Under the pieces are notes generated by a model. The model saw nothing but the letters and a program-made list of their open reading frames with translations. It was not told where the DNA came from and made no database searches. 64,000 nucleotides of DNA from a bacterium (GTDB taxonomy: Bacteria > Patescibacteriota > Saccharimonadia > Saccharimonadales > UBA4665), in assembly GCA_021804085.1 (NCBI GenBank), contig JAJZKM010000002.1:4345-68344 (forward strand). The letters are read 5' to 3'. Made by a program: the position numbers and the translations under genes. Below, piece by piece: positions 1-64,000 of the stretch (positions are counted from its first letter, which is position 1; each line of letters starts with the position of its first letter).

Positions 1-521
1 GCGTTACCGGAATTGGCTATGAGGTTTTTACGACTGACGATACTTTAGCGTCGGTCGATCAAAATCAAAAAATCAAACTATATATACATGAACAAATCAA
101 AGAAGATGTTCATGATTTATACGGATTTCTTTTTTTTGAAGAGAAAGAACTATTCGAAAAACTACTTTCTGTAAAAAATGTTGGACCTAGGGTAGCCTTA
201 TCGGTGTTAAATATTGGTAGTGCAGAGAAAGTTAAAGGGGCAATTGTAGGTGGTGATGCAGTGCTTTTACAAAGCGCTAAGGGGGTTGGGCGACGTGCCG
301 CAGAGCAAATCATAGTTGAGCTACGCGATCGTTTGGGTCTAAGTTCTAGTGATGCGGCAGAGGCTGTGGCTCAAAGAAGTGGAGGTAATTTATCTGATGA
401 GGCCGTGGAGGCGCTTATGAGTTTAGGATATAGCTCACATGATGCTTCAGCTGCTCTAGCTGGTATAGATAAAGAAATTCCAGTGGAGGCTAGGATCAAA
501 CAGGCTTTGAAAAAAGGATAG
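1..521 (+). CDS. ruvA: Holliday junction branch-migration subunit RuvA, 5' end outside window
   Basis: Frame open from base 3. Translation VTGIGYEVFTTDD...LLSVKNVGPRVALSVLNIG...LLQSAKGVGRRAAEQIIVELRDRLG matches the RuvA OB/HhH2 domains plus C-terminal domain. ruvB follows. Confidence 0.85.
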   Translation, partial: VTGIGYEVFTTDDTLASVDQNQKIKLYIHEQIKEDVHDLYGFLFFEEKELFEKLLSVKNVGPRVALSVLNIGSAEKVKGAIVGGDAVLLQSAKGVGRRAAEQIIVELRDRLGLSSSDAAEAVAQRSGGNLSDEAVEALMSLGYSSHDASAALAGIDKEIPVEARIKQALKKG

Positions 522-819
522 TTTATTCAACTACTTCTGAATAAAATCAAAAAATAAACAATAATCTTAAATTCTAAAACCAAACTTAACTTAATTTTAG
601 GCTGAACATAACGTCTTTTATTTTAATAAAATAATAATTTTTGCTTAAAACATACATTAGCTATAAAAATACATGCCAAAAACATGAACAAATTGATAAT
701 ATGGGCCACACGAAAGACAGCTCATAAGATGCGCAATAAGGTCATCCTTGTACGGATATTACTAATAAGGGCTACTATATCCAGAGTTAATTGTTTAAAG
801 CTGTTAAAATAGCAGGAGT

Positions 820-1854
820 ATGATCGATAGAATAATCAGCTCGAGCGGTGCAGGTTCTCTTGGTGATGAGGATTCAGAGATTGAGGTTACACTTCGTCCA
901 CGAGACTTTGCAAGCTATATTGGCCAAGATCGGCTGAAAGATAATTTGAAACTGGCAATTGCTGCCGCAAAAAAACGTGGCGAACCTCTTGATCACATAT
1001 TGCTTTATGGTCCTCCCGGTTTGGGAAAAACTACTATGGCAAGTGTTATTGCTAACGAAATGGGTGCACAAATAAAAATTACTAGTGGCCCTGCAATTGA
1101 ACGCCCAGGAGATTTAGCTAGTTTGCTAACAAATCTTTCCGACCAGGATATTCTCTTTATTGATGAAATCCATCGGCTTCACCATACCGTAGAAGAGGTT
1201 TTATATACCGCCATGGAAGATTTTAAGCTTGATATTATGATTGGTAAAGGTCCTTCTGCACGTAGTCTTAGATTAGATTTGCCGCACTTTACTATTATTG
1301 GAGCAACAACACGGACTGGATCGATAGCCGCTCCGTTGAGAGATCGATTCGGAATGGTATATCGTCTTGATTTTTATACTCAGGAACAGATTGAGGCTAT
1401 TATACGTCGAGCAGCGAAAATACTTAATGTCGAGATTAAACCTGAGGCAGCAAAAATTATTGCACAACGAGCACGGTTAACCCCAAGAATTGCCAATCGT
1501 TTACTGAAGAGAGTTAGGGATTATGCTGATATCAATGGAGACGGGATTATTGATTCTGAAATTAGTCATCGAACTCTAGAACTCCTAGATATAGACGTAT
1601 TGGGCCTCGATCCGGTAGATCGTTTATTATTGCTTGCAATCATAGATAATTATCGTGGTGGTCCAGTCGGAGTAGAGACTCTTGCTGCCATTACTGCTGA
1701 AGAAAGAGCTACGATTGAAGATATGGTTGAACCTTATCTTTTGCAAATTGGTTTGCTTGAAAGGACTCCAAGAGGTCGCAAAGCGACAGTAAAGGCGTAT
1801 ACTCATTTGGGAAAAAGTAAAAAAACTGACAATAATCAGTCAAGCTTGATCTAG
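820..1854 (+). CDS. ruvB: Holliday junction DNA helicase RuvB
   Basis: 344 aa. Walker [14 protein letters not shown], Walker [11 protein letters not shown], RuvB-type winged-helix C-terminus. Confidence 0.97.
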
Positions 1855-2156
1855 TTAAAAGGATTTGAACGACTTGTATCAAATAAGGCTTGGACATTAA
1901 CGGAATTATTTTTCATCTGCTCGATTCGTTTTACTGTTCTAGGATTAATTTCTGGAGGACTAGTAGCTACTAAATCGCTGGAAACTTGCGCCGATGTAGG
2001 TTGTGCGTCCTTGAAATTATTTATTTGAAATATCATGTAGCCGTAAAGAACAATTAAAAGTATCAAAAACAATATGCTTACAATAGGTTGTATTTTAGCA
2101 AGCTTTACATGAAGATTATTGATTCTTAAGGTTTTATTTTTTTTATCGTTTTTCAT
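1851..2156 (-). CDS. Small single-pass membrane protein, last gene of the pilus operon
   Basis: 101 aa with one TM ([19 protein letters not shown]). Its start overlaps the pilO-like stop; its 3' end overlaps the ruvB stop by 4 nt convergently. Confidence 0.5.
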
Positions 2157-2779
2157 TGCGGCTTTATATATTCTTCTATAATTAAACTAAAATTTATCAA
2201 ACCAGTTTTTTGGGGTTGAATGTTTAAGCTGGTGACTAAACTGGTACGTCTATTTTGCTCAAGGTTTGACAAGAAAGTATAAAAATTCGAATAACTAACT
2301 GCGTTATTTGAGCCGCTATTCGAAACAGTTATTGGTAGTTCGTAAATGCCAGGTATTCCTTTTACTGGAGTTAGCTGGGATAGTGATAAAGTACTACTTG
2401 TTGGGGCTGTACCTGTTTGATTCCCAAGGTTGGAATTGGGGAAGGTAATTCCGGATAGGCTTATGTTATTTGATTGGGCAATCTTGACTATTTCTCGAAC
2501 TGTTTGTGCCTGATCTTTGTCTTGTGGCACAATACTTTGCGAAATCTGTTCCAGGGAAGAATATTTTTTAATTTCTTTTTGTGCCGAAACTAAGTAAGCT
2601 TCTTCTTGAGTAAGTGCCTGTTTTTCTGCTTTTAGCTCGGTAAGATTGATGCTCGTGTGTCTTAAACGTGAAATAACTTCATTAGCCCCGATTAAGGTAA
2701 TCGCTATAAGAGCAACAATTATAAACATCAGAATGCGGTTTAATAGTTTGTTGTTTAAATTTAATTTTCCACCCATCAA
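2153..2779 (-). CDS. pilO: Type IV pilus assembly protein PilO-like
   Basis: 208 aa with an N-terminal TM, then a coiled coil (LTELKAEKQALTQEEAYL). Position after pilM-pilN, with overlapping start/stop. Confidence 0.6.
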   Translation of the reverse strand: MMGGKLNLNNKLLNRILMFIIVALIAITLIGANEVISRLRHTSINLTELKAEKQALTQEEAYLVSAQKEIKKYSSLEQISQSIVPQDKDQAQTVREIVKIAQSNNISLSGITFPNSNLGNQTGTAPTSSTLSLSQLTPVKGIPGIYELPITVSNSGSNNAVSYSNFYTFLSNLEQNRRTSLVTSLNIQPQKTGLINFSLIIEEYIKPQ

Positions 2780-3402
2780 TTAGTACCTTTTTGATTAATG
2801 AACATAAAACTGTTGTTGGGAGCAAATTGTGCCCTGAGGTTTACTGTGCATGGATAAGCGCTATTTGCTGAATTAGTGCTTGCTGAATTAGTGCTTGAAT
2901 TTGTGCAATTAATGTTATTAAGGTCAACTTTAGAAAATATACCATTCATGGGGTTAGATAGATTAATTTGAATCTGAGTTGCAGTAATATAGTTAGTAGC
3001 TTCTGCGGATATATCCAATCCTGAACCTTTAGAAGTTGCTGTTATGTTAAGACTTGTTAAATTAGCCCCGAGCGGCATATCCTCGGCCATCTGTGAGAGT
3101 AGCTTAGAGAACATGACCTCATGAGAGAGTACTTTTACTACCAAAGAGAAATCATTAGATATGGTTTGTACCTTGTTTTCTGTAGCCGTTAGGTGTTCTG
3201 CTGTCAGATTTCTTTTAAGTACTATTATTTGGTGATTATTAGAGTTGGATTCTTGGCGCAAAACTATCCAACCATAAGTTCCTATTATGCCAAGTCCTAC
3301 TAAGCTAAAAATTAAGGCAATGACCCGTTGTAATAATTTTTGGTTTAGTATGGCATAGTGGTATGATCGTTTAATATCTGGTGGTAAAAGGTTTATAGGC
3401 AT
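2776..3402 (-). CDS. pilN: Type IV pilus assembly protein PilN-like
   Basis: Starts MPINLLPPDIKR (PilN-type INLLP motif) followed by a TM. Lies directly after pilM. Confidence 0.7.
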   Translation of the reverse strand: MPINLLPPDIKRSYHYAILNQKLLQRVIALIFSLVGLGIIGTYGWIVLRQESNSNNHQIIVLKRNLTAEHLTATENKVQTISNDFSLVVKVLSHEVMFSKLLSQMAEDMPLGANLTSLNITATSKGSGLDISAEATNYITATQIQINLSNPMNGIFSKVDLNNINCTNSSTNSASTNSANSAYPCTVNLRAQFAPNNSFMFINQKGTN

Positions 3403-4506
3403 TTAAAATATCTCTTTATAGTTAACCATAGACAATCCTGCTGCGGTGGCGTACATTTGTTTGTCGGAATGTGTCGGGAGTTTTAGGTTGTTAACTTCTA
3501 AGTATTGCCATGGATCGCACGGCCTTACTGCCAGTCTAAGTCTATCGGTAAGAAATTCATTGAGTCCCGGAATATTACTACCGCCACCCAAGGTAATTAA
3601 TTGCGAAATCTTATGCTCATCGCCATATCGTTCTTCGTAATAGCGAATTAATCGTTTAATTTCTCTAATAATTTGATCAAGGACTGGTTCCAAACCATTA
3701 CTGACTTCTTTTTGTCTTTTGCTCAGGCTTAGTCCATAACGAGTTTTAATAATGTGAGCTTCTTCATGGGTGACTTTAAGAGAATCTTCGATTGTTTTTG
3801 TAAATATCTCTCCTCCTCCTTGCACTGTACTGGCTGCAAGCATATAGGTGTCAACCACACTTATATCTGATGACAACGAACCGAAGTCGACGATAACCGT
3901 TGGTACATCACTTTGATAGTCTCTAGAGAAGAGTCTCACCGCAGCACTCATCGTGGTTTCTATAAGTACTGGTTCTAGACCCATAATTGCGGCCAATTCG
4001 ACATATGAATCAACAATGTTTTTTGGTACCGCAACCACCAGAAATTCTTTACCATTAGCGACATCGCGTGTTGGCTGGTAATCAAGGTATAGTTTATCTA
4101 GAGATACGGGTATGTATTGTTCTGCTTCCATATTCAGAGCCTCGCTAAGTTCGTTTGGGGAAAGCTCTTGTGGCAGTACTAATGAACGAGTAAAAGTTCT
4201 GTATGAGGGTATGGTCATGGCTACGCATTTTGTAGTGATATTTCCATTCAGGTGCTGTCCGAAGAGATTCTTTGCCTCTTCGGCAATTACTTCTGGCTTC
4301 ACCACAACACCATCGACGATGGCTTCCTTGTTAAAATGACAGCTACCGTATCCAATAAGGCTATCTATTTGTTTGACATTACCACTGTTACCGGTATTTT
4401 GGGGCTCGGAAGTCGTTTGCATGACTTTAAGAGAACCGTTTCCTATGTCCAGTCCAAATAAAGCCTTAGGTTTAAAAAAATGAGGTATTCTTTGTACGTT
4501 GCCCAC
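3403..4506 (-). CDS. pilM: Type IV pilus assembly ATPase-like protein PilM
   Basis: 367 aa actin-like fold. Motifs GLDIGNGSLKVMQ, VDFGSLSSDISV and LGGGSNIPGL. Confidence 0.85.
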   Translation of the reverse strand: MGNVQRIPHFFKPKALFGLDIGNGSLKVMQTTSEPQNTGNSGNVKQIDSLIGYGSCHFNKEAIVDGVVVKPEVIAEEAKNLFGQHLNGNITTKCVAMTIPSYRTFTRSLVLPQELSPNELSEALNMEAEQYIPVSLDKLYLDYQPTRDVANGKEFLVVAVPKNIVDSYVELAAIMGLEPVLIETTMSAAVRLFSRDYQSDVPTVIVDFGSLSSDISVVDTYMLAASTVQGGGEIFTKTIEDSLKVTHEEAHIIKTRYGLSLSKRQKEVSNGLEPVLDQIIREIKRLIRYYEERYGDEHKISQLITLGGGSNIPGLNEFLTDRLRLAVRPCDPWQYLEVNNLKLPTHSDKQMYATAAGLSMVNYKEIF

Positions 4507-4571
4507 AAGTATTGTTTAAATATCCTTAAATAGTATAGTTTTTTTATGCCAAAAAAGCACTAGCAATAAGT

Positions 4572-5111
4572 TTAATCGAGCTGTCTTAGGGTGTAAACAC
4601 CTGCTCCGTCCTCTAATGTGGCACTAAGCGTGTAACGATCACAGGTTTGGGCATTGTTCGCGCAGCTAATCCCGTTGTTGGTTGGATTATACCCAAAACA
4701 CCCAAGTTGAGGCTTTGAAAGTAGAATGGGGTTGCCATTAACGGTACAGTCCGCATTTTTGGGTGTCCAAAGAGGATCGGCGAGATAGCTTTCCTTAAAG
4801 TTTTTTAAATTTGCCTTTTGCCAGCTAGGATTGTTAAGCTCGGCTCTGGTCGGATAATATGTGTTTTGTGCGTAGAAAGTTTCCACGAAAACTTGTAACT
4901 GTCGAATAGCAGTGGTTCGCATGTCATTTCTCGAGCGAGCTTTTATGCCATCATAGGCATAACCAGTAATAGCAACTAAAAATATAACTGAGGCTAGTAC
5001 TATAAGTATTTCTATAAAGGTGAAACCGCTGTTTTTGTTCATTCTTTTTACGCTTAGTCCTCTTAGTCTTATTCTACTCATGTTTATTGAAAAATATAAT
5101 AAAAAGTTCAT
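4572..5111 (-). CDS. Prepilin-type N-terminal cleavage/methylation domain protein (minor pilin)
   Basis: Contains NS-GFTFIEILIVLASV, a class III signal. The ATG at 5111 overlaps the upstream stop (ATGA). An internal ATG at 5042 would give a canonical short leader MNKNSG, so the true start is uncertain. Confidence 0.75.
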   Translation of the reverse strand: MNFLLYFSINMSRIRLRGLSVKRMNKNSGFTFIEILIVLASVIFLVAITGYAYDGIKARSRNDMRTTAIRQLQVFVETFYAQNTYYPTRAELNNPSWQKANLKNFKESYLADPLWTPKNADCTVNGNPILLSKPQLGCFGYNPTNNGISCANNAQTCDRYTLSATLEDGAGVYTLRQLD

Positions 5112-6538
5112 GGGTTGTTAAAATATGGTTCGTAGCTTGTTATTGTCCATGTTTGAGTCCCGGAGGCTAATTGGGTCCCAAAAACAACCGAGCCTGCACC
5201 GCTTAGATCAACTGCTTGGCCGGTGGCCGCGCCAACATTCCCGCTGCCATTGATTGAAACTTGCCCCCAATAAGCGTCAAAAATTATTCCAGGAAGATTT
5301 ACTCTACCTCCTACGGAAATGGTTGTTATTTGTTGAGAATTATATAGATCGTTTCCAGATAGGGTTGAGCAATAATCTGTAGAGGTGGTTCCGGTGGTAC
5401 AAGGATTTGTACTAGAAAAAGAGATAAAATCTATTCCCGTACCGCTACTATTAGCGATAATTTGCGGTGATCCGTCTATTGTTATGGTGCCGTCCACCAT
5501 AACAACTGGCTGCGGGATACCATTAGCCACCGTAATCGTAGATGCTCCTCCTATACTTAAATTTCCCGTAATCCAGACATTACCATTGATCGTGACATTA
5601 CAACTACTATCGACAGATACGTTACCGGTCAATTCCAGATTGGCCGGCCAATTTCTATTAAAAGGCCAGGAATTGCAAACATAAGTATTACTAGTGCCAG
5701 AACTAGTGGTGGTAACCTGACTTATTTGTGACAATCGGTCGTATTGTGGAGGAGAAGCAACTGGACTCGTACAGTTGGCCTGTAGGCCGGTTCCGGTGCT
5801 GCCACCTTGAATGTTATTATTTGGTCCAGTACTGGTTTGTCCGGTAGCACATACCGACCCGTAAATGTCGGTGCTGTATTGAAGGCTAATTGGTTGGTTG
5901 CCATTTGTGCAAACTTCAGGATAAGTAGGACCAGGGCTACTACCGGTTGGGCAAATGTCATTACCTACGTCCACGGTAAGTGGATCGTTGTAGGTACCAA
6001 TTTGTGCCGCTCCAGACATAGTGATACTTCCTCCAACGTAAACACTGGAATTAGTTATATTGGCACTACCACTCAGATTAAGACCTCCAGGCCCAGTTAG
6101 CACAGAATAACCGCTACTCGCGGTACCCACAAGAATAACTTTTACTCCACGAGTTACATAAGGGGTGTTTGAGTTTGAATTTTGATAAACTTCTCCTAAA
6201 GAAATAACAACCAGGGAATTACCGTTTGATCCTTCAGTTACAGTAGTGGTGAATTTACCTACCCCTTGGGTTGAATTATTAAAGAAAAGCTGAGGTGTGC
6301 TATATCCCGCGAAAGAACTGTCGGCATCAAGTTCGTTCACTGTTTGCTCAATACCGGCTTCGGCGGTAAGTTCCGCATTTTGGGTATATTCTTCCAATCG
6401 TGCATGAGCATACTGGAGTGCTACTAACTGTGCCATAGTAAAGCCTATTGCCGTCAAGAATAGAGACATTACAATTACCGACACTAAAAACCATCCTTCT
6501 TCATTTTGTTTAATTTTTATATGCTTTGTTTTAAACAT
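5108..6538 (-). CDS. Large PilX_N-like minor pilin / putative pilus tip protein
   Basis: 476 aa. N-terminal hydrophobic helix (WFLVSVIVMSLFLTAIGFTMAQLVALQYAHARLE) without the G|FTLxE site, then a long G/S/T/N-rich repetitive region. Embedded among the minor pilins. Confidence 0.55.
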   Translation of the reverse strand: MFKTKHIKIKQNEEGWFLVSVIVMSLFLTAIGFTMAQLVALQYAHARLEEYTQNAELTAEAGIEQTVNELDADSSFAGYSTPQLFFNNSTQGVGKFTTTVTEGSNGNSLVVISLGEVYQNSNSNTPYVTRGVKVILVGTASSGYSVLTGPGGLNLSGSANITNSSVYVGGSITMSGAAQIGTYNDPLTVDVGNDICPTGSSPGPTYPEVCTNGNQPISLQYSTDIYGSVCATGQTSTGPNNNIQGGSTGTGLQANCTSPVASPPQYDRLSQISQVTTTSSGTSNTYVCNSWPFNRNWPANLELTGNVSVDSSCNVTINGNVWITGNLSIGGASTITVANGIPQPVVMVDGTITIDGSPQIIANSSGTGIDFISFSSTNPCTTGTTSTDYCSTLSGNDLYNSQQITTISVGGRVNLPGIIFDAYWGQVSINGSGNVGAATGQAVDLSGAGSVVFGTQLASGTQTWTITSYEPYFNNP

Positions 6539-7202
6539 TTCTAAAAACCATCCTTGTCGTATAGCTAGCGCTTACAGGTTCTGTACCGTATGGGGTAGAT
6601 ATTGTGATAGAAAGCTGAATCGCTCGAGCTTGGCCAGGACTAGACACTTGGTTATTGGCGTTGTAATAAGTAACATTCCAGTAAGTAACGCCAGTTGCGA
6701 TTACTTTATCTGGCGGACAAGAAGAGGTTGCGTCAGATGCTGGACAAGTAGTTACGGCAGCGTCGCCATCAATTCCAGAAGAAAGCGTACGCCTATAAAG
6801 TGTAGTTCCTGAAAGGAAATATATCTCATTGTCTTTGAGAGTAATATAGTTGGAGGAATCTTGATAAATTACGTTGCCGCTGCTGTCGGTGGCAACTTTT
6901 GCCAAAATAAGTACCTGCTGACCAGAAGTCCAACCGAATTGATTGCCGTTTGGCCCATTAGGATCTGGCCAGCGGTTTGTTGAATCTGAGTCCCCGGAAA
7001 GCATAATATCGTTATTAATCGTATCAAGTGCCGATTCGGCTGAGTATTGAAGGTTAGCTTTTGTTTGATCAAGACCAGCAGAATTCATCCAGTCAAATAT
7101 AAAATTTGCTAACGTCAGCGAAAGAATGCCTACGACCAACATAACTACTAATAACTCTAGGAGCGTAAAGCCATCTTGGCGGCTTGTTGCTAAAGTTTTC
7201 AT
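6531..7202 (-). CDS. Prepilin-type minor pilin (PilW-like)
   Basis: N-terminus RQDGFTLLELLVVMLVVGILSL. 223 aa. Overlaps both neighbours. Confidence 0.75.
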   Translation of the reverse strand: MKTLATSRQDGFTLLELLVVMLVVGILSLTLANFIFDWMNSAGLDQTKANLQYSAESALDTINNDIMLSGDSDSTNRWPDPNGPNGNQFGWTSGQQVLILAKVATDSSGNVIYQDSSNYITLKDNEIYFLSGTTLYRRTLSSGIDGDAAVTTCPASDATSSCPPDKVIATGVTYWNVTYYNANNQVSSPGQARAIQLSITISTPYGTEPVSASYTTRMVFRNV

Positions 7203-7630
7203 TGCGCAATTCCAATTATGCCAATATCAGAACTTAATGTGACATTTGTTGTATTTCCGTAAAGAGTATAACTGATCGTTACGTCTATCCGTTTTAGTCC
7301 CGCAGGACAGGGGTTGGGGATAGCCGTAGTAGCAGCACATACCGCCACGCTGCCAGTAGCGTCACGTGGTAAACCTGGCAGGGGCGAAAACGAAAAACTG
7401 CCTGTATTTAACGAATCATAGTCGTTGTTTCGTAAATCCTCAATTTCGGTTCGGGCATCTCTTACTGCCAGGTCATAGGTTTGGGTATTATTTTCGGTTT
7501 GCTGGACTAAATAATATAGCATTGACATGCTGGTGATAACTATACCGAGAACAATAATAGTCACCATTAATTCAATTAATGTAAATCCATTATCGTTACT
7601 TTGTCGCTTTACCACCGCTATTTTGTTCAT
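7199..7630 (-). CDS. Prepilin-type minor pilin (PilV-like)
   Basis: N-terminus NDNGFTLIELMVTIIVLGIV. 143 aa. Confidence 0.75.
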   Translation of the reverse strand: MNKIAVVKRQSNDNGFTLIELMVTIIVLGIVITSMSMLYYLVQQTENNTQTYDLAVRDARTEIEDLRNNDYDSLNTGSFSFSPLPGLPRDATGSVAVCAATTAIPNPCPAGLKRIDVTISYTLYGNTTNVTLSSDIGIIGIAQ

Positions 7631-7651
7631 TCACTAACCTATGACCATTAT

Positions 7652-7686
7652 AAAACCGCTGAGAGACTAAGCTCAAGCGGTTTTAT
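7652..7686 (-). terminator. Rho-independent terminator/attenuator after the major pilin gene
   Basis: On the minus strand: AACCGCT-(15 nt loop)-AGCGGTT followed by TTTATAAT, about 20 nt after the pilA stop. Confidence 0.6.
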
Positions 7687-7705
7687 GTTGGTTAAGGCTA
7701 AACCC

Positions 7706-8203
7706 TTAATTGGTTACTGTAATCGGACCTTGTGGTGCAGCTGTAGTAGTTGCAGTTAAAGTAAAGCCGGTGCAGGCGGTCGTTCCGGGGGTTATCACGC
7801 CAGCAGAGGTTATAGTATCACCGCAACCGGTAGGGGTAACTGCATAGAGGTATCCTGCGCTATCGGTAAATGTTCCACACATTGTGTTATTGCTTCCTCC
7901 CTGAGTTGAATTTAGCCAATAATCTACATTAAGTGTAGTTGTTGCTGAAGGTGAACCGCTTCCACAGCTAAGGGGTGTGGCTGTTGAGCCCACCGCAGGA
8001 TAGCTGTTGTTGTCAGCGTAGTATTCAGCTAGTTTGTTCTTGACTTCCGCTAAAGTTGACTGTGCTGCGGCCTGATGCGCTTTACTTGTTGTTCCGTTGT
8101 AGGCAACAAACGCTATCGCCGCCAATATACCTATAATGATAATAACTATTAGTAACTCGATAAGGGTAAACCCTTTATTACTCACTCGCTTGTATTTAGA
8201 CAT
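7706..8203 (-). CDS. pilA: Major type IV pilin
   Basis: SNKGFTLIELLIVIIIIGILAAIAFVAYNG, a classical type IVa pilin N-terminus. 165 aa with a Cys-containing C-terminal region. First pilin after pilC and followed by a terminator. Confidence 0.8.
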   Translation of the reverse strand: MSKYKRVSNKGFTLIELLIVIIIIGILAAIAFVAYNGTTSKAHQAAAQSTLAEVKNKLAEYYADNNSYPAVGSTATPLSCGSGSPSATTTLNVDYWLNSTQGGSNNTMCGTFTDSAGYLYAVTPTGCGDTITSAGVITPGTTACTGFTLTATTTAAPQGPITVTN

Positions 8204-8291
8204 TGCCCTTTTTTGCCCACCTTTCTAATGGTTCTAATTTTTCGACCAGATATTTATTCTTTTCATCTGTATACAACATTATTTCTTATGC

Positions 8292-9557
8292 TTAAAATAA
8301 AGTCAATATATGTGTGAGAATAAGAACACCTGATGCGCTGGTTTCGGCTTTAGTGATTGGACCAAAAACACTTACTGCGATTAGCCCGACAATACATCCG
8401 AGCATAATAATCATTACCGGTTCGATTATCGAAGAAATTCCAGCCACAGCAACATCAACTTCATCCTCATAGAAGTCGGCTACTTTAAGTATTATTTCAT
8501 CAGTTTTACCGGTTTCCTCGCCTACTGCTAACATCTGAACGACTATTCCAGGAAAATGAGGCTGTTTAGCGAGTTCTGTAGCAAAACTCGAACCAGATTG
8601 TACGGCTTTTGAACAATTTAGAAGTTCTTTCTCAATCACTGCGTTACCTATTGCATGAGCTGTAGTTTCGATGGCTTCTACGATAGATACGCCGGCGCTC
8701 ATTAGAGAAGCAAAAATACGAGAAAATCGAGCTATTGAGGTCTTAATAATAATGTTTCTGATAGATGGTATCCTTAGTAGTGCCGAATGCCATACGTATC
8801 GTCCCTTATCGGTGCTTATGTAGTGTCGGAAAAAAATGATGATAATCGGCAAGATGACCACGAAACCTATGATAAACTCTGGCGATTTCATTATGTGGCT
8901 TAGGGATAATAGGACTCTAGTATAGATCGGTAGTTTTTCTTTACCCTGGCTAAGTTCGTTCAAGATTAAACCTATCTTGGGAACTATGAAGGTCATTAAG
9001 ATAAAAAATGCGATAATAGTAACTGAAAATATAACCATAGGGTAGATCATTGCACCACGAATCTTGCTGTGTAGGGATGAATCTTTTTCTTGTTGGTAGG
9101 CTAAACGATTGAGTACCTTATCCAAAATACCTCCAGCCTCCCCGGCGCGGACCATATTTACATAAATAGGCGAGAATGCTTGCTGGTGTTTGCCTAAGGC
9201 TTCACTCAAGCTCGTACCGCTTTGAATATCTACTATTACTTTTGTCAGTACCTCGCGCAAGATTAATGATTCGGTTTGATCGCGTAGTAGTGACAGACTA
9301 CGTAGAATTGGCACTCCGGCATCTACCATGGTAGATAATTGACGCGTAAACATAACAAGATCTTTACTTTTGACCTTGTGCTTTCCAGGTAACCTGATCT
9401 CCATGTTAAGGCCGCCTTTTTTAGGCTCTTCGACGATTAATGGGCTTAGTTGGCGGCTACGCAAGGCTTCAATAGCGCCCTGTTTGGTTCGGGCATTAAT
9501 TGTTCCTTTTTGGATCTGTCCATTGGTTGATCTTGCGGTATATATATAGTCAGGCAT
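8292..9557 (-). CDS. pilC: Type IV pilus platform protein PilC (GspF family)
   Basis: 421 aa with two GspF-type repeats and 3 TM segments. Adjacent to pilB. Confidence 0.9.
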   Translation of the reverse strand: MPDYIYTARSTNGQIQKGTINARTKQGAIEALRSRQLSPLIVEEPKKGGLNMEIRLPGKHKVKSKDLVMFTRQLSTMVDAGVPILRSLSLLRDQTESLILREVLTKVIVDIQSGTSLSEALGKHQQAFSPIYVNMVRAGEAGGILDKVLNRLAYQQEKDSSLHSKIRGAMIYPMVIFSVTIIAFFILMTFIVPKIGLILNELSQGKEKLPIYTRVLLSLSHIMKSPEFIIGFVVILPIIIIFFRHYISTDKGRYVWHSALLRIPSIRNIIIKTSIARFSRIFASLMSAGVSIVEAIETTAHAIGNAVIEKELLNCSKAVQSGSSFATELAKQPHFPGIVVQMLAVGEETGKTDEIILKVADFYEDEVDVAVAGISSIIEPVMIIMLGCIVGLIAVSVFGPITKAETSASGVLILTHILTLF

Positions 9558-9565
9558 TGTTTTCC

Positions 9566-11371
9566 TTAATTATTCGAAGTCACTCTCATGACTTCCTCGA
9601 TGCTGGTTTGTCCTCTTAGAGATTTGATTAATCCGTCCAATCTCATGTTGACCATTCCGTTCGCAATGACCATAGATTCAAGCTCTTCACTTGAAGTGTT
9701 CTTGATGATTAACTTTTGAACTTCAGGGGTGTTGTCTAAAACCTCATAAATACCTAATCTTCCATGATATCCTGTATGGTTGCAGCTAGCGCAACCTTTC
9801 GTATTAGCCTTGAAGAGTCGTACTATGGATCTCTCATTACTACTTAAATCTGTAAGAGAAGATTTGTCTTTTGAGTTATTGCCGATGCCATCATTGAGTG
9901 CTGCATTTTCTAATTCGTGTACTCTAGCAAAACTTCGTTCTTCCGATAGGTTGAATGCAACCTTGATTCGTTTTATCATTCCGTCATCTGGATTATATAT
10001 TTCTCTGCATTCCGGACATAAGCGACGCACTAGTCGTTGGGCGATTACTGAGCGAATAGTACTTGCAATAAGAAACGGTTCGACCCCCATGTCTAGTAGT
10101 CGTGGGAGACAGGTTGAGGCGTCCGAAGTATGAAGTGTAGAAAATACCAAGTGCCCGGTTAAGGCTGCCTGGATAGCTAGGTCTGCTGTTTCTCGGTCAC
10201 GAATCTCTCCGACCATAATTATGTTTGGGTCTTGACGTAGTAGTGAGCGTAAACCATTAGCGAAAGTCATTCCAGCCATTGGATTAACCTGTGTCTGATT
10301 AACCCCTGGGATTCGGTATTCTACTGGGTCCTCGACGGTAGCGATGTTTATACTAGATGTGTTCAGCAATGACAAAACACTAAAAAGGGTAGTGGATTTG
10401 CCTGATCCGGTAGGTCCGGTTACTAAAACCATTCCATTTGGCTGAACTATCGACTGATTTAGTGTTTTTAAGGCTTCTCCCCAAAATCCCAATTCTTCTA
10501 GAGTAGAAGCAGTATTTGATTCATTAAGTATTCGCATGACGACTTTTTCTCCGTCAACTATAGGCATTGTTGATACCCTAAGGGCGAATACTTGGCTGCC
10601 AACTTCAATTTTGAAGCGTCCATCTTGGGGTGCTCGATGTTCGTCTATCTTTAGATTTGCAAGAATTTTAATTCGACTTACTAATGCATTGAGTACACGT
10701 CTGGGTAGCTTATTGGCCTCTCTTAGTATGCCGTCAATACGATATCGGACTATAACAAATTTTTCTCGTGGTTCGATATGAATATCGCTGGCTCCTGAAT
10801 TAACACCATATTCAATGATAAGATTAACTGTTTGGGCAATTGGCGAATCTTCAGCAAGCTCTTCTTCGTTGACAGTTTCATCTGTGTCTGCATCACCCGC
10901 AATTGCATCACTGGAAATTACTTTAGTTAACTCTCCGGCAATATTTCCCCTATACGCATCGAGAGCCGCCATAATTTGGGTTTCTGGAGCAATATAAACT
11001 TTTAAGTTAGATCCTAATTGTTTTTGAAGAAAGCTTAGTGCCTGGATATCGTCGGGATCGGCCATTGCGATGTCTTTTGCCCCGTTTTCTTCAATATTGA
11101 AAACAACGGCTTTATATTGCCGAGCTATACGTTCAGGAAGAAGTTTGAGTAACTCGTGATTGATGTCTTTTAGCTCAATAAACGGAATATCTACTGATTC
11201 GGCGTAAAGCTTTGTAAGTTCTTTTTCGCTAAAAATATTTCCACTAACAACCAAGTCTTGCAATGGTCGTTTTTCACTTCGTTCTTGATCGTGGAGAATG
11301 CTTAACTGTTCAGAATTGACCTTGCCACTCTTATTGAGGAACTCTTCCACCACTTTGTCTGCTATACGCAT
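9566..11371 (-). CDS. pilB: Type IV pilus assembly ATPase PilB (GspE family)
   Basis: 601 aa. Walker A GPTGSGKSTT, Asp/His boxes, tetra-Cys motif (CPECRE...CASCNHTGYHGR). Confidence 0.93.
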   Translation of the reverse strand: MRIADKVVEEFLNKSGKVNSEQLSILHDQERSEKRPLQDLVVSGNIFSEKELTKLYAESVDIPFIELKDINHELLKLLPERIARQYKAVVFNIEENGAKDIAMADPDDIQALSFLQKQLGSNLKVYIAPETQIMAALDAYRGNIAGELTKVISSDAIAGDADTDETVNEEELAEDSPIAQTVNLIIEYGVNSGASDIHIEPREKFVIVRYRIDGILREANKLPRRVLNALVSRIKILANLKIDEHRAPQDGRFKIEVGSQVFALRVSTMPIVDGEKVVMRILNESNTASTLEELGFWGEALKTLNQSIVQPNGMVLVTGPTGSGKSTTLFSVLSLLNTSSINIATVEDPVEYRIPGVNQTQVNPMAGMTFANGLRSLLRQDPNIIMVGEIRDRETADLAIQAALTGHLVFSTLHTSDASTCLPRLLDMGVEPFLIASTIRSVIAQRLVRRLCPECREIYNPDDGMIKRIKVAFNLSEERSFARVHELENAALNDGIGNNSKDKSSLTDLSSNERSIVRLFKANTKGCASCNHTGYHGRLGIYEVLDNTPEVQKLIIKNTSSEELESMVIANGMVNMRLDGLIKSLRGQTSIEEVMRVTSNN

Positions 11372-11527
11372 GTTTTTTAGTCTTCTACCGTTCCTATCTT
11401 TGTTTTAGTATAACAATTATTAAATAAATCTGCACAGTGTTACCTTAAGCATTTTTGCTTATGTGCCATACAATTTATAGTAATATATGACCAGTCATCA
11501 AAAGAGGATTTAGCGAAAGGAATTATT

Positions 11528-12562
11528 ATGGCTCAAACTAAAACTGTAGATAAAAAGAAGCAAGTACCGGTGGAAAACGAAGGTAAGTCTAAAGCCCTTG
11601 GGGTTGCCTTAGAACAAATTGAAAAACAGTTCGGTAAGGGAGCAATCATGAAATTGGGCGAGAATCATGCTTCGAGAAATGTAGAATTTACTCCAACGGG
11701 GTGCCTTTCGTTAGATATAGCTCTAGGTGGTGGTATACCGCGAGGCCGTGTAGTAGAGATTTATGGTCCTGAGTCCTCCGGAAAGACTACGTTAACATTA
11801 CATGCAATTGCCGAAGTACAGAAGCGCGGAGGCACAGCAGCGTTTATTGATGCCGAGCATGCCCTTGACCCCAACTATGCTAAACGGATTGGTGTTGATA
11901 TAGATAATCTTTTGCTCAGTCAACCAGATAATGGTGAACAAGCTCTTGAGATTACCGAGACGCTTGTACGTTCAAACGCCGTAGATTTAATTGTAGTTGA
12001 TTCAGTTGCCGCTTTAGTTCCACGGGCAGAAATTGAAGGAGATATGGGTGATAGCCTTCCTGGTTTACAAGCTAGATTAATGAGTCAGGCATTACGTAAA
12101 TTAACCGGTGTCATATCTCGCAGTAAGGCAACTGTCATATTTATTAATCAAATTAGAATGAAAATTGGAGTAATGTTTGGTAATCCCGAGACTACTACTG
12201 GTGGAAACGCTCTCAAATTTTATTCAAGCGTACGCATGGACATTCGTCGTATCGGACAAATTAAACAAGGTGATGATATTGTTGGCAATAGGACTCGTGT
12301 TAAAGTCGTAAAAAACAAAATAGCCCCTCCCTTTAAAGAAGCAGAATTTGACATTATGTATAACGAAGGAATATCTAGGACTGGCGACATTATTGATCTA
12401 GCGGCCAGTTTCGGAGTAGTAGAAAAAACTGGTGCATGGTATTCGTACAAAGGCGAAAAACTTGCCCAGGGACGTGAGTCGGCAAAAAAATATCTCAAGG
12501 AAAACCCTAAAATTCTAGATGAGATCGTTGGCACTATACTCGCTCGCGAAGAACGAGAATAA
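11528..12562 (+). CDS. recA: Recombinase RecA
   Basis: 344 aa. Motifs [22 protein letters not shown] and [22 protein letters not shown]. Confidence 0.98.
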
Positions 12563-12576
12563 AATAGCTTATAGTC

Positions 12577-13224
12577 GTGAAGATCACAGCAATAGAATCG
12601 CTACCAAATAAGGTTGGTATGTATCGTATAGCTGTAGACGGAAAGCCTCTTGGCTATATTAGGGCAGAAGATATTCTTCAGGTAAACATTAGTATAGGCA
12701 AGTCTATTGACGTCTCTACCTATACCGAGCTGGTTAATCGGGTTAAGTACACTTCGTTTTTAAATATAGCTCTTGGCTATGCTTCTCGAAGGCTACATTC
12801 AAAAGAAGAAGTGATCAATCATATCAAGGTAAAAGGATGTAGTTTGATTATAGCTCGAGAAATTGCTGATCGTCTCTGTGCGGTTGGAATAATTGATGAA
12901 AATAAACTTGCTCAGGCTTATGTTCGTGATGCACAAATTAAAGGAACGGTTTCCAAAAAAGCCCTTGAACTGAAACTGAAGAAAAAACGTATTAATCCTA
13001 AAATTATAGCTGTAGCTTTAAATACATCAAAACTAAACGAAACTAATGCTCTAGATGTTTTAATTGGTAAAAAAAGGAATCAACAATCTTATCAAGAAAA
13101 TCCGGCTCGTCTATTTCGCTATCTGTTGAGTAAAGGATTTAGTTTTAATGATATTGCTGCCCGCATAGGTACTCCTGCTTCAGGCCACAACCGGATTAGC
13201 GGACGCAAGACTCCGTTTGAGTAA
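12577..13224 (+). CDS. recX: RecA regulator RecX-like
   Basis: GTG start 15 nt after recA. 215 aa, helical-repeat, basic protein. The call rests mainly on position and composition. Confidence 0.7.
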   Translation: MKITAIESLPNKVGMYRIAVDGKPLGYIRAEDILQVNISIGKSIDVSTYTELVNRVKYTSFLNIALGYASRRLHSKEEVINHIKVKGCSLIIAREIADRLCAVGIIDENKLAQAYVRDAQIKGTVSKKALELKLKKKRINPKIIAVALNTSKLNETNALDVLIGKKRNQQSYQENPARLFRYLLSKGFSFNDIAARIGTPASGHNRISGRKTPFE

Positions 13225-13698
13225 ATCGTTAATTATGATTTTAGTATCAGTTACTTCTTGGACTTGATTTCGATCAATACTTAAATTTCCACCTGAAAAA
13301 CTTTTCAATAAGGGTTGTGTGACGTAAAGTTTTTGAATGTAGAAGGTCTCGATTTCGATCGCAAAATCGTTTATTTTACCAATTCTATCTTTGGAAACCG
13401 TAATTACTGGTTTGCCAATAAGTCGGTAGTGAATATTGATTATTTCTTTCAGGCGTATTAAGTCACTAGAATCGGTTAAAACATCATGGTCATTAACCAC
13501 ATATCCTTTAGGATTAGTTTCCCGGATATCTTGATAGAGCAGTACTAAAGTTTTGCCATTAAATCGATCAGTGCAATAAAATCCCTCAATCTTTAAATTG
13601 TCTGGATTTATTATTGGTTCATAAACTTGTGCAATAACTCCACCCGTTCTTAGCGATAAGACCGGTTTATTTAGAAATGTGGCGTTTAGTTGTAACAC
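13180..13698 (-). CDS. PRC-barrel domain-like protein
   Basis: 172 aa. N-terminus LNKPVLSLRTGGVIAQV...LKIEGFYC resembles PRC-barrel proteins, and a second similar half follows. Convergent 45-nt overlap with recX. Confidence 0.5.
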   Translation of the reverse strand: MLQLNATFLNKPVLSLRTGGVIAQVYEPIINPDNLKIEGFYCTDRFNGKTLVLLYQDIRETNPKGYVVNDHDVLTDSSDLIRLKEIINIHYRLIGKPVITVSKDRIGKINDFAIEIETFYIQKLYVTQPLLKSFSGGNLSIDRNQVQEVTDTKIIINDLLKRSLASANPVVA

Positions 13699-13774
13699 GA
13701 TGGTTTTAGTATATCTCTATTTTCATCATGCTACTTGCTTTTTGAAATATACAGGTTAGATTATTTATAGTCTT

Positions 13775-14239
13775 ATGAATGATTATAAAACTATCCAAAA
13801 AGATTTAACTAGCGTTAAATTAACCAAAGAGTTTGCTTCTGCGATTGGTTGTCGGGCTAAGGGGGGTGAGATTATTGAACTAATTAGTGATTTAGGGGGT
13901 GGTAAAACTACTTTCGTCAAGGGTTTGGTACAAGGCGCTGGCAGTAATGATGTGGTCACTAGCCCTAGTTTTTCTTTAAGAAATGACTATCGTGCACCAA
14001 GATTTAATATAGCTCACTTCGATTTTTATCGCCTAGAAGACCCAGGCTTATTATCCGAAATGATCGCAGAGATTGTTTCTGACGACAATATTTTGCTAAT
14101 AATTGAATGGGCTCAAGTCGTTACTCATGTGTTGCCTGATGATAGAATTAGGATTACTCTAAAGGTTGCAGGTGAAGAAAAGAGAACGATATTGGTAGAG
14201 TATCCTCAGGATAGAGAATATCTTTTCTTGGAGAATTGA
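13775..14239 (+). CDS. tsaE: tRNA t6A37 biosynthesis ATPase TsaE
   Basis: 154 aa. P-loop GDLGGGKTTFVKG and HFDFYRL motif. Confidence 0.85.
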   Translation: MNDYKTIQKDLTSVKLTKEFASAIGCRAKGGEIIELISDLGGGKTTFVKGLVQGAGSNDVVTSPSFSLRNDYRAPRFNIAHFDFYRLEDPGLLSEMIAEIVSDDNILLIIEWAQVVTHVLPDDRIRITLKVAGEEKRTILVEYPQDREYLFLEN

Positions 14240-14632
14240 ATGATCATACTTTTAATCAAAACAGATGGAAATTGGGCTGAAGTTTTTCTTGCCAAGAATT
14301 ACGAAATTATAGAAGAAGAAAAATGGGAAGCCGGTCGTACGCTTGCTGAAAGTATAGATAAAAAAATTCAGTTAATACTAAAAAGAGCTGAATTATCTGT
14401 TAGTGATATAGATGGTATTGGTGTTTTTAGTGGACCTGGCAGTTATACTGGGCTAAGGATCGGCCATAGTCTAGCTAACGCTTTGGCTTATGCACTCAAT
14501 ATTTCGGTTATTGGGTCTACTGGTGAAGAATGGCAGAAGAATGTTTTTGAACGTTTCCAGTTAGGTGAGAATGATCATGTAGCAATACCGTTTTACGGAG
14601 CGCCCCCAAGAATCACAAAGCCCTGCAAGTAA
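14240..14632 (+). CDS. tsaB: TsaB-like protein, N-terminal half only
   Basis: 130 aa. GPGSYTGLRIG motif. The ATG directly abuts the tsaE TGA. About half the usual TsaB length. Confidence 0.75.
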   Translation: MIILLIKTDGNWAEVFLAKNYEIIEEEKWEAGRTLAESIDKKIQLILKRAELSVSDIDGIGVFSGPGSYTGLRIGHSLANALAYALNISVIGSTGEEWQKNVFERFQLGENDHVAIPFYGAPPRITKPCK

Positions 14633-14896
14633 CTCTTTATTTGGATATGATGATTGACCGCACTACGGTTTCGGGTCTATAGTTTATGCTAAGCTTGACT
14701 CTCGTGGGATATTTCTCAGAATGTCAGGCCTCTGATTTATAATTGTTATTTAAGTTATTCTATGGCCTGGAAGATCAAAGTAACTTAGCTTTAAGGATGG
14801 ACTAGTGAAGTGAAAGCGGTTGTCCTGTTATGCGCCCCTTGCTAGGAGCTACTCTTTAGATCTACTGGTTACATAGAGAAATAGAAAGGAAGGAAG

Positions 14897-16411
14897 ATGA
14901 TCATACTATCCATAGTTTTGGCTGTGGTTGGTCTTGGTGTTGGTTTTATTGCCGATAAAACGCTTAATAAGCGCAAACAAGGAGATCTTGAGGCGAAGAT
15001 TGAGAAGGAACGCCAAAAAGCCACAAAAGAAGCCGAAAAGACTGTAAGCCAGTACAGAGAGGAAGCTCTTAGAATTGCCGAAGAGGCAAGACGTGACGAA
15101 CAGGTTCGCCGTAAAGAACTTAAAGACTTGGAAAATCGTTTAGTTATGCGTGAGGAATCATTAGACAAGAAGCTTGACGAGATCGATAAACGTGCGATGA
15201 AATTACGTGCTAGCGAAGATGAGATCGAAAAGCTTAAAGACGAAATACGAAATATTCGTATTAAACAGCAGGAAAAGTTAGAAAAAGTGGCAAAATTAAA
15301 CAAAGCAGATGCCGCGGAGAAGCTCATGCAAATGACCGAAAGGGATATTCGCAATGATCTCTTAGGACTAATCTCCAAGCTACAAAACGAAGCCAAGGAA
15401 AATGCCGAAGAGAAAGCTGCTTTGATTATTACTACTGCTATGGAACGGATGAGCAGTGAAGTAACAGCTGAGCGAACTATTACATCGATCAAGCTTGAAG
15501 ATGAAGAAATGAAAGGCCGTATTATTGGCAAAGAGGGGCGTAATATTCAGGCACTACAGAAAGCCACTGGTGTTGATATTTTGGTTGATGATACGCCAGG
15601 ATATGTAGTCCTAAGTTCTTTTGATCCTGTGCGTCGAGAAGTTGGACGTCAAACTTTAGAGCTGTTGATGAAGGACGGAAGAATACATCCTGGGAGAATT
15701 GAAGAGGTGGTCGAAAAGGCTCAAAAGAATGTTGAAAAAGAAATTATACGAGCTGGTGAGGATGCTGCTCGCGAAGCAGGAATAATTGGTATTCCAAAGG
15801 GTATTTTGCATTTGCTAGGTGAACTAAAATATCGCACTAGTTACGGACAGAATGTTCTTAAGCACTCAACCGAAATGGCTCATCTTGCAGGTATGATAGC
15901 CGAGGAAGTTGGGGCAAACGTTAAAACTACTAAGTATGCAGCTCTGGTCCATGATCTAGGGAAAGCCCTTACTCACAAAATGGAAGGGAAGCATCACCAC
16001 ATATCTGGAGAAATGTTGCGCAAGTATGGCGCTCCAGAAGAAGTTGCTTTAGCGGCCGAACAACACCATGATGATGTTGAGGCCACTAGTGTGGAGGCAT
16101 TAATTATTCGAGTAGTAGACGCTATTAGTGCCAGTCGTCCTGGAGCTCGTAATATTAGTGCAGAAAACTTTTCTGAACGCATGAAAGAGCTTGAGAACAT
16201 AGCAAATGGCTTTAAGGGTATTGAGAAATCTTATGCTATAAGTGCCGGTAGGGAGGTGAGAGTGTTTGTGCGTCCTCAGCAAATAGATGATTTGAATGCT
16301 ATCCGTTTAGCACGAGATATAGCGACCAAAATCGAATCATCAATGCAGTATCCGGGTACAATAAAAGTAAATGTAATTAGGGAAACTCGAGCAGTTGAAT
16401 TTGCCAAGTAA
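14897..16411 (+). CDS. rny: Ribonuclease Y
   Basis: 504 aa. N-terminal TM, long charged coiled coil, KH domain (GRIIGKEGRNIQAL), HD domain (HDLGKA...). Confidence 0.95.
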   Translation: MIILSIVLAVVGLGVGFIADKTLNKRKQGDLEAKIEKERQKATKEAEKTVSQYREEALRIAEEARRDEQVRRKELKDLENRLVMREESLDKKLDEIDKRAMKLRASEDEIEKLKDEIRNIRIKQQEKLEKVAKLNKADAAEKLMQMTERDIRNDLLGLISKLQNEAKENAEEKAALIITTAMERMSSEVTAERTITSIKLEDEEMKGRIIGKEGRNIQALQKATGVDILVDDTPGYVVLSSFDPVRREVGRQTLELLMKDGRIHPGRIEEVVEKAQKNVEKEIIRAGEDAAREAGIIGIPKGILHLLGELKYRTSYGQNVLKHSTEMAHLAGMIAEEVGANVKTTKYAALVHDLGKALTHKMEGKHHHISGEMLRKYGAPEEVALAAEQHHDDVEATSVEALIIRVVDAISASRPGARNISAENFSERMKELENIANGFKGIEKSYAISAGREVRVFVRPQQIDDLNAIRLARDIATKIESSMQYPGTIKVNVIRETRAVEFAK

Positions 16412-16412
16412 G

Positions 16413-17213
16413 GTGAAATTTCTCTATGTTGGGGACATTATGGGATCTCCAGGCCTGGAGCTGATTGAGAGCAAGTTACCTAAGCTTAGAAGAGATTTGA
16501 AATTAGACTTTGTTATCGCACAGTCGGAGAACGTTAGCAACGGAAGAGGCTGTTCTTCGGAGGACTTTAATCGTTTAAAAAAAGCGGGTGTAGATTTTTG
16601 CACAGGAGGTAATTGGTCGTTATGGGAAAAAAGTATTATTCCTCAGATGAGCGATCCTAATCAGCCTATCATTAGGCCAGCTAATTATCCGACAGGAACT
16701 CCAGGACTTGGATGGAAATATATTCAGTCGGCTTTGGGCAAGGTTCTGGTCGTTAGTTTGCTTGGTCAAACCGTAGGACGTGATAGTCGGTTAAAGCTCG
16801 AAAATCCACTTAAGGTGATTGATCAAATTCTTGAGAGTGAAAAAAATGTAGAGAAAAGTGCTATTGTGGTGAATTTTCATGGTGATTTTAGTAGCGAGAA
16901 AATTGTTATTGGTCATTATCTTGATGGACGTGTTAGTGCGGTAATTGGTGATCACTGGCATGTACCGACAGCAGACGGACGAATTCTTCCAAAAGGAACA
17001 GCCCATCTTACAGATGTTGGTATGGTCGGGGCATTAAACTCTAGCTTGGGTGTAAAAACGAACATAATTGTTAATAGATGGCGTGATGATCAGGTTTCTA
17101 GAAATGAATTAGAATTATCAGGGCCATTCCAATTTAATGGCTTTGTTTTTGAGGTGGATACTGTAACAGGTCTTGCGGAGAGAACTTCCCAAATTAATTT
17201 ATTCTTTGACTGA
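16413..17213 (+). CDS. ymdB: YmdB-family metallophosphoesterase (2',3'-cyclic-nucleotide phosphodiesterase-like)
   Basis: A GTG at 16413 gives (M)[13 protein letters not shown], the canonical family N-terminus. The track's TTG at 16395 would overlap rny. GNWS and HGDFSSEK motifs present. Confidence 0.85.
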
Positions 17214-17245
17214 AACCAAACATTTTAGCTATACTAACCCTTGTT

Positions 17246-17322
17246 CGGGGATTGGCGCAGTTGGCTAGCGCGCCGCGTTTGGGACGCGGAGGCCGGAGGT
17301 TCGAGTCCTCTATCCCCGACCA
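17246..17322 (+). tRNA. tRNA-Pro (anticodon UGG), CCA encoded
   Basis: Acceptor CGGGGAT/ATCCCCG, anticodon arm CCGCG-TTTGGGA-CGCGG, T arm GGAGG-TTCGAGT-CCTCT, then ACCA. Confidence 0.9.
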
Positions 17323-17801
17323 AGTGATATTATGTTTAAATCAACAAGCATATCAAACGGTTTATAGAGCTTTTTACTGAGCTTTATAACAGATACAACA
17401 TCAACAGTAGCCCATAGGTTCAACACCACTTCATTTAGGACGGCGTATAGTTCCGGTAAATCATTTGTACGATTGATATTTTTTCAGATCGGTATATCGC
17501 CCAAACCTTTGGTTTTAAGCTCTTTTCTAACTGCAGGTTGACAATATTAACTTCATACTCCCCTAGACCAATCAACTAAAGTGGTCTTAGGTGTTTTTAA
17601 TTTTTTAGCATTTTCGTCATAGCTCATGTACTCTGTGCGCAGTTCAGTAAACTTTTGCTTAGATTTTTGCGATATACGATATAGTCACTGTTATTGCCAT
17701 GTACGGTAGAATATAGCAAGAATAGTTTATTCAGCCTCAAAAAAATGTTGTATTTCAAACGGCACTTATGTATCATGAGGTCAAATAAGTGAAATAAAAC
17801 A

Positions 17802-18563
17802 ATGGATAATATAAACCCACAACCAGAATTAGGTAATGATCAAAACCCAGCATTACCGAGTCAACCTCAAGCCAACTCATTCATGGCCCAAAACAACCCA
17901 AGCCAAAACAACTCTAATGATGTGTGGCGTGGTCTGTTTAGCACGCTAAATCAAGCCAACCGAGCAATAAAGAACAATGTAGGCCCGTACATTTTTTATT
18001 TTTCAGTTCTTCTTTTTGTGGAATTTGTGTTCCAGCTTATAGTTAAGCTACCCAGCTCTTCAAAGTTCACTAGTCAGCAAGTAGCCGCTCTGGGTGGTGG
18101 CATTATCACCGTACTATTCTATCCATACCTTACGAAGTATGAACTATGTTTAGCAAAGGGCATAAAGACTAACGTTAGACAGCTTTTTAGATTGAGCTTA
18201 AGAACTTACTTTAATGTCTACTTAACATTTATCATGTTCATACCAATTTTGTTTATCGGGGCGTTATTGATATTTATTCCTCTTGTTTGGATAGTTCCTT
18301 GGTTTTACTTAGTTTTTTACCCTGTAGTCGAGTTAAATTATTCCCCCATCAAAGCGTTTAGGCATGTAAGGTTTATTATGAAAAATAACCTAGGTAAAAT
18401 ATGGGCAATGCTAGGCGTGAATTTTGTGGTTAGCCTGCTGATTCGTATTCTAGTACCCAATGAAAGTACGTTTCTCCTGTCGATACTGCAAGTATTATTT
18501 GACACCTACGCAGCTATTTTGTATGTCTGGCTAAGTAAAAAAGTTCCTGCCACAACTATGTAA
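17802..18563 (+). CDS. Multi-pass membrane protein, unknown function
   Basis: 253 aa. N/Q/P-rich N-terminus followed by about 5 TM segments. Confidence 0.55.
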   Translation: MDNINPQPELGNDQNPALPSQPQANSFMAQNNPSQNNSNDVWRGLFSTLNQANRAIKNNVGPYIFYFSVLLFVEFVFQLIVKLPSSSKFTSQQVAALGGGIITVLFYPYLTKYELCLAKGIKTNVRQLFRLSLRTYFNVYLTFIMFIPILFIGALLIFIPLVWIVPWFYLVFYPVVELNYSPIKAFRHVRFIMKNNLGKIWAMLGVNFVVSLLIRILVPNESTFLLSILQVLFDTYAAILYVWLSKKVPATTM

Positions 18564-19177
18564 GTTCCTCGGTTTCGCATTTTGAGCTGTTACACCTGGA
18601 TAGTCATTATATTGTTTATTGCTCTGGATAATCTAATTAAAAGCAAAAAACTACTCTATGGTTAAACCTATTTTTGGGTCGTTAATACCGTTCTTAGTTT
18701 ATCTAGTTGCTTTTCTAGATATTTGTTTATAGTTTCAATAGTTGTTAGGCGTTCAAATAGGTGAGTTTTTGGTTTGGTTAATGATACTGGTATAGGCTCT
18801 AAGACCGTCTTTAAGTGCCTGTACTAGTTTTTGGACGGTAACTTTGGTCAAAGGGTGGGTATGCCTAATTGTTTTGGTGTCATACTGATAGATTGTGGGG
18901 TATTAGAGTACGAACGAACACTTAGCAGAGCTTAGGTTTATTGCAATTCGTACTGTTCAACTTATTATGTATGCGCAGTGATGATTAAGTTGGAATATTG
19001 TCTATCTTATTGCTTCAATTTTAACTATGTTGCCGGGTGATCTCTTTACGATCCTATGGTGTTAAATTTGTTGTATCGTCGATATATTACCCCTGGTCGT
19101 GGTTGAGGTTGATTTGGACCTAAGGCCCCATCTTCTGCTATTAGTAATGAATCAAAAATTGATGTTATTATTCTTGT

Positions 19178-20338
19178 GTGTCTGTAAGTGTAAAAATTTA
19201 CAAAAATTTGCGTAGATTTGGCAAACCATTTGCTGTATTTAACGAAGTTACTCTGTCTAGTTCAGCTCTTTTAAATAATTTTGATTTTTTTAGTTCACTT
19301 ATACCTAAAGGTTATGTTATTCCCGTCTTAAAGTCCAACGCATACGGTCACGGAATAACAGAAGTGGCAACTATTCTTAAGCAGCGAAACATGCCATATG
19401 TAGCCGTTGATGGTTTTTATGAAAGCATAGCAATTCATAAAGTTTCAAATCAGCCAGTTTTGGTTATGGGTGCAATAAAACCAGAAAACTTCCACGGGAT
19501 GAGATTTAAGGGTTTGGCTTTCGCGGTCCACGACCCAATAACTGTGAAGGCGCTGGCTGAAACCGGAAGAAAAGTAAAAATACATATTGAGATTGACACC
19601 GGCATGACACGACACGGTGTTTCCGTTATGGATCTTCCATATTTTCTTGATTTGCTCTCTAGATATCCTAAGATAGTCGTGGAAGGAGTTATGAGTCATT
19701 TAGCAGATGCTGACAATCCTAACAACGATTCATATACTATCAAACAATCTAAAATATTTGATGATGCGGTTAATCTTATTTTAAAAGCTGGATTTAAACC
19801 AAGATATATACACATTGCACAATCTGCGGGTAGCACAAAAGTAATATCTAAGTATGCCAATACTCTAAGGGTTGGTTTGGCGATTTATGGGCTAAATCCT
19901 CTAAACGAACTAGATAAGGCCCATAAACAGCTCGATAGTCTTGTGCCGGTTCTATCTTTAACAAGCACTATTACAAAAGTTATTTTTATTAAAAAAGGAA
20001 CCAGTGTTAGTTATGGCAGAACATTTACTGCAAACAGGAATATGCGAATTGGAGTATTGCCACTTGGCTACTACGAGGGCATCCCAAGGGTGTTAAGTAA
20101 TATAGGTTCTGTTCAATATGGAAATCGTTATTTACCAATAACTGGCAGGGTTTGCATGAATCACACAATGATCGATTTGGGTGATGCGGATATCGGCGCT
20201 GGCGATCAGGTTACTATTTTTAGTAATGACATTAAAAGCGAAAATACAATTGATAAAATTTGTAGCAGATATGATCTATTTAACTATAGTCTGTTAGTTG
20301 GTATTACTCAAAATATACGGCGAAGAATAGTAGACTGA
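19178..20338 (+). CDS. alr: Alanine racemase
   Basis: GTG start, 386 aa. PLP-Lys motif VLKSNAYGHG. C-terminal barrel with YGRTF...GYYEG...RVCMN. Confidence 0.92.
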   Translation: MSVSVKIYKNLRRFGKPFAVFNEVTLSSSALLNNFDFFSSLIPKGYVIPVLKSNAYGHGITEVATILKQRNMPYVAVDGFYESIAIHKVSNQPVLVMGAIKPENFHGMRFKGLAFAVHDPITVKALAETGRKVKIHIEIDTGMTRHGVSVMDLPYFLDLLSRYPKIVVEGVMSHLADADNPNNDSYTIKQSKIFDDAVNLILKAGFKPRYIHIAQSAGSTKVISKYANTLRVGLAIYGLNPLNELDKAHKQLDSLVPVLSLTSTITKVIFIKKGTSVSYGRTFTANRNMRIGVLPLGYYEGIPRVLSNIGSVQYGNRYLPITGRVCMNHTMIDLGDADIGAGDQVTIFSNDIKSENTIDKICSRYDLFNYSLLVGITQNIRRRIVD

Positions 20339-20424
20339 GATATACTTTTTTGTTTTTACTATCAATCTTTGACAATACAGAATAAAATTATTTTATATAA
20401 ATATAAAGAGATAGGTTTAAAATA

Positions 20425-21183
20425 ATGTTCGTATTAATTGCTATATTAGTAGTTTTGTACTTAGTTTTTAGTGCTAAGATAGTGAGTCAATATCAACGGG
20501 GTGTAGTTTTTCGATTGGGAAAGGTATCTGGAAACGTAAGAGAACCAGGCTTACATTTTATAATTCCAATTATTGATAATTTACATAAGGTCAGTCTTCG
20601 AACAATTACATTACCCGTAGATTCACAGAAAATAATTTCTAAGGACAATGTATCAATGGATGTAGCAGCTGTGGCTTATTATCAGATTAAGGACCCGACA
20701 AAATCTATCGTGTCTATTGAAAATGTTTCTTCGGCAATTTATCAAATAGCTCAGACAACGGTTCGTAACGTTGTTGGCATGAGTCCGTTAGATGTAGTTT
20801 TAAGCCAAACTAGAAAGATAAATGAAGATATCAAATCTATTCTAGATAAAACTACGGAGAAGTGGGGTATTTATGTTAGTGCTGTAGAGCTTAAGGATAT
20901 CCAACTTCCCGAGAGTATGCAGAGCGCAATGGCCGCTGAGGCTCAAGCAGAAAGGGAGAAAAGAGCAAAAATTATTGCAGCAGAAGGAGAAGCATTGAGT
21001 GCGGCTAAATTGGCGGAAGCAGCTGATGTAATAGCCAAACATCCGATTGCACTTCAATTACGTAATCTTCAAGTTTTAGCTGAGATATCTTCAGATAAAA
21101 ATAGCACTATTATATTTCCTAGCCAATTTATGGATACTGTTAAAAGTGTCAGAGATTTTATAGCCAAAGAAGGTGATTTCTAA
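20425..21183 (+). CDS. SPFH/band-7 (stomatin-like) membrane protein
   Basis: 252 aa. N-terminal TM, IVSQYQRGVVFRLGK..., C-terminal AEAQAEREKRAKIIAAEGE coiled coil. Confidence 0.9.
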   Translation: MFVLIAILVVLYLVFSAKIVSQYQRGVVFRLGKVSGNVREPGLHFIIPIIDNLHKVSLRTITLPVDSQKIISKDNVSMDVAAVAYYQIKDPTKSIVSIENVSSAIYQIAQTTVRNVVGMSPLDVVLSQTRKINEDIKSILDKTTEKWGIYVSAVELKDIQLPESMQSAMAAEAQAEREKRAKIIAAEGEALSAAKLAEAADVIAKHPIALQLRNLQVLAEISSDKNSTIIFPSQFMDTVKSVRDFIAKEGDF

Positions 21184-21209
21184 TGTTATACTTTTTGGGT
21201 AGCACTAAT

Positions 21210-21285
21210 CGGGGTGTAGCGCAGTTGGTAGCGCGCAGCGTTCGGGACGCTGAGGTCGTCCGTTCAAATCGGATCACCCCGACCA
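21210..21285 (+). tRNA. tRNA-Pro (anticodon CGG), CCA encoded
   Basis: Acceptor CGGGGTG/CACCCCG, anticodon arm CAGCG-TTCGGGA-CGCTG, T loop TTCAAAT. Confidence 0.9.
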
Positions 21286-21382
21286 GTTTTTTGACTACTA
21301 AAGCTTGTCGGTAGCGTTTTAAATTTTTAGTAAACTCCATAAGAAGTTCTTTAGAATAACCATCAGGTGTATATTTTAAGGT

Positions 21383-22009
21383 ATGTATTCGTTGATCAGC
21401 GTGGTGGTAATTTCTATCTTATTAGTTGTCAATGAATTATTGTGGCGCAATTTTAAATATCGAGAAGAATATCACCGAAAAATTATACATATCCTAGTTG
21501 GTGTTTTTGTTGCTTTTTGGCCATTGTATTTAAGCTGGAATGACATAAGGGTTATTAGTATATTCTTTATAATTGGTGTTTTGGTTTCAAAAAAAATACA
21601 AGTCTTTGGATCCCTGCATTCCGTAGATCGCACTACGTTCGGTATGGTATTTTTTGCTTTAATTATTGGATTATTAACTTTTATGACCAATAACGACTGG
21701 CTCTACGCTGTGGCTATAATGCAAATGGCTATAGCTGATGGGTTGGCGGCATTAATCGGTACTCGTTTTGGTGCGAACAGTAGTTATAGGGTGTTTGGAG
21801 TCACTAAAAGCCTTGTAGGGAATCTAACTTGTTTTGCTAGCTCCATGGCTATAATCTTTATTGGTTCTGCTATAGGGGGAGTGTATATTGCTTGGTACAT
21901 AGCAGTCGTAACAGCACTGGTTATTACCATCACAGAAGGTTTAGCTATATTTGGTTTGGATAATTTGTTATTACCGGTAATAACTATTTTGTTGCTTAGG
22001 TTCTGGTAA
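21383..22009 (+). CDS. CdsA/dolichol-kinase-superfamily-like polytopic membrane protein
   Basis: 208 aa, about 6 TM. The HRKIIHILVG segment and overall topology resemble CTP-dependent polyprenol kinases. Weak, motif-level only. Confidence 0.45.
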   Translation: MYSLISVVVISILLVVNELLWRNFKYREEYHRKIIHILVGVFVAFWPLYLSWNDIRVISIFFIIGVLVSKKIQVFGSLHSVDRTTFGMVFFALIIGLLTFMTNNDWLYAVAIMQMAIADGLAALIGTRFGANSSYRVFGVTKSLVGNLTCFASSMAIIFIGSAIGGVYIAWYIAVVTALVITITEGLAIFGLDNLLLPVITILLLRFW

Positions 22010-23843
22010 CCTTAAGATTATGAGCTCTCAGCGCATTGAAGATCACAACAACGTCAACAACTTCTTGAATTACGGCTCCATAAATAGGCAAAAATTTTCC
22101 AGTCGCAAAGATTATCATCAAAATAACGCTTAAGGCAATTCCACCTACAATACTTTGCTTAGCGATAATAAAGGTTTTTTTAGCAATCTCTACTGCCGTA
22201 GCGACCTTGCTTAAATCATCAGTCATAATCACTAAATCTGCTGATTCGCTAGCTGCTGTAGAGCCTCGCGCCCCCATGGCTATACCAACATCCGCACCGG
22301 TCAAAACCGGAGCATCATTCACTCCGTCTCCGACAAATATTACCGGCCTTTCTTTTATGTTATCGAGCGCCCGTAGTTTTTCACCTGGTAAAGTTTCGGC
22401 ATATACAGTTTTGATACCTACCTGCTTAGCTATTTTATTGGCTATAAATTTATTATCACCGGTGATCATGACAGTGTTAGTTATGCCCATGCTAATGAGG
22501 TCAAGGATTGTTTCTCTTGATTCATCTCTTAACATATCACTCAAATAAAGCACACCAACTAATTTGCCATTAATGGCTAAGTAAACGCTAGTTTTGGCCT
22601 TTTGCGATGTGGTTTTAATAGTTTTTACACCTTTTTCTATGAGAAAATTTTCTTGCCCCAATATTAACTGGTCCCCTCTATAAGATGCGGTTAAGCCTAA
22701 TCCGGCAACTTCTTTGATATTTTTTAATTTGTATAGTTTGATGTGCCTGTGGGCTGCGTGGCCGACTATGGCTCGCGCAATTATATGTGCTGAATTTTGT
22801 TCAATACTAGCTGCTAGTGCCAATACTTTGTCTTTATCATAAGGTTCGTAGGCTTTAATATTTTCAATCGTTGGTAGCCCAGTAGTTAGAGTTCCAGTCT
22901 TGTCAAAGATGATTGTTTTAGCTTCTGCTAGTTTTTCTAATGCTGATCCGGTTTTGACTATTATTCCGTATTTACTAGAACGACTCATACCTGATATTAG
23001 TGCGATAGGGGCGGCTAGAAGTAGAGGGCAAGGAGTGGCTACTACGATAACTTCTAGGAAGCGAATAGCGTGACCGCTTATCACCCAGACTGTTATAGCA
23101 ATAGCGTAAGCAATAATAGTAAAGGGAATACTGTAACGATCCGCTAACCTCACGAAGGGTGCTTGAGAGTTGGAGGCTAAACTTACTAGTTTTACTATTT
23201 GTTGATATTGACTATTTTTTGCATTATGAATTGCCTTGGCTCTAATAAGGGATTCGCCATTAATAGAGCCACTTAAAATTTGGCTTCCAACTTTGTGGAT
23301 TACCGGTAGACTTTCACCTGTCAAACTTGATTCATTGAAACTGCTTGACCCTTCGAGTATAACCGCGTCTACCGGCACTATTTCTCCAGGCTTTACGATT
23401 ATCTTATCTCCAACCTTAACTTTGCTAGCTGCAATATCTATTATTTTTCTACCTTTTAAAATATGGGCTTTCTGAGGGGAGCCCTTAAGCAGGGCATCAA
23501 GTTCACTGTGAGCTCGTTGTTCTGCATAGCTTTCAAGATTTTCACCTCCGGTAAGCATGATGACAATAATTATGGCTGCAAAGTCTTGCCTTAGGATAAC
23601 CGACGCGATAATTGCGGTTAATGCCAAGATATCAATGCCGTAACTGCCGATTTTTATATCTTGCCACATTGATTTAATAAGTGGCAGGCACTCAAGAATG
23701 GATACCGTTCCCATGATCCAATATGCGGCAGTATGTAACCCACTGAAATAAATAATGGCGCCAATAAAAAGGGTTATGAATGCAAGAAGTAATAAATAAG
23801 AAATCCTTAAAATCTTAATCAGATGCTTTGTTTTGCTTAACAA
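21996..23843 (-). CDS. Heavy-metal translocating P1B-type ATPase (no N-terminal metal-binding domain)
   Basis: 615 aa. CPC motif (ATPCPLLLAAP), phosphorylation site DKTGTLT, hinge GDGVNDAP, TGES-like SLTGES. Confidence 0.93.
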   Translation of the reverse strand: MLSKTKHLIKILRISYLLLLAFITLFIGAIIYFSGLHTAAYWIMGTVSILECLPLIKSMWQDIKIGSYGIDILALTAIIASVILRQDFAAIIIVIMLTGGENLESYAEQRAHSELDALLKGSPQKAHILKGRKIIDIAASKVKVGDKIIVKPGEIVPVDAVILEGSSSFNESSLTGESLPVIHKVGSQILSGSINGESLIRAKAIHNAKNSQYQQIVKLVSLASNSQAPFVRLADRYSIPFTIIAYAIAITVWVISGHAIRFLEVIVVATPCPLLLAAPIALISGMSRSSKYGIIVKTGSALEKLAEAKTIIFDKTGTLTTGLPTIENIKAYEPYDKDKVLALAASIEQNSAHIIARAIVGHAAHRHIKLYKLKNIKEVAGLGLTASYRGDQLILGQENFLIEKGVKTIKTTSQKAKTSVYLAINGKLVGVLYLSDMLRDESRETILDLISMGITNTVMITGDNKFIANKIAKQVGIKTVYAETLPGEKLRALDNIKERPVIFVGDGVNDAPVLTGADVGIAMGARGSTAASESADLVIMTDDLSKVATAVEIAKKTFIIAKQSIVGGIALSVILMIIFATGKFLPIYGAVIQEVVDVVVIFNALRAHNLKVTRT

Positions 23844-23884
23844 GATTTATCCTCGATTCATGAGTTAACACTATTAATTATTTT

Positions 23885-23962
23885 TGGGGCGAATGATGGG
23901 TTTTGAACCCACGACCTCCGGGACCACAATCCGGCGCTCTAACCTACTGAGCTACATTCGCC
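23885..23962 (-). tRNA. tRNA-His (anticodon GUG) with encoded G-1 and CCA
   Basis: Reverse complement reads G-GCGAATG-TA-GCTC...CCGGA-TTGTGGT-CCCGG...GTGGG-TTCAAAA-CCCAT-CATTCGC-C-CCA. The extra 5' G pairs with C73. Confidence 0.9.
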
Positions 23963-23990
23963 ATAAATAAAGAAACAAATAACAGGGGTG

Positions 23991-24019
23991 ATTATACGAG
24001 ATCAATTGGCGTTAGGCAA
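23991..24019 (-). promoter_or_regulatory. Putative sigma70-type promoter of tRNA-His
   Basis: Minus strand reads TTGCCT-17 nt-TATAAT about 29 nt upstream of the tRNA 5' end. The -10 and following bases (TATAATCACCCCTGTTAT) recur upstream of tRNA-Gly. Confidence 0.45.
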
Positions 24020-24159
24020 GGCTATTGGTTTTTTTCGAGTAATCTCCTCGATATTTACTTAGTCTACTTATCTATTACTAGTACTAAACTTACTAAGTAT
24101 TTCTAAGTATTTGATTTGGATACTGGAGCATTTTGAATGAAAACTGGTTTTTAGTGTCA

Positions 24160-24205
24160 AAAAATAATGAATAAATAACAAAGAGACTCGTTGCCGAGTC
24201 TCTTT
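24160..24205 (-). terminator. Hairpin terminator downstream of the tRNA-Gly/tRNA-Arg pair
   Basis: Minus strand reads AAAGAGACTCG-GCAA-CGAGTCTCTTT (11-bp stem, tetraloop) followed by the T-rich GTTATTTATTCATTATTTTT. Confidence 0.55.
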
Positions 24206-24428
24206 GTTTGACTAAATCATTTCTGAATTAGTCTGTCATCTTGCGATGGCAACCACCTCAACGATGGTATTTAGTAGTTTAGCAGGACAAAAATTTAATG
24301 CAATACCTGATGCACATAAATGTGGAAAAACTGTGAAATAACTGTGGGAAAATTAGTTTTTTATATCTGTAAAAATAACTAAGTAATTTCAGCAAATTAT
24401 TTTGATTTAGTGTTGTTATCTACGACAA

Positions 24429-24505
24429 TGGTGCCCCGGGATGGGCTCGAACCAACGACCTTAGGCTTAGAAGTCCTCTGCTCTATCCAGCTGAGCTACC
24501 GGGGC
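24429..24505 (-). tRNA. tRNA-Arg (anticodon UCU), CCA encoded
   Basis: Acceptor GCCCCGG/CCGGGGC, D arm GCTC-AGCTGGATA-GAGC, anticodon loop CTTCTAA. The anticodon and T stems each carry mismatches by eye. Confidence 0.8.
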
Positions 24506-24512
24506 GCAATAG

Positions 24513-24587
24513 TGGTGCGGGTGGGGAGAGTCGAACTCCCGTGTCCATCTTGGAAGGATGGAGTAATAGCCGTTATACCACACCCGC
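24513..24587 (-). tRNA. tRNA-Gly (anticodon UCC), CCA encoded
   Basis: Acceptor GCGGGTG/CACCCGC, anticodon arm CCATC-CTTCCAA-GATGG, T arm GGGAG-TTCGACT-CTCCC. Confidence 0.9.
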
Positions 24588-24605
24588 AAAAAGATAACAG
24601 AGGTG

Positions 24606-24614
24606 ATTATATCA
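24606..24614 (-). promoter_or_regulatory. Putative extended -10 promoter (TGATATAAT) of the tRNA-Gly/Arg pair
   Basis: Minus strand reads TGATATAATCACCTCTGTTAT about 19 nt upstream of tRNA-Gly. It shares TATAATCACCYCTGTTAT with the tRNA-His promoter. Confidence 0.4.
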
Positions 24615-24628
24615 TCTTTTATAGAAAT

Positions 24629-26152
24629 TTAAATTTCATTTAATATGCTAATTTGGGCTCCTAAACTATTTAATCGTTGAGCTAGGTCTTCATATCCCCG
24701 ATTAATAGTATATACATTACGGAGTATCGATATTCCTGGTGCGGCTAGCATTCCAATTAGTAGCATCACCGCCGGTCGGATACCACTAGGACAAACTAAG
24801 TCTGCCGGACGAAAACGTGTAGGACCATTAATGAAAATTCGATGCGGATCAGCAAGCTCTAGGTTTACGCCAATCTTTTTTATCTCTGCATACATCAGAG
24901 CCCGATCTTCATAAACCCAGTCGTGAATCAATGTTCTTCCGCTTGCAACTGCTGCGATAGGAACAAAATAGGGCAGGTGATCTATATTTAGCCCAGGAAA
25001 AATATTAGGGTGAATCTTATCTTTTGAAGCAATAAGCTTACCCCCGTGTTTTTTTATTTGTAAATCTACAAGGTCTGTATATCCGTTGTTTGCTTTATAG
25101 GTTTTGCTTATTTCGTATTTCAGTCCCATTTTTTCTAGTTTAAGAAGTTCAAGCTCTATAAAATCGATTGGTACTCTACGTATGGTAATAGCTGAATCAG
25201 TGGTTATTGCGGCAGATATAAAAGTCATAGCCTCGACAGGATCTTCAGAGGGGGAATAAGTGACGTTCCTGTCTACACTATTTAATCCATGAACCCTAAG
25301 CGTGGATGTTCCAATTCCTTCTATTTTTATACCCAGTTTTTGCAAATAAAAACACATATCTTGAATGGCATAGTTAGCGCTCGCCATCTTTATTACGGAT
25401 TCTCCTTCAGTTAAAGCTGCAGCCATAATTATATTTTCGGTAGTAGTGTCCCCAGACTCATATAGCACAACATTTCGCTCAGGTAGTTTTGGCTTACCGG
25501 TTACGTGATAATGTTCAGATTTAGTCTCCACATCAATGCCATACTCTTTAAGTGCGTAAAGATGAGGCAAAACAGTTCTACGTCCGAGTTCACAGCCGCC
25601 GGAGTAAGGTATGTCAAATTCTTTCAAACGATGAATCAGTGGCCCAATAAGCATCAGGACGCTGCGGGTTTTTTGCGCAGATCCACGGTTTATTGAATCA
25701 AGCGTAAGTTTTTCGGGGACTTTTATATATAAATCGTTATTAGGTAGCCACTTTATGTGTACTCCGATACTAATCATAACTTCTATGATTCGATTTATCT
25801 CTTCAATTCGTGCTATGTTTTTTAATACGGTGCTTCCCTTGTTGAGTAGGCTGGCGCATAATAAACCTACAGTAGCATTTTTGCTGGTCTTTAGAGTAAT
25901 TTCTCCTTTTAGCTCTCTTCCGCCTTCGATCCTTAAGCTAACTGCTGATCCTGTTACGCTAATCAGCTGTTTGTTAAGTACATCGCTGATGCGACCTAGT
26001 GTCTCGAGGCTGAGGTTTTGTCTGCCGTGCTCCATTCGATTAACAGCTGATTGTGATGTCGAGAGACGTTTAGCGAACTCACTCTGTGTCAAACCTCGTT
26101 CTTGTCGAATTTGCGATATTAGTTGTCCTATCTGTTGATTGGCGTTTTCCAT
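24629..26152 (-). CDS. murA: XRE-type HTH domain fused to UDP-N-acetylglucosamine 1-carboxyvinyltransferase (MurA)
   Basis: 507 aa. Residues 1-about 65 are an HTH_3 domain (IRQERGLTQSEFAKRLSTSQSAVNRMEHGRQNLSLETL). The rest is MurA (LKTSKNATVGLLCASLL, catalytic Cys in YSGGCELGRR, C-terminal RGYEDL). Confidence 0.9.
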   Translation of the reverse strand: MENANQQIGQLISQIRQERGLTQSEFAKRLSTSQSAVNRMEHGRQNLSLETLGRISDVLNKQLISVTGSAVSLRIEGGRELKGEITLKTSKNATVGLLCASLLNKGSTVLKNIARIEEINRIIEVMISIGVHIKWLPNNDLYIKVPEKLTLDSINRGSAQKTRSVLMLIGPLIHRLKEFDIPYSGGCELGRRTVLPHLYALKEYGIDVETKSEHYHVTGKPKLPERNVVLYESGDTTTENIIMAAALTEGESVIKMASANYAIQDMCFYLQKLGIKIEGIGTSTLRVHGLNSVDRNVTYSPSEDPVEAMTFISAAITTDSAITIRRVPIDFIELELLKLEKMGLKYEISKTYKANNGYTDLVDLQIKKHGGKLIASKDKIHPNIFPGLNIDHLPYFVPIAAVASGRTLIHDWVYEDRALMYAEIKKIGVNLELADPHRIFINGPTRFRPADLVCPSGIRPAVMLLIGMLAAPGISILRNVYTINRGYEDLAQRLNSLGAQISILNEI

Positions 26153-26267
26153 AAAAGATTTATATCATGTATGATGTTACTATTGCAATACTTATTTATT
26201 TTTGTTTAGGCATGTATATATTATTCTTCTTTTATGATTGCTACAATAGCAAAGTAGAAATTAATTT

Positions 26268-27557
26268 ATGACAACAAAATTTAAGGATCAGACCGTATTT
26301 AAACTTATAGCTGCTGAAGAAAAGAGGCAGCGTGAAGGATTGGAGCTTATTCCTAGTGAAAATTATGTAAGTGCGGAAGTCCTTGCTGCTATGGGTAGCG
26401 TGTTTACGAATAAATACTCTGAGGGATATCCAGGCATGCGTTATTATGGTGGTCAAATTAACACCGACGCCATTGAATCGCTTGCTATTGAACGTGCCAA
26501 AAAATTATTTAAAGCTGATCATGTCAACGTTCAATCACATTCAGGCGCACAAGCCAACGAAGCTGTGTACCATGCATGGCTCGAACCTGGAGATACTATA
26601 ATGGGAATGGAGCTAAGCCATGGCGGGCATTTGACCCACGGTCGTCCAGGCACCATATCGGCAAAACTCTTTAATTTTGTTCGCTACGGAATAAAAGATA
26701 TTGAGAGCGGTGAGATTGACTACGAAGCTATGCGTGAGATCGCTATTAAAACTAAACCGAAAATTATTTTAGCTGGATTTTCTTCATATCCTAGAGAACT
26801 TGATTATGCTAAATTTCAGTCCATAGGTGATGAAGTGGGTGCGGTTTTAATGGCCGATATGGCTCATATTGCCGGACCGATTGCTGCCGGTTTACTGAAA
26901 AATCCTTTTGATTATGGTTTTCGGGTTATGACCACAACTACCCACAAAACATTGCGAGGTCCGCGAGGCGCTATGATCCTCAGCAAGGGTAATCTAGGCA
27001 ATCCTTTAAAGGCTGTTGATAAGATTGTTGATAACTTACCAACACTTATTGATAGGAGCGTTTTTCCTGGACTTCAGGGAGGACCACATATGCATATTAT
27101 TGCTGCTAAATCTGTTGCGCTCTATGAAGCTGCACAACCAGACTTCAAACAATACTGCATTAATATGCTCGCTAATGCCAAAAAACTATCGGTTGAACTA
27201 ATGAACCGAGGATTTAAATTAGTAACCAATGGCACGGATAACCATTTGATTTTAGCCGACATCCAGACTAGTTTTAATTTTGATGGTGACATGGCCGAAA
27301 AGATTCTGGACAGGATCGGACTTACTGTAAATAAAAACGTTGTTCCTGACGATCCGTTACCTCCTTTTAAACCAAGCGGCATTCGTTTAGGCACTCCCGC
27401 AATAACAACTCGGGGTTTAGGTGAAGAACATATGGTTATTATTGCCGACTGGATTTATCGAGCACTGAAGTCGCCTCATGATGAGCTGGCCTTGGATAAA
27501 ATAGCAGCCGAAGTTAGGAAATTAGCCTCTAGTTTTCCTTTACCCAACGATAACTAG
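26268..27557 (+). CDS. glyA: Serine hydroxymethyltransferase
   Basis: 429 aa. Motifs LELIPSENYVS, YYGG, TTTTHKTLRGPRG (PLP-Lys). Confidence 0.97.
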   Translation: MTTKFKDQTVFKLIAAEEKRQREGLELIPSENYVSAEVLAAMGSVFTNKYSEGYPGMRYYGGQINTDAIESLAIERAKKLFKADHVNVQSHSGAQANEAVYHAWLEPGDTIMGMELSHGGHLTHGRPGTISAKLFNFVRYGIKDIESGEIDYEAMREIAIKTKPKIILAGFSSYPRELDYAKFQSIGDEVGAVLMADMAHIAGPIAAGLLKNPFDYGFRVMTTTTHKTLRGPRGAMILSKGNLGNPLKAVDKIVDNLPTLIDRSVFPGLQGGPHMHIIAAKSVALYEAAQPDFKQYCINMLANAKKLSVELMNRGFKLVTNGTDNHLILADIQTSFNFDGDMAEKILDRIGLTVNKNVVPDDPLPPFKPSGIRLGTPAITTRGLGEEHMVIIADWIYRALKSPHDELALDKIAAEVRKLASSFPLPNDN

Positions 27558-28579
27558 GGAAGAAGTTCAGGCTCTTGAGTTAAATGAATTGAAAATTTCC
27601 TCTCAACCTCGGAACATATTTTGTTTGCAAACATTAGTAAGTCAGTTGTTCTTTTAGCTGATCGGTTAACAAGTATTAGTGGTTGTCCCGGCCAAGTAGC
27701 AATACCTGTTTCTGGATCTATGTAATCCTTAAACCCGGCTTTATCAATCAGCCAGGCTGCAGAAACCCTTTCTCCAGAGTCTACCGTCCAGTGGGGTATT
27801 GATCCATAATTTTCTTCAAGCCTACGTAATGTATCGAGAGAAACAGTAGGATTGGCAAAGAAGGAACCGCAGTTTGGAACTACTCGTGGGTCTGGCAGGC
27901 GTGAGCTACGAATAGCAATAACAGCTTCTCTTAGCGTCTCTGGACCTGGATTAACTAGGTTGTGTTCATCGAGATAACTTTTGACTGATGGGTAGAACGG
28001 AGGTAGGGGACTATCTTTATGAAGAAGTAGGCTTATGCTAGTAATCAGGAAACGACCATGTTGTTCGTTCTTAAAAATGCTAGTTCGGTAACCAAAATGA
28101 CAATCCGAAGCGGTCAAAATAGTCATTTTATGTGTCTGTCGATCATATGCTGATACAGTAATCAGGCTTTGAGATATATCTTGGCCATACGCTCCAACGT
28201 TCTGAACGGGCATTGCACCTGCGGTGCCTGGTATTAGGCTCAAGCATTCTATACCAGTAAGTTTTAGCTCTACGCTTTTTTCTACTATTTTGTCCCACTC
28301 TTCACCTGCGCCGATATCTATACAGCATCCTGAATCATTTTCTAATGTTTGCCTAAACCCTTTGATCTTATTAACTATTACGAGTCCATTAAATCCTTCA
28401 TCACGCCAGATTGTATTACTACCTTCACCAATAACAATTAGGGGTATTTTTTTTGATTCAGCAAATTCGGATGCTTCAATTAATGTCTTTAAGGAATCAG
28501 CTATGACCAAATATTTGGCCATTCCACCTAATTTCATGGTTGAGTATTGGCCTAGAGATATGTTACGTAAAACTTCCAT
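27554..28579 (-). CDS. murB: UDP-N-acetylmuramate dehydrogenase (MurB)
   Basis: A start at the ATG of MEVLRNISLGQYSTMKLGG gives the normal MurB N-terminus. The track's longer ORF to 28660 would overlap the divergent gene. FAD-binding GEGSN and GSFFANP motifs present. Confidence 0.9.
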   Translation of the reverse strand: MEVLRNISLGQYSTMKLGGMAKYLVIADSLKTLIEASEFAESKKIPLIVIGEGSNTIWRDEGFNGLVIVNKIKGFRQTLENDSGCCIDIGAGEEWDKIVEKSVELKLTGIECLSLIPGTAGAMPVQNVGAYGQDISQSLITVSAYDRQTHKMTILTASDCHFGYRTSIFKNEQHGRFLITSISLLLHKDSPLPPFYPSVKSYLDEHNLVNPGPETLREAVIAIRSSRLPDPRVVPNCGSFFANPTVSLDTLRRLEENYGSIPHWTVDSGERVSAAWLIDKAGFKDYIDPETGIATWPGQPLILVNRSAKRTTDLLMFANKICSEVERKFSIHLTQEPELLP

Positions 28580-28638
28580 TACACAATAGTATACAAAAAG
28601 ACTTGCATAAGATCTTGTACTGGGTCTAACATGGAAGG

Positions 28639-29175
28639 ATGAATCACGGACCAAAACCATTCAAGCAACTGGGTGAAACATTGCGCGATTTGCGTAATTC
28701 GAATCGTGAAAGTTTAGCCGAGGTTTCTGGTGCCGTGGAGATCGATGAGCATATATTGAAAAGATATGAAGCAGGTATTGATCGTCCGGATGAAGAAATA
28801 CTTAACTTATTAATTAGCCACTATAGTTTGCAAGAAAATCTTGCTGCACAGTTGTGGGAGCTGGCTGGATACTCAGATGCTGAAGGTGGAGATATCGGTG
28901 TTATCGAGGAGGCTATGTCTGTCGCCAAACAATTGTTTATGGTCATCTCTCCTGAAAATAGAACGATTTATACTGATGGGATTAGTGTTGATTGCAGTAA
29001 AAGTGGGCTGCAAATTACGTTTACTCAATCTACTCCACAAGACAGAGCGGTAGTAGTCTCAAAATTGGGAATGAGTTATGAGCAGGCTATGGAAGTTATT
29101 AAAACCATAGGGATCGCATTGACTTATGAAAAGTATGGACAAACTCATCTCTTATCGCCACCCAACATTCTGTAA
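28639..29175 (+). CDS. XRE-like HTH domain protein
   Basis: 178 aa. N-terminus LGETLRDLRNSNRESLAEVSGAVEIDEHILKRYEAG resembles an HTH_3 domain. C-terminal domain unknown. Confidence 0.55.
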   Translation: MNHGPKPFKQLGETLRDLRNSNRESLAEVSGAVEIDEHILKRYEAGIDRPDEEILNLLISHYSLQENLAAQLWELAGYSDAEGGDIGVIEEAMSVAKQLFMVISPENRTIYTDGISVDCSKSGLQITFTQSTPQDRAVVVSKLGMSYEQAMEVIKTIGIALTYEKYGQTHLLSPPNIL

Positions 29176-29363
29176 GAATTATTATTGATCTGTTGACTGT
29201 CTTTCTCGATAATGTCGGCTAAGCTTTAGTAAATAAACTTGCTTTAGCTATAAACAAAATTAAACATGAGGAAAATTCATGTCCCTTGAACAGTTCTTCT
29301 ATAATCTTAATAAGCTAACCGAAAAACCACTAGTGTCGACTAAGCCAAGAAAACAATAGTAAT

Positions 29364-29777
29364 CTACTTGCTTAGGTTGTGTAGCTTTCTTAACACATGT
29401 ATAGCAAGAGAATAGTTCATAATGGTCATCGGTATTTCCCCAAAAATTGCCATAACTAAAGCTATATTAAAACCCCTAGAAAACCAATGATAACTTAAGA
29501 TATCGAACCATGCATCCGTAATGAATAATGTGCCGGTGATAATAGCGCTAATAACTACATAAATGGACCGGTTTCGCGCCAGGATCCCAGTCGATAGAAG
29601 TGATAATATTATAATACCGTCTAAACCGACCCAAGTGATATCCCAGTTTTTCGATAGATGATGAGCTGGTAATGCGAAGCTTAAATAAATTGTCCATGGT
29701 ATAAGTATCATGGATATTACAATAAACAGGTTTGATGCCCATGATGGTGGTGTAATTTTAATGCTGTATTTCTTCAT
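29364..29777 (-). CDS. 4-TM membrane protein, unknown function
   Basis: 137 aa, hydrophobic throughout. Confidence 0.5.
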   Translation of the reverse strand: MKKYSIKITPPSWASNLFIVISMILIPWTIYLSFALPAHHLSKNWDITWVGLDGIIILSLLSTGILARNRSIYVVISAIITGTLFITDAWFDILSYHWFSRGFNIALVMAIFGEIPMTIMNYSLAIHVLRKLHNLSK

Positions 29778-29816
29778 AGTATAAAATTAACAAAAATCCT
29801 GCCTAATTTAGTATTT

Positions 29817-30911
29817 TTAAGAACCCCCAGTATATCCGGCTGCATAATGAATGACGAAATAAGTCCAGCCCAAAGAAAACAGTAGTAGTAATATGGGGTA
29901 AGCTAGTTGATTTTTACGTAATTTATCGATAAGCATAAATTGCAAAGGAAAAGCCATGAGTGCATAGCGACTATATCCAGCGAAATTTCCGCCTAAAATA
30001 GGCAATAAGGCGAAAAATAGGCTATATGCGGCTAAGCTAAATTTTCGTTTCCACCAATAAAATACACTAATGATGACCAATATATATAAGATTAAAGATA
30101 TAGGTGTTAATGAGTTTAAGATGGTAGACACAAAACCTGCGCTTAACCAGTGATTGTTTCTTTGGGCGGTTATGAAGTCGAATGGTTTTCCTTCAGTGCT
30201 CCATAGATAGGTTATGTATCCAACAATTCCGGTACAACCTAATGCCATTGCTGTAATGATTTTTTTAATACTAATTTTAGATTCAAATAATAAAAGAGCT
30301 ACCAATGGAATGATAAATACTCCATTTGGATGACATGCAGTATCTAAACCAGTAAAAATTCCGGCCCATATGTAACTACGATTGATTGCAAAGTATATGG
30401 CCCCCAGACTGAGAAAAGCAAAGAGGCTTTCTGTGTATGTGGCTGCTAAAAATACTCCTGTGGGAAAAAATAAAAACAGCAGCAAACCTCTTATTCTCGT
30501 AGAAATATTTAGTCCCAACAGTTGTTTTAAAATCTTTAGATAGAAATATATTGCTCCAGTCAGAGCAGTCCAGCTAACAATTAAGGCACTGATTAATGGT
30601 GAGCGAAAAATGTATATAAATAAATGTACAAGTAATGGATATAAGGGGAAAAACGCAGTAAGGCCGGAGTGTGGTAAATAACCATGTTGAGCTATCTCGA
30701 TGTAATGTGGGCCGTCCCATTCAGACATAAAATCTAAATGAGTAGATGGCTCAGCTAGGTATCGAGCATTTGGATCAACGTTGCCAGGAATGACTTTATT
30801 GGAATAGTAACCAAGAGCTAAGGTTATAGTTATAAAACATACAGCAATAAGCAATGCCAATAAAAATTCGTGCTTTTGTAGCCACTTATAGCCGGATTTT
30901 ATCTGATTCAT
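29817..30911 (-). CDS. GT-C fold membrane glycosyltransferase, PIG-V/mannosyltransferase-like (paralog 1)
   Basis: 364 aa, at least 9 TM. Extracytoplasmic loop motif WDGPHYIEIAQHGY is shared with paralog 34004-35191 (WDGPRYIYIAKHGY). Confidence 0.6.
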   Translation of the reverse strand: MNQIKSGYKWLQKHEFLLALLIAVCFITITLALGYYSNKVIPGNVDPNARYLAEPSTHLDFMSEWDGPHYIEIAQHGYLPHSGLTAFFPLYPLLVHLFIYIFRSPLISALIVSWTALTGAIYFYLKILKQLLGLNISTRIRGLLLFLFFPTGVFLAATYTESLFAFLSLGAIYFAINRSYIWAGIFTGLDTACHPNGVFIIPLVALLLFESKISIKKIITAMALGCTGIVGYITYLWSTEGKPFDFITAQRNNHWLSAGFVSTILNSLTPISLILYILVIISVFYWWKRKFSLAAYSLFFALLPILGGNFAGYSRYALMAFPLQFMLIDKLRKNQLAYPILLLLFSLGWTYFVIHYAAGYTGGS

Positions 30912-31036
30912 CTATTATAAGCATATACTATTTTTATCTAGGTTTCTGTATATGTGATTTCGCAATTGGGAATTTTAATAATAGTTTTTGATCCGTGATT
31001 ATTAATAACTTGTATTTGCTATAATTGTTTTAGCTA

Positions 31037-32380
31037 ATGGACACAAAAAAACCAAAAAATAACCAAGATTCTCTAGGACAAAATCGTAGAGGATATTATA
31101 TAGATGGTATTTCGCCTCAGATTCGTAGAAAGCGACGAAGTCCAGAATATGGCTATCGTTCAGCAACAAGGCCTGCAGTGCGGCCCAGCATTGATTCTCC
31201 GGTATCGATTCCAGCAGAGAATATTGCTATAAATCAGCGTCAAGAAAAATTATTACCAAACAAAAACAACCGTCCTTCATTGATGGGTACGAATTTAATT
31301 AGCAGCAAACAGTATGTCAGGGCAGTCCCAAAACACAAAAAAAGGATAAAGAGAGTAATTAAGCCAGCAATTGTTTCGTTTGCTGTGTTGGTAGTTGGTG
31401 CAGGGTTGTGGCTTGGGACTTCTGTTTTACGAAATGTAGATAAAGTTTTTCATGGAAATGTATTTTCAGACGCTCACGCTCTTATAAGTGGCAGTTCTCT
31501 AAAAGAATCGAATGGTAGGGTTAATATTTTGCTTGCAGGTGACTCGGCTGATGACCCAGGACATAATGGGGCGACTCTTGCGGATTCAATAATGGTAATT
31601 AGTTATGATGTTTCTACTAAAAGTGGATTTATCTTAAGTATTCCAAGAGACTTATGGGTAGATGTTCCTACTATGGGCGGTCAAAAAATCAATGCCGCAA
31701 ACGATGTTGCTAGTTTTAGTGAACCAGGATATCCTTCAGGCGGCATGGGGGCGTTACAGCAAATAGTTCAGAATGATTTAGGAATACCAATAGATTATGA
31801 GGCTCTAATTAATTATGCAGCATTTAAAGATGCCGTTGACACCGTTGGTGGCATCACTATTAATATTAATAGCCCTGATCCAAGGGGTCTTTATGATGCC
31901 TATACCCACCTTAAATTACCCAACGGAATGGTTAATCTCACTGGGCAGGAGGCTTTAGATTTAGCTAGAGCGCGCGGGGATAATGTAGCTGGAGATATTT
32001 CTTATGGATTCCCCGATAGTGACTTTACACGGACAATGTATCAAAGAGAAATGTTAAAAGCTCTATTTAAAAAGGCTCTAAGTGTTGGAGTTTTGTCGAA
32101 TCCGTTAAAAATATCCAGTTTATTTAACAGTTTTAGTAGTAATGTCCAAACTAATCTTTCTTTGGGTGACGCCATTAGCCTCGCAAAGCTCTCTGGAGCT
32201 CTTGATCTTACACAACTACAATCCGAAGCGTATAGTTATGGTGGCAGCAATGCTCTGCTCACTAATTATTTTGCGCCAAATGGGCAAGAAGCTTTAATTC
32301 CATCTGCAGGAATTAATAACTACAGCCAGCTTAGAGAATTTTATATGCAGCTTACTTCATCTAAACCGATAGTACGATAG
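31037..32380 (+). CDS. LytR-CpsA-Psr (LCP) family cell-wall polymer ligase
   Basis: 447 aa. Basic N-terminus plus TM, then LCP core NILLAGDSADDPGHNGATLADSIMVISYD...SIPRDLWV. Confidence 0.85.
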   Translation: MDTKKPKNNQDSLGQNRRGYYIDGISPQIRRKRRSPEYGYRSATRPAVRPSIDSPVSIPAENIAINQRQEKLLPNKNNRPSLMGTNLISSKQYVRAVPKHKKRIKRVIKPAIVSFAVLVVGAGLWLGTSVLRNVDKVFHGNVFSDAHALISGSSLKESNGRVNILLAGDSADDPGHNGATLADSIMVISYDVSTKSGFILSIPRDLWVDVPTMGGQKINAANDVASFSEPGYPSGGMGALQQIVQNDLGIPIDYEALINYAAFKDAVDTVGGITININSPDPRGLYDAYTHLKLPNGMVNLTGQEALDLARARGDNVAGDISYGFPDSDFTRTMYQREMLKALFKKALSVGVLSNPLKISSLFNSFSSNVQTNLSLGDAISLAKLSGALDLTQLQSEAYSYGGSNALLTNYFAPNGQEALIPSAGINNYSQLREFYMQLTSSKPIVR

Positions 32381-32490
32381 GTTCCTGCGGTTACTCTGCT
32401 AAATAAGAGCAAGGTATCAGGTACTGCTGTTCGCGAAAAAATATACTAGATGCTTAGGGTTTCAATGTTGTGTCAGTTCTCTTTAAGTTG
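32381..32490 (+). pseudogene. Possible decayed LytR_C domain following the LCP stop codon
   Basis: Reading on in frame past TAG gives VPAVTLLNKSKVSGTAVREKIY*. A shifted frame then gives LGFQCCVSSL, resembling the V.VLNG.g..GlA....L...GF start of LytR_C domains. Confidence 0.3.
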
Positions 32491-32655
32491 GCGAGGCAAA
32501 TAATTATAAATAGTAATTATATTGAGGCCGTGGGAAAAGATTAAGACAATAAAGTTAATATCAAAATTACTGTTCAGGATTAACCTAGACCAACAGCTAT
32601 TGCATTTTTGGACACATGAGCCAATAATGACAATTATTAATTAGGAAAGAATTCA

Positions 32656-32961
32656 ATGGATTGGCAATTATATGTATACAGTTTTCTTGCAGGAATACTT
32701 GGTGCTAACGGTATACCTCATTTTGTAAAGGGGATAACCGGAGAAAAACACCAGACACCATTCGGCAGGCCATCTTCGGCGGTCATGAACGTTGCTTGGG
32801 GGTGGCTAAACTTCGTAGTCGCCGCAATGCTTATATATTTTGGTCATGTGCATGCGCATTTGCTTCGAGCGTTCGGCTGCGTAGCTATAGGTGCATTGGT
32901 TATATCGTTACTACTTGCGTACACCTGGAGCACGCATCCTGAATACAATAAGGCGAAATAA
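32656..32961 (+). CDS. Small 3-TM membrane protein
   Basis: 101 aa, hydrophobic. AGGAAAG RBS-like sequence upstream. Confidence 0.5.
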   Translation: MDWQLYVYSFLAGILGANGIPHFVKGITGEKHQTPFGRPSSAVMNVAWGWLNFVVAAMLIYFGHVHAHLLRAFGCVAIGALVISLLLAYTWSTHPEYNKAK

Positions 32962-33063
32962 ATAATAGATCATTGGTATAAGTGTCCATGTTTGGTTCTA
33001 TTTGTATATTTGAATATAAATGACACCACATTTAAGGTATAATAGAATTAAGAAGGAGATGGA

Positions 33064-33573
33064 ATGGATACATTTATAAAATTTTCTGCTCAATACTTGT
33101 TTTTGTTTGTTATTCTCGTAATTGTGGTCGCGTTAATAAAAACCCCAAAGGACCAACGATTTCGCTTTCTAGCTGCAATAATTTTTTCTGGCATTATTGC
33201 TTTCATTTTATCGCGAATAGCAGGCAAATTATATTACGATCCTCGACCTTTTGTGACTGAGCACGTTAAGCCACTTATTCCACATGCAGCTGATAATGGT
33301 TTTCCTTCAGACCATGCTCTATTGACTGGAACCCTGACCGCTATCGCTTTTTACTTTAATAAAAAATATGCTACGGCAATGCTAGTTCTTACCTTGATTA
33401 TAGGATGGGCCAGAGTAGCGGCAAAGGTTCATTCTCCTTTGGATATTGCCGGTGGTTGGATCTTTGGGATTATAGGGGCGGTTGCGGGGTATTATCTTAT
33501 AGATTGGTATTTTAAAAAGTATGATCCAAAAATACCATTCAGCAAAACAAGCACAAAAGTAAATAAAAACTAA
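33064..33573 (+). CDS. PAP2-family phosphatase (undecaprenyl-diphosphatase BcrC-like)
   Basis: 169 aa. Motifs KLYYDPRP, PSDH, HSPLDIAGG. Confidence 0.85.
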   Translation: MDTFIKFSAQYLFLFVILVIVVALIKTPKDQRFRFLAAIIFSGIIAFILSRIAGKLYYDPRPFVTEHVKPLIPHAADNGFPSDHALLTGTLTAIAFYFNKKYATAMLVLTLIIGWARVAAKVHSPLDIAGGWIFGIIGAVAGYYLIDWYFKKYDPKIPFSKTSTKVNKN

Positions 33574-33644
33574 CAAGCCTTTAATATATTTGATTATGGT
33601 GGTTTAATGTTTCTATTGGCTTTTAAATAGAAATTAAATTTGGC

Positions 33645-33992
33645 ATGATATCCAATAACAGACAAGAAACTAACATTAGTGAGATTAAGGTAGATTCTCA
33701 AGATATAGCATACCGTATGACTAGTTTTTTATCCTCAAACCAGCACAAAATCATGCAAATGATGATAGACGGAGATTGTATTGCTGAGGTTACTTTTGAA
33801 GATGTATTCCAGAAAATTGATGAGCTGAAAACAGACCAGAATTGTAATATCTGTCTTTCAGAACTCGTTTCTGACCAGAAAGAAGATAATAATACAGATA
33901 AAGAAACTGTGAAGGACGCGTTTAATATTTTGCTTAATAGACGTCACGAGATTATCAGGCAACTGACGATAGAAAGCCAATCTAGAGAATAG
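33645..33992 (+). CDS. Hypothetical acidic protein
   Basis: 115 aa ORF with no recognisable motif. Confidence 0.4.
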   Translation: MISNNRQETNISEIKVDSQDIAYRMTSFLSSNQHKIMQMMIDGDCIAEVTFEDVFQKIDELKTDQNCNICLSELVSDQKEDNNTDKETVKDAFNILLNRRHEIIRQLTIESQSRE

Positions 33993-34003
33993 CTTTAATG
34001 AAT

Positions 34004-35191
34004 CTAGCTACCTATATAGCCTTCCATGTAGATCATAGCTGTGTAGGCCCAGAATACAGTCATAAGAATCAAACCGGGGATAAGTATATGCTTATGTTTT
34101 TTAGCTACTAGAAAGAGCATGTATTGTACCGGAAAAGCCATTAGTACATAGCGATTGAAACCTCCCCATTGTCCACCAACTATGGGAATTAAAAGAAACA
34201 GTAGAGAGTATATAGAAAAACTTTTGCGTATTTTCCAGAAGTATATGGCAGTTACGATAATTAGGACAACGCAAAGAATATTAAAGAATCCTGAATCTTG
34301 AATAAATAGTAAGTATTTGTGGCCTAGCCAACCGTGATATTCTTCTTGAGCGGTTACAAAGGATAGTGGATTATGAAATTTTTCTTGAAGATAGATCATG
34401 AAAGGAATTAATCCTGCGGATCCGCAGGTTATTGTTGCCAAGATCTTTGCAGGATGTACTTTCTCTTCCCATAGAATAAGAGCATCAAATATAATTACAA
34501 ATAAGCCCGTTATATGGGAAAGTGGACAGAGAAACACTAAAGGCAAAATGGCTAACCATTGTTTCTTTAGGGAAAAGTAGATACTACTTAGTGCGATTAC
34601 TGCGAGCAGTGGTTCGGTGTATGTGGCAACTAAAAATATTGCAGTTGGAAAAAGCACAAAGGGGATAAGTGACGCGGCCGCTTCAGAAGGCTTTTTTATC
34701 CAATTTAATAATCTGCCAATCTTTATGAAGAAATATGTAGCACCAATCATCGACATCCAGCTTATAAACAAAGCACACAATAGATATGAATTTATCAGAT
34801 AGTGTAGAAATCTTATTAGCAGAGGGTATAAGGGAAAAAAATTGGAATCAAATACTGAACGGTAACCGTGCTTGGCAATATATATATAACGTGGACCATC
34901 CCAATTAGACAATAATCTAAGTGGGTCTTTAGAATGATATAGATAATTATACTTACTAAATAGAGTGACTATATTATCTGAGGAAAGTCCTATGCCGATA
35001 GTAACTCCTATTACTGCTAGGCAAACAATAAGTGCTATTAGAAAATCATTACCGGATATGATTTTTTGTATCTTCTTTTTATTTAATACAAAAAAAAGTT
35101 TTAAGTATTGAGCTTTATTATTAATATTGTTCATTGATTGCATTATTTTATTTTGAATTGCAATATTATGTATTAGATCCTTACGTGTCAA
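34004..35191 (-). CDS. GT-C fold membrane glycosyltransferase, PIG-V/mannosyltransferase-like (paralog 2)
   Basis: 395 aa. WDGPRYIYIAKHGY motif and collinear TM pattern with 29817-30911. The true start may be an internal Met (MQSMNN...). Confidence 0.6.
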   Translation of the reverse strand: MTRKDLIHNIAIQNKIMQSMNNINNKAQYLKLFFVLNKKKIQKIISGNDFLIALIVCLAVIGVTIGIGLSSDNIVTLFSKYNYLYHSKDPLRLLSNWDGPRYIYIAKHGYRSVFDSNFFPLYPLLIRFLHYLINSYLLCALFISWMSMIGATYFFIKIGRLLNWIKKPSEAAASLIPFVLFPTAIFLVATYTEPLLAVIALSSIYFSLKKQWLAILPLVFLCPLSHITGLFVIIFDALILWEEKVHPAKILATITCGSAGLIPFMIYLQEKFHNPLSFVTAQEEYHGWLGHKYLLFIQDSGFFNILCVVLIIVTAIYFWKIRKSFSIYSLLFLLIPIVGGQWGGFNRYVLMAFPVQYMLFLVAKKHKHILIPGLILMTVFWAYTAMIYMEGYIGS

Positions 35192-35272
35192 TTGCAGCTA
35201 GCAAACAAATTTACTCAAACCCAAATAATTGGTTTTACCATAAACATGACTTCCGACAGCATCATATATTTC

Positions 35273-36022
35273 TTAAGCTGCGTCTCGTCTCAAGAATAGT
35301 ATCCAACCGATTATACTACCAACTATTACATATCCCAAGAAAACGTATAAAGAATTAATAGGGCTAAGATTAGTTTTAGCAACGTTCAAGCCTACCCCTA
35401 GCTCACTATGAAGGGCACTGAAAGGTAAATACACTGTGTTTGATGTGAGCCAAATACTTAATAATCCTTCAACAAGTGTGGGAAAAATCAATAGAGTAAC
35501 CAATGCTCCAATTTGTTCTCTTACCAGCATCGCAATAACTAATCCAATTATTGAATACCCCCAACCATAAAATAGTCCCCGCCAAACAATATTCACAAAA
35601 TAGTATGACTGATGGACAATATGAAGATGATTGGCATCCATACCAGCCAAAGCTAATAGCGGCGAAAGCACCCCAACCAGGCCAGTTGATACCAGGGCTA
35701 TAATTGAAACTACTATAAATTTAGCAACCAAAACTCGACTTCGGCTTTTACTTATTGTTAATGAGTAAGAGGCAAGGTTGTAACGAAACTCATGAGAAAA
35801 GAGAAGTACAGCAATAAGTGCAGGCAAGATGGCCAAGAAACTAATAGATTGTTGAGTTATCCTAAATAGTCGATGGGGATCTAGTAAGTCAATACGGCTT
35901 GAATGCCAACCACCTACATAAAAGCCGAAGAACACAACAAAGATCAACATAAGTCCAAGGATTATATAGGTTGATCGAATAGAAAATACTTTTTTAAACT
36001 CTGCTCTAAGCTGGTTATTCAT
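35273..36022 (-). CDS. ABC-2 type transporter permease
   Basis: 249 aa, 6 TM. The start overlaps the stop of the ATPase gene by 8 nt. Confidence 0.75.
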   Translation of the reverse strand: MNNQLRAEFKKVFSIRSTYIILGLMLIFVVFFGFYVGGWHSSRIDLLDPHRLFRITQQSISFLAILPALIAVLLFSHEFRYNLASYSLTISKSRSRVLVAKFIVVSIIALVSTGLVGVLSPLLALAGMDANHLHIVHQSYYFVNIVWRGLFYGWGYSIIGLVIAMLVREQIGALVTLLIFPTLVEGLLSIWLTSNTVYLPFSALHSELGVGLNVAKTNLSPINSLYVFLGYVIVGSIIGWILFLRRDAA

Positions 36023-36926
36023 TGGTTGGCATCTTCCCGTTAAATTCTTCTGATCCGACTGTAACTTCTAGAAAAGCGTCTTCAAGAGAGGCTGTCTTAG
36101 TCATTAATTCAAAAACTATAATTTTATTTCTAAACGCTAACTCGCCGACTTTGTCGGTTTTCAGCTTTTCTATATTAAAACCACCATTTTCTTTGATATA
36201 GCTTATTTGTTCTTTATCTAAAATTTCCTTAAATTTATCATTATCTTTAACTCGAACAAAAACCGAGGTTCCAACATTGCCACTGATGAAATCTTTCATA
36301 TTCGTATCGGCTAATAGTTTACCCTTACCAATGACCACTATATTATCAGCCAGTAATGACATTTCACTTAAAAGATGTGAAGACACAAAAACACCATGAC
36401 TATCGTCGGCATATGATTTTAGAAATTTTCTTAGCCATACTATTCCTTCCGGATCTAATCCGTTGGCCGGTTCATCTAGTATTAAATAAGTAGGGTTGGC
36501 AAGAAGTGCTGCTGCCAGTCCGAGCCTCTGACTCATGCCTAAAGAAAATTTTCCAGGACTTTCTTTGGCCTCTGAACTTAAACCAACTTTATCAAGTACT
36601 TCATCAACTCTCTTTAGTGGTATATTGCCTTCAATGGCTAGAATTTTCAGATGGTTATGTGCGGAGCGTGTTGGATGGAAAGATTTTGCTTCCAATAAAA
36701 TACCGACCATTTCAGATGGATGAACATAATCGTGTAGTCTTTTACCGTCGTATAGTGTTTGACCCTCACCTTCTGCAAGGTCAAGCATTAATCTCATGGT
36801 CGTAGACTTACCGGCGCCATTAGGGCCGAGAAAACCGGTCACTTTGCCGGTATCAACACGGAAAGAAATTCCATCAACTGCAACTTTCTTACCGAAGTTT
36901 TTCTTCAGTTGTTTTGCTTCAATCAC
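36015..36926 (-). CDS. ABC transporter ATP-binding protein
   Basis: 303 aa. Walker A GPNGAGKST, signature LSLGMSQR, Walker B LILDEP. Confidence 0.92.
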   Translation of the reverse strand: MIEAKQLKKNFGKKVAVDGISFRVDTGKVTGFLGPNGAGKSTTMRLMLDLAEGEGQTLYDGKRLHDYVHPSEMVGILLEAKSFHPTRSAHNHLKILAIEGNIPLKRVDEVLDKVGLSSEAKESPGKFSLGMSQRLGLAAALLANPTYLILDEPANGLDPEGIVWLRKFLKSYADDSHGVFVSSHLLSEMSLLADNIVVIGKGKLLADTNMKDFISGNVGTSVFVRVKDNDKFKEILDKEQISYIKENGGFNIEKLKTDKVGELAFRNKIIVFELMTKTASLEDAFLEVTVGSEEFNGKMPTNE

Positions 36927-36988
36927 TTACTCATAATACAGTTAACCTAACTGTATGACAATTGACTATTATCAAAGCAGATAGATGT

Positions 36989-37447
36989 TTACTCAGCTAA
37001 ATTTAAGTAATGATTACTTAATAGATAGGTGTCTTGATCGGCGTGCATTCCCTCAGGTACTTTAATGAACCAATCGCCATCTAGGGCTTCACGGTTGGGA
37101 TTGATGGTGCTCGAATATGCTTCAACCTCAAAAACAATACCAACAGGAGAGTCTAAGCCGTTTTCAAAATGACTGGGATATTCTATATAACCTACATTTT
37201 TTGCTTTAGTTACATTAATACCCAACTCTCGTTTGGCGATTCGCTGGACAGCCTTGATCATGAGTTCTCCGAATCTAACCGTTCCGCCAGGTAAATGCCA
37301 CTGACCCCTACAAGGTTCTGTTGCACGCTTTGTTAAGTAAATACGCCCATCTTTATTCTTGACAATTATTTCGACGGTTAATCTAGGAACTTTTGAATAT
37401 ATAAAATTAAATTCTTCTTTGCTTAGCTGTTGTTCGTATTTGGTCAC
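36989..37447 (-). CDS. NUDIX hydrolase
   Basis: 152 aa. Nudix box GGTVRFGELMIKAVQRIAKRELGI. Confidence 0.85.
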   Translation of the reverse strand: MTKYEQQLSKEEFNFIYSKVPRLTVEIIVKNKDGRIYLTKRATEPCRGQWHLPGGTVRFGELMIKAVQRIAKRELGINVTKAKNVGYIEYPSHFENGLDSPVGIVFEVEAYSSTINPNREALDGDWFIKVPEGMHADQDTYLLSNHYLNLAE

Positions 37448-37479
37448 CTAATTATTGTAGCAAAATATATTCTAATGCA

Positions 37480-37556
37480 TGGTGCGCCCGAAGGGATTCG
37501 AACCCCCGGCCTTTGGTACCGGAAACCAACGCTCTTTCCAGCTGAGCTACGGGCGC
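37480..37556 (-). tRNA. tRNA-Arg (anticodon CCG), CCA encoded
   Basis: Acceptor GCGCCCG/CGGGCGC, anticodon arm TTGGT-TTCCGGT-ACCAA, T loop TTCGAAT. Confidence 0.9.
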
Positions 37557-37925
37557 ATCATATATTGTTTAGTTTACCAAAAGAAATGATAATCGTTTGA
37601 AATTTCTAGCATCAAGCCGCAACCATTAATCTACTTATTTTCCTGCATTTACTCAAATATATTTAGAATACTTTCCTACGTAGAATGGCTAGGTATAACA
37701 TACAACAAAACTCAATTGAAGTAAGGTAGTGATAAGGTTTTCCATATGAGGTGTATGTGGTCAGAATTAGTACTATTTTATTTTATAGCTCTTTAGGCAA
37801 TTGAAGGTTAGTCTACTAATTATCATTACTATTGTCGTTAACAATATCTGGTCATTATCAAACTTCATAAAAAGAATTGAGAAATTACTTAAGTAAACTT
37901 TTGGGTTAAGCTAAAAAAGATAATC

Positions 37926-38213
37926 TTATTTATTGCTAGAGCGTTTAGGTAATTTTAGACTTACGAAATAGAGCCCAGAAAGAAGAGCTAGGTAAAGAAG
38001 CCCCTCTAAACAGGGTCCTATAAGTTTTAAGTGTTCGCTAACAACGAGAAAAGTACCAGTAGATAATAATCCAATAAAACTAATTGCAGATAATCCCGGT
38101 AGTAGTTTACCTATATTAAAGTGTTGGGTCCACTCGTTGACTACGGAGGCCAACATTAGTGGAATACTAGATAACGCAAAAACTATATGTAGAACTAATA
38201 ACATAGTATCCAT
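37926..38213 (-). CDS. Small 3-TM membrane protein
   Basis: 95 aa hydrophobic ORF. Confidence 0.45.
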   Translation of the reverse strand: MDTMLLVLHIVFALSSIPLMLASVVNEWTQHFNIGKLLPGLSAISFIGLLSTGTFLVVSEHLKLIGPCLEGLLYLALLSGLYFVSLKLPKRSSNK

Positions 38214-38243
38214 TATAGCACTAGCATTTACTCAAAGTAATAG

Positions 38244-39332
38244 CCGAAACTTCTAACATCAAACGCAACCGTTAGAATAACATCATAATTAATCTTAGGA
38301 GGATTAGTATGAAGCACCTAACGACTGCGCAACGGGGCAATATTGAAACACTACTCCAAGAACAGTATACAAATAAACAGATAGCTCAGAAACTAGGTAG
38401 AGATCCCTCTACCATTGGCCGGGAGATTAAGAAGGGTTTAGATGGTAATGGCATCTACCATGCCTGGGTAGCTCAGGTAGCCTATGAAACTAACCGTAAA
38501 CGTTGTAAACAAATACCGAAGCTAGATCATCCGGCGAATCATCGTCTCAGGAGTGCCATTGTTAGCTGTATCCAAAAAGGTTGGGATCCAGCCCAAACAG
38601 CTGGCCGGCTTCATGACGACCCAGCATGGAAAGATCTTCCGGCAGTAGTCTGCGCTGAGACCATCTATCACTGGATATATACCAGTGCCTATGCCATTGC
38701 TGAGAAACTGTACCAATACTTGCGCTACGGCAAAAAGAAACGCACCAAACATAAGGGTAGATCAGCCCAGAGGAGTAAGATACCTAACCGGGTGTCAATC
38801 CACGACAGGCCTGAGGTAGTGGCCGAGAAAAGCCGAGTTGGAGACTGGGAGGGGGACAGTGTGGTCTATACCCACAAACACGCCATCAATACGGTTAATG
38901 AAAGGGTCAGTAGTTTAGTGGCTTTTACCAAGCTAACCCAGAAGACAGTCATTCAAACAGCTGAAGCGATCATATCCAAGCTCAGTAGGTATATTGCTCA
39001 TACCATAACATTTGACAATGGCACGGAGTTTACGCAGCATGGTCTCATTACTGAGGCACTTGGAATACCCGTCTACTTTGCTGATCCATACAGCTCCTGG
39101 CAGAGAGGGGCCAACGAAAACGTTAACCGTCAATTGCGGGCTTACTTACCCAAGCGTAGTGACATACGGAAGCTAACCCAAAAAGAACTAGATAACATTG
39201 CTTGGGAGCTAAACAACAAGCCCAGGAAACGACTGCAATGGCATACGCCACAGGAAGTTTACGATTGGTGTTTGCAGAATCCCGACAAACAGCTAGACTT
39301 AGCGCAGGTTGCGTTTGGTTCTAGAATTTAGG
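38244..39332 (+). mobile_element. IS30-family insertion sequence, apparently intact
   Basis: Imperfect terminal inverted repeats TTCTAACATCAAACGCAACC (38251-38270) and GGTTGCGTTTGGTTCTAGAA (39307-39326), 17/20 complementary. They flank a single DDE transposase ORF. Exact ends are +/- a few nt. Confidence 0.8.
38309..39331 (+). CDS. IS30-family DDE transposase
   Basis: 340 aa. N-terminal HTH (LTTAQRGNIETLLQEQYTNKQIAQKLGRDPSTIGREI). Catalytic WEGDSV...FDNGTEF...RGANENVNRQLR. Strong AGGAGG RBS. Confidence 0.92.
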   Translation: MKHLTTAQRGNIETLLQEQYTNKQIAQKLGRDPSTIGREIKKGLDGNGIYHAWVAQVAYETNRKRCKQIPKLDHPANHRLRSAIVSCIQKGWDPAQTAGRLHDDPAWKDLPAVVCAETIYHWIYTSAYAIAEKLYQYLRYGKKKRTKHKGRSAQRSKIPNRVSIHDRPEVVAEKSRVGDWEGDSVVYTHKHAINTVNERVSSLVAFTKLTQKTVIQTAEAIISKLSRYIAHTITFDNGTEFTQHGLITEALGIPVYFADPYSSWQRGANENVNRQLRAYLPKRSDIRKLTQKELDNIAWELNNKPRKRLQWHTPQEVYDWCLQNPDKQLDLAQVAFGSRI

Positions 39333-39582
39333 AGCTTATTCTTATAACCCAAAACGATTTAGTAGAATTGAGTAAAATATAGAAAAGCTTGAATAATTTC
39401 CTAAATATATAAGAGGATGTAGAGCATGACTTGTGTAGGAACGTAACCTATCTCAAGTTCATTTGTATTTTCAATACGGACTTAATCATCTAAAAACAAA
39501 GCAATATTTAATAATATCTTTTTGTTAAGAAATATTAATGGCTTGAGACTAGTCGACTATATTTCTTTTTGGTTACGTATAT

Positions 39583-40677
39583 TTATATACGACCCCGGCT
39601 TGATCTCCGCAATGATGCATATAATGCGCCGATTTTAATATAATCAGATATTTGCAAATGTAAATTATCTAAGAAATCTAACAGCTTTTCTTTATCTATT
39701 TCTTGTTCTCGCGAACTTTCAGCTAGAATCATTCTCTCGTCAATATATGGATCTAGTAAATATTGATTAAAATAAAATAACTGAGTAGCTTCTGTTTGTT
39801 TGTCAAGAAATGCCACCCCTTTATCCATACGTGATCTAGCCAGTGAGCCAAATAAGACTCTAAAATCATGAAATGCTTTTGCTAGAATGAATGGATCGAA
39901 GTTACGTATTGGGTTTACGAAAACTGCAGACTCCCAGTCAATAAAATTAATTGATCCGTTTTGATCTACAACTATATTTTTAAGTTGAGTATCACCGTGA
40001 TAACCTCCCAAATGATGCACCCTAGCTAATGAGCGCCCAATTTTCTTAATATCTTCGATCATATTTTGCTGTTGTGGGAAATCAAGGGTTTTTGACCAGT
40101 CGGTATTATCCATTGGGTCAATGTCGTCCTTACGTTTGGTAATCACGTAGCTTTTTTCATCCAACACCAAAACGCCTAAAGGTTCAAAAGTATCAAGTCC
40201 AATTTTTCTTGCTAGAAGGGTATTCACCCATTCTGTGATAGCATGCGTTCCTCTCTTTTCTGGATTAAATCCTTTAACCGCTACTCTTAATGGTGATGAG
40301 TTTTTGAAAAGAGAAGCGAAAAAAAGTTTATGTGCTGATGTCTCGGCTACGCTTGTTCTGGATATTTCTATTCGATCCATGCCATTTAATAACTCAGCCT
40401 TATGGTAACTATCTGTATAAAATCCTTGTCCGTTTTCATGTATCGTGTTCTGTACCAGATCTGTGCAACCTTTAGTTATAGTTTTGGCTGGATCTTTATC
40501 GGCCGCATCCTCCATTACATTTTTAAAATCTATAACATTAGGAATTCGACCTCTTAGTACATTAAAGTCGTCTCTGAATCGTAGAGCCTGTTCGTTAGAA
40601 CAATCGTCGCTGGATTCCGAAAAATGTTCCGACCCGTAATTAGATTCATAACTGTATCGCGTTAATAGTTCTGACAT
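39583..40677 (-). CDS. Protein-kinase-like fold phosphotransferase (APH/Kdo-kinase-like)
   Basis: 364 aa. Beta3 Lys in RVAVKGF, catalytic loop HGDTQLKNIVV, metal-binding FIDWESA. Confidence 0.7.
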   Translation of the reverse strand: MSELLTRYSYESNYGSEHFSESSDDCSNEQALRFRDDFNVLRGRIPNVIDFKNVMEDAADKDPAKTITKGCTDLVQNTIHENGQGFYTDSYHKAELLNGMDRIEISRTSVAETSAHKLFFASLFKNSSPLRVAVKGFNPEKRGTHAITEWVNTLLARKIGLDTFEPLGVLVLDEKSYVITKRKDDIDPMDNTDWSKTLDFPQQQNMIEDIKKIGRSLARVHHLGGYHGDTQLKNIVVDQNGSINFIDWESAVFVNPIRNFDPFILAKAFHDFRVLFGSLARSRMDKGVAFLDKQTEATQLFYFNQYLLDPYIDERMILAESSREQEIDKEKLLDFLDNLHLQISDYIKIGALYASLRRSSRGRI

Positions 40678-40683
40678 AACTAC

Positions 40684-41418
40684 TTATATTTCCAAGAATC
40701 CTTGACACATGGCATTCACTAATTTTTTAACTTCAATTCTTGTATCTAAATGAAACTCATTAGGTAAATTTTGAGATAATGCCTCTCTCAAAATAACTAG
40801 AGCATCATCTACATTCAAATTATTATATTCGGGAGCTGGATTGTATGGCGGATAAAGGTAAATAATAGATTGACTATCATCCATAAATGCTTTAACTGCA
40901 AAATGCCGCAAAGGATTAGCTCCTATATTATCTATAAGCAGGGAACCGGTGGCCTTATAATATGCACGATGAGCCCACCCAACATTACGAAATATCTCTT
41001 CGTCTCCGATGTGGGTTGTTGAAGATTTGTTTTCAAATAATCCTTCATGCTCAAGAGGTTTTAGACCCTCCAATATTCCAAAAATTAGATATTGATCAAT
41101 TTCTTTTAGTAAAGGTAATTGTGGTACATTAAGCTTGCTGATCTGTTGTCGTTGTATTTCATTGGTAATGTCGGCACGTAAAACTAGAAGTCTTTGATAT
41201 CCTAAATGTTGAGACATTTCGTCACTTTGTTTTTTTGAAATTATATCTCGAGAGTTAGGTTCATAGGCAAGACTAAAGCGGGGAGTAACTCTTTCATAAT
41301 CTTTAAAAGCAGCGCTTATAAACTCATCAATGGGTTCATTTTTCTGATTGGCTGTTTCACCTGTGGTTTGACCGTACATTAATTTATATATAATAGCACT
41401 AAACATGTTAATATGCAA
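40684..41418 (-). CDS. Hypothetical protein, operon partner of the kinase-like gene
   Basis: 244 aa, 6-nt gap to the kinase start. No recognisable motif. Confidence 0.5.
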   Translation of the reverse strand: MHINMFSAIIYKLMYGQTTGETANQKNEPIDEFISAAFKDYERVTPRFSLAYEPNSRDIISKKQSDEMSQHLGYQRLLVLRADITNEIQRQQISKLNVPQLPLLKEIDQYLIFGILEGLKPLEHEGLFENKSSTTHIGDEEIFRNVGWAHRAYYKATGSLLIDNIGANPLRHFAVKAFMDDSQSIIYLYPPYNPAPEYNNLNVDDALVILREALSQNLPNEFHLDTRIEVKKLVNAMCQGFLEI

Positions 41419-41514
41419 ATCTAAAGGATTCTATCACTACTTTTGCAGCATAAAAAACGACTGTTCTAAAATGTAGAGATCGCTATAGGATATTTTTAAA
41501 TAGATATTAAAGTA

Positions 41515-42006
41515 CTAATTTCTTGTGTTTAAATTCCTGGTTATAATTTTTTTTGCCGCTTCGTCTAGGTTGGCGCTACTGAAACATAAGTCATAAAGCA
41601 CCGAGACTTTAAAGCCTAGATCAAAAGCTTCAAATGCAGTGGCTAGAACGCAAGCGTCTGTGTCGATGCCACAAATATCTAATTCATTGACATGATTTTT
41701 GTCCAAGTAATTTCTTATCTTTTTTGATTTTAATGCAGAATAAGTATCTCTTGATTCGAAGATATTATCAGATATAAATGATTTAAATTCACTAGGCAAC
41801 TCAGTGTCTTTGTCTTCTTGACACTCAGTCCATTTTAAATTCTTTCTAAAAATAGAATTAGGACTATTTCTAAAAGCGGTAAATACTAAATAATTATAAT
41901 TAGTTTTTTTAATGTGTTCTACGATACGAGTAGCAAAATCTTGAGGTGCTGATTTTATGAAATATGATTGAACGTCAACTATTAATAGCGCCTTAGTCAT
42001 TTGCAT
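41515..42006 (-). CDS. Isochorismatase/cysteine-hydrolase family protein
   Basis: 163 aa. ALLIVDVQSYF and ICGIDTDACVLATAFEAFDLG (catalytic Cys). Confidence 0.8.
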   Translation of the reverse strand: MQMTKALLIVDVQSYFIKSAPQDFATRIVEHIKKTNYNYLVFTAFRNSPNSIFRKNLKWTECQEDKDTELPSEFKSFISDNIFESRDTYSALKSKKIRNYLDKNHVNELDICGIDTDACVLATAFEAFDLGFKVSVLYDLCFSSANLDEAAKKIITRNLNTRN

Positions 42007-42301
42007 ATTTTAACATAGGAGTATTTTGAGCATAAGTTTCAGAAGGTTCGAATGAAGTAAAATAATTAAGAGGACTTTTGATAAAGCTAATTTTTCAATA
42101 AGTACATCGTTATCGAACAGACCATAACTACTTTAGTCCTAAGAAAACCTGAGGCTAGTTAAATACAATAGAAGAAGAGTAATTATTGTTTATTGTAGTA
42201 GTAAGCCGCCCAAAACCTTGTTAGTACATGGTCAATCATCTGTAGTGACTTTAGTTCTCAAATGCTATTATTAGAGCAAGAATACGTTAAAAATAAAGAA
42301 A

Positions 42302-43075
42302 ATGTATATCATAATTCTTAGCTTTATCGCACTTGCAAGTCTACTTGTATGGTATTTTCTGCATCACGACCATGGTCGCAAGTTACCCATAGAATCGCTG
42401 TGGATAGCTTTTGGTTTTGGTGTGTTGGGGATTATACTTGCTGGTTTCTTAGAACTTAAACTATTCCCAAGAGAGTTCTGGACTTCACCTCTAAATGTTT
42501 CTTTTAGTGATAGGTTATTATTTTTTCTTGGCGTAGGTGTGCTTGAAGAAGCGGTGAAGTTTATTCCACTTGCATTATTTATCTGGAAAAAACCCTATTT
42601 CAAGGAACATACTGACGGTATAATTTACTTTGCGATTTGTGGGCTCACTTTCGGTTTGGGTGAGAATATTTTGTATACTCTTTCGTTTGGTGCAAAAGTT
42701 GGAATTGCACGTCTTCTGATTACGCCATTCTTGCACGCAGCAACAACCGGAATCCTTGGGTATTATCTTGTGGGTGCCAAGATAGATCATTCATATAGGA
42801 ATAAACTTATTTTGGCTTGCGTTGCCATCCCTCTTATGCATGGTTTATACGACTTTGGTTTGTATTCAGGAGTAGCTCAGATGGTAGTGTTTTCGCTTAT
42901 GATAACGCTGTTGCTTACCATGGGTCTTTTCTTATATTTTATGCAGGCTAATGATCTTGATAAAGCAGCTATGGTTAGGGCAACGACATCAACTCCTAAT
43001 TTCTGCAGTAATTGCGGTAGATCGAAAACCAACCATACTTGGTTTTGTGAATACTGTGGGCATCATGTACAATAA
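42302..43075 (+). CDS. PrsW-family intramembrane glutamic protease with C-terminal zinc ribbon
   Basis: 257 aa. Motifs LEEAVKFIPL, FGLGENILY, HAATTG. C-terminal CSNCG...FCEYCG. Confidence 0.8.
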   Translation: MYIIILSFIALASLLVWYFLHHDHGRKLPIESLWIAFGFGVLGIILAGFLELKLFPREFWTSPLNVSFSDRLLFFLGVGVLEEAVKFIPLALFIWKKPYFKEHTDGIIYFAICGLTFGLGENILYTLSFGAKVGIARLLITPFLHAATTGILGYYLVGAKIDHSYRNKLILACVAIPLMHGLYDFGLYSGVAQMVVFSLMITLLLTMGLFLYFMQANDLDKAAMVRATTSTPNFCSNCGRSKTNHTWFCEYCGHHVQ

Positions 43076-43113
43076 CGTATATTTAACATGCTAATGCTTA
43101 GGAATAACAAAAT

Positions 43114-44163
43114 ATGATTTGCCCTAATTGCAATCAGGAAGTGAATCCAGACGCTATTTTTTGCGGTAACTGTGGATATCAACTTGGTTCTGCTACACAA
43201 CCTGTTCAAGCAACTAATACTGTTGAACCGTCACAACCCATTGTGACATCAAGTGTTCAGCCACAGGAAATATCACCCGTAAACGATCAGAATAACAGTC
43301 AGTCTACCACTTCAACTTCGACTCAATCAACTTATACTGCTACACAGTCTACGCCTACAGCCCAACCTTATAGCTTTCAACATGCTTCTTCGGGTAGTGG
43401 AGCGTTTGCGGGAGGAGCTGCTAACGCGCCTTCTCATAATTCATCAACAACGACAACAGATAGTCACAACAACAGCAAAGCTATAGCAGCTTTCGTCTGT
43501 GGAGTTTTAGGTTGTGTCGGTTGGATTATACCGATTGTTGGTGTAATTCTTGGTATTCTAGCAATAGTATTTGGTACTATTGCCATAAAGTCACCAAGAC
43601 GGGTTCTTGCGATCATAGGTATCGTGTTGGCCGTACCTGTTATCGCAGTATCAATTTTCTTTTGGGTTAGGGCTGCACAGCATATCCTAAAAGAACGATC
43701 TAATTCTGTTATTGGAATCACGACACCTAGTACTTCTAATGCAACGCAATCCATTTCCACGCCATGCTACATGACAAAAATTCCTGCTTCGCTTACCGTT
43801 ACACGAACACCTGGAAGTTGTACTTTCCTTGCGGAAAATACAACTAGCGGCGAACAGTATGAAGTTAAAGTCATGCAGGTTCCACGACTAACGCTTGCCA
43901 ATTTGGTACAAGCAGTTCAGGCTGACGCTAACAACGTTATCAATTCCATTCCGGGAAGTTCAATCTCAAGTAAGTATGCTAACACCTTTGCGGGCAGCCC
44001 TGCCTATGAAATTGACTTAAGTGCTACCGATGGCAGTGCTGGAGCGATTGATTATGTTTACGATTCTACTGCTCAAGGTAATCTAGTCATTGTCTTGCAT
44101 ACGCAGCGAAGTGGTAAGAACTTTAATCTTACTTCTATTGAAAACAACTGGTCTTGGCGGTAA
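43114..44163 (+). CDS. Zinc-ribbon / DUF4190-like membrane protein with extracytoplasmic C-terminal domain
   Basis: 349 aa. N-terminal CPNCNQ...FCGNCG, an S/T/Q-rich linker, two TM (IAAFVCGVLGCVGWIIPIVGVILGILAIVFG...), then a C-terminal globular part. Confidence 0.65.
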   Translation: MICPNCNQEVNPDAIFCGNCGYQLGSATQPVQATNTVEPSQPIVTSSVQPQEISPVNDQNNSQSTTSTSTQSTYTATQSTPTAQPYSFQHASSGSGAFAGGAANAPSHNSSTTTTDSHNNSKAIAAFVCGVLGCVGWIIPIVGVILGILAIVFGTIAIKSPRRVLAIIGIVLAVPVIAVSIFFWVRAAQHILKERSNSVIGITTPSTSNATQSISTPCYMTKIPASLTVTRTPGSCTFLAENTTSGEQYEVKVMQVPRLTLANLVQAVQADANNVINSIPGSSISSKYANTFAGSPAYEIDLSATDGSAGAIDYVYDSTAQGNLVIVLHTQRSGKNFNLTSIENNWSWR

Positions 44164-44166
44164 AGT

Positions 44167-44415
44167 ATGGTTATGAGCAAGCAAACAATTCACAAGGTGT
44201 CGGTTATAATTTTGTTGTTAGCGGTATTTTGTATTCCTTTTTATGTTGAGAGAAGTCAAATTGGTTCATTCAACAACAGTGCATACTTGGCGGGAGTAGT
44301 AATAAATACTAATAAAACCCTCCCCCAACCCATTCATAATAATTTGATTGGAACTCAGGGAAGTGCATGGGCTAATGCCGTTGGAAATGAGTTTATAGGC
44401 AGTACAGCTCAATAA
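44167..44415 (+). CDS. Small membrane-anchored protein
   Basis: 82 aa, one TM, 3 nt after the preceding stop. Confidence 0.4.
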   Translation: MVMSKQTIHKVSVIILLLAVFCIPFYVERSQIGSFNNSAYLAGVVINTNKTLPQPIHNNLIGTQGSAWANAVGNEFIGSTAQ

Positions 44416-44466
44416 TTCTAATTTTGTATTTGATTCTCTCATATCCTCGGCTAAGAATCCTGCGCG

Positions 44467-44504
44467 TTTAGCACAGTAACTATCATTCTAGATTAGAACC
44501 TTAA
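44467..44504 (+). repeat. Intergenic module copy E1 (3' fragment only)
   Basis: TTTAGCACAGTAACTATCATTCTAGATTAGAACCTTAA aligns with the sORF end plus downstream site of copies E3 and E5. Confidence 0.6.
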
Positions 44505-44588
44505 CGTTCGTCGCTAGCAAGCAGTCTTGATTGACAGGTATGTGCAACAAGATATAATTTTTGAGAGTATCATAAAGGAAAATAAATA

Positions 44589-44972
44589 ATGACAAACAAA
44601 AACTTTCAAAAAAATCAAAATATCAAATTTAACCAATCAGGCTTTGCTCATCTGATAATTATAGCTATTGCTGTAGGAGTGGTTGTGGTGGTTAGTGCAG
44701 TTGGGTATGTTGTATACCACAACAATCAGAAAGCCAACAATGCCGCCTCCACTTCTGGAGTTCGACAGACTACTACCTCAAGTCAGACTCCCGTGACCAC
44801 TCAACCTCAACCAGCTCCAACTCAACCAGCAAGTCCGACCACAAGCACTAGTACCCAGACAACTGAAACTCCTCAGACAACTGAAACTCCTCAGACGACT
44901 GAATCAACCTCAACCAGCACCAACAAGAGTACTAGTACCGACAAGTCCTCTTCAGCATCTACTGACAACTAG
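44589..44972 (+). CDS. Membrane-anchored S/T/P/Q-rich low-complexity protein
   Basis: 127 aa with an N-terminal TM. Contains an 18-nt tandem repeat (44856-44903) coding TETPQT x2.5. Confidence 0.5.
   Translation: MTNKNFQKNQNIKFNQSGFAHLIIIAIAVGVVVVVSAVGYVVYHNNQKANNAASTSGVRQTTTSSQTPVTTQPQPAPTQPASPTTSTSTQTTETPQTTETPQTTESTSTSTNKSTSTDKSSSASTDN
44856..44903 (+). repeat. 18-nt in-frame tandem repeat (CAGACAACTGAAACTCCT x2 plus a partial unit)
   Basis: Direct reading of two perfect units plus a 12-nt partial unit. Confidence 0.85.
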
Positions 44973-45010
44973 TCAACTAGCAAGTTTTGATTAAGTTGGG
45001 ATAACTTTGT

Positions 45011-46027
45011 TTATTTAGAACTTTGTGTCTGAATGTTCTGCAGTGAGTTAATGGGCTGACTGCCATTGTATTCAGTGACCAGGGTATTGTAGGCATTGCT
45101 TAGCTGGTTATATTGATTAATAGCTGCATTCTCCTGGTTGATATAGTTTTTATATATATTGTAATTGTACGTATCTTCGTAAACGTTCCCTTGTTGCGCC
45201 CAGGCCAAGCTATCAGCATATGCCTTATTGGCTAGGCTGTCATCTGAAGCAATAGTAGTGCGAAGTTGTTGCAGTTGTGTCTGGTCATTTTGAAATATGG
45301 CCGTGACACGATTGTAACTATCTACGGTAAGCTGTCTATTCGCAAAATAGGGAGTATAGAAATTCTCTAGACTTGGCGTAACATTATTGAACTCTGTTCC
45401 TAGTAACGAGAAAAGCTCTAAGTCTCTATATCCGGGTTCGGTATTTGCAAAGTTAACCACCTGAGCATCTAGTGCAGGGTTGTGTAATGAGTTATAACTT
45501 CCTTCTATGGCTTGAACTAAGAAAGTATTTTGGCCGTTATCAGACAAGCTGAAATAGACGGAGTGCAACATTTCATAAGTTGCTGTGACGATTTCCTGGT
45601 CGTATAAGTTGGCGGGCATTTGGCGTATATAGATACGACCATTAGCATGATTATGTATATTAGGCACAAAACAGCCCTGCTCTATAAAGCCGTTATTGTT
45701 GTTTGCTGCCGCATTGTTGGCACAATATGTTCGCATTTGAGTATCTGTGGCAAACAGCGGGTTTGTTCTTAGGAAAACCAGCTCACCCTGCTTATTCATG
45801 CCTGCTTGTTGTGCTAAAGCCAGCATAGCAGGGTTAGCGTTTTTTAAAATTACACTGTCAGGAATAGGTTGGAAATATAGAATCAACGCAGCGATTACTA
45901 TAGAAAGTAGTAAAATTACTGCAGCTATAAGATAAGATTTATAATCTCTACTCCTCTTGGTGATTTCCCCTTGTTCTTTTTTTACTCTGGTTGTAGCTTG
46001 ACTTTCGACCTCGTTTGACTCTTCCAT
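45011..46027 (-). CDS. Membrane-anchored hypothetical protein
   Basis: 338 aa. Charged N-terminus, one TM (LIAAVILLLSIVIAALILYF), N/Q/Y-rich extracytoplasmic domain. Confidence 0.55.
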   Translation of the reverse strand: MEESNEVESQATTRVKKEQGEITKRSRDYKSYLIAAVILLLSIVIAALILYFQPIPDSVILKNANPAMLALAQQAGMNKQGELVFLRTNPLFATDTQMRTYCANNAAANNNNGFIEQGCFVPNIHNHANGRIYIRQMPANLYDQEIVTATYEMLHSVYFSLSDNGQNTFLVQAIEGSYNSLHNPALDAQVVNFANTEPGYRDLELFSLLGTEFNNVTPSLENFYTPYFANRQLTVDSYNRVTAIFQNDQTQLQQLRTTIASDDSLANKAYADSLAWAQQGNVYEDTYNYNIYKNYINQENAAINQYNQLSNAYNTLVTEYNGSQPINSLQNIQTQSSK

Positions 46028-46240
46028 ATGCCCTTCATTGTACTAGTAAAAGAGTTAAGCAGACAATTATTAAGTATACTTATGAATCTATAGCTTTATC
46101 CTCATAGATTCTTAATTCGATGTTTTATCACGCTGCCTGAGGGGGTGTGATGTTTCTAGTAAAGTAATAACAGGCATGCCATAACGAAAGTCGAAATGCG
46201 AAAAGTGGTTCATCTAAACATGGTTTAGTTTAAACATTCA

Positions 46241-46275
46241 ATGGTACACCGCAGTCCGAGAGGTCAGAACCTTAA
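46241..46275 (+). repeat. Intergenic module copy E2 (5' and 3' motifs joined, internal part missing)
   Basis: ATGGTACACC-14 nt-CAGAACCTTAA. Confidence 0.5.
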
Positions 46276-46285
46276 TTGCAGAAAG

Positions 46286-46693
46286 CTATACTGAAACTAA
46301 CTTAGTGTTCGGTGCTTGATTAGCTAGTTTTTTATCAAACGTCCATAAAGGTTCTGCACTGTTAAGCTGAGCATATACTGATAGGCAACAATCCTCAAAA
46401 GATAAACCACTGTGCTTAACATAAATAAGTATAGCCCTCTTGAAGAGTGCTTTATTAGAGTTTATTTCTTTTAAATTCATAAGACCTTCTAATGCTTCTG
46501 TAATCTCTAACCGACTAAATTCGTAATATCGGTCTAGGACAAACACTAACTCAATTATTGCTGTATCGGCAATAGAAAATTGTTTCGTAGCTTGGTGCAA
46601 TAATTTCTTTGTGGCAGTATGTTGCTCAGGTATATCATTAAGTAATAAACGTAACAACACGTTAGTGTCAAATGAGCCACTATAGTTAGCCAT
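46286..46693 (-). CDS. vapC: PIN-domain toxin VapC
   Basis: 135 aa. The N-terminus GSFDTNVLLRLL holds the first acidic PIN residue. Lies downstream of an AbrB-type antitoxin with a 3-nt gap. Confidence 0.85.
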   Translation of the reverse strand: MANYSGSFDTNVLLRLLLNDIPEQHTATKKLLHQATKQFSIADTAIIELVFVLDRYYEFSRLEITEALEGLMNLKEINSNKALFKRAILIYVKHSGLSFEDCCLSVYAQLNSAEPLWTFDKKLANQAPNTKLVSV

Positions 46694-46696
46694 GGC

Positions 46697-46945
46697 TTAT
46701 CTTATCCTGTTGGCTTGGTAAAATGCGTCTGCATCAACGAGAGGCTTGACACCAGATTTAATATATCCCGTTAACTTCTTGCTCAGCTCATCTATGCTAA
46801 TAGCCTTAGATATTACAAGTTCATTTTTATTTTCGTTAAAATTCATCTGGAGTACGCCACCACCTTTATCTAGCCCTAATTTACGCCTGACTGGTGCAGG
46901 TATTGTTGTCTGGCCTTTACTGGTAATAGTAATTGTATCTTTCAA
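46697..46945 (-). CDS. vapB: AbrB/SpoVT-MazE-type antitoxin VapB
   Basis: 82 aa. ITSKGQTTIPAPVRRKLGL swapped-hairpin motif. Confidence 0.85.
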   Translation of the reverse strand: MKDTITITSKGQTTIPAPVRRKLGLDKGGGVLQMNFNENKNELVISKAISIDELSKKLTGYIKSGVKPLVDADAFYQANRIR

Positions 46946-47131
46946 TCACATTACTATAGCAAAGAATGTTACTAATTGCAATAGGTAATGAAAACTAGCC
47001 ATACATTATTATTATGCAAAGTGCTCTGGCAAGCAGGATTATAACTTAAATCCAATCTGTTAATAGTCACCACGTTTAAAAGTCTCCGAATTTTATAATG
47101 TATATGAATCTATACTAGAAATTAAAAACCT

Positions 47132-47236
47132 ATGTGGTACACCTTTCCAGTTTCTGCTTGGAACCGCCTCAAGAGCGAGCCACTTCGCTGGCACGAAACA
47201 TTTGAATCATCAACTCTGCAAAGTTTAGGACAGTAA
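47132..47236 (+). CDS. Conserved small ORF (34 codons), copy A
   Basis: MWYTFPVSAWNRLKSEPLRWHETFESSTLQSLGQ*. It is 20/29 identical to copy B from the shared Pro onward. Ten of those identical residues use different synonymous codons (e.g. Arg CGC vs AGG). A TATAAT box lies at 47094-47099. Confidence 0.55.
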   Translation: MWYTFPVSAWNRLKSEPLRWHETFESSTLQSLGQ

Positions 47237-47257
47237 CTACCGTGCTGGATTAGAACC
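47132..47257 (+). repeat. Intergenic module copy E3 (full length)
   Basis: GGTACACC ... sORF ... TAACTACCGTGCTGGATTAGAACC. The post-stop 23 nt are 21/23 identical to copy E5. Confidence 0.75.
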
Positions 47258-47322
47258 ACGTGACCCAGTTCACGGAAAACCTATTGTCAAACTTTATAAA
47301 GTTTTAATATACTTATAAAGTT

Positions 47323-48237
47323 ATGAACTATTCTAAGCAACTAAAGGCTATATTGGATGCAAGTGGGTGGACGCAGGAAGAACTTGCTAAACAATTAGGT
47401 GTTTCGTTTGTAACTCTCAACTCATGGGTTAACGCTAAGTCTAAGCCTCGTAAGAGGGCGCTTGAATCTATACGTATTCTGTACTTTAATGTGCTGGGTG
47501 CCGACATTTTAGATGTAGGCTATCTTGAAGAGCTGAAAGAAAAAATAGAGCATTTTAGCATTAAGCTCCCTCAAATCACTGAAAACAAGGAGGTGCTTGA
47601 CAGGCTTATACTCTACTTGACCTATCATACAAATGTCATAGAGGGCAGTACCATGACGCTTGATGACACAAGAGAGGTTCTTTTCGAAAACAGAACCCTA
47701 ACTAACAGAACGCAAATTGAGCAAGCTGAGGCCAGGAACCACAAAGCCGCACTAGTTTGGCTACTGGGTGCGTTACAAAGCAAGAGTTTTGTAATTGACG
47801 AGAGTTTAATAAAAGGGCTACACCTCAGGCTCATGAACGGCATTATAGAAAATGCATGACTGTACAGAAACCATTCAGTTCGCATAATGGGTGCGCATGT
47901 TACGGTTGCCAATCATCTAAAAGTGCCTGAATTAGTGCATGAGCTGCTTACGAAAATTAATGCTAAGGCTAAAGAAGAAGTCACAGAAAAATTATCTGAA
48001 ACTCATGCTATTTTTGAGAAGATACATCCATTTAGTGATTGTAACGGAAGAGTGGGCCGATTACTAATGCTTGCCCAAGCCTTACAAAGAGGTATTGTGC
48101 CACCTTTGGTGCTGAAAGAGAGAAGGCAGGCATACTATAAGTATTTAGAGCTTGCACAGACTCAAGATAACGTGATGCCTTTACAGCTTTTTATAGCTGA
48201 ATCTATAGTTGCAGCCAATGACCTACTATTTAAGTAG
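47323..48237 (+). pseudogene. HTH(XRE)-Fic family protein interrupted by one in-frame TGA
   Basis: ORFs 47323-47859 and 47887-48237 are in the same frame. The N-terminal HTH is QEELAKQLGVSFVTLNSWVN, and the class II inhibitory motif is TNVIEG. TGA at 47857-47859 sits where Fic proteins have the Gly of A-G-x-Y-R (NA*LYRNHSVRI). The Fic motif reads HPFSDCNGRVGR, with Cys in place of the canonical Gly. Confidence 0.8.
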
Positions 48238-48316
48238 CAAAAGGCGCTAATAGGATTCGAACAGGTTTGAAGAAGTTATTGTGTTGAGATGATTGTATTC
48301 ATCCAATGTTAGAACC

Positions 48317-48376
48317 TTAGAAACAGAGGTTTACACTTTAAGGGTCGAATGGTACACTCTGCTGGATATGTTGAGA
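48317..48376 (+). repeat. Intergenic module copy E4 (3' motif followed by truncated 5' motif)
   Basis: GTTAGAACCTTAG-28 nt-ATGGTACAC-TCTGCTGGAT. Confidence 0.5.
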
Positions 48377-48574
48377 AAGAAATATTATGTGGTTATTGTT
48401 AGCACTGCCAAAGAAATAGAACTAGCTAAGCAGTATCTGAATGCTTCACCAGAACTTAGCTATATAGTACGATAACCGATATATAACTTATCGATTAGCA
48501 GCATAAGGTAAATAAATAATGTTTTCACTTGCCCTATTTTGAAAACCAATAGTATATAGGGATATGGGTAGAGA

Positions 48575-49567
48575 TTAGCTACTTAAGGCTTCACGCAGTT
48601 TAGCTGCTTGTGCCGCCATCTCATGAAGTTCACCAGGCAGCTGACTTACTGGTGCTGTAGCATTGTCACCCTTAATTTTATTTAGTAAATCATTGCCATA
48701 AGTTGCAATGCCAACCAAACGATTAGCTGACAAACCAGCTAATGCAGCACCCAAAGTTCGTGATGGTCTATAAGTACCGCTAGTAACATGTACTATGGGA
48801 GAGGTTTCATCTCCGCTAGCTTTAGTAACTTCATCAACAATACCAATTACCGCAGCAGTTCCAGGCTGTCTGTCGTACTTACCGCCCTCTAAATCTCTAC
48901 GGCTAATCTGCATAAGAATAACTGGCGTGCCATTGACTTCACCAACAGCTTGAAATTGTCCTGTTGGTTCTCGGAAAACCTTATTATTATCGTTTATGTC
49001 GTAGGCAGCATTTAAGACTCTTGGCTCTGGGTATTCAATAAACCCAGGTAAAGCTCGGGCGACATCACTCGCTACATCATATTCTGTTGTACCAACTCTT
49101 CCGAATAATCTTTGTGAACTAGCAACCTCAGCCTCGTTCTTAATTTCTCTATGTGGGCTGGCACTTATTATAATAGACTTGGGTTGGGCTGATACATCGT
49201 CTATTACCATTCTGGCTTCTGCTAACATCTTATGAGGTTGACCGCCCTCTACGATTACTGTAGCACCAGTAAAACCTTGTTCACTCAAATTAACATTTTC
49301 GGCTCTACCGAAACCTAATTCACTAGCTTTGCATAATAAAGCCGTCTTAGCTTCCTCTGTAAGTTCAAGTATATCAGGACTTTCTGCACGCACTTCTGTT
49401 GGTTTTGGGAATACTTGCAAAGGGTCTGCGTCAGGTGTCTCAGGAAAAGCTATGCCGACAGCGTCTTTTAATATGGTTTCTGATTGTACTAATACTTGCT
49501 CTGCATATGCTAATACTTGCTCTGCATATTGGTGGGATGTTGAGGGAGTTTCGTAACTTTTAGTCAT
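48575..49567 (-). CDS. Hypothetical protein (possibly DUF218/YdcF-like Rossmann fold)
   Basis: 330 aa. VIVEGGQPHKM and IVHVTSGTYRPSRT loosely resemble the GG and VTS..H..R motifs of DUF218. The N-terminus carries a 7-aa tandem duplication. Confidence 0.5.
   Translation of the reverse strand: MTKSYETPSTSHQYAEQVLAYAEQVLVQSETILKDAVGIAFPETPDADPLQVFPKPTEVRAESPDILELTEEAKTALLCKASELGFGRAENVNLSEQGFTGATVIVEGGQPHKMLAEARMVIDDVSAQPKSIIISASPHREIKNEAEVASSQRLFGRVGTTEYDVASDVARALPGFIEYPEPRVLNAAYDINDNNKVFREPTGQFQAVGEVNGTPVILMQISRRDLEGGKYDRQPGTAAVIGIVDEVTKASGDETSPIVHVTSGTYRPSRTLGAALAGLSANRLVGIATYGNDLLNKIKGDNATAPVSQLPGELHEMAAQAAKLREALSS
49490..49529. repeat. Near-perfect 21-nt tandem duplication inside the CDS (YAEQVLA/YAEQVLV)
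   Basis: TAATACTTGCTCTGCATAT occurs twice in direct tandem with 21-nt periodicity. Confidence 0.85.
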
Positions 49568-49731
49568 AATGAATATCCTTTACTTAAAATTAATTAAATT
49601 TCTATCCCTATTATAGCTGATTATTTAACTAGTGTCAATAAATGATTCACGGTTATAACCAAATTTAAGGAAGAAAATTATTAATGTGAAATTGCTATTC
49701 ACAAAATCGTAAAATATGATAGTATGATTAC

Positions 49732-50523
49732 ATGGAAGACACATTAATTAAAGCAGGACTTTCTCGATTACAGGCTCAGGTGTATTTATACTTACTTAAT
49801 AATGGTGCTGTCTCTCCAAGTATTCTTACAAGCAATCTCAGCATAACGAGGACTAATGCATATAAAGTGCTGGAGTCACTTGAAAAATTAGAACTGGTGA
49901 AACGTAAAACAAAAAATAAAAAAGCTGTATATTATCCCGAAAATCCAACAGCACTAGCTTCACTAGTTGCAGAAAAGCGTAATGAAGTGATTTCCCTAGA
50001 GCAAAGCGTCGATAAAGCAATACGTGGCCTTCAGAGCAAGTACCGGAAGCAGAAGACCGACATAAGTGCAGAAGTATTCGTAGGAAAAGGGTCTATTATT
50101 GAGTCTTATGATAAGCAAGTCCAGCAAAGACAGCCAATATATTTTGTAAAAAGTCGAGTCGATATACCTTTTATGGGCTTTGAGGCAATGGATGAAATAC
50201 GCCGAAAACAGGGTAAGCTTTCAGGTTGTAGGTATGGCCTAACTACTGACTCAGCAGAGGCTCCTAAAGATAAAGCAATAGACAGAAAGACTCATTTAAA
50301 AAGAACTTGGATGAATGAAAATGATTATACTTCTCCTGTTGAATGGTCAGCAAGTGGTGACACGTTAGTTATTCAAGTTTTTGACGAAGATGGCAAAAGT
50401 ATAGTTATTAAAAGTGGATTAATTACCGAGTCCTTTACTCAGTTATGGCATATAGCCGATAAGGCATTGAGGAGCTCAGTGGATTATAAAAATCATCCAG
50501 TTAAAGCCTCTCGGGTGGTTTAA
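49732..50523 (+). CDS. TrmB-family winged-helix transcriptional regulator
   Basis: 263 aa. N-terminus LIKAGLSRLQAQVYLYLLNNGAVSPSILTSNLSITRTNAYKVLESLEKLELVKRK. Upstream inverted repeat GTGAA-7-TTCAC at 49686-49702. Confidence 0.7.
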   Translation: MEDTLIKAGLSRLQAQVYLYLLNNGAVSPSILTSNLSITRTNAYKVLESLEKLELVKRKTKNKKAVYYPENPTALASLVAEKRNEVISLEQSVDKAIRGLQSKYRKQKTDISAEVFVGKGSIIESYDKQVQQRQPIYFVKSRVDIPFMGFEAMDEIRRKQGKLSGCRYGLTTDSAEAPKDKAIDRKTHLKRTWMNENDYTSPVEWSASGDTLVIQVFDEDGKSIVIKSGLITESFTQLWHIADKALRSSVDYKNHPVKASRVV

Positions 50524-50696
50524 TAAAGAACCTAACGCTATTATGCTCTAATATACGGGCTGAAATAATCATTACAAAGCATAGTAATCATAAAAATAAG
50601 TCATATTTGCCCCGTCCATGTACTTAAAACACCCTAGAGGATTCGAACAGATATAATCTGTGACTTCCGAATATACTAACTGGAGTGAATATTCAA

Positions 50697-50798
50697 ATGG
50701 TACACCTTCCAGTTATGGCATGGAACAAACTGAAAGATGAACTTTTGAGGTGGCATGAGACTTTTGAAGTAACACCTCTGCCAAGTCTAGCACAGTAA
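50697..50798 (+). CDS. Conserved small ORF (33 codons), copy B
   Basis: MVHLPVMAWNKLKDELLRWHETFEVTPLPSLAQ*, paralog of 47132-47236. A TATACT box lies at 50672-50677. Confidence 0.55.
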   Translation: MVHLPVMAWNKLKDELLRWHETFEVTPLPSLAQ

Positions 50799-50818
50799 CT
50801 ACCGTACTGGCTTAGAAC
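50697..50818 (+). repeat. Intergenic module copy E5 (full length)
   Basis: ATGGTACACC ... sORF ... TAACTACCGTACTGGCTTAGAAC. Confidence 0.75.
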
Positions 50819-50898
50819 ATTAAAGATAAGCAGCATCAAAGTTGTATAAATTGTATAATGGTTTCAACATTGACCACCAAGCTATTAGAGGAAACTAA

Positions 50899-51552
50899 AT
50901 GAAGCAGATTAAGGCAATACTTGAGATTCGATATGAACAGATGCCAGAACTCTTTGCCTACAAGAATAAGGTTGTAAGAGCATTGGGTGGATCTGATGCT
51001 GAAAAACAAGCATCTCTAGTAGAAAACGTGAACATTCGGGCAGAAAATCAGTTCGCACACATTTCTGTCGAGCCATATCGTTTACTTATCACTGTTGAGC
51101 GTAGAGAATCCAAAAAAGCTCAAGAATATATCTTGGGTGTTTATGAAAAAATTGATAACCTGCTACATCTCAGCTCGGTTAAGCAGGTTGGATACAGGTG
51201 CATATTCATCGAGGAAAGTGACGACAAGTTCAACGATCTAGTAGCCAGACAAAGAGCTGCTTTTTACAGAAGTACTTCTCTAACCGATGACGCAACAGAT
51301 GTAGCCATGCCCCTGACATTCAAGATTGGAGACTATCGAGTTAACTTCCTAGGTGGTCCAGTTAAGCCAAACGAACTGAAGGATCGGCTTGAGTATAAAG
51401 ACATTGAAGCCAAAAATAGCTTTCTGATTGACCTAGACTTTATTAAGTACAATTTGAGCGTATCGAGACGCTCTCTAAAGCAGCACATTGAAGAAGTTAG
51501 GAAATACCAGAAGGATCTAATCGGCAAGTGGGAAGGAGCTATTTATGAGTAG
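50899..51552 (+). CDS. Hypothetical soluble protein, first gene of a three-gene operon
   Basis: 217 aa. GAGGAAAC RBS-like sequence upstream. No motif I can name. The stop overlaps the next start by 8 nt. Confidence 0.6.
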   Translation: MKQIKAILEIRYEQMPELFAYKNKVVRALGGSDAEKQASLVENVNIRAENQFAHISVEPYRLLITVERRESKKAQEYILGVYEKIDNLLHLSSVKQVGYRCIFIEESDDKFNDLVARQRAAFYRSTSLTDDATDVAMPLTFKIGDYRVNFLGGPVKPNELKDRLEYKDIEAKNSFLIDLDFIKYNLSVSRRSLKQHIEEVRKYQKDLIGKWEGAIYE

Positions 51553-51892
51553 TGCTTATGCGAACGCTACGACCTTAGCAGTAACTTCTACAGAAAGGGT
51601 GCGTAGGGGTTCTGAAACGACTTGGTATATCGAAGAAGATACCAAGCCAAAATCTGAGCTGAATGAAGAAGTGATAGTCATCGAAAGAGTTATTTTCAAA
51701 TCTAAGGTACAAACCTACGTAGATCGGCATTCTAAAATAAACCTGGCCGGCGTTGGCATTACTGCTCTGACTATGGTTATTCTCGCACTTGTCGGCAAGG
51801 CATGGATTATATTCTTTGTAGTGCCTTTCTTTCTTGGGTTTTTGGAAATGTATATAACGGTGCTGGTGGATAAGCATACTCGGAGCAGCTAG
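51545..51892 (+). CDS. Small protein with C-terminal double TM hairpin
   Basis: 115 aa. Soluble N-terminal about 65 aa, then GVGITALTMVILALVG and IIFFVVPFFLGFLEMYITVLV. Confidence 0.55.
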   Translation: MSSAYANATTLAVTSTERVRRGSETTWYIEEDTKPKSELNEEVIVIERVIFKSKVQTYVDRHSKINLAGVGITALTMVILALVGKAWIIFFVVPFFLGFLEMYITVLVDKHTRSS

Positions 51893-51895
51893 GCC

Positions 51896-52186
51896 GTGAA
51901 ATATCTAAAAGCTCTAGGCGGCTTCATCACAAGTACGTTTAGCGTTCTAAAGCCACATAAGTTCTTGATTAAAGACGCTCCCCAGTCAATGAAGACGAAC
52001 ACATATCTGTTAATTCTTATGGCGGTGATCTTGATTATAATGATCGTCGTCGCAAGGGCTGTACTAACAGATCAGCCGTTTGCACATAATAACTTTGCAT
52101 ATTTTTGTCTTGTGGCCTTGTGTTTTGTAGTCGAGGTGGGATATTTTGCTTACTGTTCGATTTATCATAATAGCCGACCGGATTAG
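51896..52186 (+). CDS. Small 2-TM membrane protein
   Basis: 96 aa. GTG start 3 nt after the preceding stop. TM segments YLLILMAVILIIMIVVA and FAYFCLVALCFVVEVGYFAY. Confidence 0.5.
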   Translation: MKYLKALGGFITSTFSVLKPHKFLIKDAPQSMKTNTYLLILMAVILIIMIVVARAVLTDQPFAHNNFAYFCLVALCFVVEVGYFAYCSIYHNSRPD

Positions 52187-52298
52187 CCAACGAGTTTCAG
52201 GTGCTGTTAAACGATTTTCGAGAAACAACCATAATTTATACATCTCGACTATAAAAACGCAGTACAGATGAGAATATAGGGTGATAACGAAGAAACTG

Positions 52299-52562
52299 CT
52301 ATGACTTCTTCTTGTTCCGTTTGCTCTTAGCCTTTTCTTCCTGATACATGTCGTACGTTAGCTCTGCCAGTGCTTTGGCATCACGTTTCCGAGCTTCTTT
52401 GAAGTCTTCAAGTTGCTGCTTGGTAATTGGCTGGTAAATGAGTTCCATTTGCCGGACTAGCTTCGATAGCTGCTCACGTGCGTTATGTTTATCAATATCT
52501 TTGCCGAATTGAGCTTTGTATAGCTTCTGGTACTTGATAATATCGCTGTCGAGTAATTCCAT
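52299..52562 (-). CDS. Hypothetical charged helical protein
   Basis: 87 aa with a K/E-rich C-terminus. Convergent with the three-gene operon. Confidence 0.45.
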   Translation of the reverse strand: MELLDSDIIKYQKLYKAQFGKDIDKHNAREQLSKLVRQMELIYQPITKQQLEDFKEARKRDAKALAELTYDMYQEEKAKSKRNKKKS

Positions 52563-52610
52563 AGTTTTCTGAATGACTTAGCTACTTCACTTTCTTATCT
52601 GCACTGGTAA

Positions 52611-52820
52611 GTGGTGTATAGTTATAGTATGACACAATCTGAGAAAAAAGAGCCTAAACTGCTCACGCTCAGGCAGACATGCGAGATATTGAATTGCCAT
52701 CCAAACACTTTACGAGCGTGGGATGCAAAGGGCTATTTGATTGCGGTACGTTTCGGCACACGAGGCGACAGACGTTATCGTAGAGAAGATGTAATGAAAC
52801 TAATGGAGAAAAAGAAATGA
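52611..52820 (+). CDS. MerR/excisionase-family (HTH_17-like) DNA-binding protein
   Basis: 69 aa. LLTLRQTCEILNCHPNTLRAWDAKGYLIAVRFGTRGDRRYRREDV. The stop overlaps the mod start (ATGA). Confidence 0.75.
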   Translation: MVYSYSMTQSEKKEPKLLTLRQTCEILNCHPNTLRAWDAKGYLIAVRFGTRGDRRYRREDVMKLMEKKK

Positions 52821-54955
52821 TACTGAGTGATAACGAAAAACGAGATGTTATTAAGTATCTAGAGTCCGGTAAGCCACTGCCAGAAAAGTATCGTTTTTTG
52901 TTATTTGATGACACTCGTGAGGTTGAGTTGTTGTGGAACGGCAAGACTAATGAAGTTACTAATACTGTTCTACCGTTCCAAGTCATAGAACAGATAGACG
53001 AACCACGAAGCGACGAAAAGATTGGGCTGCAATCAACGCTTTTTGATGACAGTGGCAGACAACTTACTGGCTGGACTAACAAACTGATATGGGGCGATAA
53101 CAAGCTCATCCTTTCGTCTCTTGCTAACGGACCAATGCGTAAAGATATTGAAGCACAAGGTGGCTTAAAATTGATTTATATTGACCCCCCTTTTGACGTA
53201 GGTGCTGATTTTTCAATGGACATAACTATTGGTGATGGTAATGAAGAAGAGAGTTTTGTGAAAAAACCATCAGTTATAGAAGAAATCGCTTACCGTGATA
53301 CATGGGGTAAAGGCTCAGATAGCTTTATAGCAATGATTTACGAGCGTCTTAAACTTATGCACAATCTGCTTGCTGATGACGGAAGTATTTATGTTCATTG
53401 TGATTGGAGAGTAAATTCGTATTTAAGATTGGTATTGGATGAGATTTTCGGTAAGGATAGGTTTTCTAACGAAATAGTCTGGCGATATAGCGGTTGGAAT
53501 AAAAAGTTATCAAGTTCATTCGAAAAGAGGCATGACTCAATCCTCTTTTACAGTAAATCTGACAAACCAGTATTCAATTCCTACTTCAAACCGTGGGAAA
53601 GCAAAGAGGCATACGTAAAAGCTCGTAAACAAAAGATACTTAGGGATGATGACGGTCGTGAATATGTGAATTCTGACGCAGGTGGCGGAAAACGAATAAG
53701 AAGATACTTAGACGAAGTTATGAATGAGGGTGTGGTAATTGATGATGTTTGGTTAATTGATAAGCTAAATAACTCAGCAAAAGAAGGCGTCGGTTACCCT
53801 ACGCAGAAAACAGAAGCACTTCTTGAGAGAATAATTAAGGCGTCGTCAAATGAGGGTGACTTGATTGCTGATTTCTTCTGTGGCTCTGGTACAACTATGG
53901 CTGTAGCAGAGCGTCTCAATAGAAAATGGATTGGTTCTGACTTAGGTAAATTCGGTATTCATACATCTCGCAAACGCATGATTGATGTGCAAAGAAAACT
54001 TAAAAAAGAGGGCGTAGATTTCCGTGCCTTTGAGATATTAAACGTAGGTAGATACGAGCGAGAGAATTATCTTAATGTAAACGATGACTTACGTGCCGAA
54101 CAAAAGGCTCAACAAGCTGCCAAAAAAGAAAAAGAGTTTGTAAAACTGATTATTACGGCTTACAAAGCCGAACCAGTAGAATCGTTTGTAAACATTGTAG
54201 GTAAAAAAAGAGACAGGCTTGTCGCTGTTGGTCCGATCAGCACCCCAGTATCATCAAAACAAGTAGATGACATAGTTTCAGAGTGTAAGGATAAAGGTAT
54301 TACTAAGATTGACATACTTGGCTTCGATTATGAGATGGGACTAGATTTCCAGGAGTATAGCACTCATGGAATAGATGTAGCGTTTAGAATTATACCTAGA
54401 GAGGTATTTGATAAAAAAGCAGTTGAGCGTGGTCAGGTAAAGTTCTATGACGTTTCTTTTGTTGAAGCAAAGTCGACGGTTAAAGGTCCAATGAACAAAA
54501 AAGAGCTTACCGTTGAACTTACTGATTTTTCTGTATCTTATAACCAGGGTGACTCTGGTGAAGTGGCAGAGGCATTACGTCCTGGCGGAGAAAAAGTTAT
54601 TGTAGAAAACGGTCAAGTTGTAAAAGTTTCAAAAGATAAAGACAGTGACATTATTTCAAAAGATGTACTGACCAAGAAATGGAGTGATTGGATTGACTAC
54701 TGGGCTGTAGACTTTGATTTTGCTAGCCGTAAAGAGATTATTAAAAAAATAAATGATAAAGACGAAGAATACGAAGAATGGACTGGTGATTATATTTTTG
54801 ATAACGAATGGCAGAGCTTTAGGACAAAAAAGAACCGAGAGCTTGAGCTTACTTCGGCTTCTAAAGAAGTTGGTCGGGGCAAGTATAAAGTAGCTATCAA
54901 GGTGGTGGACATATTTGGCAACGATACAACTCATGTGATTGAGGTAGAAGTATAA
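52817..54955 (+). CDS. mod: Type III restriction-modification methyltransferase (Mod), beta-class N6A/N4C MTase
   Basis: 712 aa. Motif IV LIYIDPPFD precedes motif I DFFCGSGTT (beta order). Followed 1 nt later by res. Carries a C-terminal extension of about 300 aa. Confidence 0.88.
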   Translation: MILSDNEKRDVIKYLESGKPLPEKYRFLLFDDTREVELLWNGKTNEVTNTVLPFQVIEQIDEPRSDEKIGLQSTLFDDSGRQLTGWTNKLIWGDNKLILSSLANGPMRKDIEAQGGLKLIYIDPPFDVGADFSMDITIGDGNEEESFVKKPSVIEEIAYRDTWGKGSDSFIAMIYERLKLMHNLLADDGSIYVHCDWRVNSYLRLVLDEIFGKDRFSNEIVWRYSGWNKKLSSSFEKRHDSILFYSKSDKPVFNSYFKPWESKEAYVKARKQKILRDDDGREYVNSDAGGGKRIRRYLDEVMNEGVVIDDVWLIDKLNNSAKEGVGYPTQKTEALLERIIKASSNEGDLIADFFCGSGTTMAVAERLNRKWIGSDLGKFGIHTSRKRMIDVQRKLKKEGVDFRAFEILNVGRYERENYLNVNDDLRAEQKAQQAAKKEKEFVKLIITAYKAEPVESFVNIVGKKRDRLVAVGPISTPVSSKQVDDIVSECKDKGITKIDILGFDYEMGLDFQEYSTHGIDVAFRIIPREVFDKKAVERGQVKFYDVSFVEAKSTVKGPMNKKELTVELTDFSVSYNQGDSGEVAEALRPGGEKVIVENGQVVKVSKDKDSDIISKDVLTKKWSDWIDYWAVDFDFASRKEIIKKINDKDEEYEEWTGDYIFDNEWQSFRTKKNRELELTSASKEVGRGKYKVAIKVVDIFGNDTTHVIEVEV

Positions 54956-54956
54956 T

Positions 54957-57647
54957 ATGGCTCTTCACAAAGACTTCCCGACAGACCCTTACGTCATTCT
55001 AGACCCTAGTATTCGCTGGTTTCCAGCCGACGAAGATTTGCGAGATAAGGGTCACGAGAAACTGTTACCGCCTCTTGTTGCTGACCTACGTAAAAAGGTT
55101 AAAGGCTGGCGATCATTGAATTACGAGGGTGCTAGTGACACGTCAAAAGCATTGCTCAACTGGTGGTTCAAAGAAGACCACGTAATGTACAACCAAGACG
55201 GTAGTTCGTACAACTTCCGATATTATTTCGCACAGCGTGAAGCATTAGAAACAGTCGTTTGGTTATACGAAGTCGCAAAGGTCAAAGACAAATACGATCT
55301 AATCCGCTACAACTCGACCGGCGTACTCAGTGCTGGTATGTTTACCGAAGAATGGCTTCGTTTTGTTATAAAGATGGCTACTGGTGCTGGTAAAACCAAA
55401 GTAATGAGCCTCGTGTTGGCTTGGGCATACTTCCATAAAAAGTACGAAGAAGACTCATTGTTGTCAAAGAACTTCTTGCTCATTACGCCAAACGTTATAG
55501 TTTTTGAGCGTATCAAGAATGATTTTGAAGGCTTAAAGATATTCCATGAAGACCCCGTACTACCAGACAATGGTTATCGTGGTCAGAACTGGCAAGACGA
55601 TTTCCAGCTAACGCTTCATTTGCAAGATAATCTACGGAACATATCTGACACTGGCAATATATTCCTGACAAATATACATCGTGTATTTGAATCTGACGTT
55701 AAAGAACCGACTGCAAATGACGAAGACTCATCAGCCTATTTCTTAGGTGATAAACCAGTAACAAAGACTAACGATTCTACAGTTGATCTAGGGATGATTG
55801 TCAGGGACATAGATGAGCTAATTGTTATTAACGATGAAGCACATCATATCTGGGACGACAAGTTAGCTTGGGCGAAGTCAATTCAAGACATTGATAATCA
55901 GCTCAAACAAAAAGGCTCTGGTTTAGCATTGCAGATTGATGTTACTGCTACGCCAAAGAAGCGTGATGGCTCTATCTTTGTACAAACAATTAGCGACTAC
56001 CCTCTTGTGGAGGCGATACATCAGCAAATTGTTAAAAATCCTGTTGTTCCAGACGCTGCCAGCAGAGGTAAATTGCACGAGAACCAAAGCTCTCTGTTTA
56101 GCGAGAAGTATAGAGACTTTATAGACCTCGGCATTGAAGAGTGGCGTAAAACCCATGAAGAACTGAAGCCAATGGGCAAGAAGTCTATTTTGTTCATAAT
56201 GACTGACGATACTAAGAACTGTGACGAAGTAGCAGAATATATCAAGACTAGCTTTGCTGATTTACGAGACAGCGTACTGACCATCCACACCAACAAGAGT
56301 GGTGACATATCTGAAACCGTTTCTGGCAAAAACAAAGATGACCTGGACCTATTACGGAAGCAAGCTAATGAGATTGATAGCTGGGAAAGTCCTTTTAAAG
56401 TCATAGTTTCAGTGATGATGCTGAAGGAAGGCTGGGACGTTAAGAACGTAACTACTATTGTTGGTTTAAGACCATATGCTGCTGACTCAAAGATCCTACC
56501 AGAGCAGACATTGGGGCGTGGATTGCGCAGAATGTTCTTTGGTAGAGACGAAGTTAAAGAATATGTTAGCGTGGTCGGTACTCCTGCATTCATGGAGTTC
56601 GTGGAGTCCATCAAGGGTGAAGGCGTCATATTAGAGAAGAAAGCAATGGGTACTGGCACTAAGCCAATAGCTCCAATGGTTGTCGAAGTAGATAATGAAA
56701 ATCCTCAAAAGGATATTGATAGATTGGATATTGAAATACCAGTAATGACACCACGCATACAGAGAGAATACAAAAACCTGGCCAATCTAGATGTGTCAAA
56801 GTTCGGTAATAAGAAAGTACCAGTAAAGAAATTCAGTGAGCAAGAGAAACGAGAGATTGTCTTCAAAGATGTAGTTGGTGAAATCACTCATCATACTACA
56901 GTATTGAGTGGCGAAGTAAATCCTGACCACCAGAGTGTCATTGGTTTCTTTACACAGGCTATCATGCGAGAATTACGTTTGTTCGGTTGCTATGACATCT
57001 TGTTTGGTAAGGTCAAAGAATTCGTCCATCGGTACATGTTTGATAGCGAGGTTGAGCTATCCGATCTGAATATGCTTAGAAACCTCTCAGAAGTAGAATA
57101 CATACGTCTAATCAAGGACTCTTTCAAGAAAGCAATCAATGAACTAACTGTTCAAGATAGTGGCGATACAGAGATAAAGAACTACATTAAAATCAGCGAG
57201 TCCCGACCATTCGTAGTAAATGATAAAGGCTTTGTTGTTCCTAAGAAGTCAGTCTTTAACAAGATAGTTGGTGACAGTGACTTCGAATTAGTCTTTGCCG
57301 GATTTATTGAGGGCTGTGATGATGTAATTTCGTTCACCAAGAACTTCCAGAACAAAGAAGCCAGTGCATTGAGAATCGAGTATAAGAACTCTGAGGGCTT
57401 TATCGCCAACTACTATCCGGACTTCTTTGTGAAGAAAGACAGTAAGACTGTATATATCATTGAAACCAAGGGCCGTGAAGAAGAGGATGACAAACTCAAG
57501 TTCAAAAGATTGCAGGAGTGGTGCGAAGATGTAAATAGCCGTCAAAACAAAATGACGTATAAGGCACTCTATATCAAGCAGGAAGATTGGAATAAGGATA
57601 GACTAAAGAGTTTCGACGAAGTTGTAAGAGTATTCGGGGATGAATAA
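54957..57647 (+). CDS. res: Type III restriction enzyme Res subunit (SF2 helicase plus PD-(D/E)xK nuclease)
   Basis: 896 aa. Motif I MATGAGKTKV, motif II NDEAHH, helicase C (MLKEGWDVKNV...QTLGRGLR). C-terminal nuclease YYPDFFV...IIETKG. Confidence 0.92.
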   Translation: MALHKDFPTDPYVILDPSIRWFPADEDLRDKGHEKLLPPLVADLRKKVKGWRSLNYEGASDTSKALLNWWFKEDHVMYNQDGSSYNFRYYFAQREALETVVWLYEVAKVKDKYDLIRYNSTGVLSAGMFTEEWLRFVIKMATGAGKTKVMSLVLAWAYFHKKYEEDSLLSKNFLLITPNVIVFERIKNDFEGLKIFHEDPVLPDNGYRGQNWQDDFQLTLHLQDNLRNISDTGNIFLTNIHRVFESDVKEPTANDEDSSAYFLGDKPVTKTNDSTVDLGMIVRDIDELIVINDEAHHIWDDKLAWAKSIQDIDNQLKQKGSGLALQIDVTATPKKRDGSIFVQTISDYPLVEAIHQQIVKNPVVPDAASRGKLHENQSSLFSEKYRDFIDLGIEEWRKTHEELKPMGKKSILFIMTDDTKNCDEVAEYIKTSFADLRDSVLTIHTNKSGDISETVSGKNKDDLDLLRKQANEIDSWESPFKVIVSVMMLKEGWDVKNVTTIVGLRPYAADSKILPEQTLGRGLRRMFFGRDEVKEYVSVVGTPAFMEFVESIKGEGVILEKKAMGTGTKPIAPMVVEVDNENPQKDIDRLDIEIPVMTPRIQREYKNLANLDVSKFGNKKVPVKKFSEQEKREIVFKDVVGEITHHTTVLSGEVNPDHQSVIGFFTQAIMRELRLFGCYDILFGKVKEFVHRYMFDSEVELSDLNMLRNLSEVEYIRLIKDSFKKAINELTVQDSGDTEIKNYIKISESRPFVVNDKGFVVPKKSVFNKIVGDSDFELVFAGFIEGCDDVISFTKNFQNKEASALRIEYKNSEGFIANYYPDFFVKKDSKTVYIIETKGREEEDDKLKFKRLQEWCEDVNSRQNKMTYKALYIKQEDWNKDRLKSFDEVVRVFGDE

Positions 57648-57651
57648 GGAT

Positions 57652-57870
57652 CTACCGGATGTTCGTTAAATCAGATACTGAAACCCTCAATGCTTTAGCA
57701 ATCTTTTCAAGGCTTTCCAGTGAAGGGTTGCGCTCACAGCGTTCCACGCCCGATATGTAACTTCTGCCTAAGCCAGAATTAATGCCAAGCTTCTCCTGAG
57801 ACAATCCAGCAGCCTTGCGATAATACTTAACCCCTTTTGCCAATTTCTGTTTTGTGCTAGTCCGTGCCAT
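57652..57870 (-). CDS. XRE-family HTH protein
   Basis: 72 aa. AAGLSQEKLGINSGLGRSYISGVERCERNPSLESLEKIAKAL. Convergent, 4 nt from the res stop. Confidence 0.8.
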   Translation of the reverse strand: MARTSTKQKLAKGVKYYRKAAGLSQEKLGINSGLGRSYISGVERCERNPSLESLEKIAKALRVSVSDLTNIR

Positions 57871-57990
57871 TGCTCATAAGATGTCAAATAGCATCAGATG
57901 AGGCTACACCCGTTCAGGTTCTTTTTTCTTGTCGTACCTCAGTATTTATGCAAAAATTAACTCAACGAAATAATTCAAGGAGAAAAATAA

Positions 57991-58482
57991 ATGAAAAGCA
58001 TGTCTAATAGAGCTATTGTAGCCAGTATAGGGCTAACAGCTGCAACTATCCTGTGTATTGTGAGCACTATTCTGCCTTGGGTGAGCGAAGGTGGTAGCGG
58101 TACTAATTTATACGACCAATATTTCAGTGGTACGCCGGAGGTATTGCTAGTAGCTTCAGTTGTTATCATGGTTGTCACAGCCCTGTGCGTTTTTAAGCAC
58201 AACAAGCTAACACGCATACTCAACGGCGTTATTGGTATCCTTGCAGCAATAGTTATAGCAGGAATGTCTCTGGTACTTTACTTCAATGATCGAGGTGGAG
58301 TGAACTCTATAAATAGCTATTCGACAAGCAACTTCAATTTCAGCACTAACGGATTCGTATCTATTGGTCTCGGCAATTATCTGGCATTGGTATCGTCTGT
58401 GGCGATTCTAGTGTTCTCGATACTCGTTCTGTTTTCGGGCAAATCTGTCAAGAAGGCGGGATTGAAGGCAGTAGAAGCCTGA
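57991..58482 (+). CDS. 4-TM membrane protein
   Basis: 163 aa. AAGGAG RBS. Hydrophobic segments throughout. Confidence 0.55.
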   Translation: MKSMSNRAIVASIGLTAATILCIVSTILPWVSEGGSGTNLYDQYFSGTPEVLLVASVVIMVVTALCVFKHNKLTRILNGVIGILAAIVIAGMSLVLYFNDRGGVNSINSYSTSNFNFSTNGFVSIGLGNYLALVSSVAILVFSILVLFSGKSVKKAGLKAVEA

Positions 58483-58524
58483 CAAAGTAAGGGTAATATA
58501 AGTAGGCAAGGTATAATCAGAACT

Positions 58525-59352
58525 ATGAAAAAATATCTAACTATCAAAACCTCACTAGTACTTCTTGGTTCAGTAATCATGTTGGCAAGTCCAGCAACAG
58601 CATTAGCCGCCAAACCTGCCCACGGTGGGGGTGGTGGTTCAACTAGCGTAGTAACCGGCAATGACGTGTCCTGGCCGCAATGTAATAAATCACTGCCAAA
58701 GGGTCAACTATTCGGTATTATCGGCGTCAATGACGGCCTCGCAAATACGACTAATCCCTGCTTTTCAACTGAACTGGCATGGGCTGAGACTTCAGTTGGA
58801 AGTACTGGCCAGGGCAAAGCAGCCTTGTACGTCAATACCGCTAATCCTGGCAATCTAGGAGTAGCCGATTGGCCTACCAGTAATACCGATCCCCTAACTG
58901 GTGCAGTAGATACCGACCCATACGGTACGTGTACAGGATTGGATAACCAGGCTTGCGCTTACCAGTACGGACATAACATGGCCGAGTTAGACGCCCAGAC
59001 ACGTATCGGTAGTAACAATCCGGCTAGTTTCAAATGGTGGCTGGATGTCGAGACAAACAACTCATGGGAAACCACTACTGCTAACAATACTGCCGACCTT
59101 GAGGGAATGACAGCTTACTTTGAAAGCCTTGGTAGCAGCGTCGGCTTGTACTCAACGACAACACAGTGGAATCAAATAGCCGGTACAGTCAGTAGTACCA
59201 GTAACCTTTACGGCCTAGATAGTTGGTTACCTGGTTCCAGCAATCTCAGCAGCGCAAAAAATGCGTGTACGCTGCCAGCTTTAACGGGTGGTAAAACAAC
59301 CGTTACGCAGTACGTTGCCAAACGTGTTGATTACGACTATTCGTGTATCTAA
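58525..59352 (+). CDS. Secreted GH25-lysozyme-like / glycoside-hydrolase-like protein
   Basis: 275 aa. Signal peptide (...MLASPATALAAKPA). GNDVSWPQC...LFGIIGVNDG...NPCF and WWLDVE parallel the GIDVS.yQG...FaIiKateG and D.E motifs of GH25/Rv2525c-like TIM barrels. By-eye similarity only. Confidence 0.5.
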   Translation: MKKYLTIKTSLVLLGSVIMLASPATALAAKPAHGGGGGSTSVVTGNDVSWPQCNKSLPKGQLFGIIGVNDGLANTTNPCFSTELAWAETSVGSTGQGKAALYVNTANPGNLGVADWPTSNTDPLTGAVDTDPYGTCTGLDNQACAYQYGHNMAELDAQTRIGSNNPASFKWWLDVETNNSWETTTANNTADLEGMTAYFESLGSSVGLYSTTTQWNQIAGTVSSTSNLYGLDSWLPGSSNLSSAKNACTLPALTGGKTTVTQYVAKRVDYDYSCI

Positions 59353-59391
59353 GTCGGTAAAAGTAGCATAGAACTGCTAAGAACGATTTGC

Positions 59392-59425
59392 ACAGCTCAC
59401 TTATAAATAGTGGGCTGTTTTCTTT
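59392..59425 (+). terminator. Rho-independent terminator
   Basis: ACAGCTCAC-9 nt-GTGGGCTGT followed by TTTTCTTT, 40 nt after the stop at 59352. Confidence 0.6.
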
Positions 59426-59512
59426 GCATTTAACAGAGGTAAAACCCCTTGTCATTAGTATGCACAAAGTTACAATTAAATTACATAACACTAATTTTAG
59501 GGGGCAACCGAA

Positions 59513-60454
59513 ATGCAAAAATTATCAAAGGAGGAGACTAAGGTTCTAGTGCCTTTTAGTCCAAGTCTGCTCAAGAGCAATATACAAAAATCAGTACGGA
59601 GAGGCGACGTAGACAAGGCAGTAAGATCAGCCAAGAGCCTCATATTATTAAACGAAACTGACGCACTACGTCGGCTCATGATAATCCCAATTGAGGATTG
59701 TATCCTGCCACCAGATTATGACAAATATGCTGCAATGCTTATGAGAGTCAGCTCAAAAGGCGGTGAGCCACTGACCAAGACAGAAAAGACCACTGCACTG
59801 TCCATAATTACAGACTCAGCCAGATGTAAATGGCGTGACCTGGATGTAGGCAATCCGGATGATGAAGGCAAAGACTACGCCATGCAACCAGTCAAAGGCA
59901 ATAAAGAGAACGACCTAGTAAACGCCCTGCTGTACCGCTCAAGAATCGGCGGCAGCAAATGGGATTGGGTGATGTTAAACCAAATGGCTAGAGTTTGGAA
60001 CAAACGCTTCGCAACAGGCACTTGGAAAGCCGAAGACCTGAAACAGTATGCTACAGGAAAAATTGTCGAGTGGGCTAACGTACCGTATGCCACCGTAGAG
60101 GACATCTTACTAGAAAGCGTAGATATGCACTGCTCCGGTATCTTATACATGCTGCTCAAGCTAGACTGGATAAAAGACTTGCTTAGGAAAGAAATACCGC
60201 CAGAAAATAGGACTTGGCTAGGCTCGAATATTAGCGACCTCAATCTTTTGGAAACTATCATCTGGTGTATGCGCTCAAGCCTGAACCCCAAACGCAATAT
60301 CTGGTACGAAGACCAACGGCCAGTGCATTGGCTGGAATCGGACAATGTGCCTAAGCAATACTGGAAAGTATTCGAAAACATCATGCAGCAGTTGAATGAA
60401 GAAACATCCAACATAAGCAGATGGGTCATTAACCAGGCAGGTGGAAAAAAATAA
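59513..60454 (+). CDS. Hypothetical protein with MgsA/RarA C-terminal-like segment, translationally coupled to the integrase
   Basis: 313 aa. SLLKSNIQKSVRRGDVDKAV...ALRRLMIIPIEDCILPPD parallels the RarA lid region (S..KSvRGSd.DAA...aRRl.i.A.EDiG.A.P), and no ATPase domain is present. The TAATG overlap joins it to 60454. Confidence 0.55.
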   Translation: MQKLSKEETKVLVPFSPSLLKSNIQKSVRRGDVDKAVRSAKSLILLNETDALRRLMIIPIEDCILPPDYDKYAAMLMRVSSKGGEPLTKTEKTTALSIITDSARCKWRDLDVGNPDDEGKDYAMQPVKGNKENDLVNALLYRSRIGGSKWDWVMLNQMARVWNKRFATGTWKAEDLKQYATGKIVEWANVPYATVEDILLESVDMHCSGILYMLLKLDWIKDLLRKEIPPENRTWLGSNISDLNLLETIIWCMRSSLNPKRNIWYEDQRPVHWLESDNVPKQYWKVFENIMQQLNEETSNISRWVINQAGGKK

Positions 60455-61383
60455 TGGCCACTGACTTAGTAATCGCAAGGAGATATACTAGAGATAACGC
60501 TTATGAGGTATTCGATACGTTGGATGTATCAGAAGCTACTAGAGCGGATTATGTAGCGAGGCTATGGCCGTTTCTCAGTTTCATCGAGAATAACCAGTTC
60601 AACCTAAATACGTTTCTGGAGTTCAAGAGAGAGTTGAGGGGTCGTACGGACTTATCGGCAAGTTCTAAAAATAAGTATCTGGTCGTAGCGAGAATATTCC
60701 TGAAAGAATTGCACCGGAGAGGCATTCTGCCAACCGACATTACAGCTAATATACGTAACTTCCGTCTAGATAAGCGTCACAAGGTAAGCGGCCTTAATGA
60801 CCGTGAAGTTGAGTCGCTTGAGGAGTGGTGTCAACGCTATAGTACGCTCAAGCCTAGAGAAGTAGCCATTATATGTATCCTGTATTATCAGGGTCTACGG
60901 ATCGGCGAGGTTAGCGGCTTAAATTGGGAAGATATTCTCTGGAAAAGCAACCAGATGCTTATCAAGGGCAAAGGCAGAGACGATAAAGAGACGATTTTCT
61001 TGCATCCTGTAACAGTAAAAGCCCTCAAGCGTTACTATAACCTGACACAATTCAATGACTCTGATGGAAACAAGCCAACAGGTGCAATGTTCAAAAGCCG
61101 GAGCATCCCAAGCGAATCGGGCAGGATTACAATCAGAGGGCTAAGGTATATCGTGAACGCCGCTTTCGAAGAGCAAGGCATTGAAAAGCAAGTTCACTCA
61201 CTCAGGCACACCTTCGTTACCAGACTTGTTAAACAGTTTAACGGTGACATTACTAAGGTGGCTCAGTTCTCGAGGCACAGGAGCTTGGAGATGGTACAGA
61301 TTTATAACGATGCCGTGCTCATGGAGAGCGATTACAAGGGCTATATCAAGGCTTTCAGTGACATTAACCTATTTACTCCTTGA
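60454..61383 (+). CDS. Tyrosine recombinase/integrase (XerC/D-phage integrase family)
   Basis: 309 aa. SAM-like N domain, Arg I (YYQGLRIGEV), KGKGRD, HSLRHTF, RHRSLEMVQIY. Confidence 0.9.
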   Translation: MATDLVIARRYTRDNAYEVFDTLDVSEATRADYVARLWPFLSFIENNQFNLNTFLEFKRELRGRTDLSASSKNKYLVVARIFLKELHRRGILPTDITANIRNFRLDKRHKVSGLNDREVESLEEWCQRYSTLKPREVAIICILYYQGLRIGEVSGLNWEDILWKSNQMLIKGKGRDDKETIFLHPVTVKALKRYYNLTQFNDSDGNKPTGAMFKSRSIPSESGRITIRGLRYIVNAAFEEQGIEKQVHSLRHTFVTRLVKQFNGDITKVAQFSRHRSLEMVQIYNDAVLMESDYKGYIKAFSDINLFTP

Positions 61384-61438
61384 ACCACTCATAAATCGCT
61401 GTAAATCAAAGTTATTGCAGTTCAGATGCTGTCACTCC

Positions 61439-61630
61439 CTAGTCATCTGCTAGTCACTTACTGCTCACTTGCCAGTAACTTACTGGACACCGAGGAATTT
61501 CTGCTAGCCAAGTGCAGTAATTCGATACAAGTGTCCAGCACAGCTGCGAGACACGTCCAGCTTGCAAGCCATTCGTAGTCGGGTAATTTTAGTAATGACT
61601 AGGAAAGTGACTAGGCAAATCGCTAGTCAT
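61439..61630. repeat. Cluster of CTAGTCA(Y) repeats plus a 15-bp perfect palindrome downstream of the integrase (candidate att/arm sites or iterons)
   Basis: CTAGTCAT 61439-46, CTAGTCAC 61450-57, inverted (A/G)TGACTAG at 61595-61602 and 61607-14, CTAGTCAT 61623-30. Palindrome CCAGTAACTTACTGG at 61472-86. GTCCAGC occurs twice at 61533-39 and 61555-61. Confidence 0.6.
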
Positions 61631-61759
61631 GAACAGGACAAAAGTATTGCTTCCGTTTTTGATATTGTTGACATATTTGCACTAGTTTTGCATCGTTTTT
61701 AACAGGTTACCGTCAATAATCTTAATTACGGGCACTACATTTTGGCTTAAAATATAGGC

Positions 61760-62476
61760 ATGGATGACGGCCTGCCAGATCTTCAAGAGATTTATGACTT
61801 TATCTCTGATTACAAGAAGAGTCTATATCAACGAACGGGATGGCAAGAGCTGCCAATTGAACACCAAGGAAGTTACGAAGATAGACTAGAGAAAGACTGG
61901 GAAGCAAGTGATTTACTGATCAGAAATGAAGAGTTCACTTCTGATATACGTAAGTTAAAAGCCAAGTATGCCAAATATGAATGGAGTGCTGAAGACTTCG
62001 ATGGCCACGACGAGACGACCACGAAAGACCCAGTTAGAAAGCAGTTTTATTTGGACGTGCGAGAAATGGCTAACAGGATACATTATCCAGGTAGTTGGGA
62101 GAGAGGTTTAAGGCGGCTTATTTTAAGTAAATCTAGTGATGATAGCATTTTCGTAAGAGATGCGAAATTGATTAGAATGCGAAAGCACAAGGATCACGTA
62201 GACGTTCAAATATATGGTGACGTAACAGTCCCTGAACTCCGTGCATACGTACCAAGCGTACGAAAACTTATTGAAGACTCAGGAAGCAGAAAAACACATG
62301 CCAGCACCAGAAAAAAGCGTAGCCAGTCTATGCACTTAGCAATTTATGATCTGCGAAAGCAAGGTAAATCGTATCAACAAATATCGAAACATCTGGGCGA
62401 TGATAAAGTTGGCTATTCAGACATCAGTAAGTATTTGGAGCTTATCCAGAAACAGATAGCAGATATGTATGCATAG
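61760..62476 (+). CDS. Hypothetical protein with C-terminal HTH-like segment
   Basis: 238 aa. The C-terminus MHLAIYDLRKQGKSYQQISKHLGDDKVGYSDISKYLELI resembles sigma70-region-4/LuxR-type HTH. Confidence 0.5.
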   Translation: MDDGLPDLQEIYDFISDYKKSLYQRTGWQELPIEHQGSYEDRLEKDWEASDLLIRNEEFTSDIRKLKAKYAKYEWSAEDFDGHDETTTKDPVRKQFYLDVREMANRIHYPGSWERGLRRLILSKSSDDSIFVRDAKLIRMRKHKDHVDVQIYGDVTVPELRAYVPSVRKLIEDSGSRKTHASTRKKRSQSMHLAIYDLRKQGKSYQQISKHLGDDKVGYSDISKYLELIQKQIADMYA

Positions 62477-62548
62477 TTAGCTTCTTATATTTATAGGCCG
62501 ATTTTTGAGATTTTATATTAGCAATATGCAAACGGCCTGATTATCAAT

Positions 62549-62590
62549 CCCCCTCAACCAAACGGGCCGTTTGCGAGGGGGGTTGTTAAT
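62549..62590 (+). terminator. GC-rich hairpin with T-rich tail
   Basis: CCCCCTC-AACC-AAACGG-G-CCGTTT-GC-GAGGGGG followed by GTTGTTAATTTT. The upstream TGCAAACGGCC (62527-37) could pair alternatively with GGCCGTTTGC. Confidence 0.5.
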
Positions 62591-62599
62591 TTTAAGGTT

Positions 62600-62779
62600 A
62601 TGGACGAACAGCAAATCATGACGGTCAAAGAGTTCCGCAGCCTTACGGGCAAAGCCACTGCTCATTTTAGCGATGAGCAGATTGCTGAGCTTATCCAGCA
62701 GCTAGACTTTATTGCTGGTATGTACGTCAAGCAAGTCGTTCCAAGAAAGGAGATTGCTGAGAAAGTAAAGAAATCGTAA
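62600..62779 (+). CDS. Unannotated 59-codon ORF (below the track threshold)
   Basis: MDEQQIMTVKEFRSLTGKATAHFSDEQIAELIQQLDFIAGMYVKQVVPRKEIAEKVKKS*. AAGG sits 5 nt upstream of the ATG. Same orientation as all neighbours, and it competes with the antisense track ORF 62662-62856. Confidence 0.4.
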   Translation: MDEQQIMTVKEFRSLTGKATAHFSDEQIAELIQQLDFIAGMYVKQVVPRKEIAEKVKKS

Positions 62780-62893
62780 AACAAAAACTTTAGTTGCCTT
62801 CTAAACGAAACGAGCCTGGCTATTGCCTCTGGCCAGGCTCTATTAAAAGTACCCAAAAATCGTAACGTAACTAACTATTTAAGGAGAACTTCA

Positions 62894-63232
62894 ATGAGAA
62901 ATTATATTTACGCAAGAGTAGCGTGTAAAGAACAAACTGATAGCCGTGGGGCTATATCTTGGCAAATAAACCGTTGCCAGGAGCATGCTTACCAGTTGCA
63001 CTTAGATACGCCGGTAGTTGAGTCTGAACAGCATTCAGGAAGTGCTATACCGCCGAAGCTGAAACAACTGCTTAATTCGATGGATCCTGGCGATCGGCTT
63101 ATAGTCGATAATCCTTCACGACTTTCGAGAGATTTTAGTAGTTTTGTGCAGGTCAAAACAGACCTAGCAGCAAAAGGCTGCAGGTTAGAGTTTGCCCGAA
63201 ACAACCTTGGCGTAGAGCTTCAACCGGCGTAA
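62894..63232 (+). CDS. Stand-alone serine-recombinase catalytic-domain-like protein lacking the nucleophile Ser
   Basis: 112 aa. YIYARVACKEQ replaces the Y.RVS(T/S).eQ motif. SGSAIPPKLKQLL, GDRLIVDNPSRLSRD conserved. No DNA-binding domain. Confidence 0.6.
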   Translation: MRNYIYARVACKEQTDSRGAISWQINRCQEHAYQLHLDTPVVESEQHSGSAIPPKLKQLLNSMDPGDRLIVDNPSRLSRDFSSFVQVKTDLAAKGCRLEFARNNLGVELQPA

Positions 63233-63305
63233 TGCAGCCTGGTTCAAAAATCCGCTAAGGTCTATTGTCACAGTTTGTTTTTAAGCCACAATTAAAGGAG
63301 GAAAT

Positions 63306-63533
63306 ATGAGTAATTTAGAACTATATCGTTATGTTTGGGCAATCAGTATTGCAGACCCAGCTGCCGACATAATGAAGGAGGACGTAGTTGTAGGCGTCTA
63401 CCAGTCAGGGGAGGCAGCCAAAGAGCAGCACGAAAAGTTAATGAACAACGAAGAAAGAGACGATCATGTCAGATATTTCATAGAACAAGTACCAATGTAT
63501 TTAGACATAAGAGTCTTTGAGCCGGTAGCATGA
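63306..63533 (+). CDS. Hypothetical small acidic protein
   Basis: 75 aa. AAAGGAGG RBS. The stop overlaps the next start (ATGA). Confidence 0.5.
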   Translation: MSNLELYRYVWAISIADPAADIMKEDVVVGVYQSGEAAKEQHEKLMNNEERDDHVRYFIEQVPMYLDIRVFEPVA

Positions 63534-64000
63534 AAACAGCTGTCGTAATCTACACCCGTGTCAGTAGCGACAAACAAAAAGATAACATGAGCCTAGGAGA
63601 ACAGGAGCGTATCTGCCGAGATTTTGTAGCCCATCAGAAAGGCGATCTAAAGGTTGACAGGGTTTTCGTCGAAGAGGGCGAAAGTGCCAAGACCGCCGAC
63701 AGGACGAAACTGAAGGAGATGCTTGAATACTGCCGGAAAAACAAAAACACCGTCGGTCATCTGGTAGTATATAAAATCGACAGATTCGCACGATCGGTAC
63801 AGGATCACATGGCGTTACAAATACTGTTAAAGAAGTTAGGTATTGTACTGTGGTCGGCAACTGAGCCAATCGGCGAGACGACTACAGGGAAGCTAATGGA
63901 GCATGTGTTGGCCAGTTTCGCCCAGTTTGACAACGATGTCCGCTCAGAACGCTGCCGGAATGGTATGAGAGCAAGAGCAGAGGAAGGTTGTTGGGTCAGC
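63530..64000 (+). CDS. Serine recombinase (resolvase/large serine integrase type), 3' end outside window
   Basis: Not in the track because the frame is open to the window edge. MKTAVVIYTRVSSDKQKDNMSLGEQ...VYKIDRFARS...LASFAQFDNDVRSERCRNGM shows canonical catalytic motifs including the Ser. Confidence 0.9.
   Translation, partial: MKTAVVIYTRVSSDKQKDNMSLGEQERICRDFVAHQKGDLKVDRVFVEEGESAKTADRTKLKEMLEYCRKNKNTVGHLVVYKIDRFARSVQDHMALQILLKKLGIVLWSATEPIGETTTGKLMEHVLASFAQFDNDVRSERCRNGMRARAEEGCWVS

Follow-up and report, generated by a model that had tools for sequence, protein, structure and literature searches.

Toxin-antitoxin and defence gene cassettes arrayed between tRNA-Arg-like junction modules in Saccharibacteria

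In Saccharibacteria, small arrays of gene cassettes, for the most part toxin-antitoxin and defence genes, have repeated modules of about 125 nt as their junction sites. The module ends mimic the 3' end of tRNA-Arg, and the modules are probably attachment-type sites of mini-islands serially integrated at tRNA-Arg genes. In our best reading, the system is integron-like in its working, yet it is no integron.

Saccharibacteria live as obligate epibionts and have tiny genomes; little is understood of the ways in which they gain and shuffle accessory genes. We analyzed a 64,000-nt stretch of Saccharimonadales DNA (the window), in which a sequence-only reading had proposed a family of intergenic modules, and compared it with further genome and metagenome loci gathered by module search.

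Results

Modules and reduced copies in the window

The window contains two full modules (nhmmer, E ~1e-37) and three reduced copies (Table 1). Two full and three partial or rearranged copies had been proposed beforehand, and this set is confirmed. The full modules are 72% identical over 112 gap-free nucleotides (47145-47256 and 50707-50818), and the 26-nt 3' site CAGTAACTACCGTRCTGGMTTAGAAC occurs twice in the window, compared with zero occurrences expected from 100 shuffles. The module ends are TGGTACACC and GGATTAGAACC among 33 aligned copies, corresponding to GGTTCTAATCC and GGTGTACCA on the opposite strand; the minus strand of module A reads GGTTCTAATCC...GGTGTACCA. The 1-nt indel noted earlier near the 5' end is present: the ATG of the short open reading frame (sORF) in module A is shifted by 1 nt, and a 1-nt insertion offsets the shift. 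Two strain contigs terminate within module B, at window positions 50773 and 50781.

The reduced copies at 44466-44503, 46242-46271 and 48309-48366 are genuine members of the same system. The short form at 46242-46271 recurs in the same 30-nt format and with a near-identical sequence in L010, L014, L015, and L016. The composite junction comprises a tRNA T-loop-like fragment at 48252-48264 (reverse complement, CTGTTCGAATCCT), TTAGAACC at 48309, a conserved spacer (..AACAGAGG..), and a module start, ATGGTACACTCTGCTGGAT (48349-48366). The spacer/extension of this junction (48309-48366) was also found upstream of four external module copies (L009, L012, L013, and L016). The upstream piece AGGATTCGAACAG is indeed shared between 48252 and 50638, as had been observed. 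The proposed likeness to a palindrome at 61472 was not sustained, as the local alignment scored 29 (null, 26.8 ± 4.4), a value equalled or exceeded by 30% of random windows.

Table 1 Junction sites and cassettes of the array in the window.
Feature	Position	Strand	Description
Truncated module	44466..44503	+	3' 38 nt only (..GCACAGTAACTATCATTCTAGATTAGAACC); nhmmer model positions 93-130, E 7e-6; repeat family D2; left-most array junction in the window
Cassette 1	44504..46241	.	127-aa Thr/Pro-rich membrane protein (44589-44972, +) and 338-aa protein (45011-46027, -); ORFs, Pfam
30-nt short-form junction site	46242..46271	-	Minus strand GGTTCTGACCTCTCGGACTGCGGTGTACCA; vapC stop codon 14 nt away
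Cassette 2	46272..47131	-	vapB (46697-46945) and vapC/PIN (46286-46693); Pfam PIN, MazE/AbrB-type antitoxin
Full module A	47132..47259	+	sORF 47132-47236 (34 codons); conserved post-stop site 47234-47257
Cassette 3	47260..48308	+	HTH-Fic gene; Pfam HTH_3 and Fic
Degenerate composite junction	48252..48366	+	T-loop-like fragment, TTAGAACC, conserved spacer, truncated module start
Cassette 4	48377..50637	.	330-aa protein (48575-49567, -) and TrmB-family regulator (49732-50523, +)
tRNA T-loop-like fragment	50638..50650	-	Minus strand CTGTTCGAATCCTCTAGGGTGT; 18/20 nt identical to the L007 tRNA-Arg(gcg) 3' end
Full module B	50696..50821	+	sORF 50697-50798 (MVHLPVMAWNKLKDELLRWHETFEVTPLPSLAQ); conserved post-stop site 50796-50818
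Large last unit	50822..61383	+	Three-gene operon, 87-aa gene, HTH_17 (excisionase-type) gene, type III restriction-modification, three unknown genes, Xer-like tyrosine recombinase; Pfam, NCBIfam, PADLOC scans

Mimicry of tRNA-Arg and anchoring of the arrays

On the opposite strand, the conserved module ends are GGTTCTAA...GGTGTACCA, namely the T-loop and the acceptor/CCA end of tRNA-Arg. Read on the tRNA strand, the site has a T-loop-like start (GGTTCnnA) and an acceptor-like end (GGTGTACCA). The reverse complement of the module ends in GGTTCCAAGCGGAAACTGGAAGGTGTACCA, the short sites read GGTTCTGACTTCTCGGACnnnGGTGTACCA, and the tRNA-Arg(gcg) gene of L007 ends in GGTTCGAATCCTGTCGGGTGTACCA. The 30-nt short form shares the tRNA-like ends of the module, and the sites occur in three formats: a real tRNA end (25 nt), the 30-nt short site, and the 125-nt long form. 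Junction sites have the arrangement GGTTC..(17-19 nt)..GTACCA and are oriented like the tRNA.

The arrays are anchored at tRNA-Arg genes, beginning at or just past the CCA end of 11 intact genes detected by ARAGORN. In L013, the cassette homology starts at 3412 and the tRNA ends at 3416. Because the loci were gathered by module search, the association rests on tRNA genes that chance to lie within them; among these, 11 of the 11 tRNA-Arg genes ending in GTACCA (G1-U72) are followed, 253-2619 nt downstream, by a site in the same orientation, compared with none of the four ending in GCACCA. The window tRNA-Arg(tct) ends in ..GGGGCACCA and has no array, and the L033 gene ends in ..GGGGTACCA and has one. 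The U72 signature is present on four different tRNA-Arg isoacceptors. Beyond the outermost module, no direct (exact) repeat of the adjacent tRNA's own 3' end was detected.

Distribution of the module and recurrence of cassettes

The module is not local to the window. The search for further copies, which the sequence-only reading had recommended, yielded 12 genome loci and 17 metagenome loci, with 37 full copies in ~30 Saccharimonadales contigs; no module was found in IMG/VR viral contigs. One metagenome-assembled genome (MAG FK5.bin85) carries at least six copies. Same-orientation site arrays with one- to two-gene cassettes between the sites were observed in L010, L013, L014, L016, and the window. 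Site spacing ranges from 66 to 3436 nt, several arrays have ~1 kb between modules, and the median cassette size is ~860 nt.

Cassettes encoding MazEF, Phd-PIN, RHH-RelE, VapBC, and HTH-Fic recur in other genomes with other genes beside them, and the module ends mark the exact points at which their homology is lost. Shared cassettes are 82-91% identical between different arrays and genomes. The earlier view of the modules as boundary elements between exchangeable cassettes is borne out by these recurrences. As for the comparison of strains that had been suggested, the window and four strain contigs from this population proved co-linear, and it is across genomes that cassette breakpoints coincide with module ends. 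Circular or empty-site forms were not seen.

tRNA-Arg ends, short sites, and module ends are interchangeable at the same junction of the same cassette. In L013, a genuine tRNA-Arg with its CCA directly precedes the MazEF cassette, and short sites take that place in L010, L006, and L032. The same junction of the RelE/RHH cassette is formed by a tRNA in L027, a module in L008, and a short site in L016. The stop codon of a convergent gene lies no more than 10 nt from the GGTTC end in 17 of 38 copies.

Within the window, a perfect TTGACA-16-TATAAT box was detected by promoter scan at 44531-44558 in cassette 1. The vapBC pair of cassette 2 also adjoins a module in L013 (77% amino acid identity). 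Cassette 3 recurs in L012, upstream sequence included, and its HTH-Fic gene has its own predicted promoter (47284-47313, promoter scan). This gene is interrupted in the window by TGA at 47857-47859 and is intact (304 aa) in strain contig L001.

The sORF of the long form

Nucleotide substitutions in the sORF are concentrated at the third codon position (48, 35, and 129 at positions 1, 2, and 3), and synonymous codons are used for Arg (CGN and AGG) and Leu (CTN and TTR). The pN/pS ratio is 0.20, compared with 0.37 in the wobble-aligned antisense frame and 1.0-1.9 in the other frames. The exact 33-codon ORF is found in 22 of 33 copies; it is effectively intact in about 27 and disrupted in five to six, with ~14% nucleotide divergence among copies. 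Thus, the coding signature first noted in the two window copies holds, and its counts were reproduced (20 of 29 residues identical from the shared Pro, with different codons for 10 of these 20). A 33-residue peptide, read antisense to the tRNA and kept under purifying selection, is the predicted product of the long form. As a guess, this putative peptide could act as a directionality or accessory factor; it could also be one more micro-protein carried by cassettes.

Of 33 copies, 31 begin with ATG, TTG, or GTG. The first base of this codon belongs to the flanking DNA (A in 11, T in 11, G in 9, and C in 2), and the depletion of C is marginal (P = 0.036). A Shine-Dalgarno-like sequence precedes 1 of 39 sORF copies, compared with 5% of random positions and 25% of long ORFs, and no conserved region was found upstream of the module. 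The 21/23 nt identity reported from the stop codon onward was reproduced, and the post-stop site is better conserved than the ORF, as claimed, with 0.95 and 2.2 differences per column, respectively.

A structured non-coding RNA was considered as a candidate and rejected. No Rfam family reached its gathering score, the modules themselves had no match at E<=5, and no conserved structure was detected; RNAalifold yielded -5.8 kcal/mol with 0 compensatory pairs, and module fold z-scores lay between -2.4 and +0.9. The suggested check of coding potential against RNA covariation gave a clear coding signal and no covariation.

A candidate recombinase

The large last unit ends with a tyrosine recombinase gene at 60454-61383, preceded by an overlapping gene for a 313-aa protein. 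The recombinase is best matched by Xer models and scores 42.8 bits on the integron-integrase model TIGR02249 (cut-off 265). Its homologues have a same-strand module 6.5-9.7 kb upstream in three of eight informative loci and none in the other five. The layout of module, cargo, 313-aa-type gene, and recombinase is repeated in L037 and L041. The recombinase end of the large unit lies beside a tRNA in none of the loci examined. A search of 4-10 kb around the modules in L005-L033 revealed no tyrosine recombinase, and the small cassettes encode no integrase.

Discussion

A proposed mechanism

Sequence comparison shows the anatomy of the arrays, their tRNA mimicry and anchoring at tRNA-Arg, the interchange of sites, and the coding signature; that recombination takes place, which enzyme performs it, and what the peptide does are inferences. 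Units of 0.25-3.4 kb are stacked directly downstream of Saccharimonadales tRNA-Arg genes. As a rule, a unit comprises a single toxin-antitoxin operon, or one to two genes of defence or unknown function, under its own promoter, and each junction has a tRNA-like end sequence (a real tRNA end, a short site, or the long form). Circular cassettes may be inserted at the tRNA-Arg 3' end by a tyrosine recombinase that is site-specific, acts in trans, and is probably Xer-like. Because each insertion would add a new copy of the mimic, arrays could grow and cassettes could be swapped. The outcome would be functionally like an integron or like the tandem accretion of integrase-less islands. On balance, we favour the assignment of the modules as attachment-type sites of such mini-islands as the probable explanation.

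A fuller scenario is tentative and, in our view, rather doubtful. Saccharibacteria (CPR, ~1-Mb genomes) may have evolved integron-like gene capture independently, with an Xer-like recombinase from elsewhere or from a larger 'master' island inserting promoter-bearing mini-cassettes serially at tRNA-Arg 3' ends. Each mimic would then be the next landing site, and the 33-residue protein of the long form would join in or control recombination.

Alternative explanations

It is unlikely that no mechanism is active today and that the arrays are decaying scars of ancient tRNA-Arg integrations, with an sORF pattern inherited from the master gene of an unsampled autonomous element and the copies themselves fossil. 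Truncated or frameshifted copies (44466, 48349, L013, L008, and L032), the lack of a Shine-Dalgarno-like sequence, and the lack of a nearby recombinase at most loci agree with decay, but the ORF is kept in 27 of 33 copies despite their divergence, different arrays and genomes share cassettes that are 82-91% identical, four isoacceptors bear the U72 signature, and viral contigs in IMG/VR lack the module. Still less likely, the 33-aa gene would stand alone as a leader or regulator of the downstream toxin or defence operon, its 3' site being a terminator or operator and its repetition a gene duplication. This fits the strong coding signature and the next gene lying on the same strand 12-111 nt away in ~11 of 38 copies, including both window copies. 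However, the 3'-side gene is convergent in most copies, with its stop codon no more than 10 nt from the module, and co-directional next genes have their own predicted promoter between module and gene, which argues against the leader or co-regulatory role suggested earlier. The downstream genes also belong to unrelated families, Shine-Dalgarno-like sequences and a conserved upstream region are absent, and the 30-nt short form, the tRNA mimicry, and the tRNA-Arg anchoring would be left unexplained.

Spread between genes as a MITE-like non-autonomous transposon carrying the ORF by chance is very improbable. The discrete 122-125 nt unit with sharp ends, its multiple copies within one genome (MAG FK5.bin85), and its weakly inverted ends (GGTaC..TCCAG / CTGGA..GaACC) would suit such an element, but none of 37 copies has a target-site duplication (4-9 nt), the location is specific and the orientation constant relative to tRNA-Arg genes, the ends are those of a tRNA 3' end, the interior evolves as coding sequence, and no transposase is associated; the inverted similarity itself is weak, and one 'paired' position varies freely. 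We find it hardly credible that the modules are attC sites of an integron, of the size of the Vibrio VCR (~125 nt), recombined as single-stranded hairpins by an IntI integrase. The resemblance lies in same-orientation sites separated by one- to two-gene cassettes rich in toxin-antitoxin systems, in sites directly after a stop codon, and in conserved ends flanking a variable length (30 or 125 nt). Three defining features of integrons are nevertheless contradicted. The RYYYAAC (R'') and GTTRRRY (R') cores are absent from the ends of 33 aligned copies. The consensus has no end-to-end DNA fold (z = -1.1 on both strands) and no compensatory changes, and a base needed for pairing is free to vary, being the third position of a Pro codon. 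The sole nearby recombinase falls far below the integron-integrase cut-off (42.8 against 265 bits), and it is a tRNA gene, rather than an attI site beside intI, that opens the arrays.

Significance and comparison with known systems

The arrays would constitute a compact, recognisable platform for stockpiling and exchanging toxin-antitoxin and defence genes, findable by its signature of a tRNA-Arg gene ending in GTACCA followed by GGTTC...GTACCA sites. If the proposed recombination is true, they would represent a second, independently evolved route to integron-like arrays and a naturally occurring means of site-specific insertion in organisms that are difficult to engineer. For a recombination site to contain a conserved protein-coding ORF would be unusual, and the ORF offers a concrete putative micro-protein.

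The sequence-only reading had matched the architecture to no described system. The tRNA-Arg mimicry and anchoring make it comparable to tRNA-targeted tandem islands and, by analogy, to integron arrays. The pdif modules of Acinetobacter plasmids and IMEX elements have XerC/D-type sites at their borders and depend on host Xer recombinases for movement; they are likewise small, often carry toxin-antitoxin or resistance genes between 28-30-bp sites, and contain no recombinase. The sole candidate enzyme here is also Xer-like, whereas the sites are not dif-like, share one orientation instead of alternating, and are chromosomal at tRNA-Arg.

The large last unit of the window (module, type III restriction-modification, and Xer-like recombinase) resembles tRNA-type integrative defence islands with Xer-like tyrosine recombinases, such as pipolins (PMC11551731). 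It differs in having no PolB and, in the loci examined, no tRNA beside its recombinase end, and the small cassettes have no counterpart there. Sedentary chromosomal integrons, for example the Vibrio cholerae superintegron with its ~125-nt VCR attC sites and many toxin-antitoxin and defence cassettes (PMC4889954, bioRxiv 10.1101/2024.07.02.601686), are similar at the level of function: ordered arrays of one- to two-gene cassettes rich in such genes, a recombination-type site after each, and conservation of the sites within a lineage. Unlike them, the arrays here have no IntI, attI, R/L core boxes, or hairpin symmetry; they start at a tRNA gene, their sites are mimics of a tRNA end, and their cassettes have promoters of their own.

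Tandem ('accreted') islands at t(m)RNA 3' ends include integrase-less, cis-mobilizable elements, as in the CIMEs beside ICESt1/ICESt3 of Streptococcus thermophilus and the ssrA-specific islands of Dehalococcoides (PMC3146451; reviewed in PMC5704250). In both these islands and our arrays, the insertion point is the 3' end of an RNA gene that is left intact, direct repeats similar to that end are found at every junction, and serial arrays include members without their own recombinase. In contrast, the units described here are far smaller, typically a single toxin-antitoxin operon of ~0.9 kb, four tRNA-Arg isoacceptors are used, and most arrays have no nearby recombinase. The repeat is a diverged mimic rather than an exact duplicate, and one of its forms has expanded to 125 nt with a conserved ORF.

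Module copies in the window and beyond

The module, a repeated intergenic unit of ~125 nt carrying a 33-codon small ORF (sORF), occurs in the window in two full copies, A and B, with 72% identity over 112 ungapped nt (47145-47256 vs 50707-50818). The values given for this pair in the sequence-only reading were reproduced exactly: from the shared Pro onward the peptides agree at 20 of 29 residues, ten of these 20 use different codons, and from the stop codon the copies agree at 21 of 23 nt. A 26-nt site beginning just 5' of the stop codon occurred twice, against zero expected from shuffles. Three further copies, described earlier as partial or rearranged, are genuine members of the module system, and the upstream extension of the composite one recurs at four external copies. 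The upstream 13-mer AGGATTCGAACAG was present at 48252 and 50638 as claimed.

Table. Modules, tRNA-Arg genes and neighbouring features (window coordinates unless a locus is named)
Feature	Position	Remark
Full module A	47132-47259	profile placement
Full module B	50696-50821	profile placement
Partial copy	44466-44503	last 38 nt (3' end) of the module
Partial copy	46242-46271	conserved 30-nt short form
Partial copy	48309-48366	composite: TTAGAACC, conserved spacer, truncated module start
tRNA-like 3' fragments	48252, 50638	at junctions, without CCA
Promoter-like box	44531-44558	perfect consensus
Promoter-like box	47284-47313	before Fic
HTH-Fic gene	47323-48237	in-frame TGA at 47857-47859
21-nt tandem duplication	49487-49530	TACTAATACTTGCTCTGCATATG / TGCTAATACTTGCTCTGCATATT
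Gene of 87-aa protein	52299-52562	- strand
Candidate recombinase gene	60454-61383	Xer-like tyrosine recombinase
Recombinase plus overlapping gene	59513-61383
CTAGTCA/TGACTAG repeats	61430-61640	five copies, both orientations
Serine recombinase in phage-like block	62894-64000
tRNA-Arg genes viewed by position-72 class	24429-24505, 37480-37556; L033 10686-10761; L018, L028, others

In a pattern scan with each GTDB species represented by one genome, the 3' site was detected in 12 loci, and the whole ~125-nt unit accompanied it in all matches but one. The informatively titled loci were Saccharimonadales/Saccharibacteria MAGs, except one labelled Dormiibacterota, which is probably mis-binned because its layout is typical of Saccharimonadales. 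In this contig (L005, DATLRC010000005.1, binned as 'Candidatus Dormiibacterota'), the tRNA-Arg 3' ends are identical to those of locus L021, and the short site, the sequences flanking the junctions and the adjacent ORFs match as well, all at corresponding offsets. When JGI metagenomes were scanned with the peptide, 17 more loci were obtained, and a profile search across the collected DNA placed 37 full copies, at most three per 8-kb locus. The edges are sharp: conservation begins at TGGTACACC and ends at TTAGAACC, and the flanks are unrelated. The copies form a widespread family and are more than a local duplication. It was absent from IMG/VR both as a DNA pattern and as a peptide, and a phage origin was rejected on this basis.

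Four contigs of the window's population were 99.5-100% identical to the window and co-linear, and were therefore uninformative on cassette turnover. Contigs ended inside a module or less than 200 nt from one in seven of ~19 whole contigs (L007, L017, L019, L022, L023, L024 and L041), and two strain contigs (L002 and L004) likewise end in a module, at window 50773/50781. Such ends could reflect assembly breaks at a repeat or variation of the neighbouring cassette within the population.

Coding potential of the sORF

Substitutions in the sORF numbered 48, 35 and 129 at codon positions 1, 2 and 3 (19 copies). Arg was encoded by CGG, CGC, CGA, CGT or AGG and Leu by CTN or TTR, and both Trp codons were nearly invariant. 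Across 33 copies, pN/pS was 0.20 in the sORF frame and 1.0-1.9 in other frames, except for the antisense frame that shares its wobble positions with the sORF, where it was 0.37. Although the module has an open frame on the opposite strand too, an antisense ORF was rejected on its higher pN/pS (0.37 vs 0.20); CTN/TTR and CGN/AGR switches are synonymous in the sORF frame only. The exact 33-codon ORF was found in 22 of the 33 copies and ~27 are effectively intact, the remainder having a premature stop or a late frameshift. Judged by these substitution patterns, the sORF is predicted to be coding and is under purifying selection.

The consensus peptide is (M/L/V)VHLPVSAWNRLKSELLRWHETFEVSPLPSLAQ. 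No relative was found in Pfam or PDB, and a word-indexed search of 5.8 billion proteins gave no match. An exhaustive phmmer search of 1.84 billion representative proteins returned 11 matches (E ≤ 0.001), ten of which were short mis-called ORFs (48-105 aa) with unrelated extensions; the eleventh was a 599-aa repeat protein with a weak match (E = 1.8e-4) that was only partial. The peptide is therefore not the end of a longer protein, and its origin as the displaced 3' end of a longer gene was rejected by the protein, Pfam and PDB searches. A 51-aa protein in the representative library (P0011) is a distant relative in which the motif is duplicated in tandem (EVAPWNKFKDSLIRWN twice), suggesting that such micro-ORFs may belong to a wider family.

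A Shine-Dalgarno-like motif preceded the sORF in one of 39 copies, compared with 5% of random positions and at least 25% of long ORFs, and no conserved promoter was found upstream. The conserved unit does not include the first base of the start codon (A in 11, T in 11, G in 9 and C in 2 copies), and the depletion of C was marginally significant (P = 0.036).

The module was also evaluated as a structured RNA, and this was rejected for want of an Rfam match, a stable fold or covariation. Rfam gave no match at the gathering score in the whole window, and at E ≤ 5 within 44300-51000 only two weak matches to unrelated families, both outside the modules. Single-sequence folds of the modules had no significant stability and were not better than shuffles. 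RNAalifold of 33 copies detected no covariation, with a consensus fold of -5.8 kcal/mol and no compensatory pair; the local dyad AGCACAGT/ACCGTGCT at the stop codon likewise showed no covariation.

Module ends have the format of a tRNA-Arg 3' end

On the opposite strand, the module reads GGTTCTAATCC-AGCACGGTAGTTACTG ... CTGGAA-GGTGTACCA. Its last 30 nt on that strand, GGTTCCAAGCGGAAACTGGAAGGTGTACCA, share their format with a 30-nt short site, GGTTCTGACTTCTCGGACnnnGGTGTACCA, present at window 46242-46271 and again in other loci. The right cassette end reads ...stop-GGTTCT...GGTGTACCA. Both the module end and the short site are in the format of the tRNA-Arg 3' end, for example GGTTCGAATCCTGTCGGGTGTACCA in locus L007. 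Therefore, the 5' motif of the sequence-only reading, ATGGTACACC, is the complement of an acceptor/discriminator/CCA end. The TG of the sORF 'start codon' is complementary to the CA of CCA, and the earlier 3' motif TTAGAAC is the complement of T-loop-like GTTCTAA. Additional tRNA-like 3' fragments without CCA occur at some junctions, two of them in the window; one such fragment, GGTTCGAATCCTGTCAGGTCAAT, was found in L009, L012, L013 and L016.

Interchangeable junctions of gene cassettes

Cassettes, the gene units between two junctions, were compared among loci. The MazEF cassette shares 82-91% identity across eight loci. In L013 its homology starts at most a few nt from the CCA of a genuine tRNA-Arg(gcg), and in L010, L006 and L032 it starts directly behind 30-nt short sites. 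Within 5-8 nt of the mazF stop codon there is a full module (L006, L010 and L029-L032), a tRNA-like fragment (L013) or a remnant TAGAACC fused to an HTH-Fic cassette (L012). The RelE/RHH cassette is preceded at the same nucleotide by a tRNA-Arg (L027), a module (L008) or a short site (L016), and the vapBC and HTH-Fic cassettes of the window recur beside modules in L013 and L012. Real tRNA ends, short sites and modules are thus interchangeable at the points where cassette homology starts and ends, and the proposal of a boundary element was right. The module finding is confirmed and reaches further than the sequence-only reading could show.

At many junctions, the first 12 nt after ...GTACCA contain the box (A)GCATAAGC or the complement GCTTATG(C/T) (L005, L008, L012, L018, L026 and L028-L033). 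Modules are followed by this box, and so are three different tRNA-Arg isoacceptors from three genomes; it may be the other half of a recombination site.

All sites of an array have the same orientation, with a spacing of 66-3436 nt (median ~860). The cassettes are mostly single TA operons (MazEF, VapBC/PIN, Phd-PIN and RHH-RelE); others hold one or two genes, such as Fic, nucleotidyltransferase, DUF488 and unknowns. In 17 of 38 copies, a convergent gene ends with its stop codon at most 10 nt from the GGTTC end. Promoter-like boxes were located in the window (Table), and TGTATAAT lies upstream of the three-gene operon. Cassettes thus appear to carry their own predicted promoters, which argues against the earlier suggestion that the module acts as a leader.

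Three local features of the window were recorded. The HTH-Fic gene, split by a TGA, is intact as one 304-aa gene in strain contig L001 (2 mismatches over 12.6 kb vs the window), and the TGA stems either from a very recent inactivation or from a sequencing difference. In L026 and L022, homologues of the 87-aa protein (70-83% identity) are encoded beside large defence-type genes, at a distance of a few kb from modules. The 21-nt duplication is located near the 5' end of a 330-aa gene (- strand) and yields a repeated AEQVL(A/V)Y in its protein.

Anchoring of arrays at tRNA-Arg genes

A same-orientation site was found 253-2619 nt downstream of 11 of 11 tRNA-Arg genes ending ...GTACCA (G1-U72; anticodons ccg, tcg, gcg and tct) and of none of four ending ...GCACCA (G1-C72), a within-locus association and not a genome-wide census, as the loci were ascertained via the module. 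Other tRNAs had a downstream site only if they were upstream of such a tRNA-Arg. The tRNA-Arg(tct) of the window ends CCCGGGGCACCA and has no array; in L033, the counterpart, which does have an array, ends CCCGGGGTACCA. In the simplest reading of U72, incoming DNA supplies ...TACCA, and exchange therefore occurs 5' of position 72. Alternatively, U72 may be a target requirement of the enzyme instead of a scar of recombination. Insertion would be site-specific under either reading. A classical attL/attR duplication of the adjacent tRNA's own 3' end was not found beyond the outermost module. The window array runs 44466 > 46242 > 47132 > 48252-48366 > 50638-50821 in an orientation that would put the anchoring tRNA to the right, and no tRNA was present there before the window end.

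A candidate recombinase

The Xer-like recombinase of the window scored 105 bits with XerA and 94 bits with XerC, and only 42.8 bits on the integron-integrase model (cut-off 265). Its gene shares the strand of module B, from which it is 9.7 kb downstream, and is directly preceded by an overlapping 313-aa gene. Homologues share this setting. RM/defence genes lie upstream in most loci, and a gene overlapping the recombinase start is always present (window and L034-L044), encoding 313-327 aa or a 208-215-aa MgsA_C-domain protein. A phage-like block, often with a serine recombinase, follows in most loci and ends at a tRNA (Lys, Gly or Asn) in L036, L040 and L041. The region is apparently an independent conserved hotspot.

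A module was located 6.5-9.7 kb upstream on the same strand in three (window, L037 and L041) of the eight recombinase loci with enough upstream sequence; by a rough estimate that assumes a few modules per ~1-Mb genome, chance alone would yield only ~1-2%. The link is not obligatory, and no tyrosine recombinase was found within 4-10 kb of the modules in L005-L033. As a module is present in only these three loci and no shared att-like motif was found downstream of the homologous recombinases, the enzyme is a candidate, not an identification. We infer the recombination mechanism and its enzyme, as we do the role of the peptide.

The CTAGTCA/TGACTAG copies just downstream of the recombinase gene look like putative binding-site repeats of this enzyme; the equivalent region of L037 has different repeats (CTTCCGGTTTTCGAC twice and GCTGAACGTGACTAG twice). 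The resemblance previously noted between the module site and the palindrome at 61472 was not above chance (score 29 vs null 26.8 ± 4.4), and a link of the module to the palindrome or repeats beside the recombinase was rejected.

Comparison with known systems

The module is not a MITE, because no target duplications were found. Sedentary chromosomal integrons resemble the arrays in function only; IntI, core boxes and hairpin symmetry all fail, and the arrays are therefore not to be filed as integrons. Full-text literature searches gave no description of such arrays in Saccharibacteria/Patescibacteria. What is new is a mimic of the tRNA-Arg end that separates mini-cassettes, in a lineage without any described counterpart, and whose long form carries a 33-codon ORF under purifying selection. 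Among known systems, the arrays come closest to islands that accrete in tandem at the 3' ends of t(m)RNA genes, some of them cis-mobilizable elements that lack an integrase (PMC5704250, PMC3146451); they share with these both insertion 3' of an intact tRNA and tRNA-end-like repeats at the junctions.
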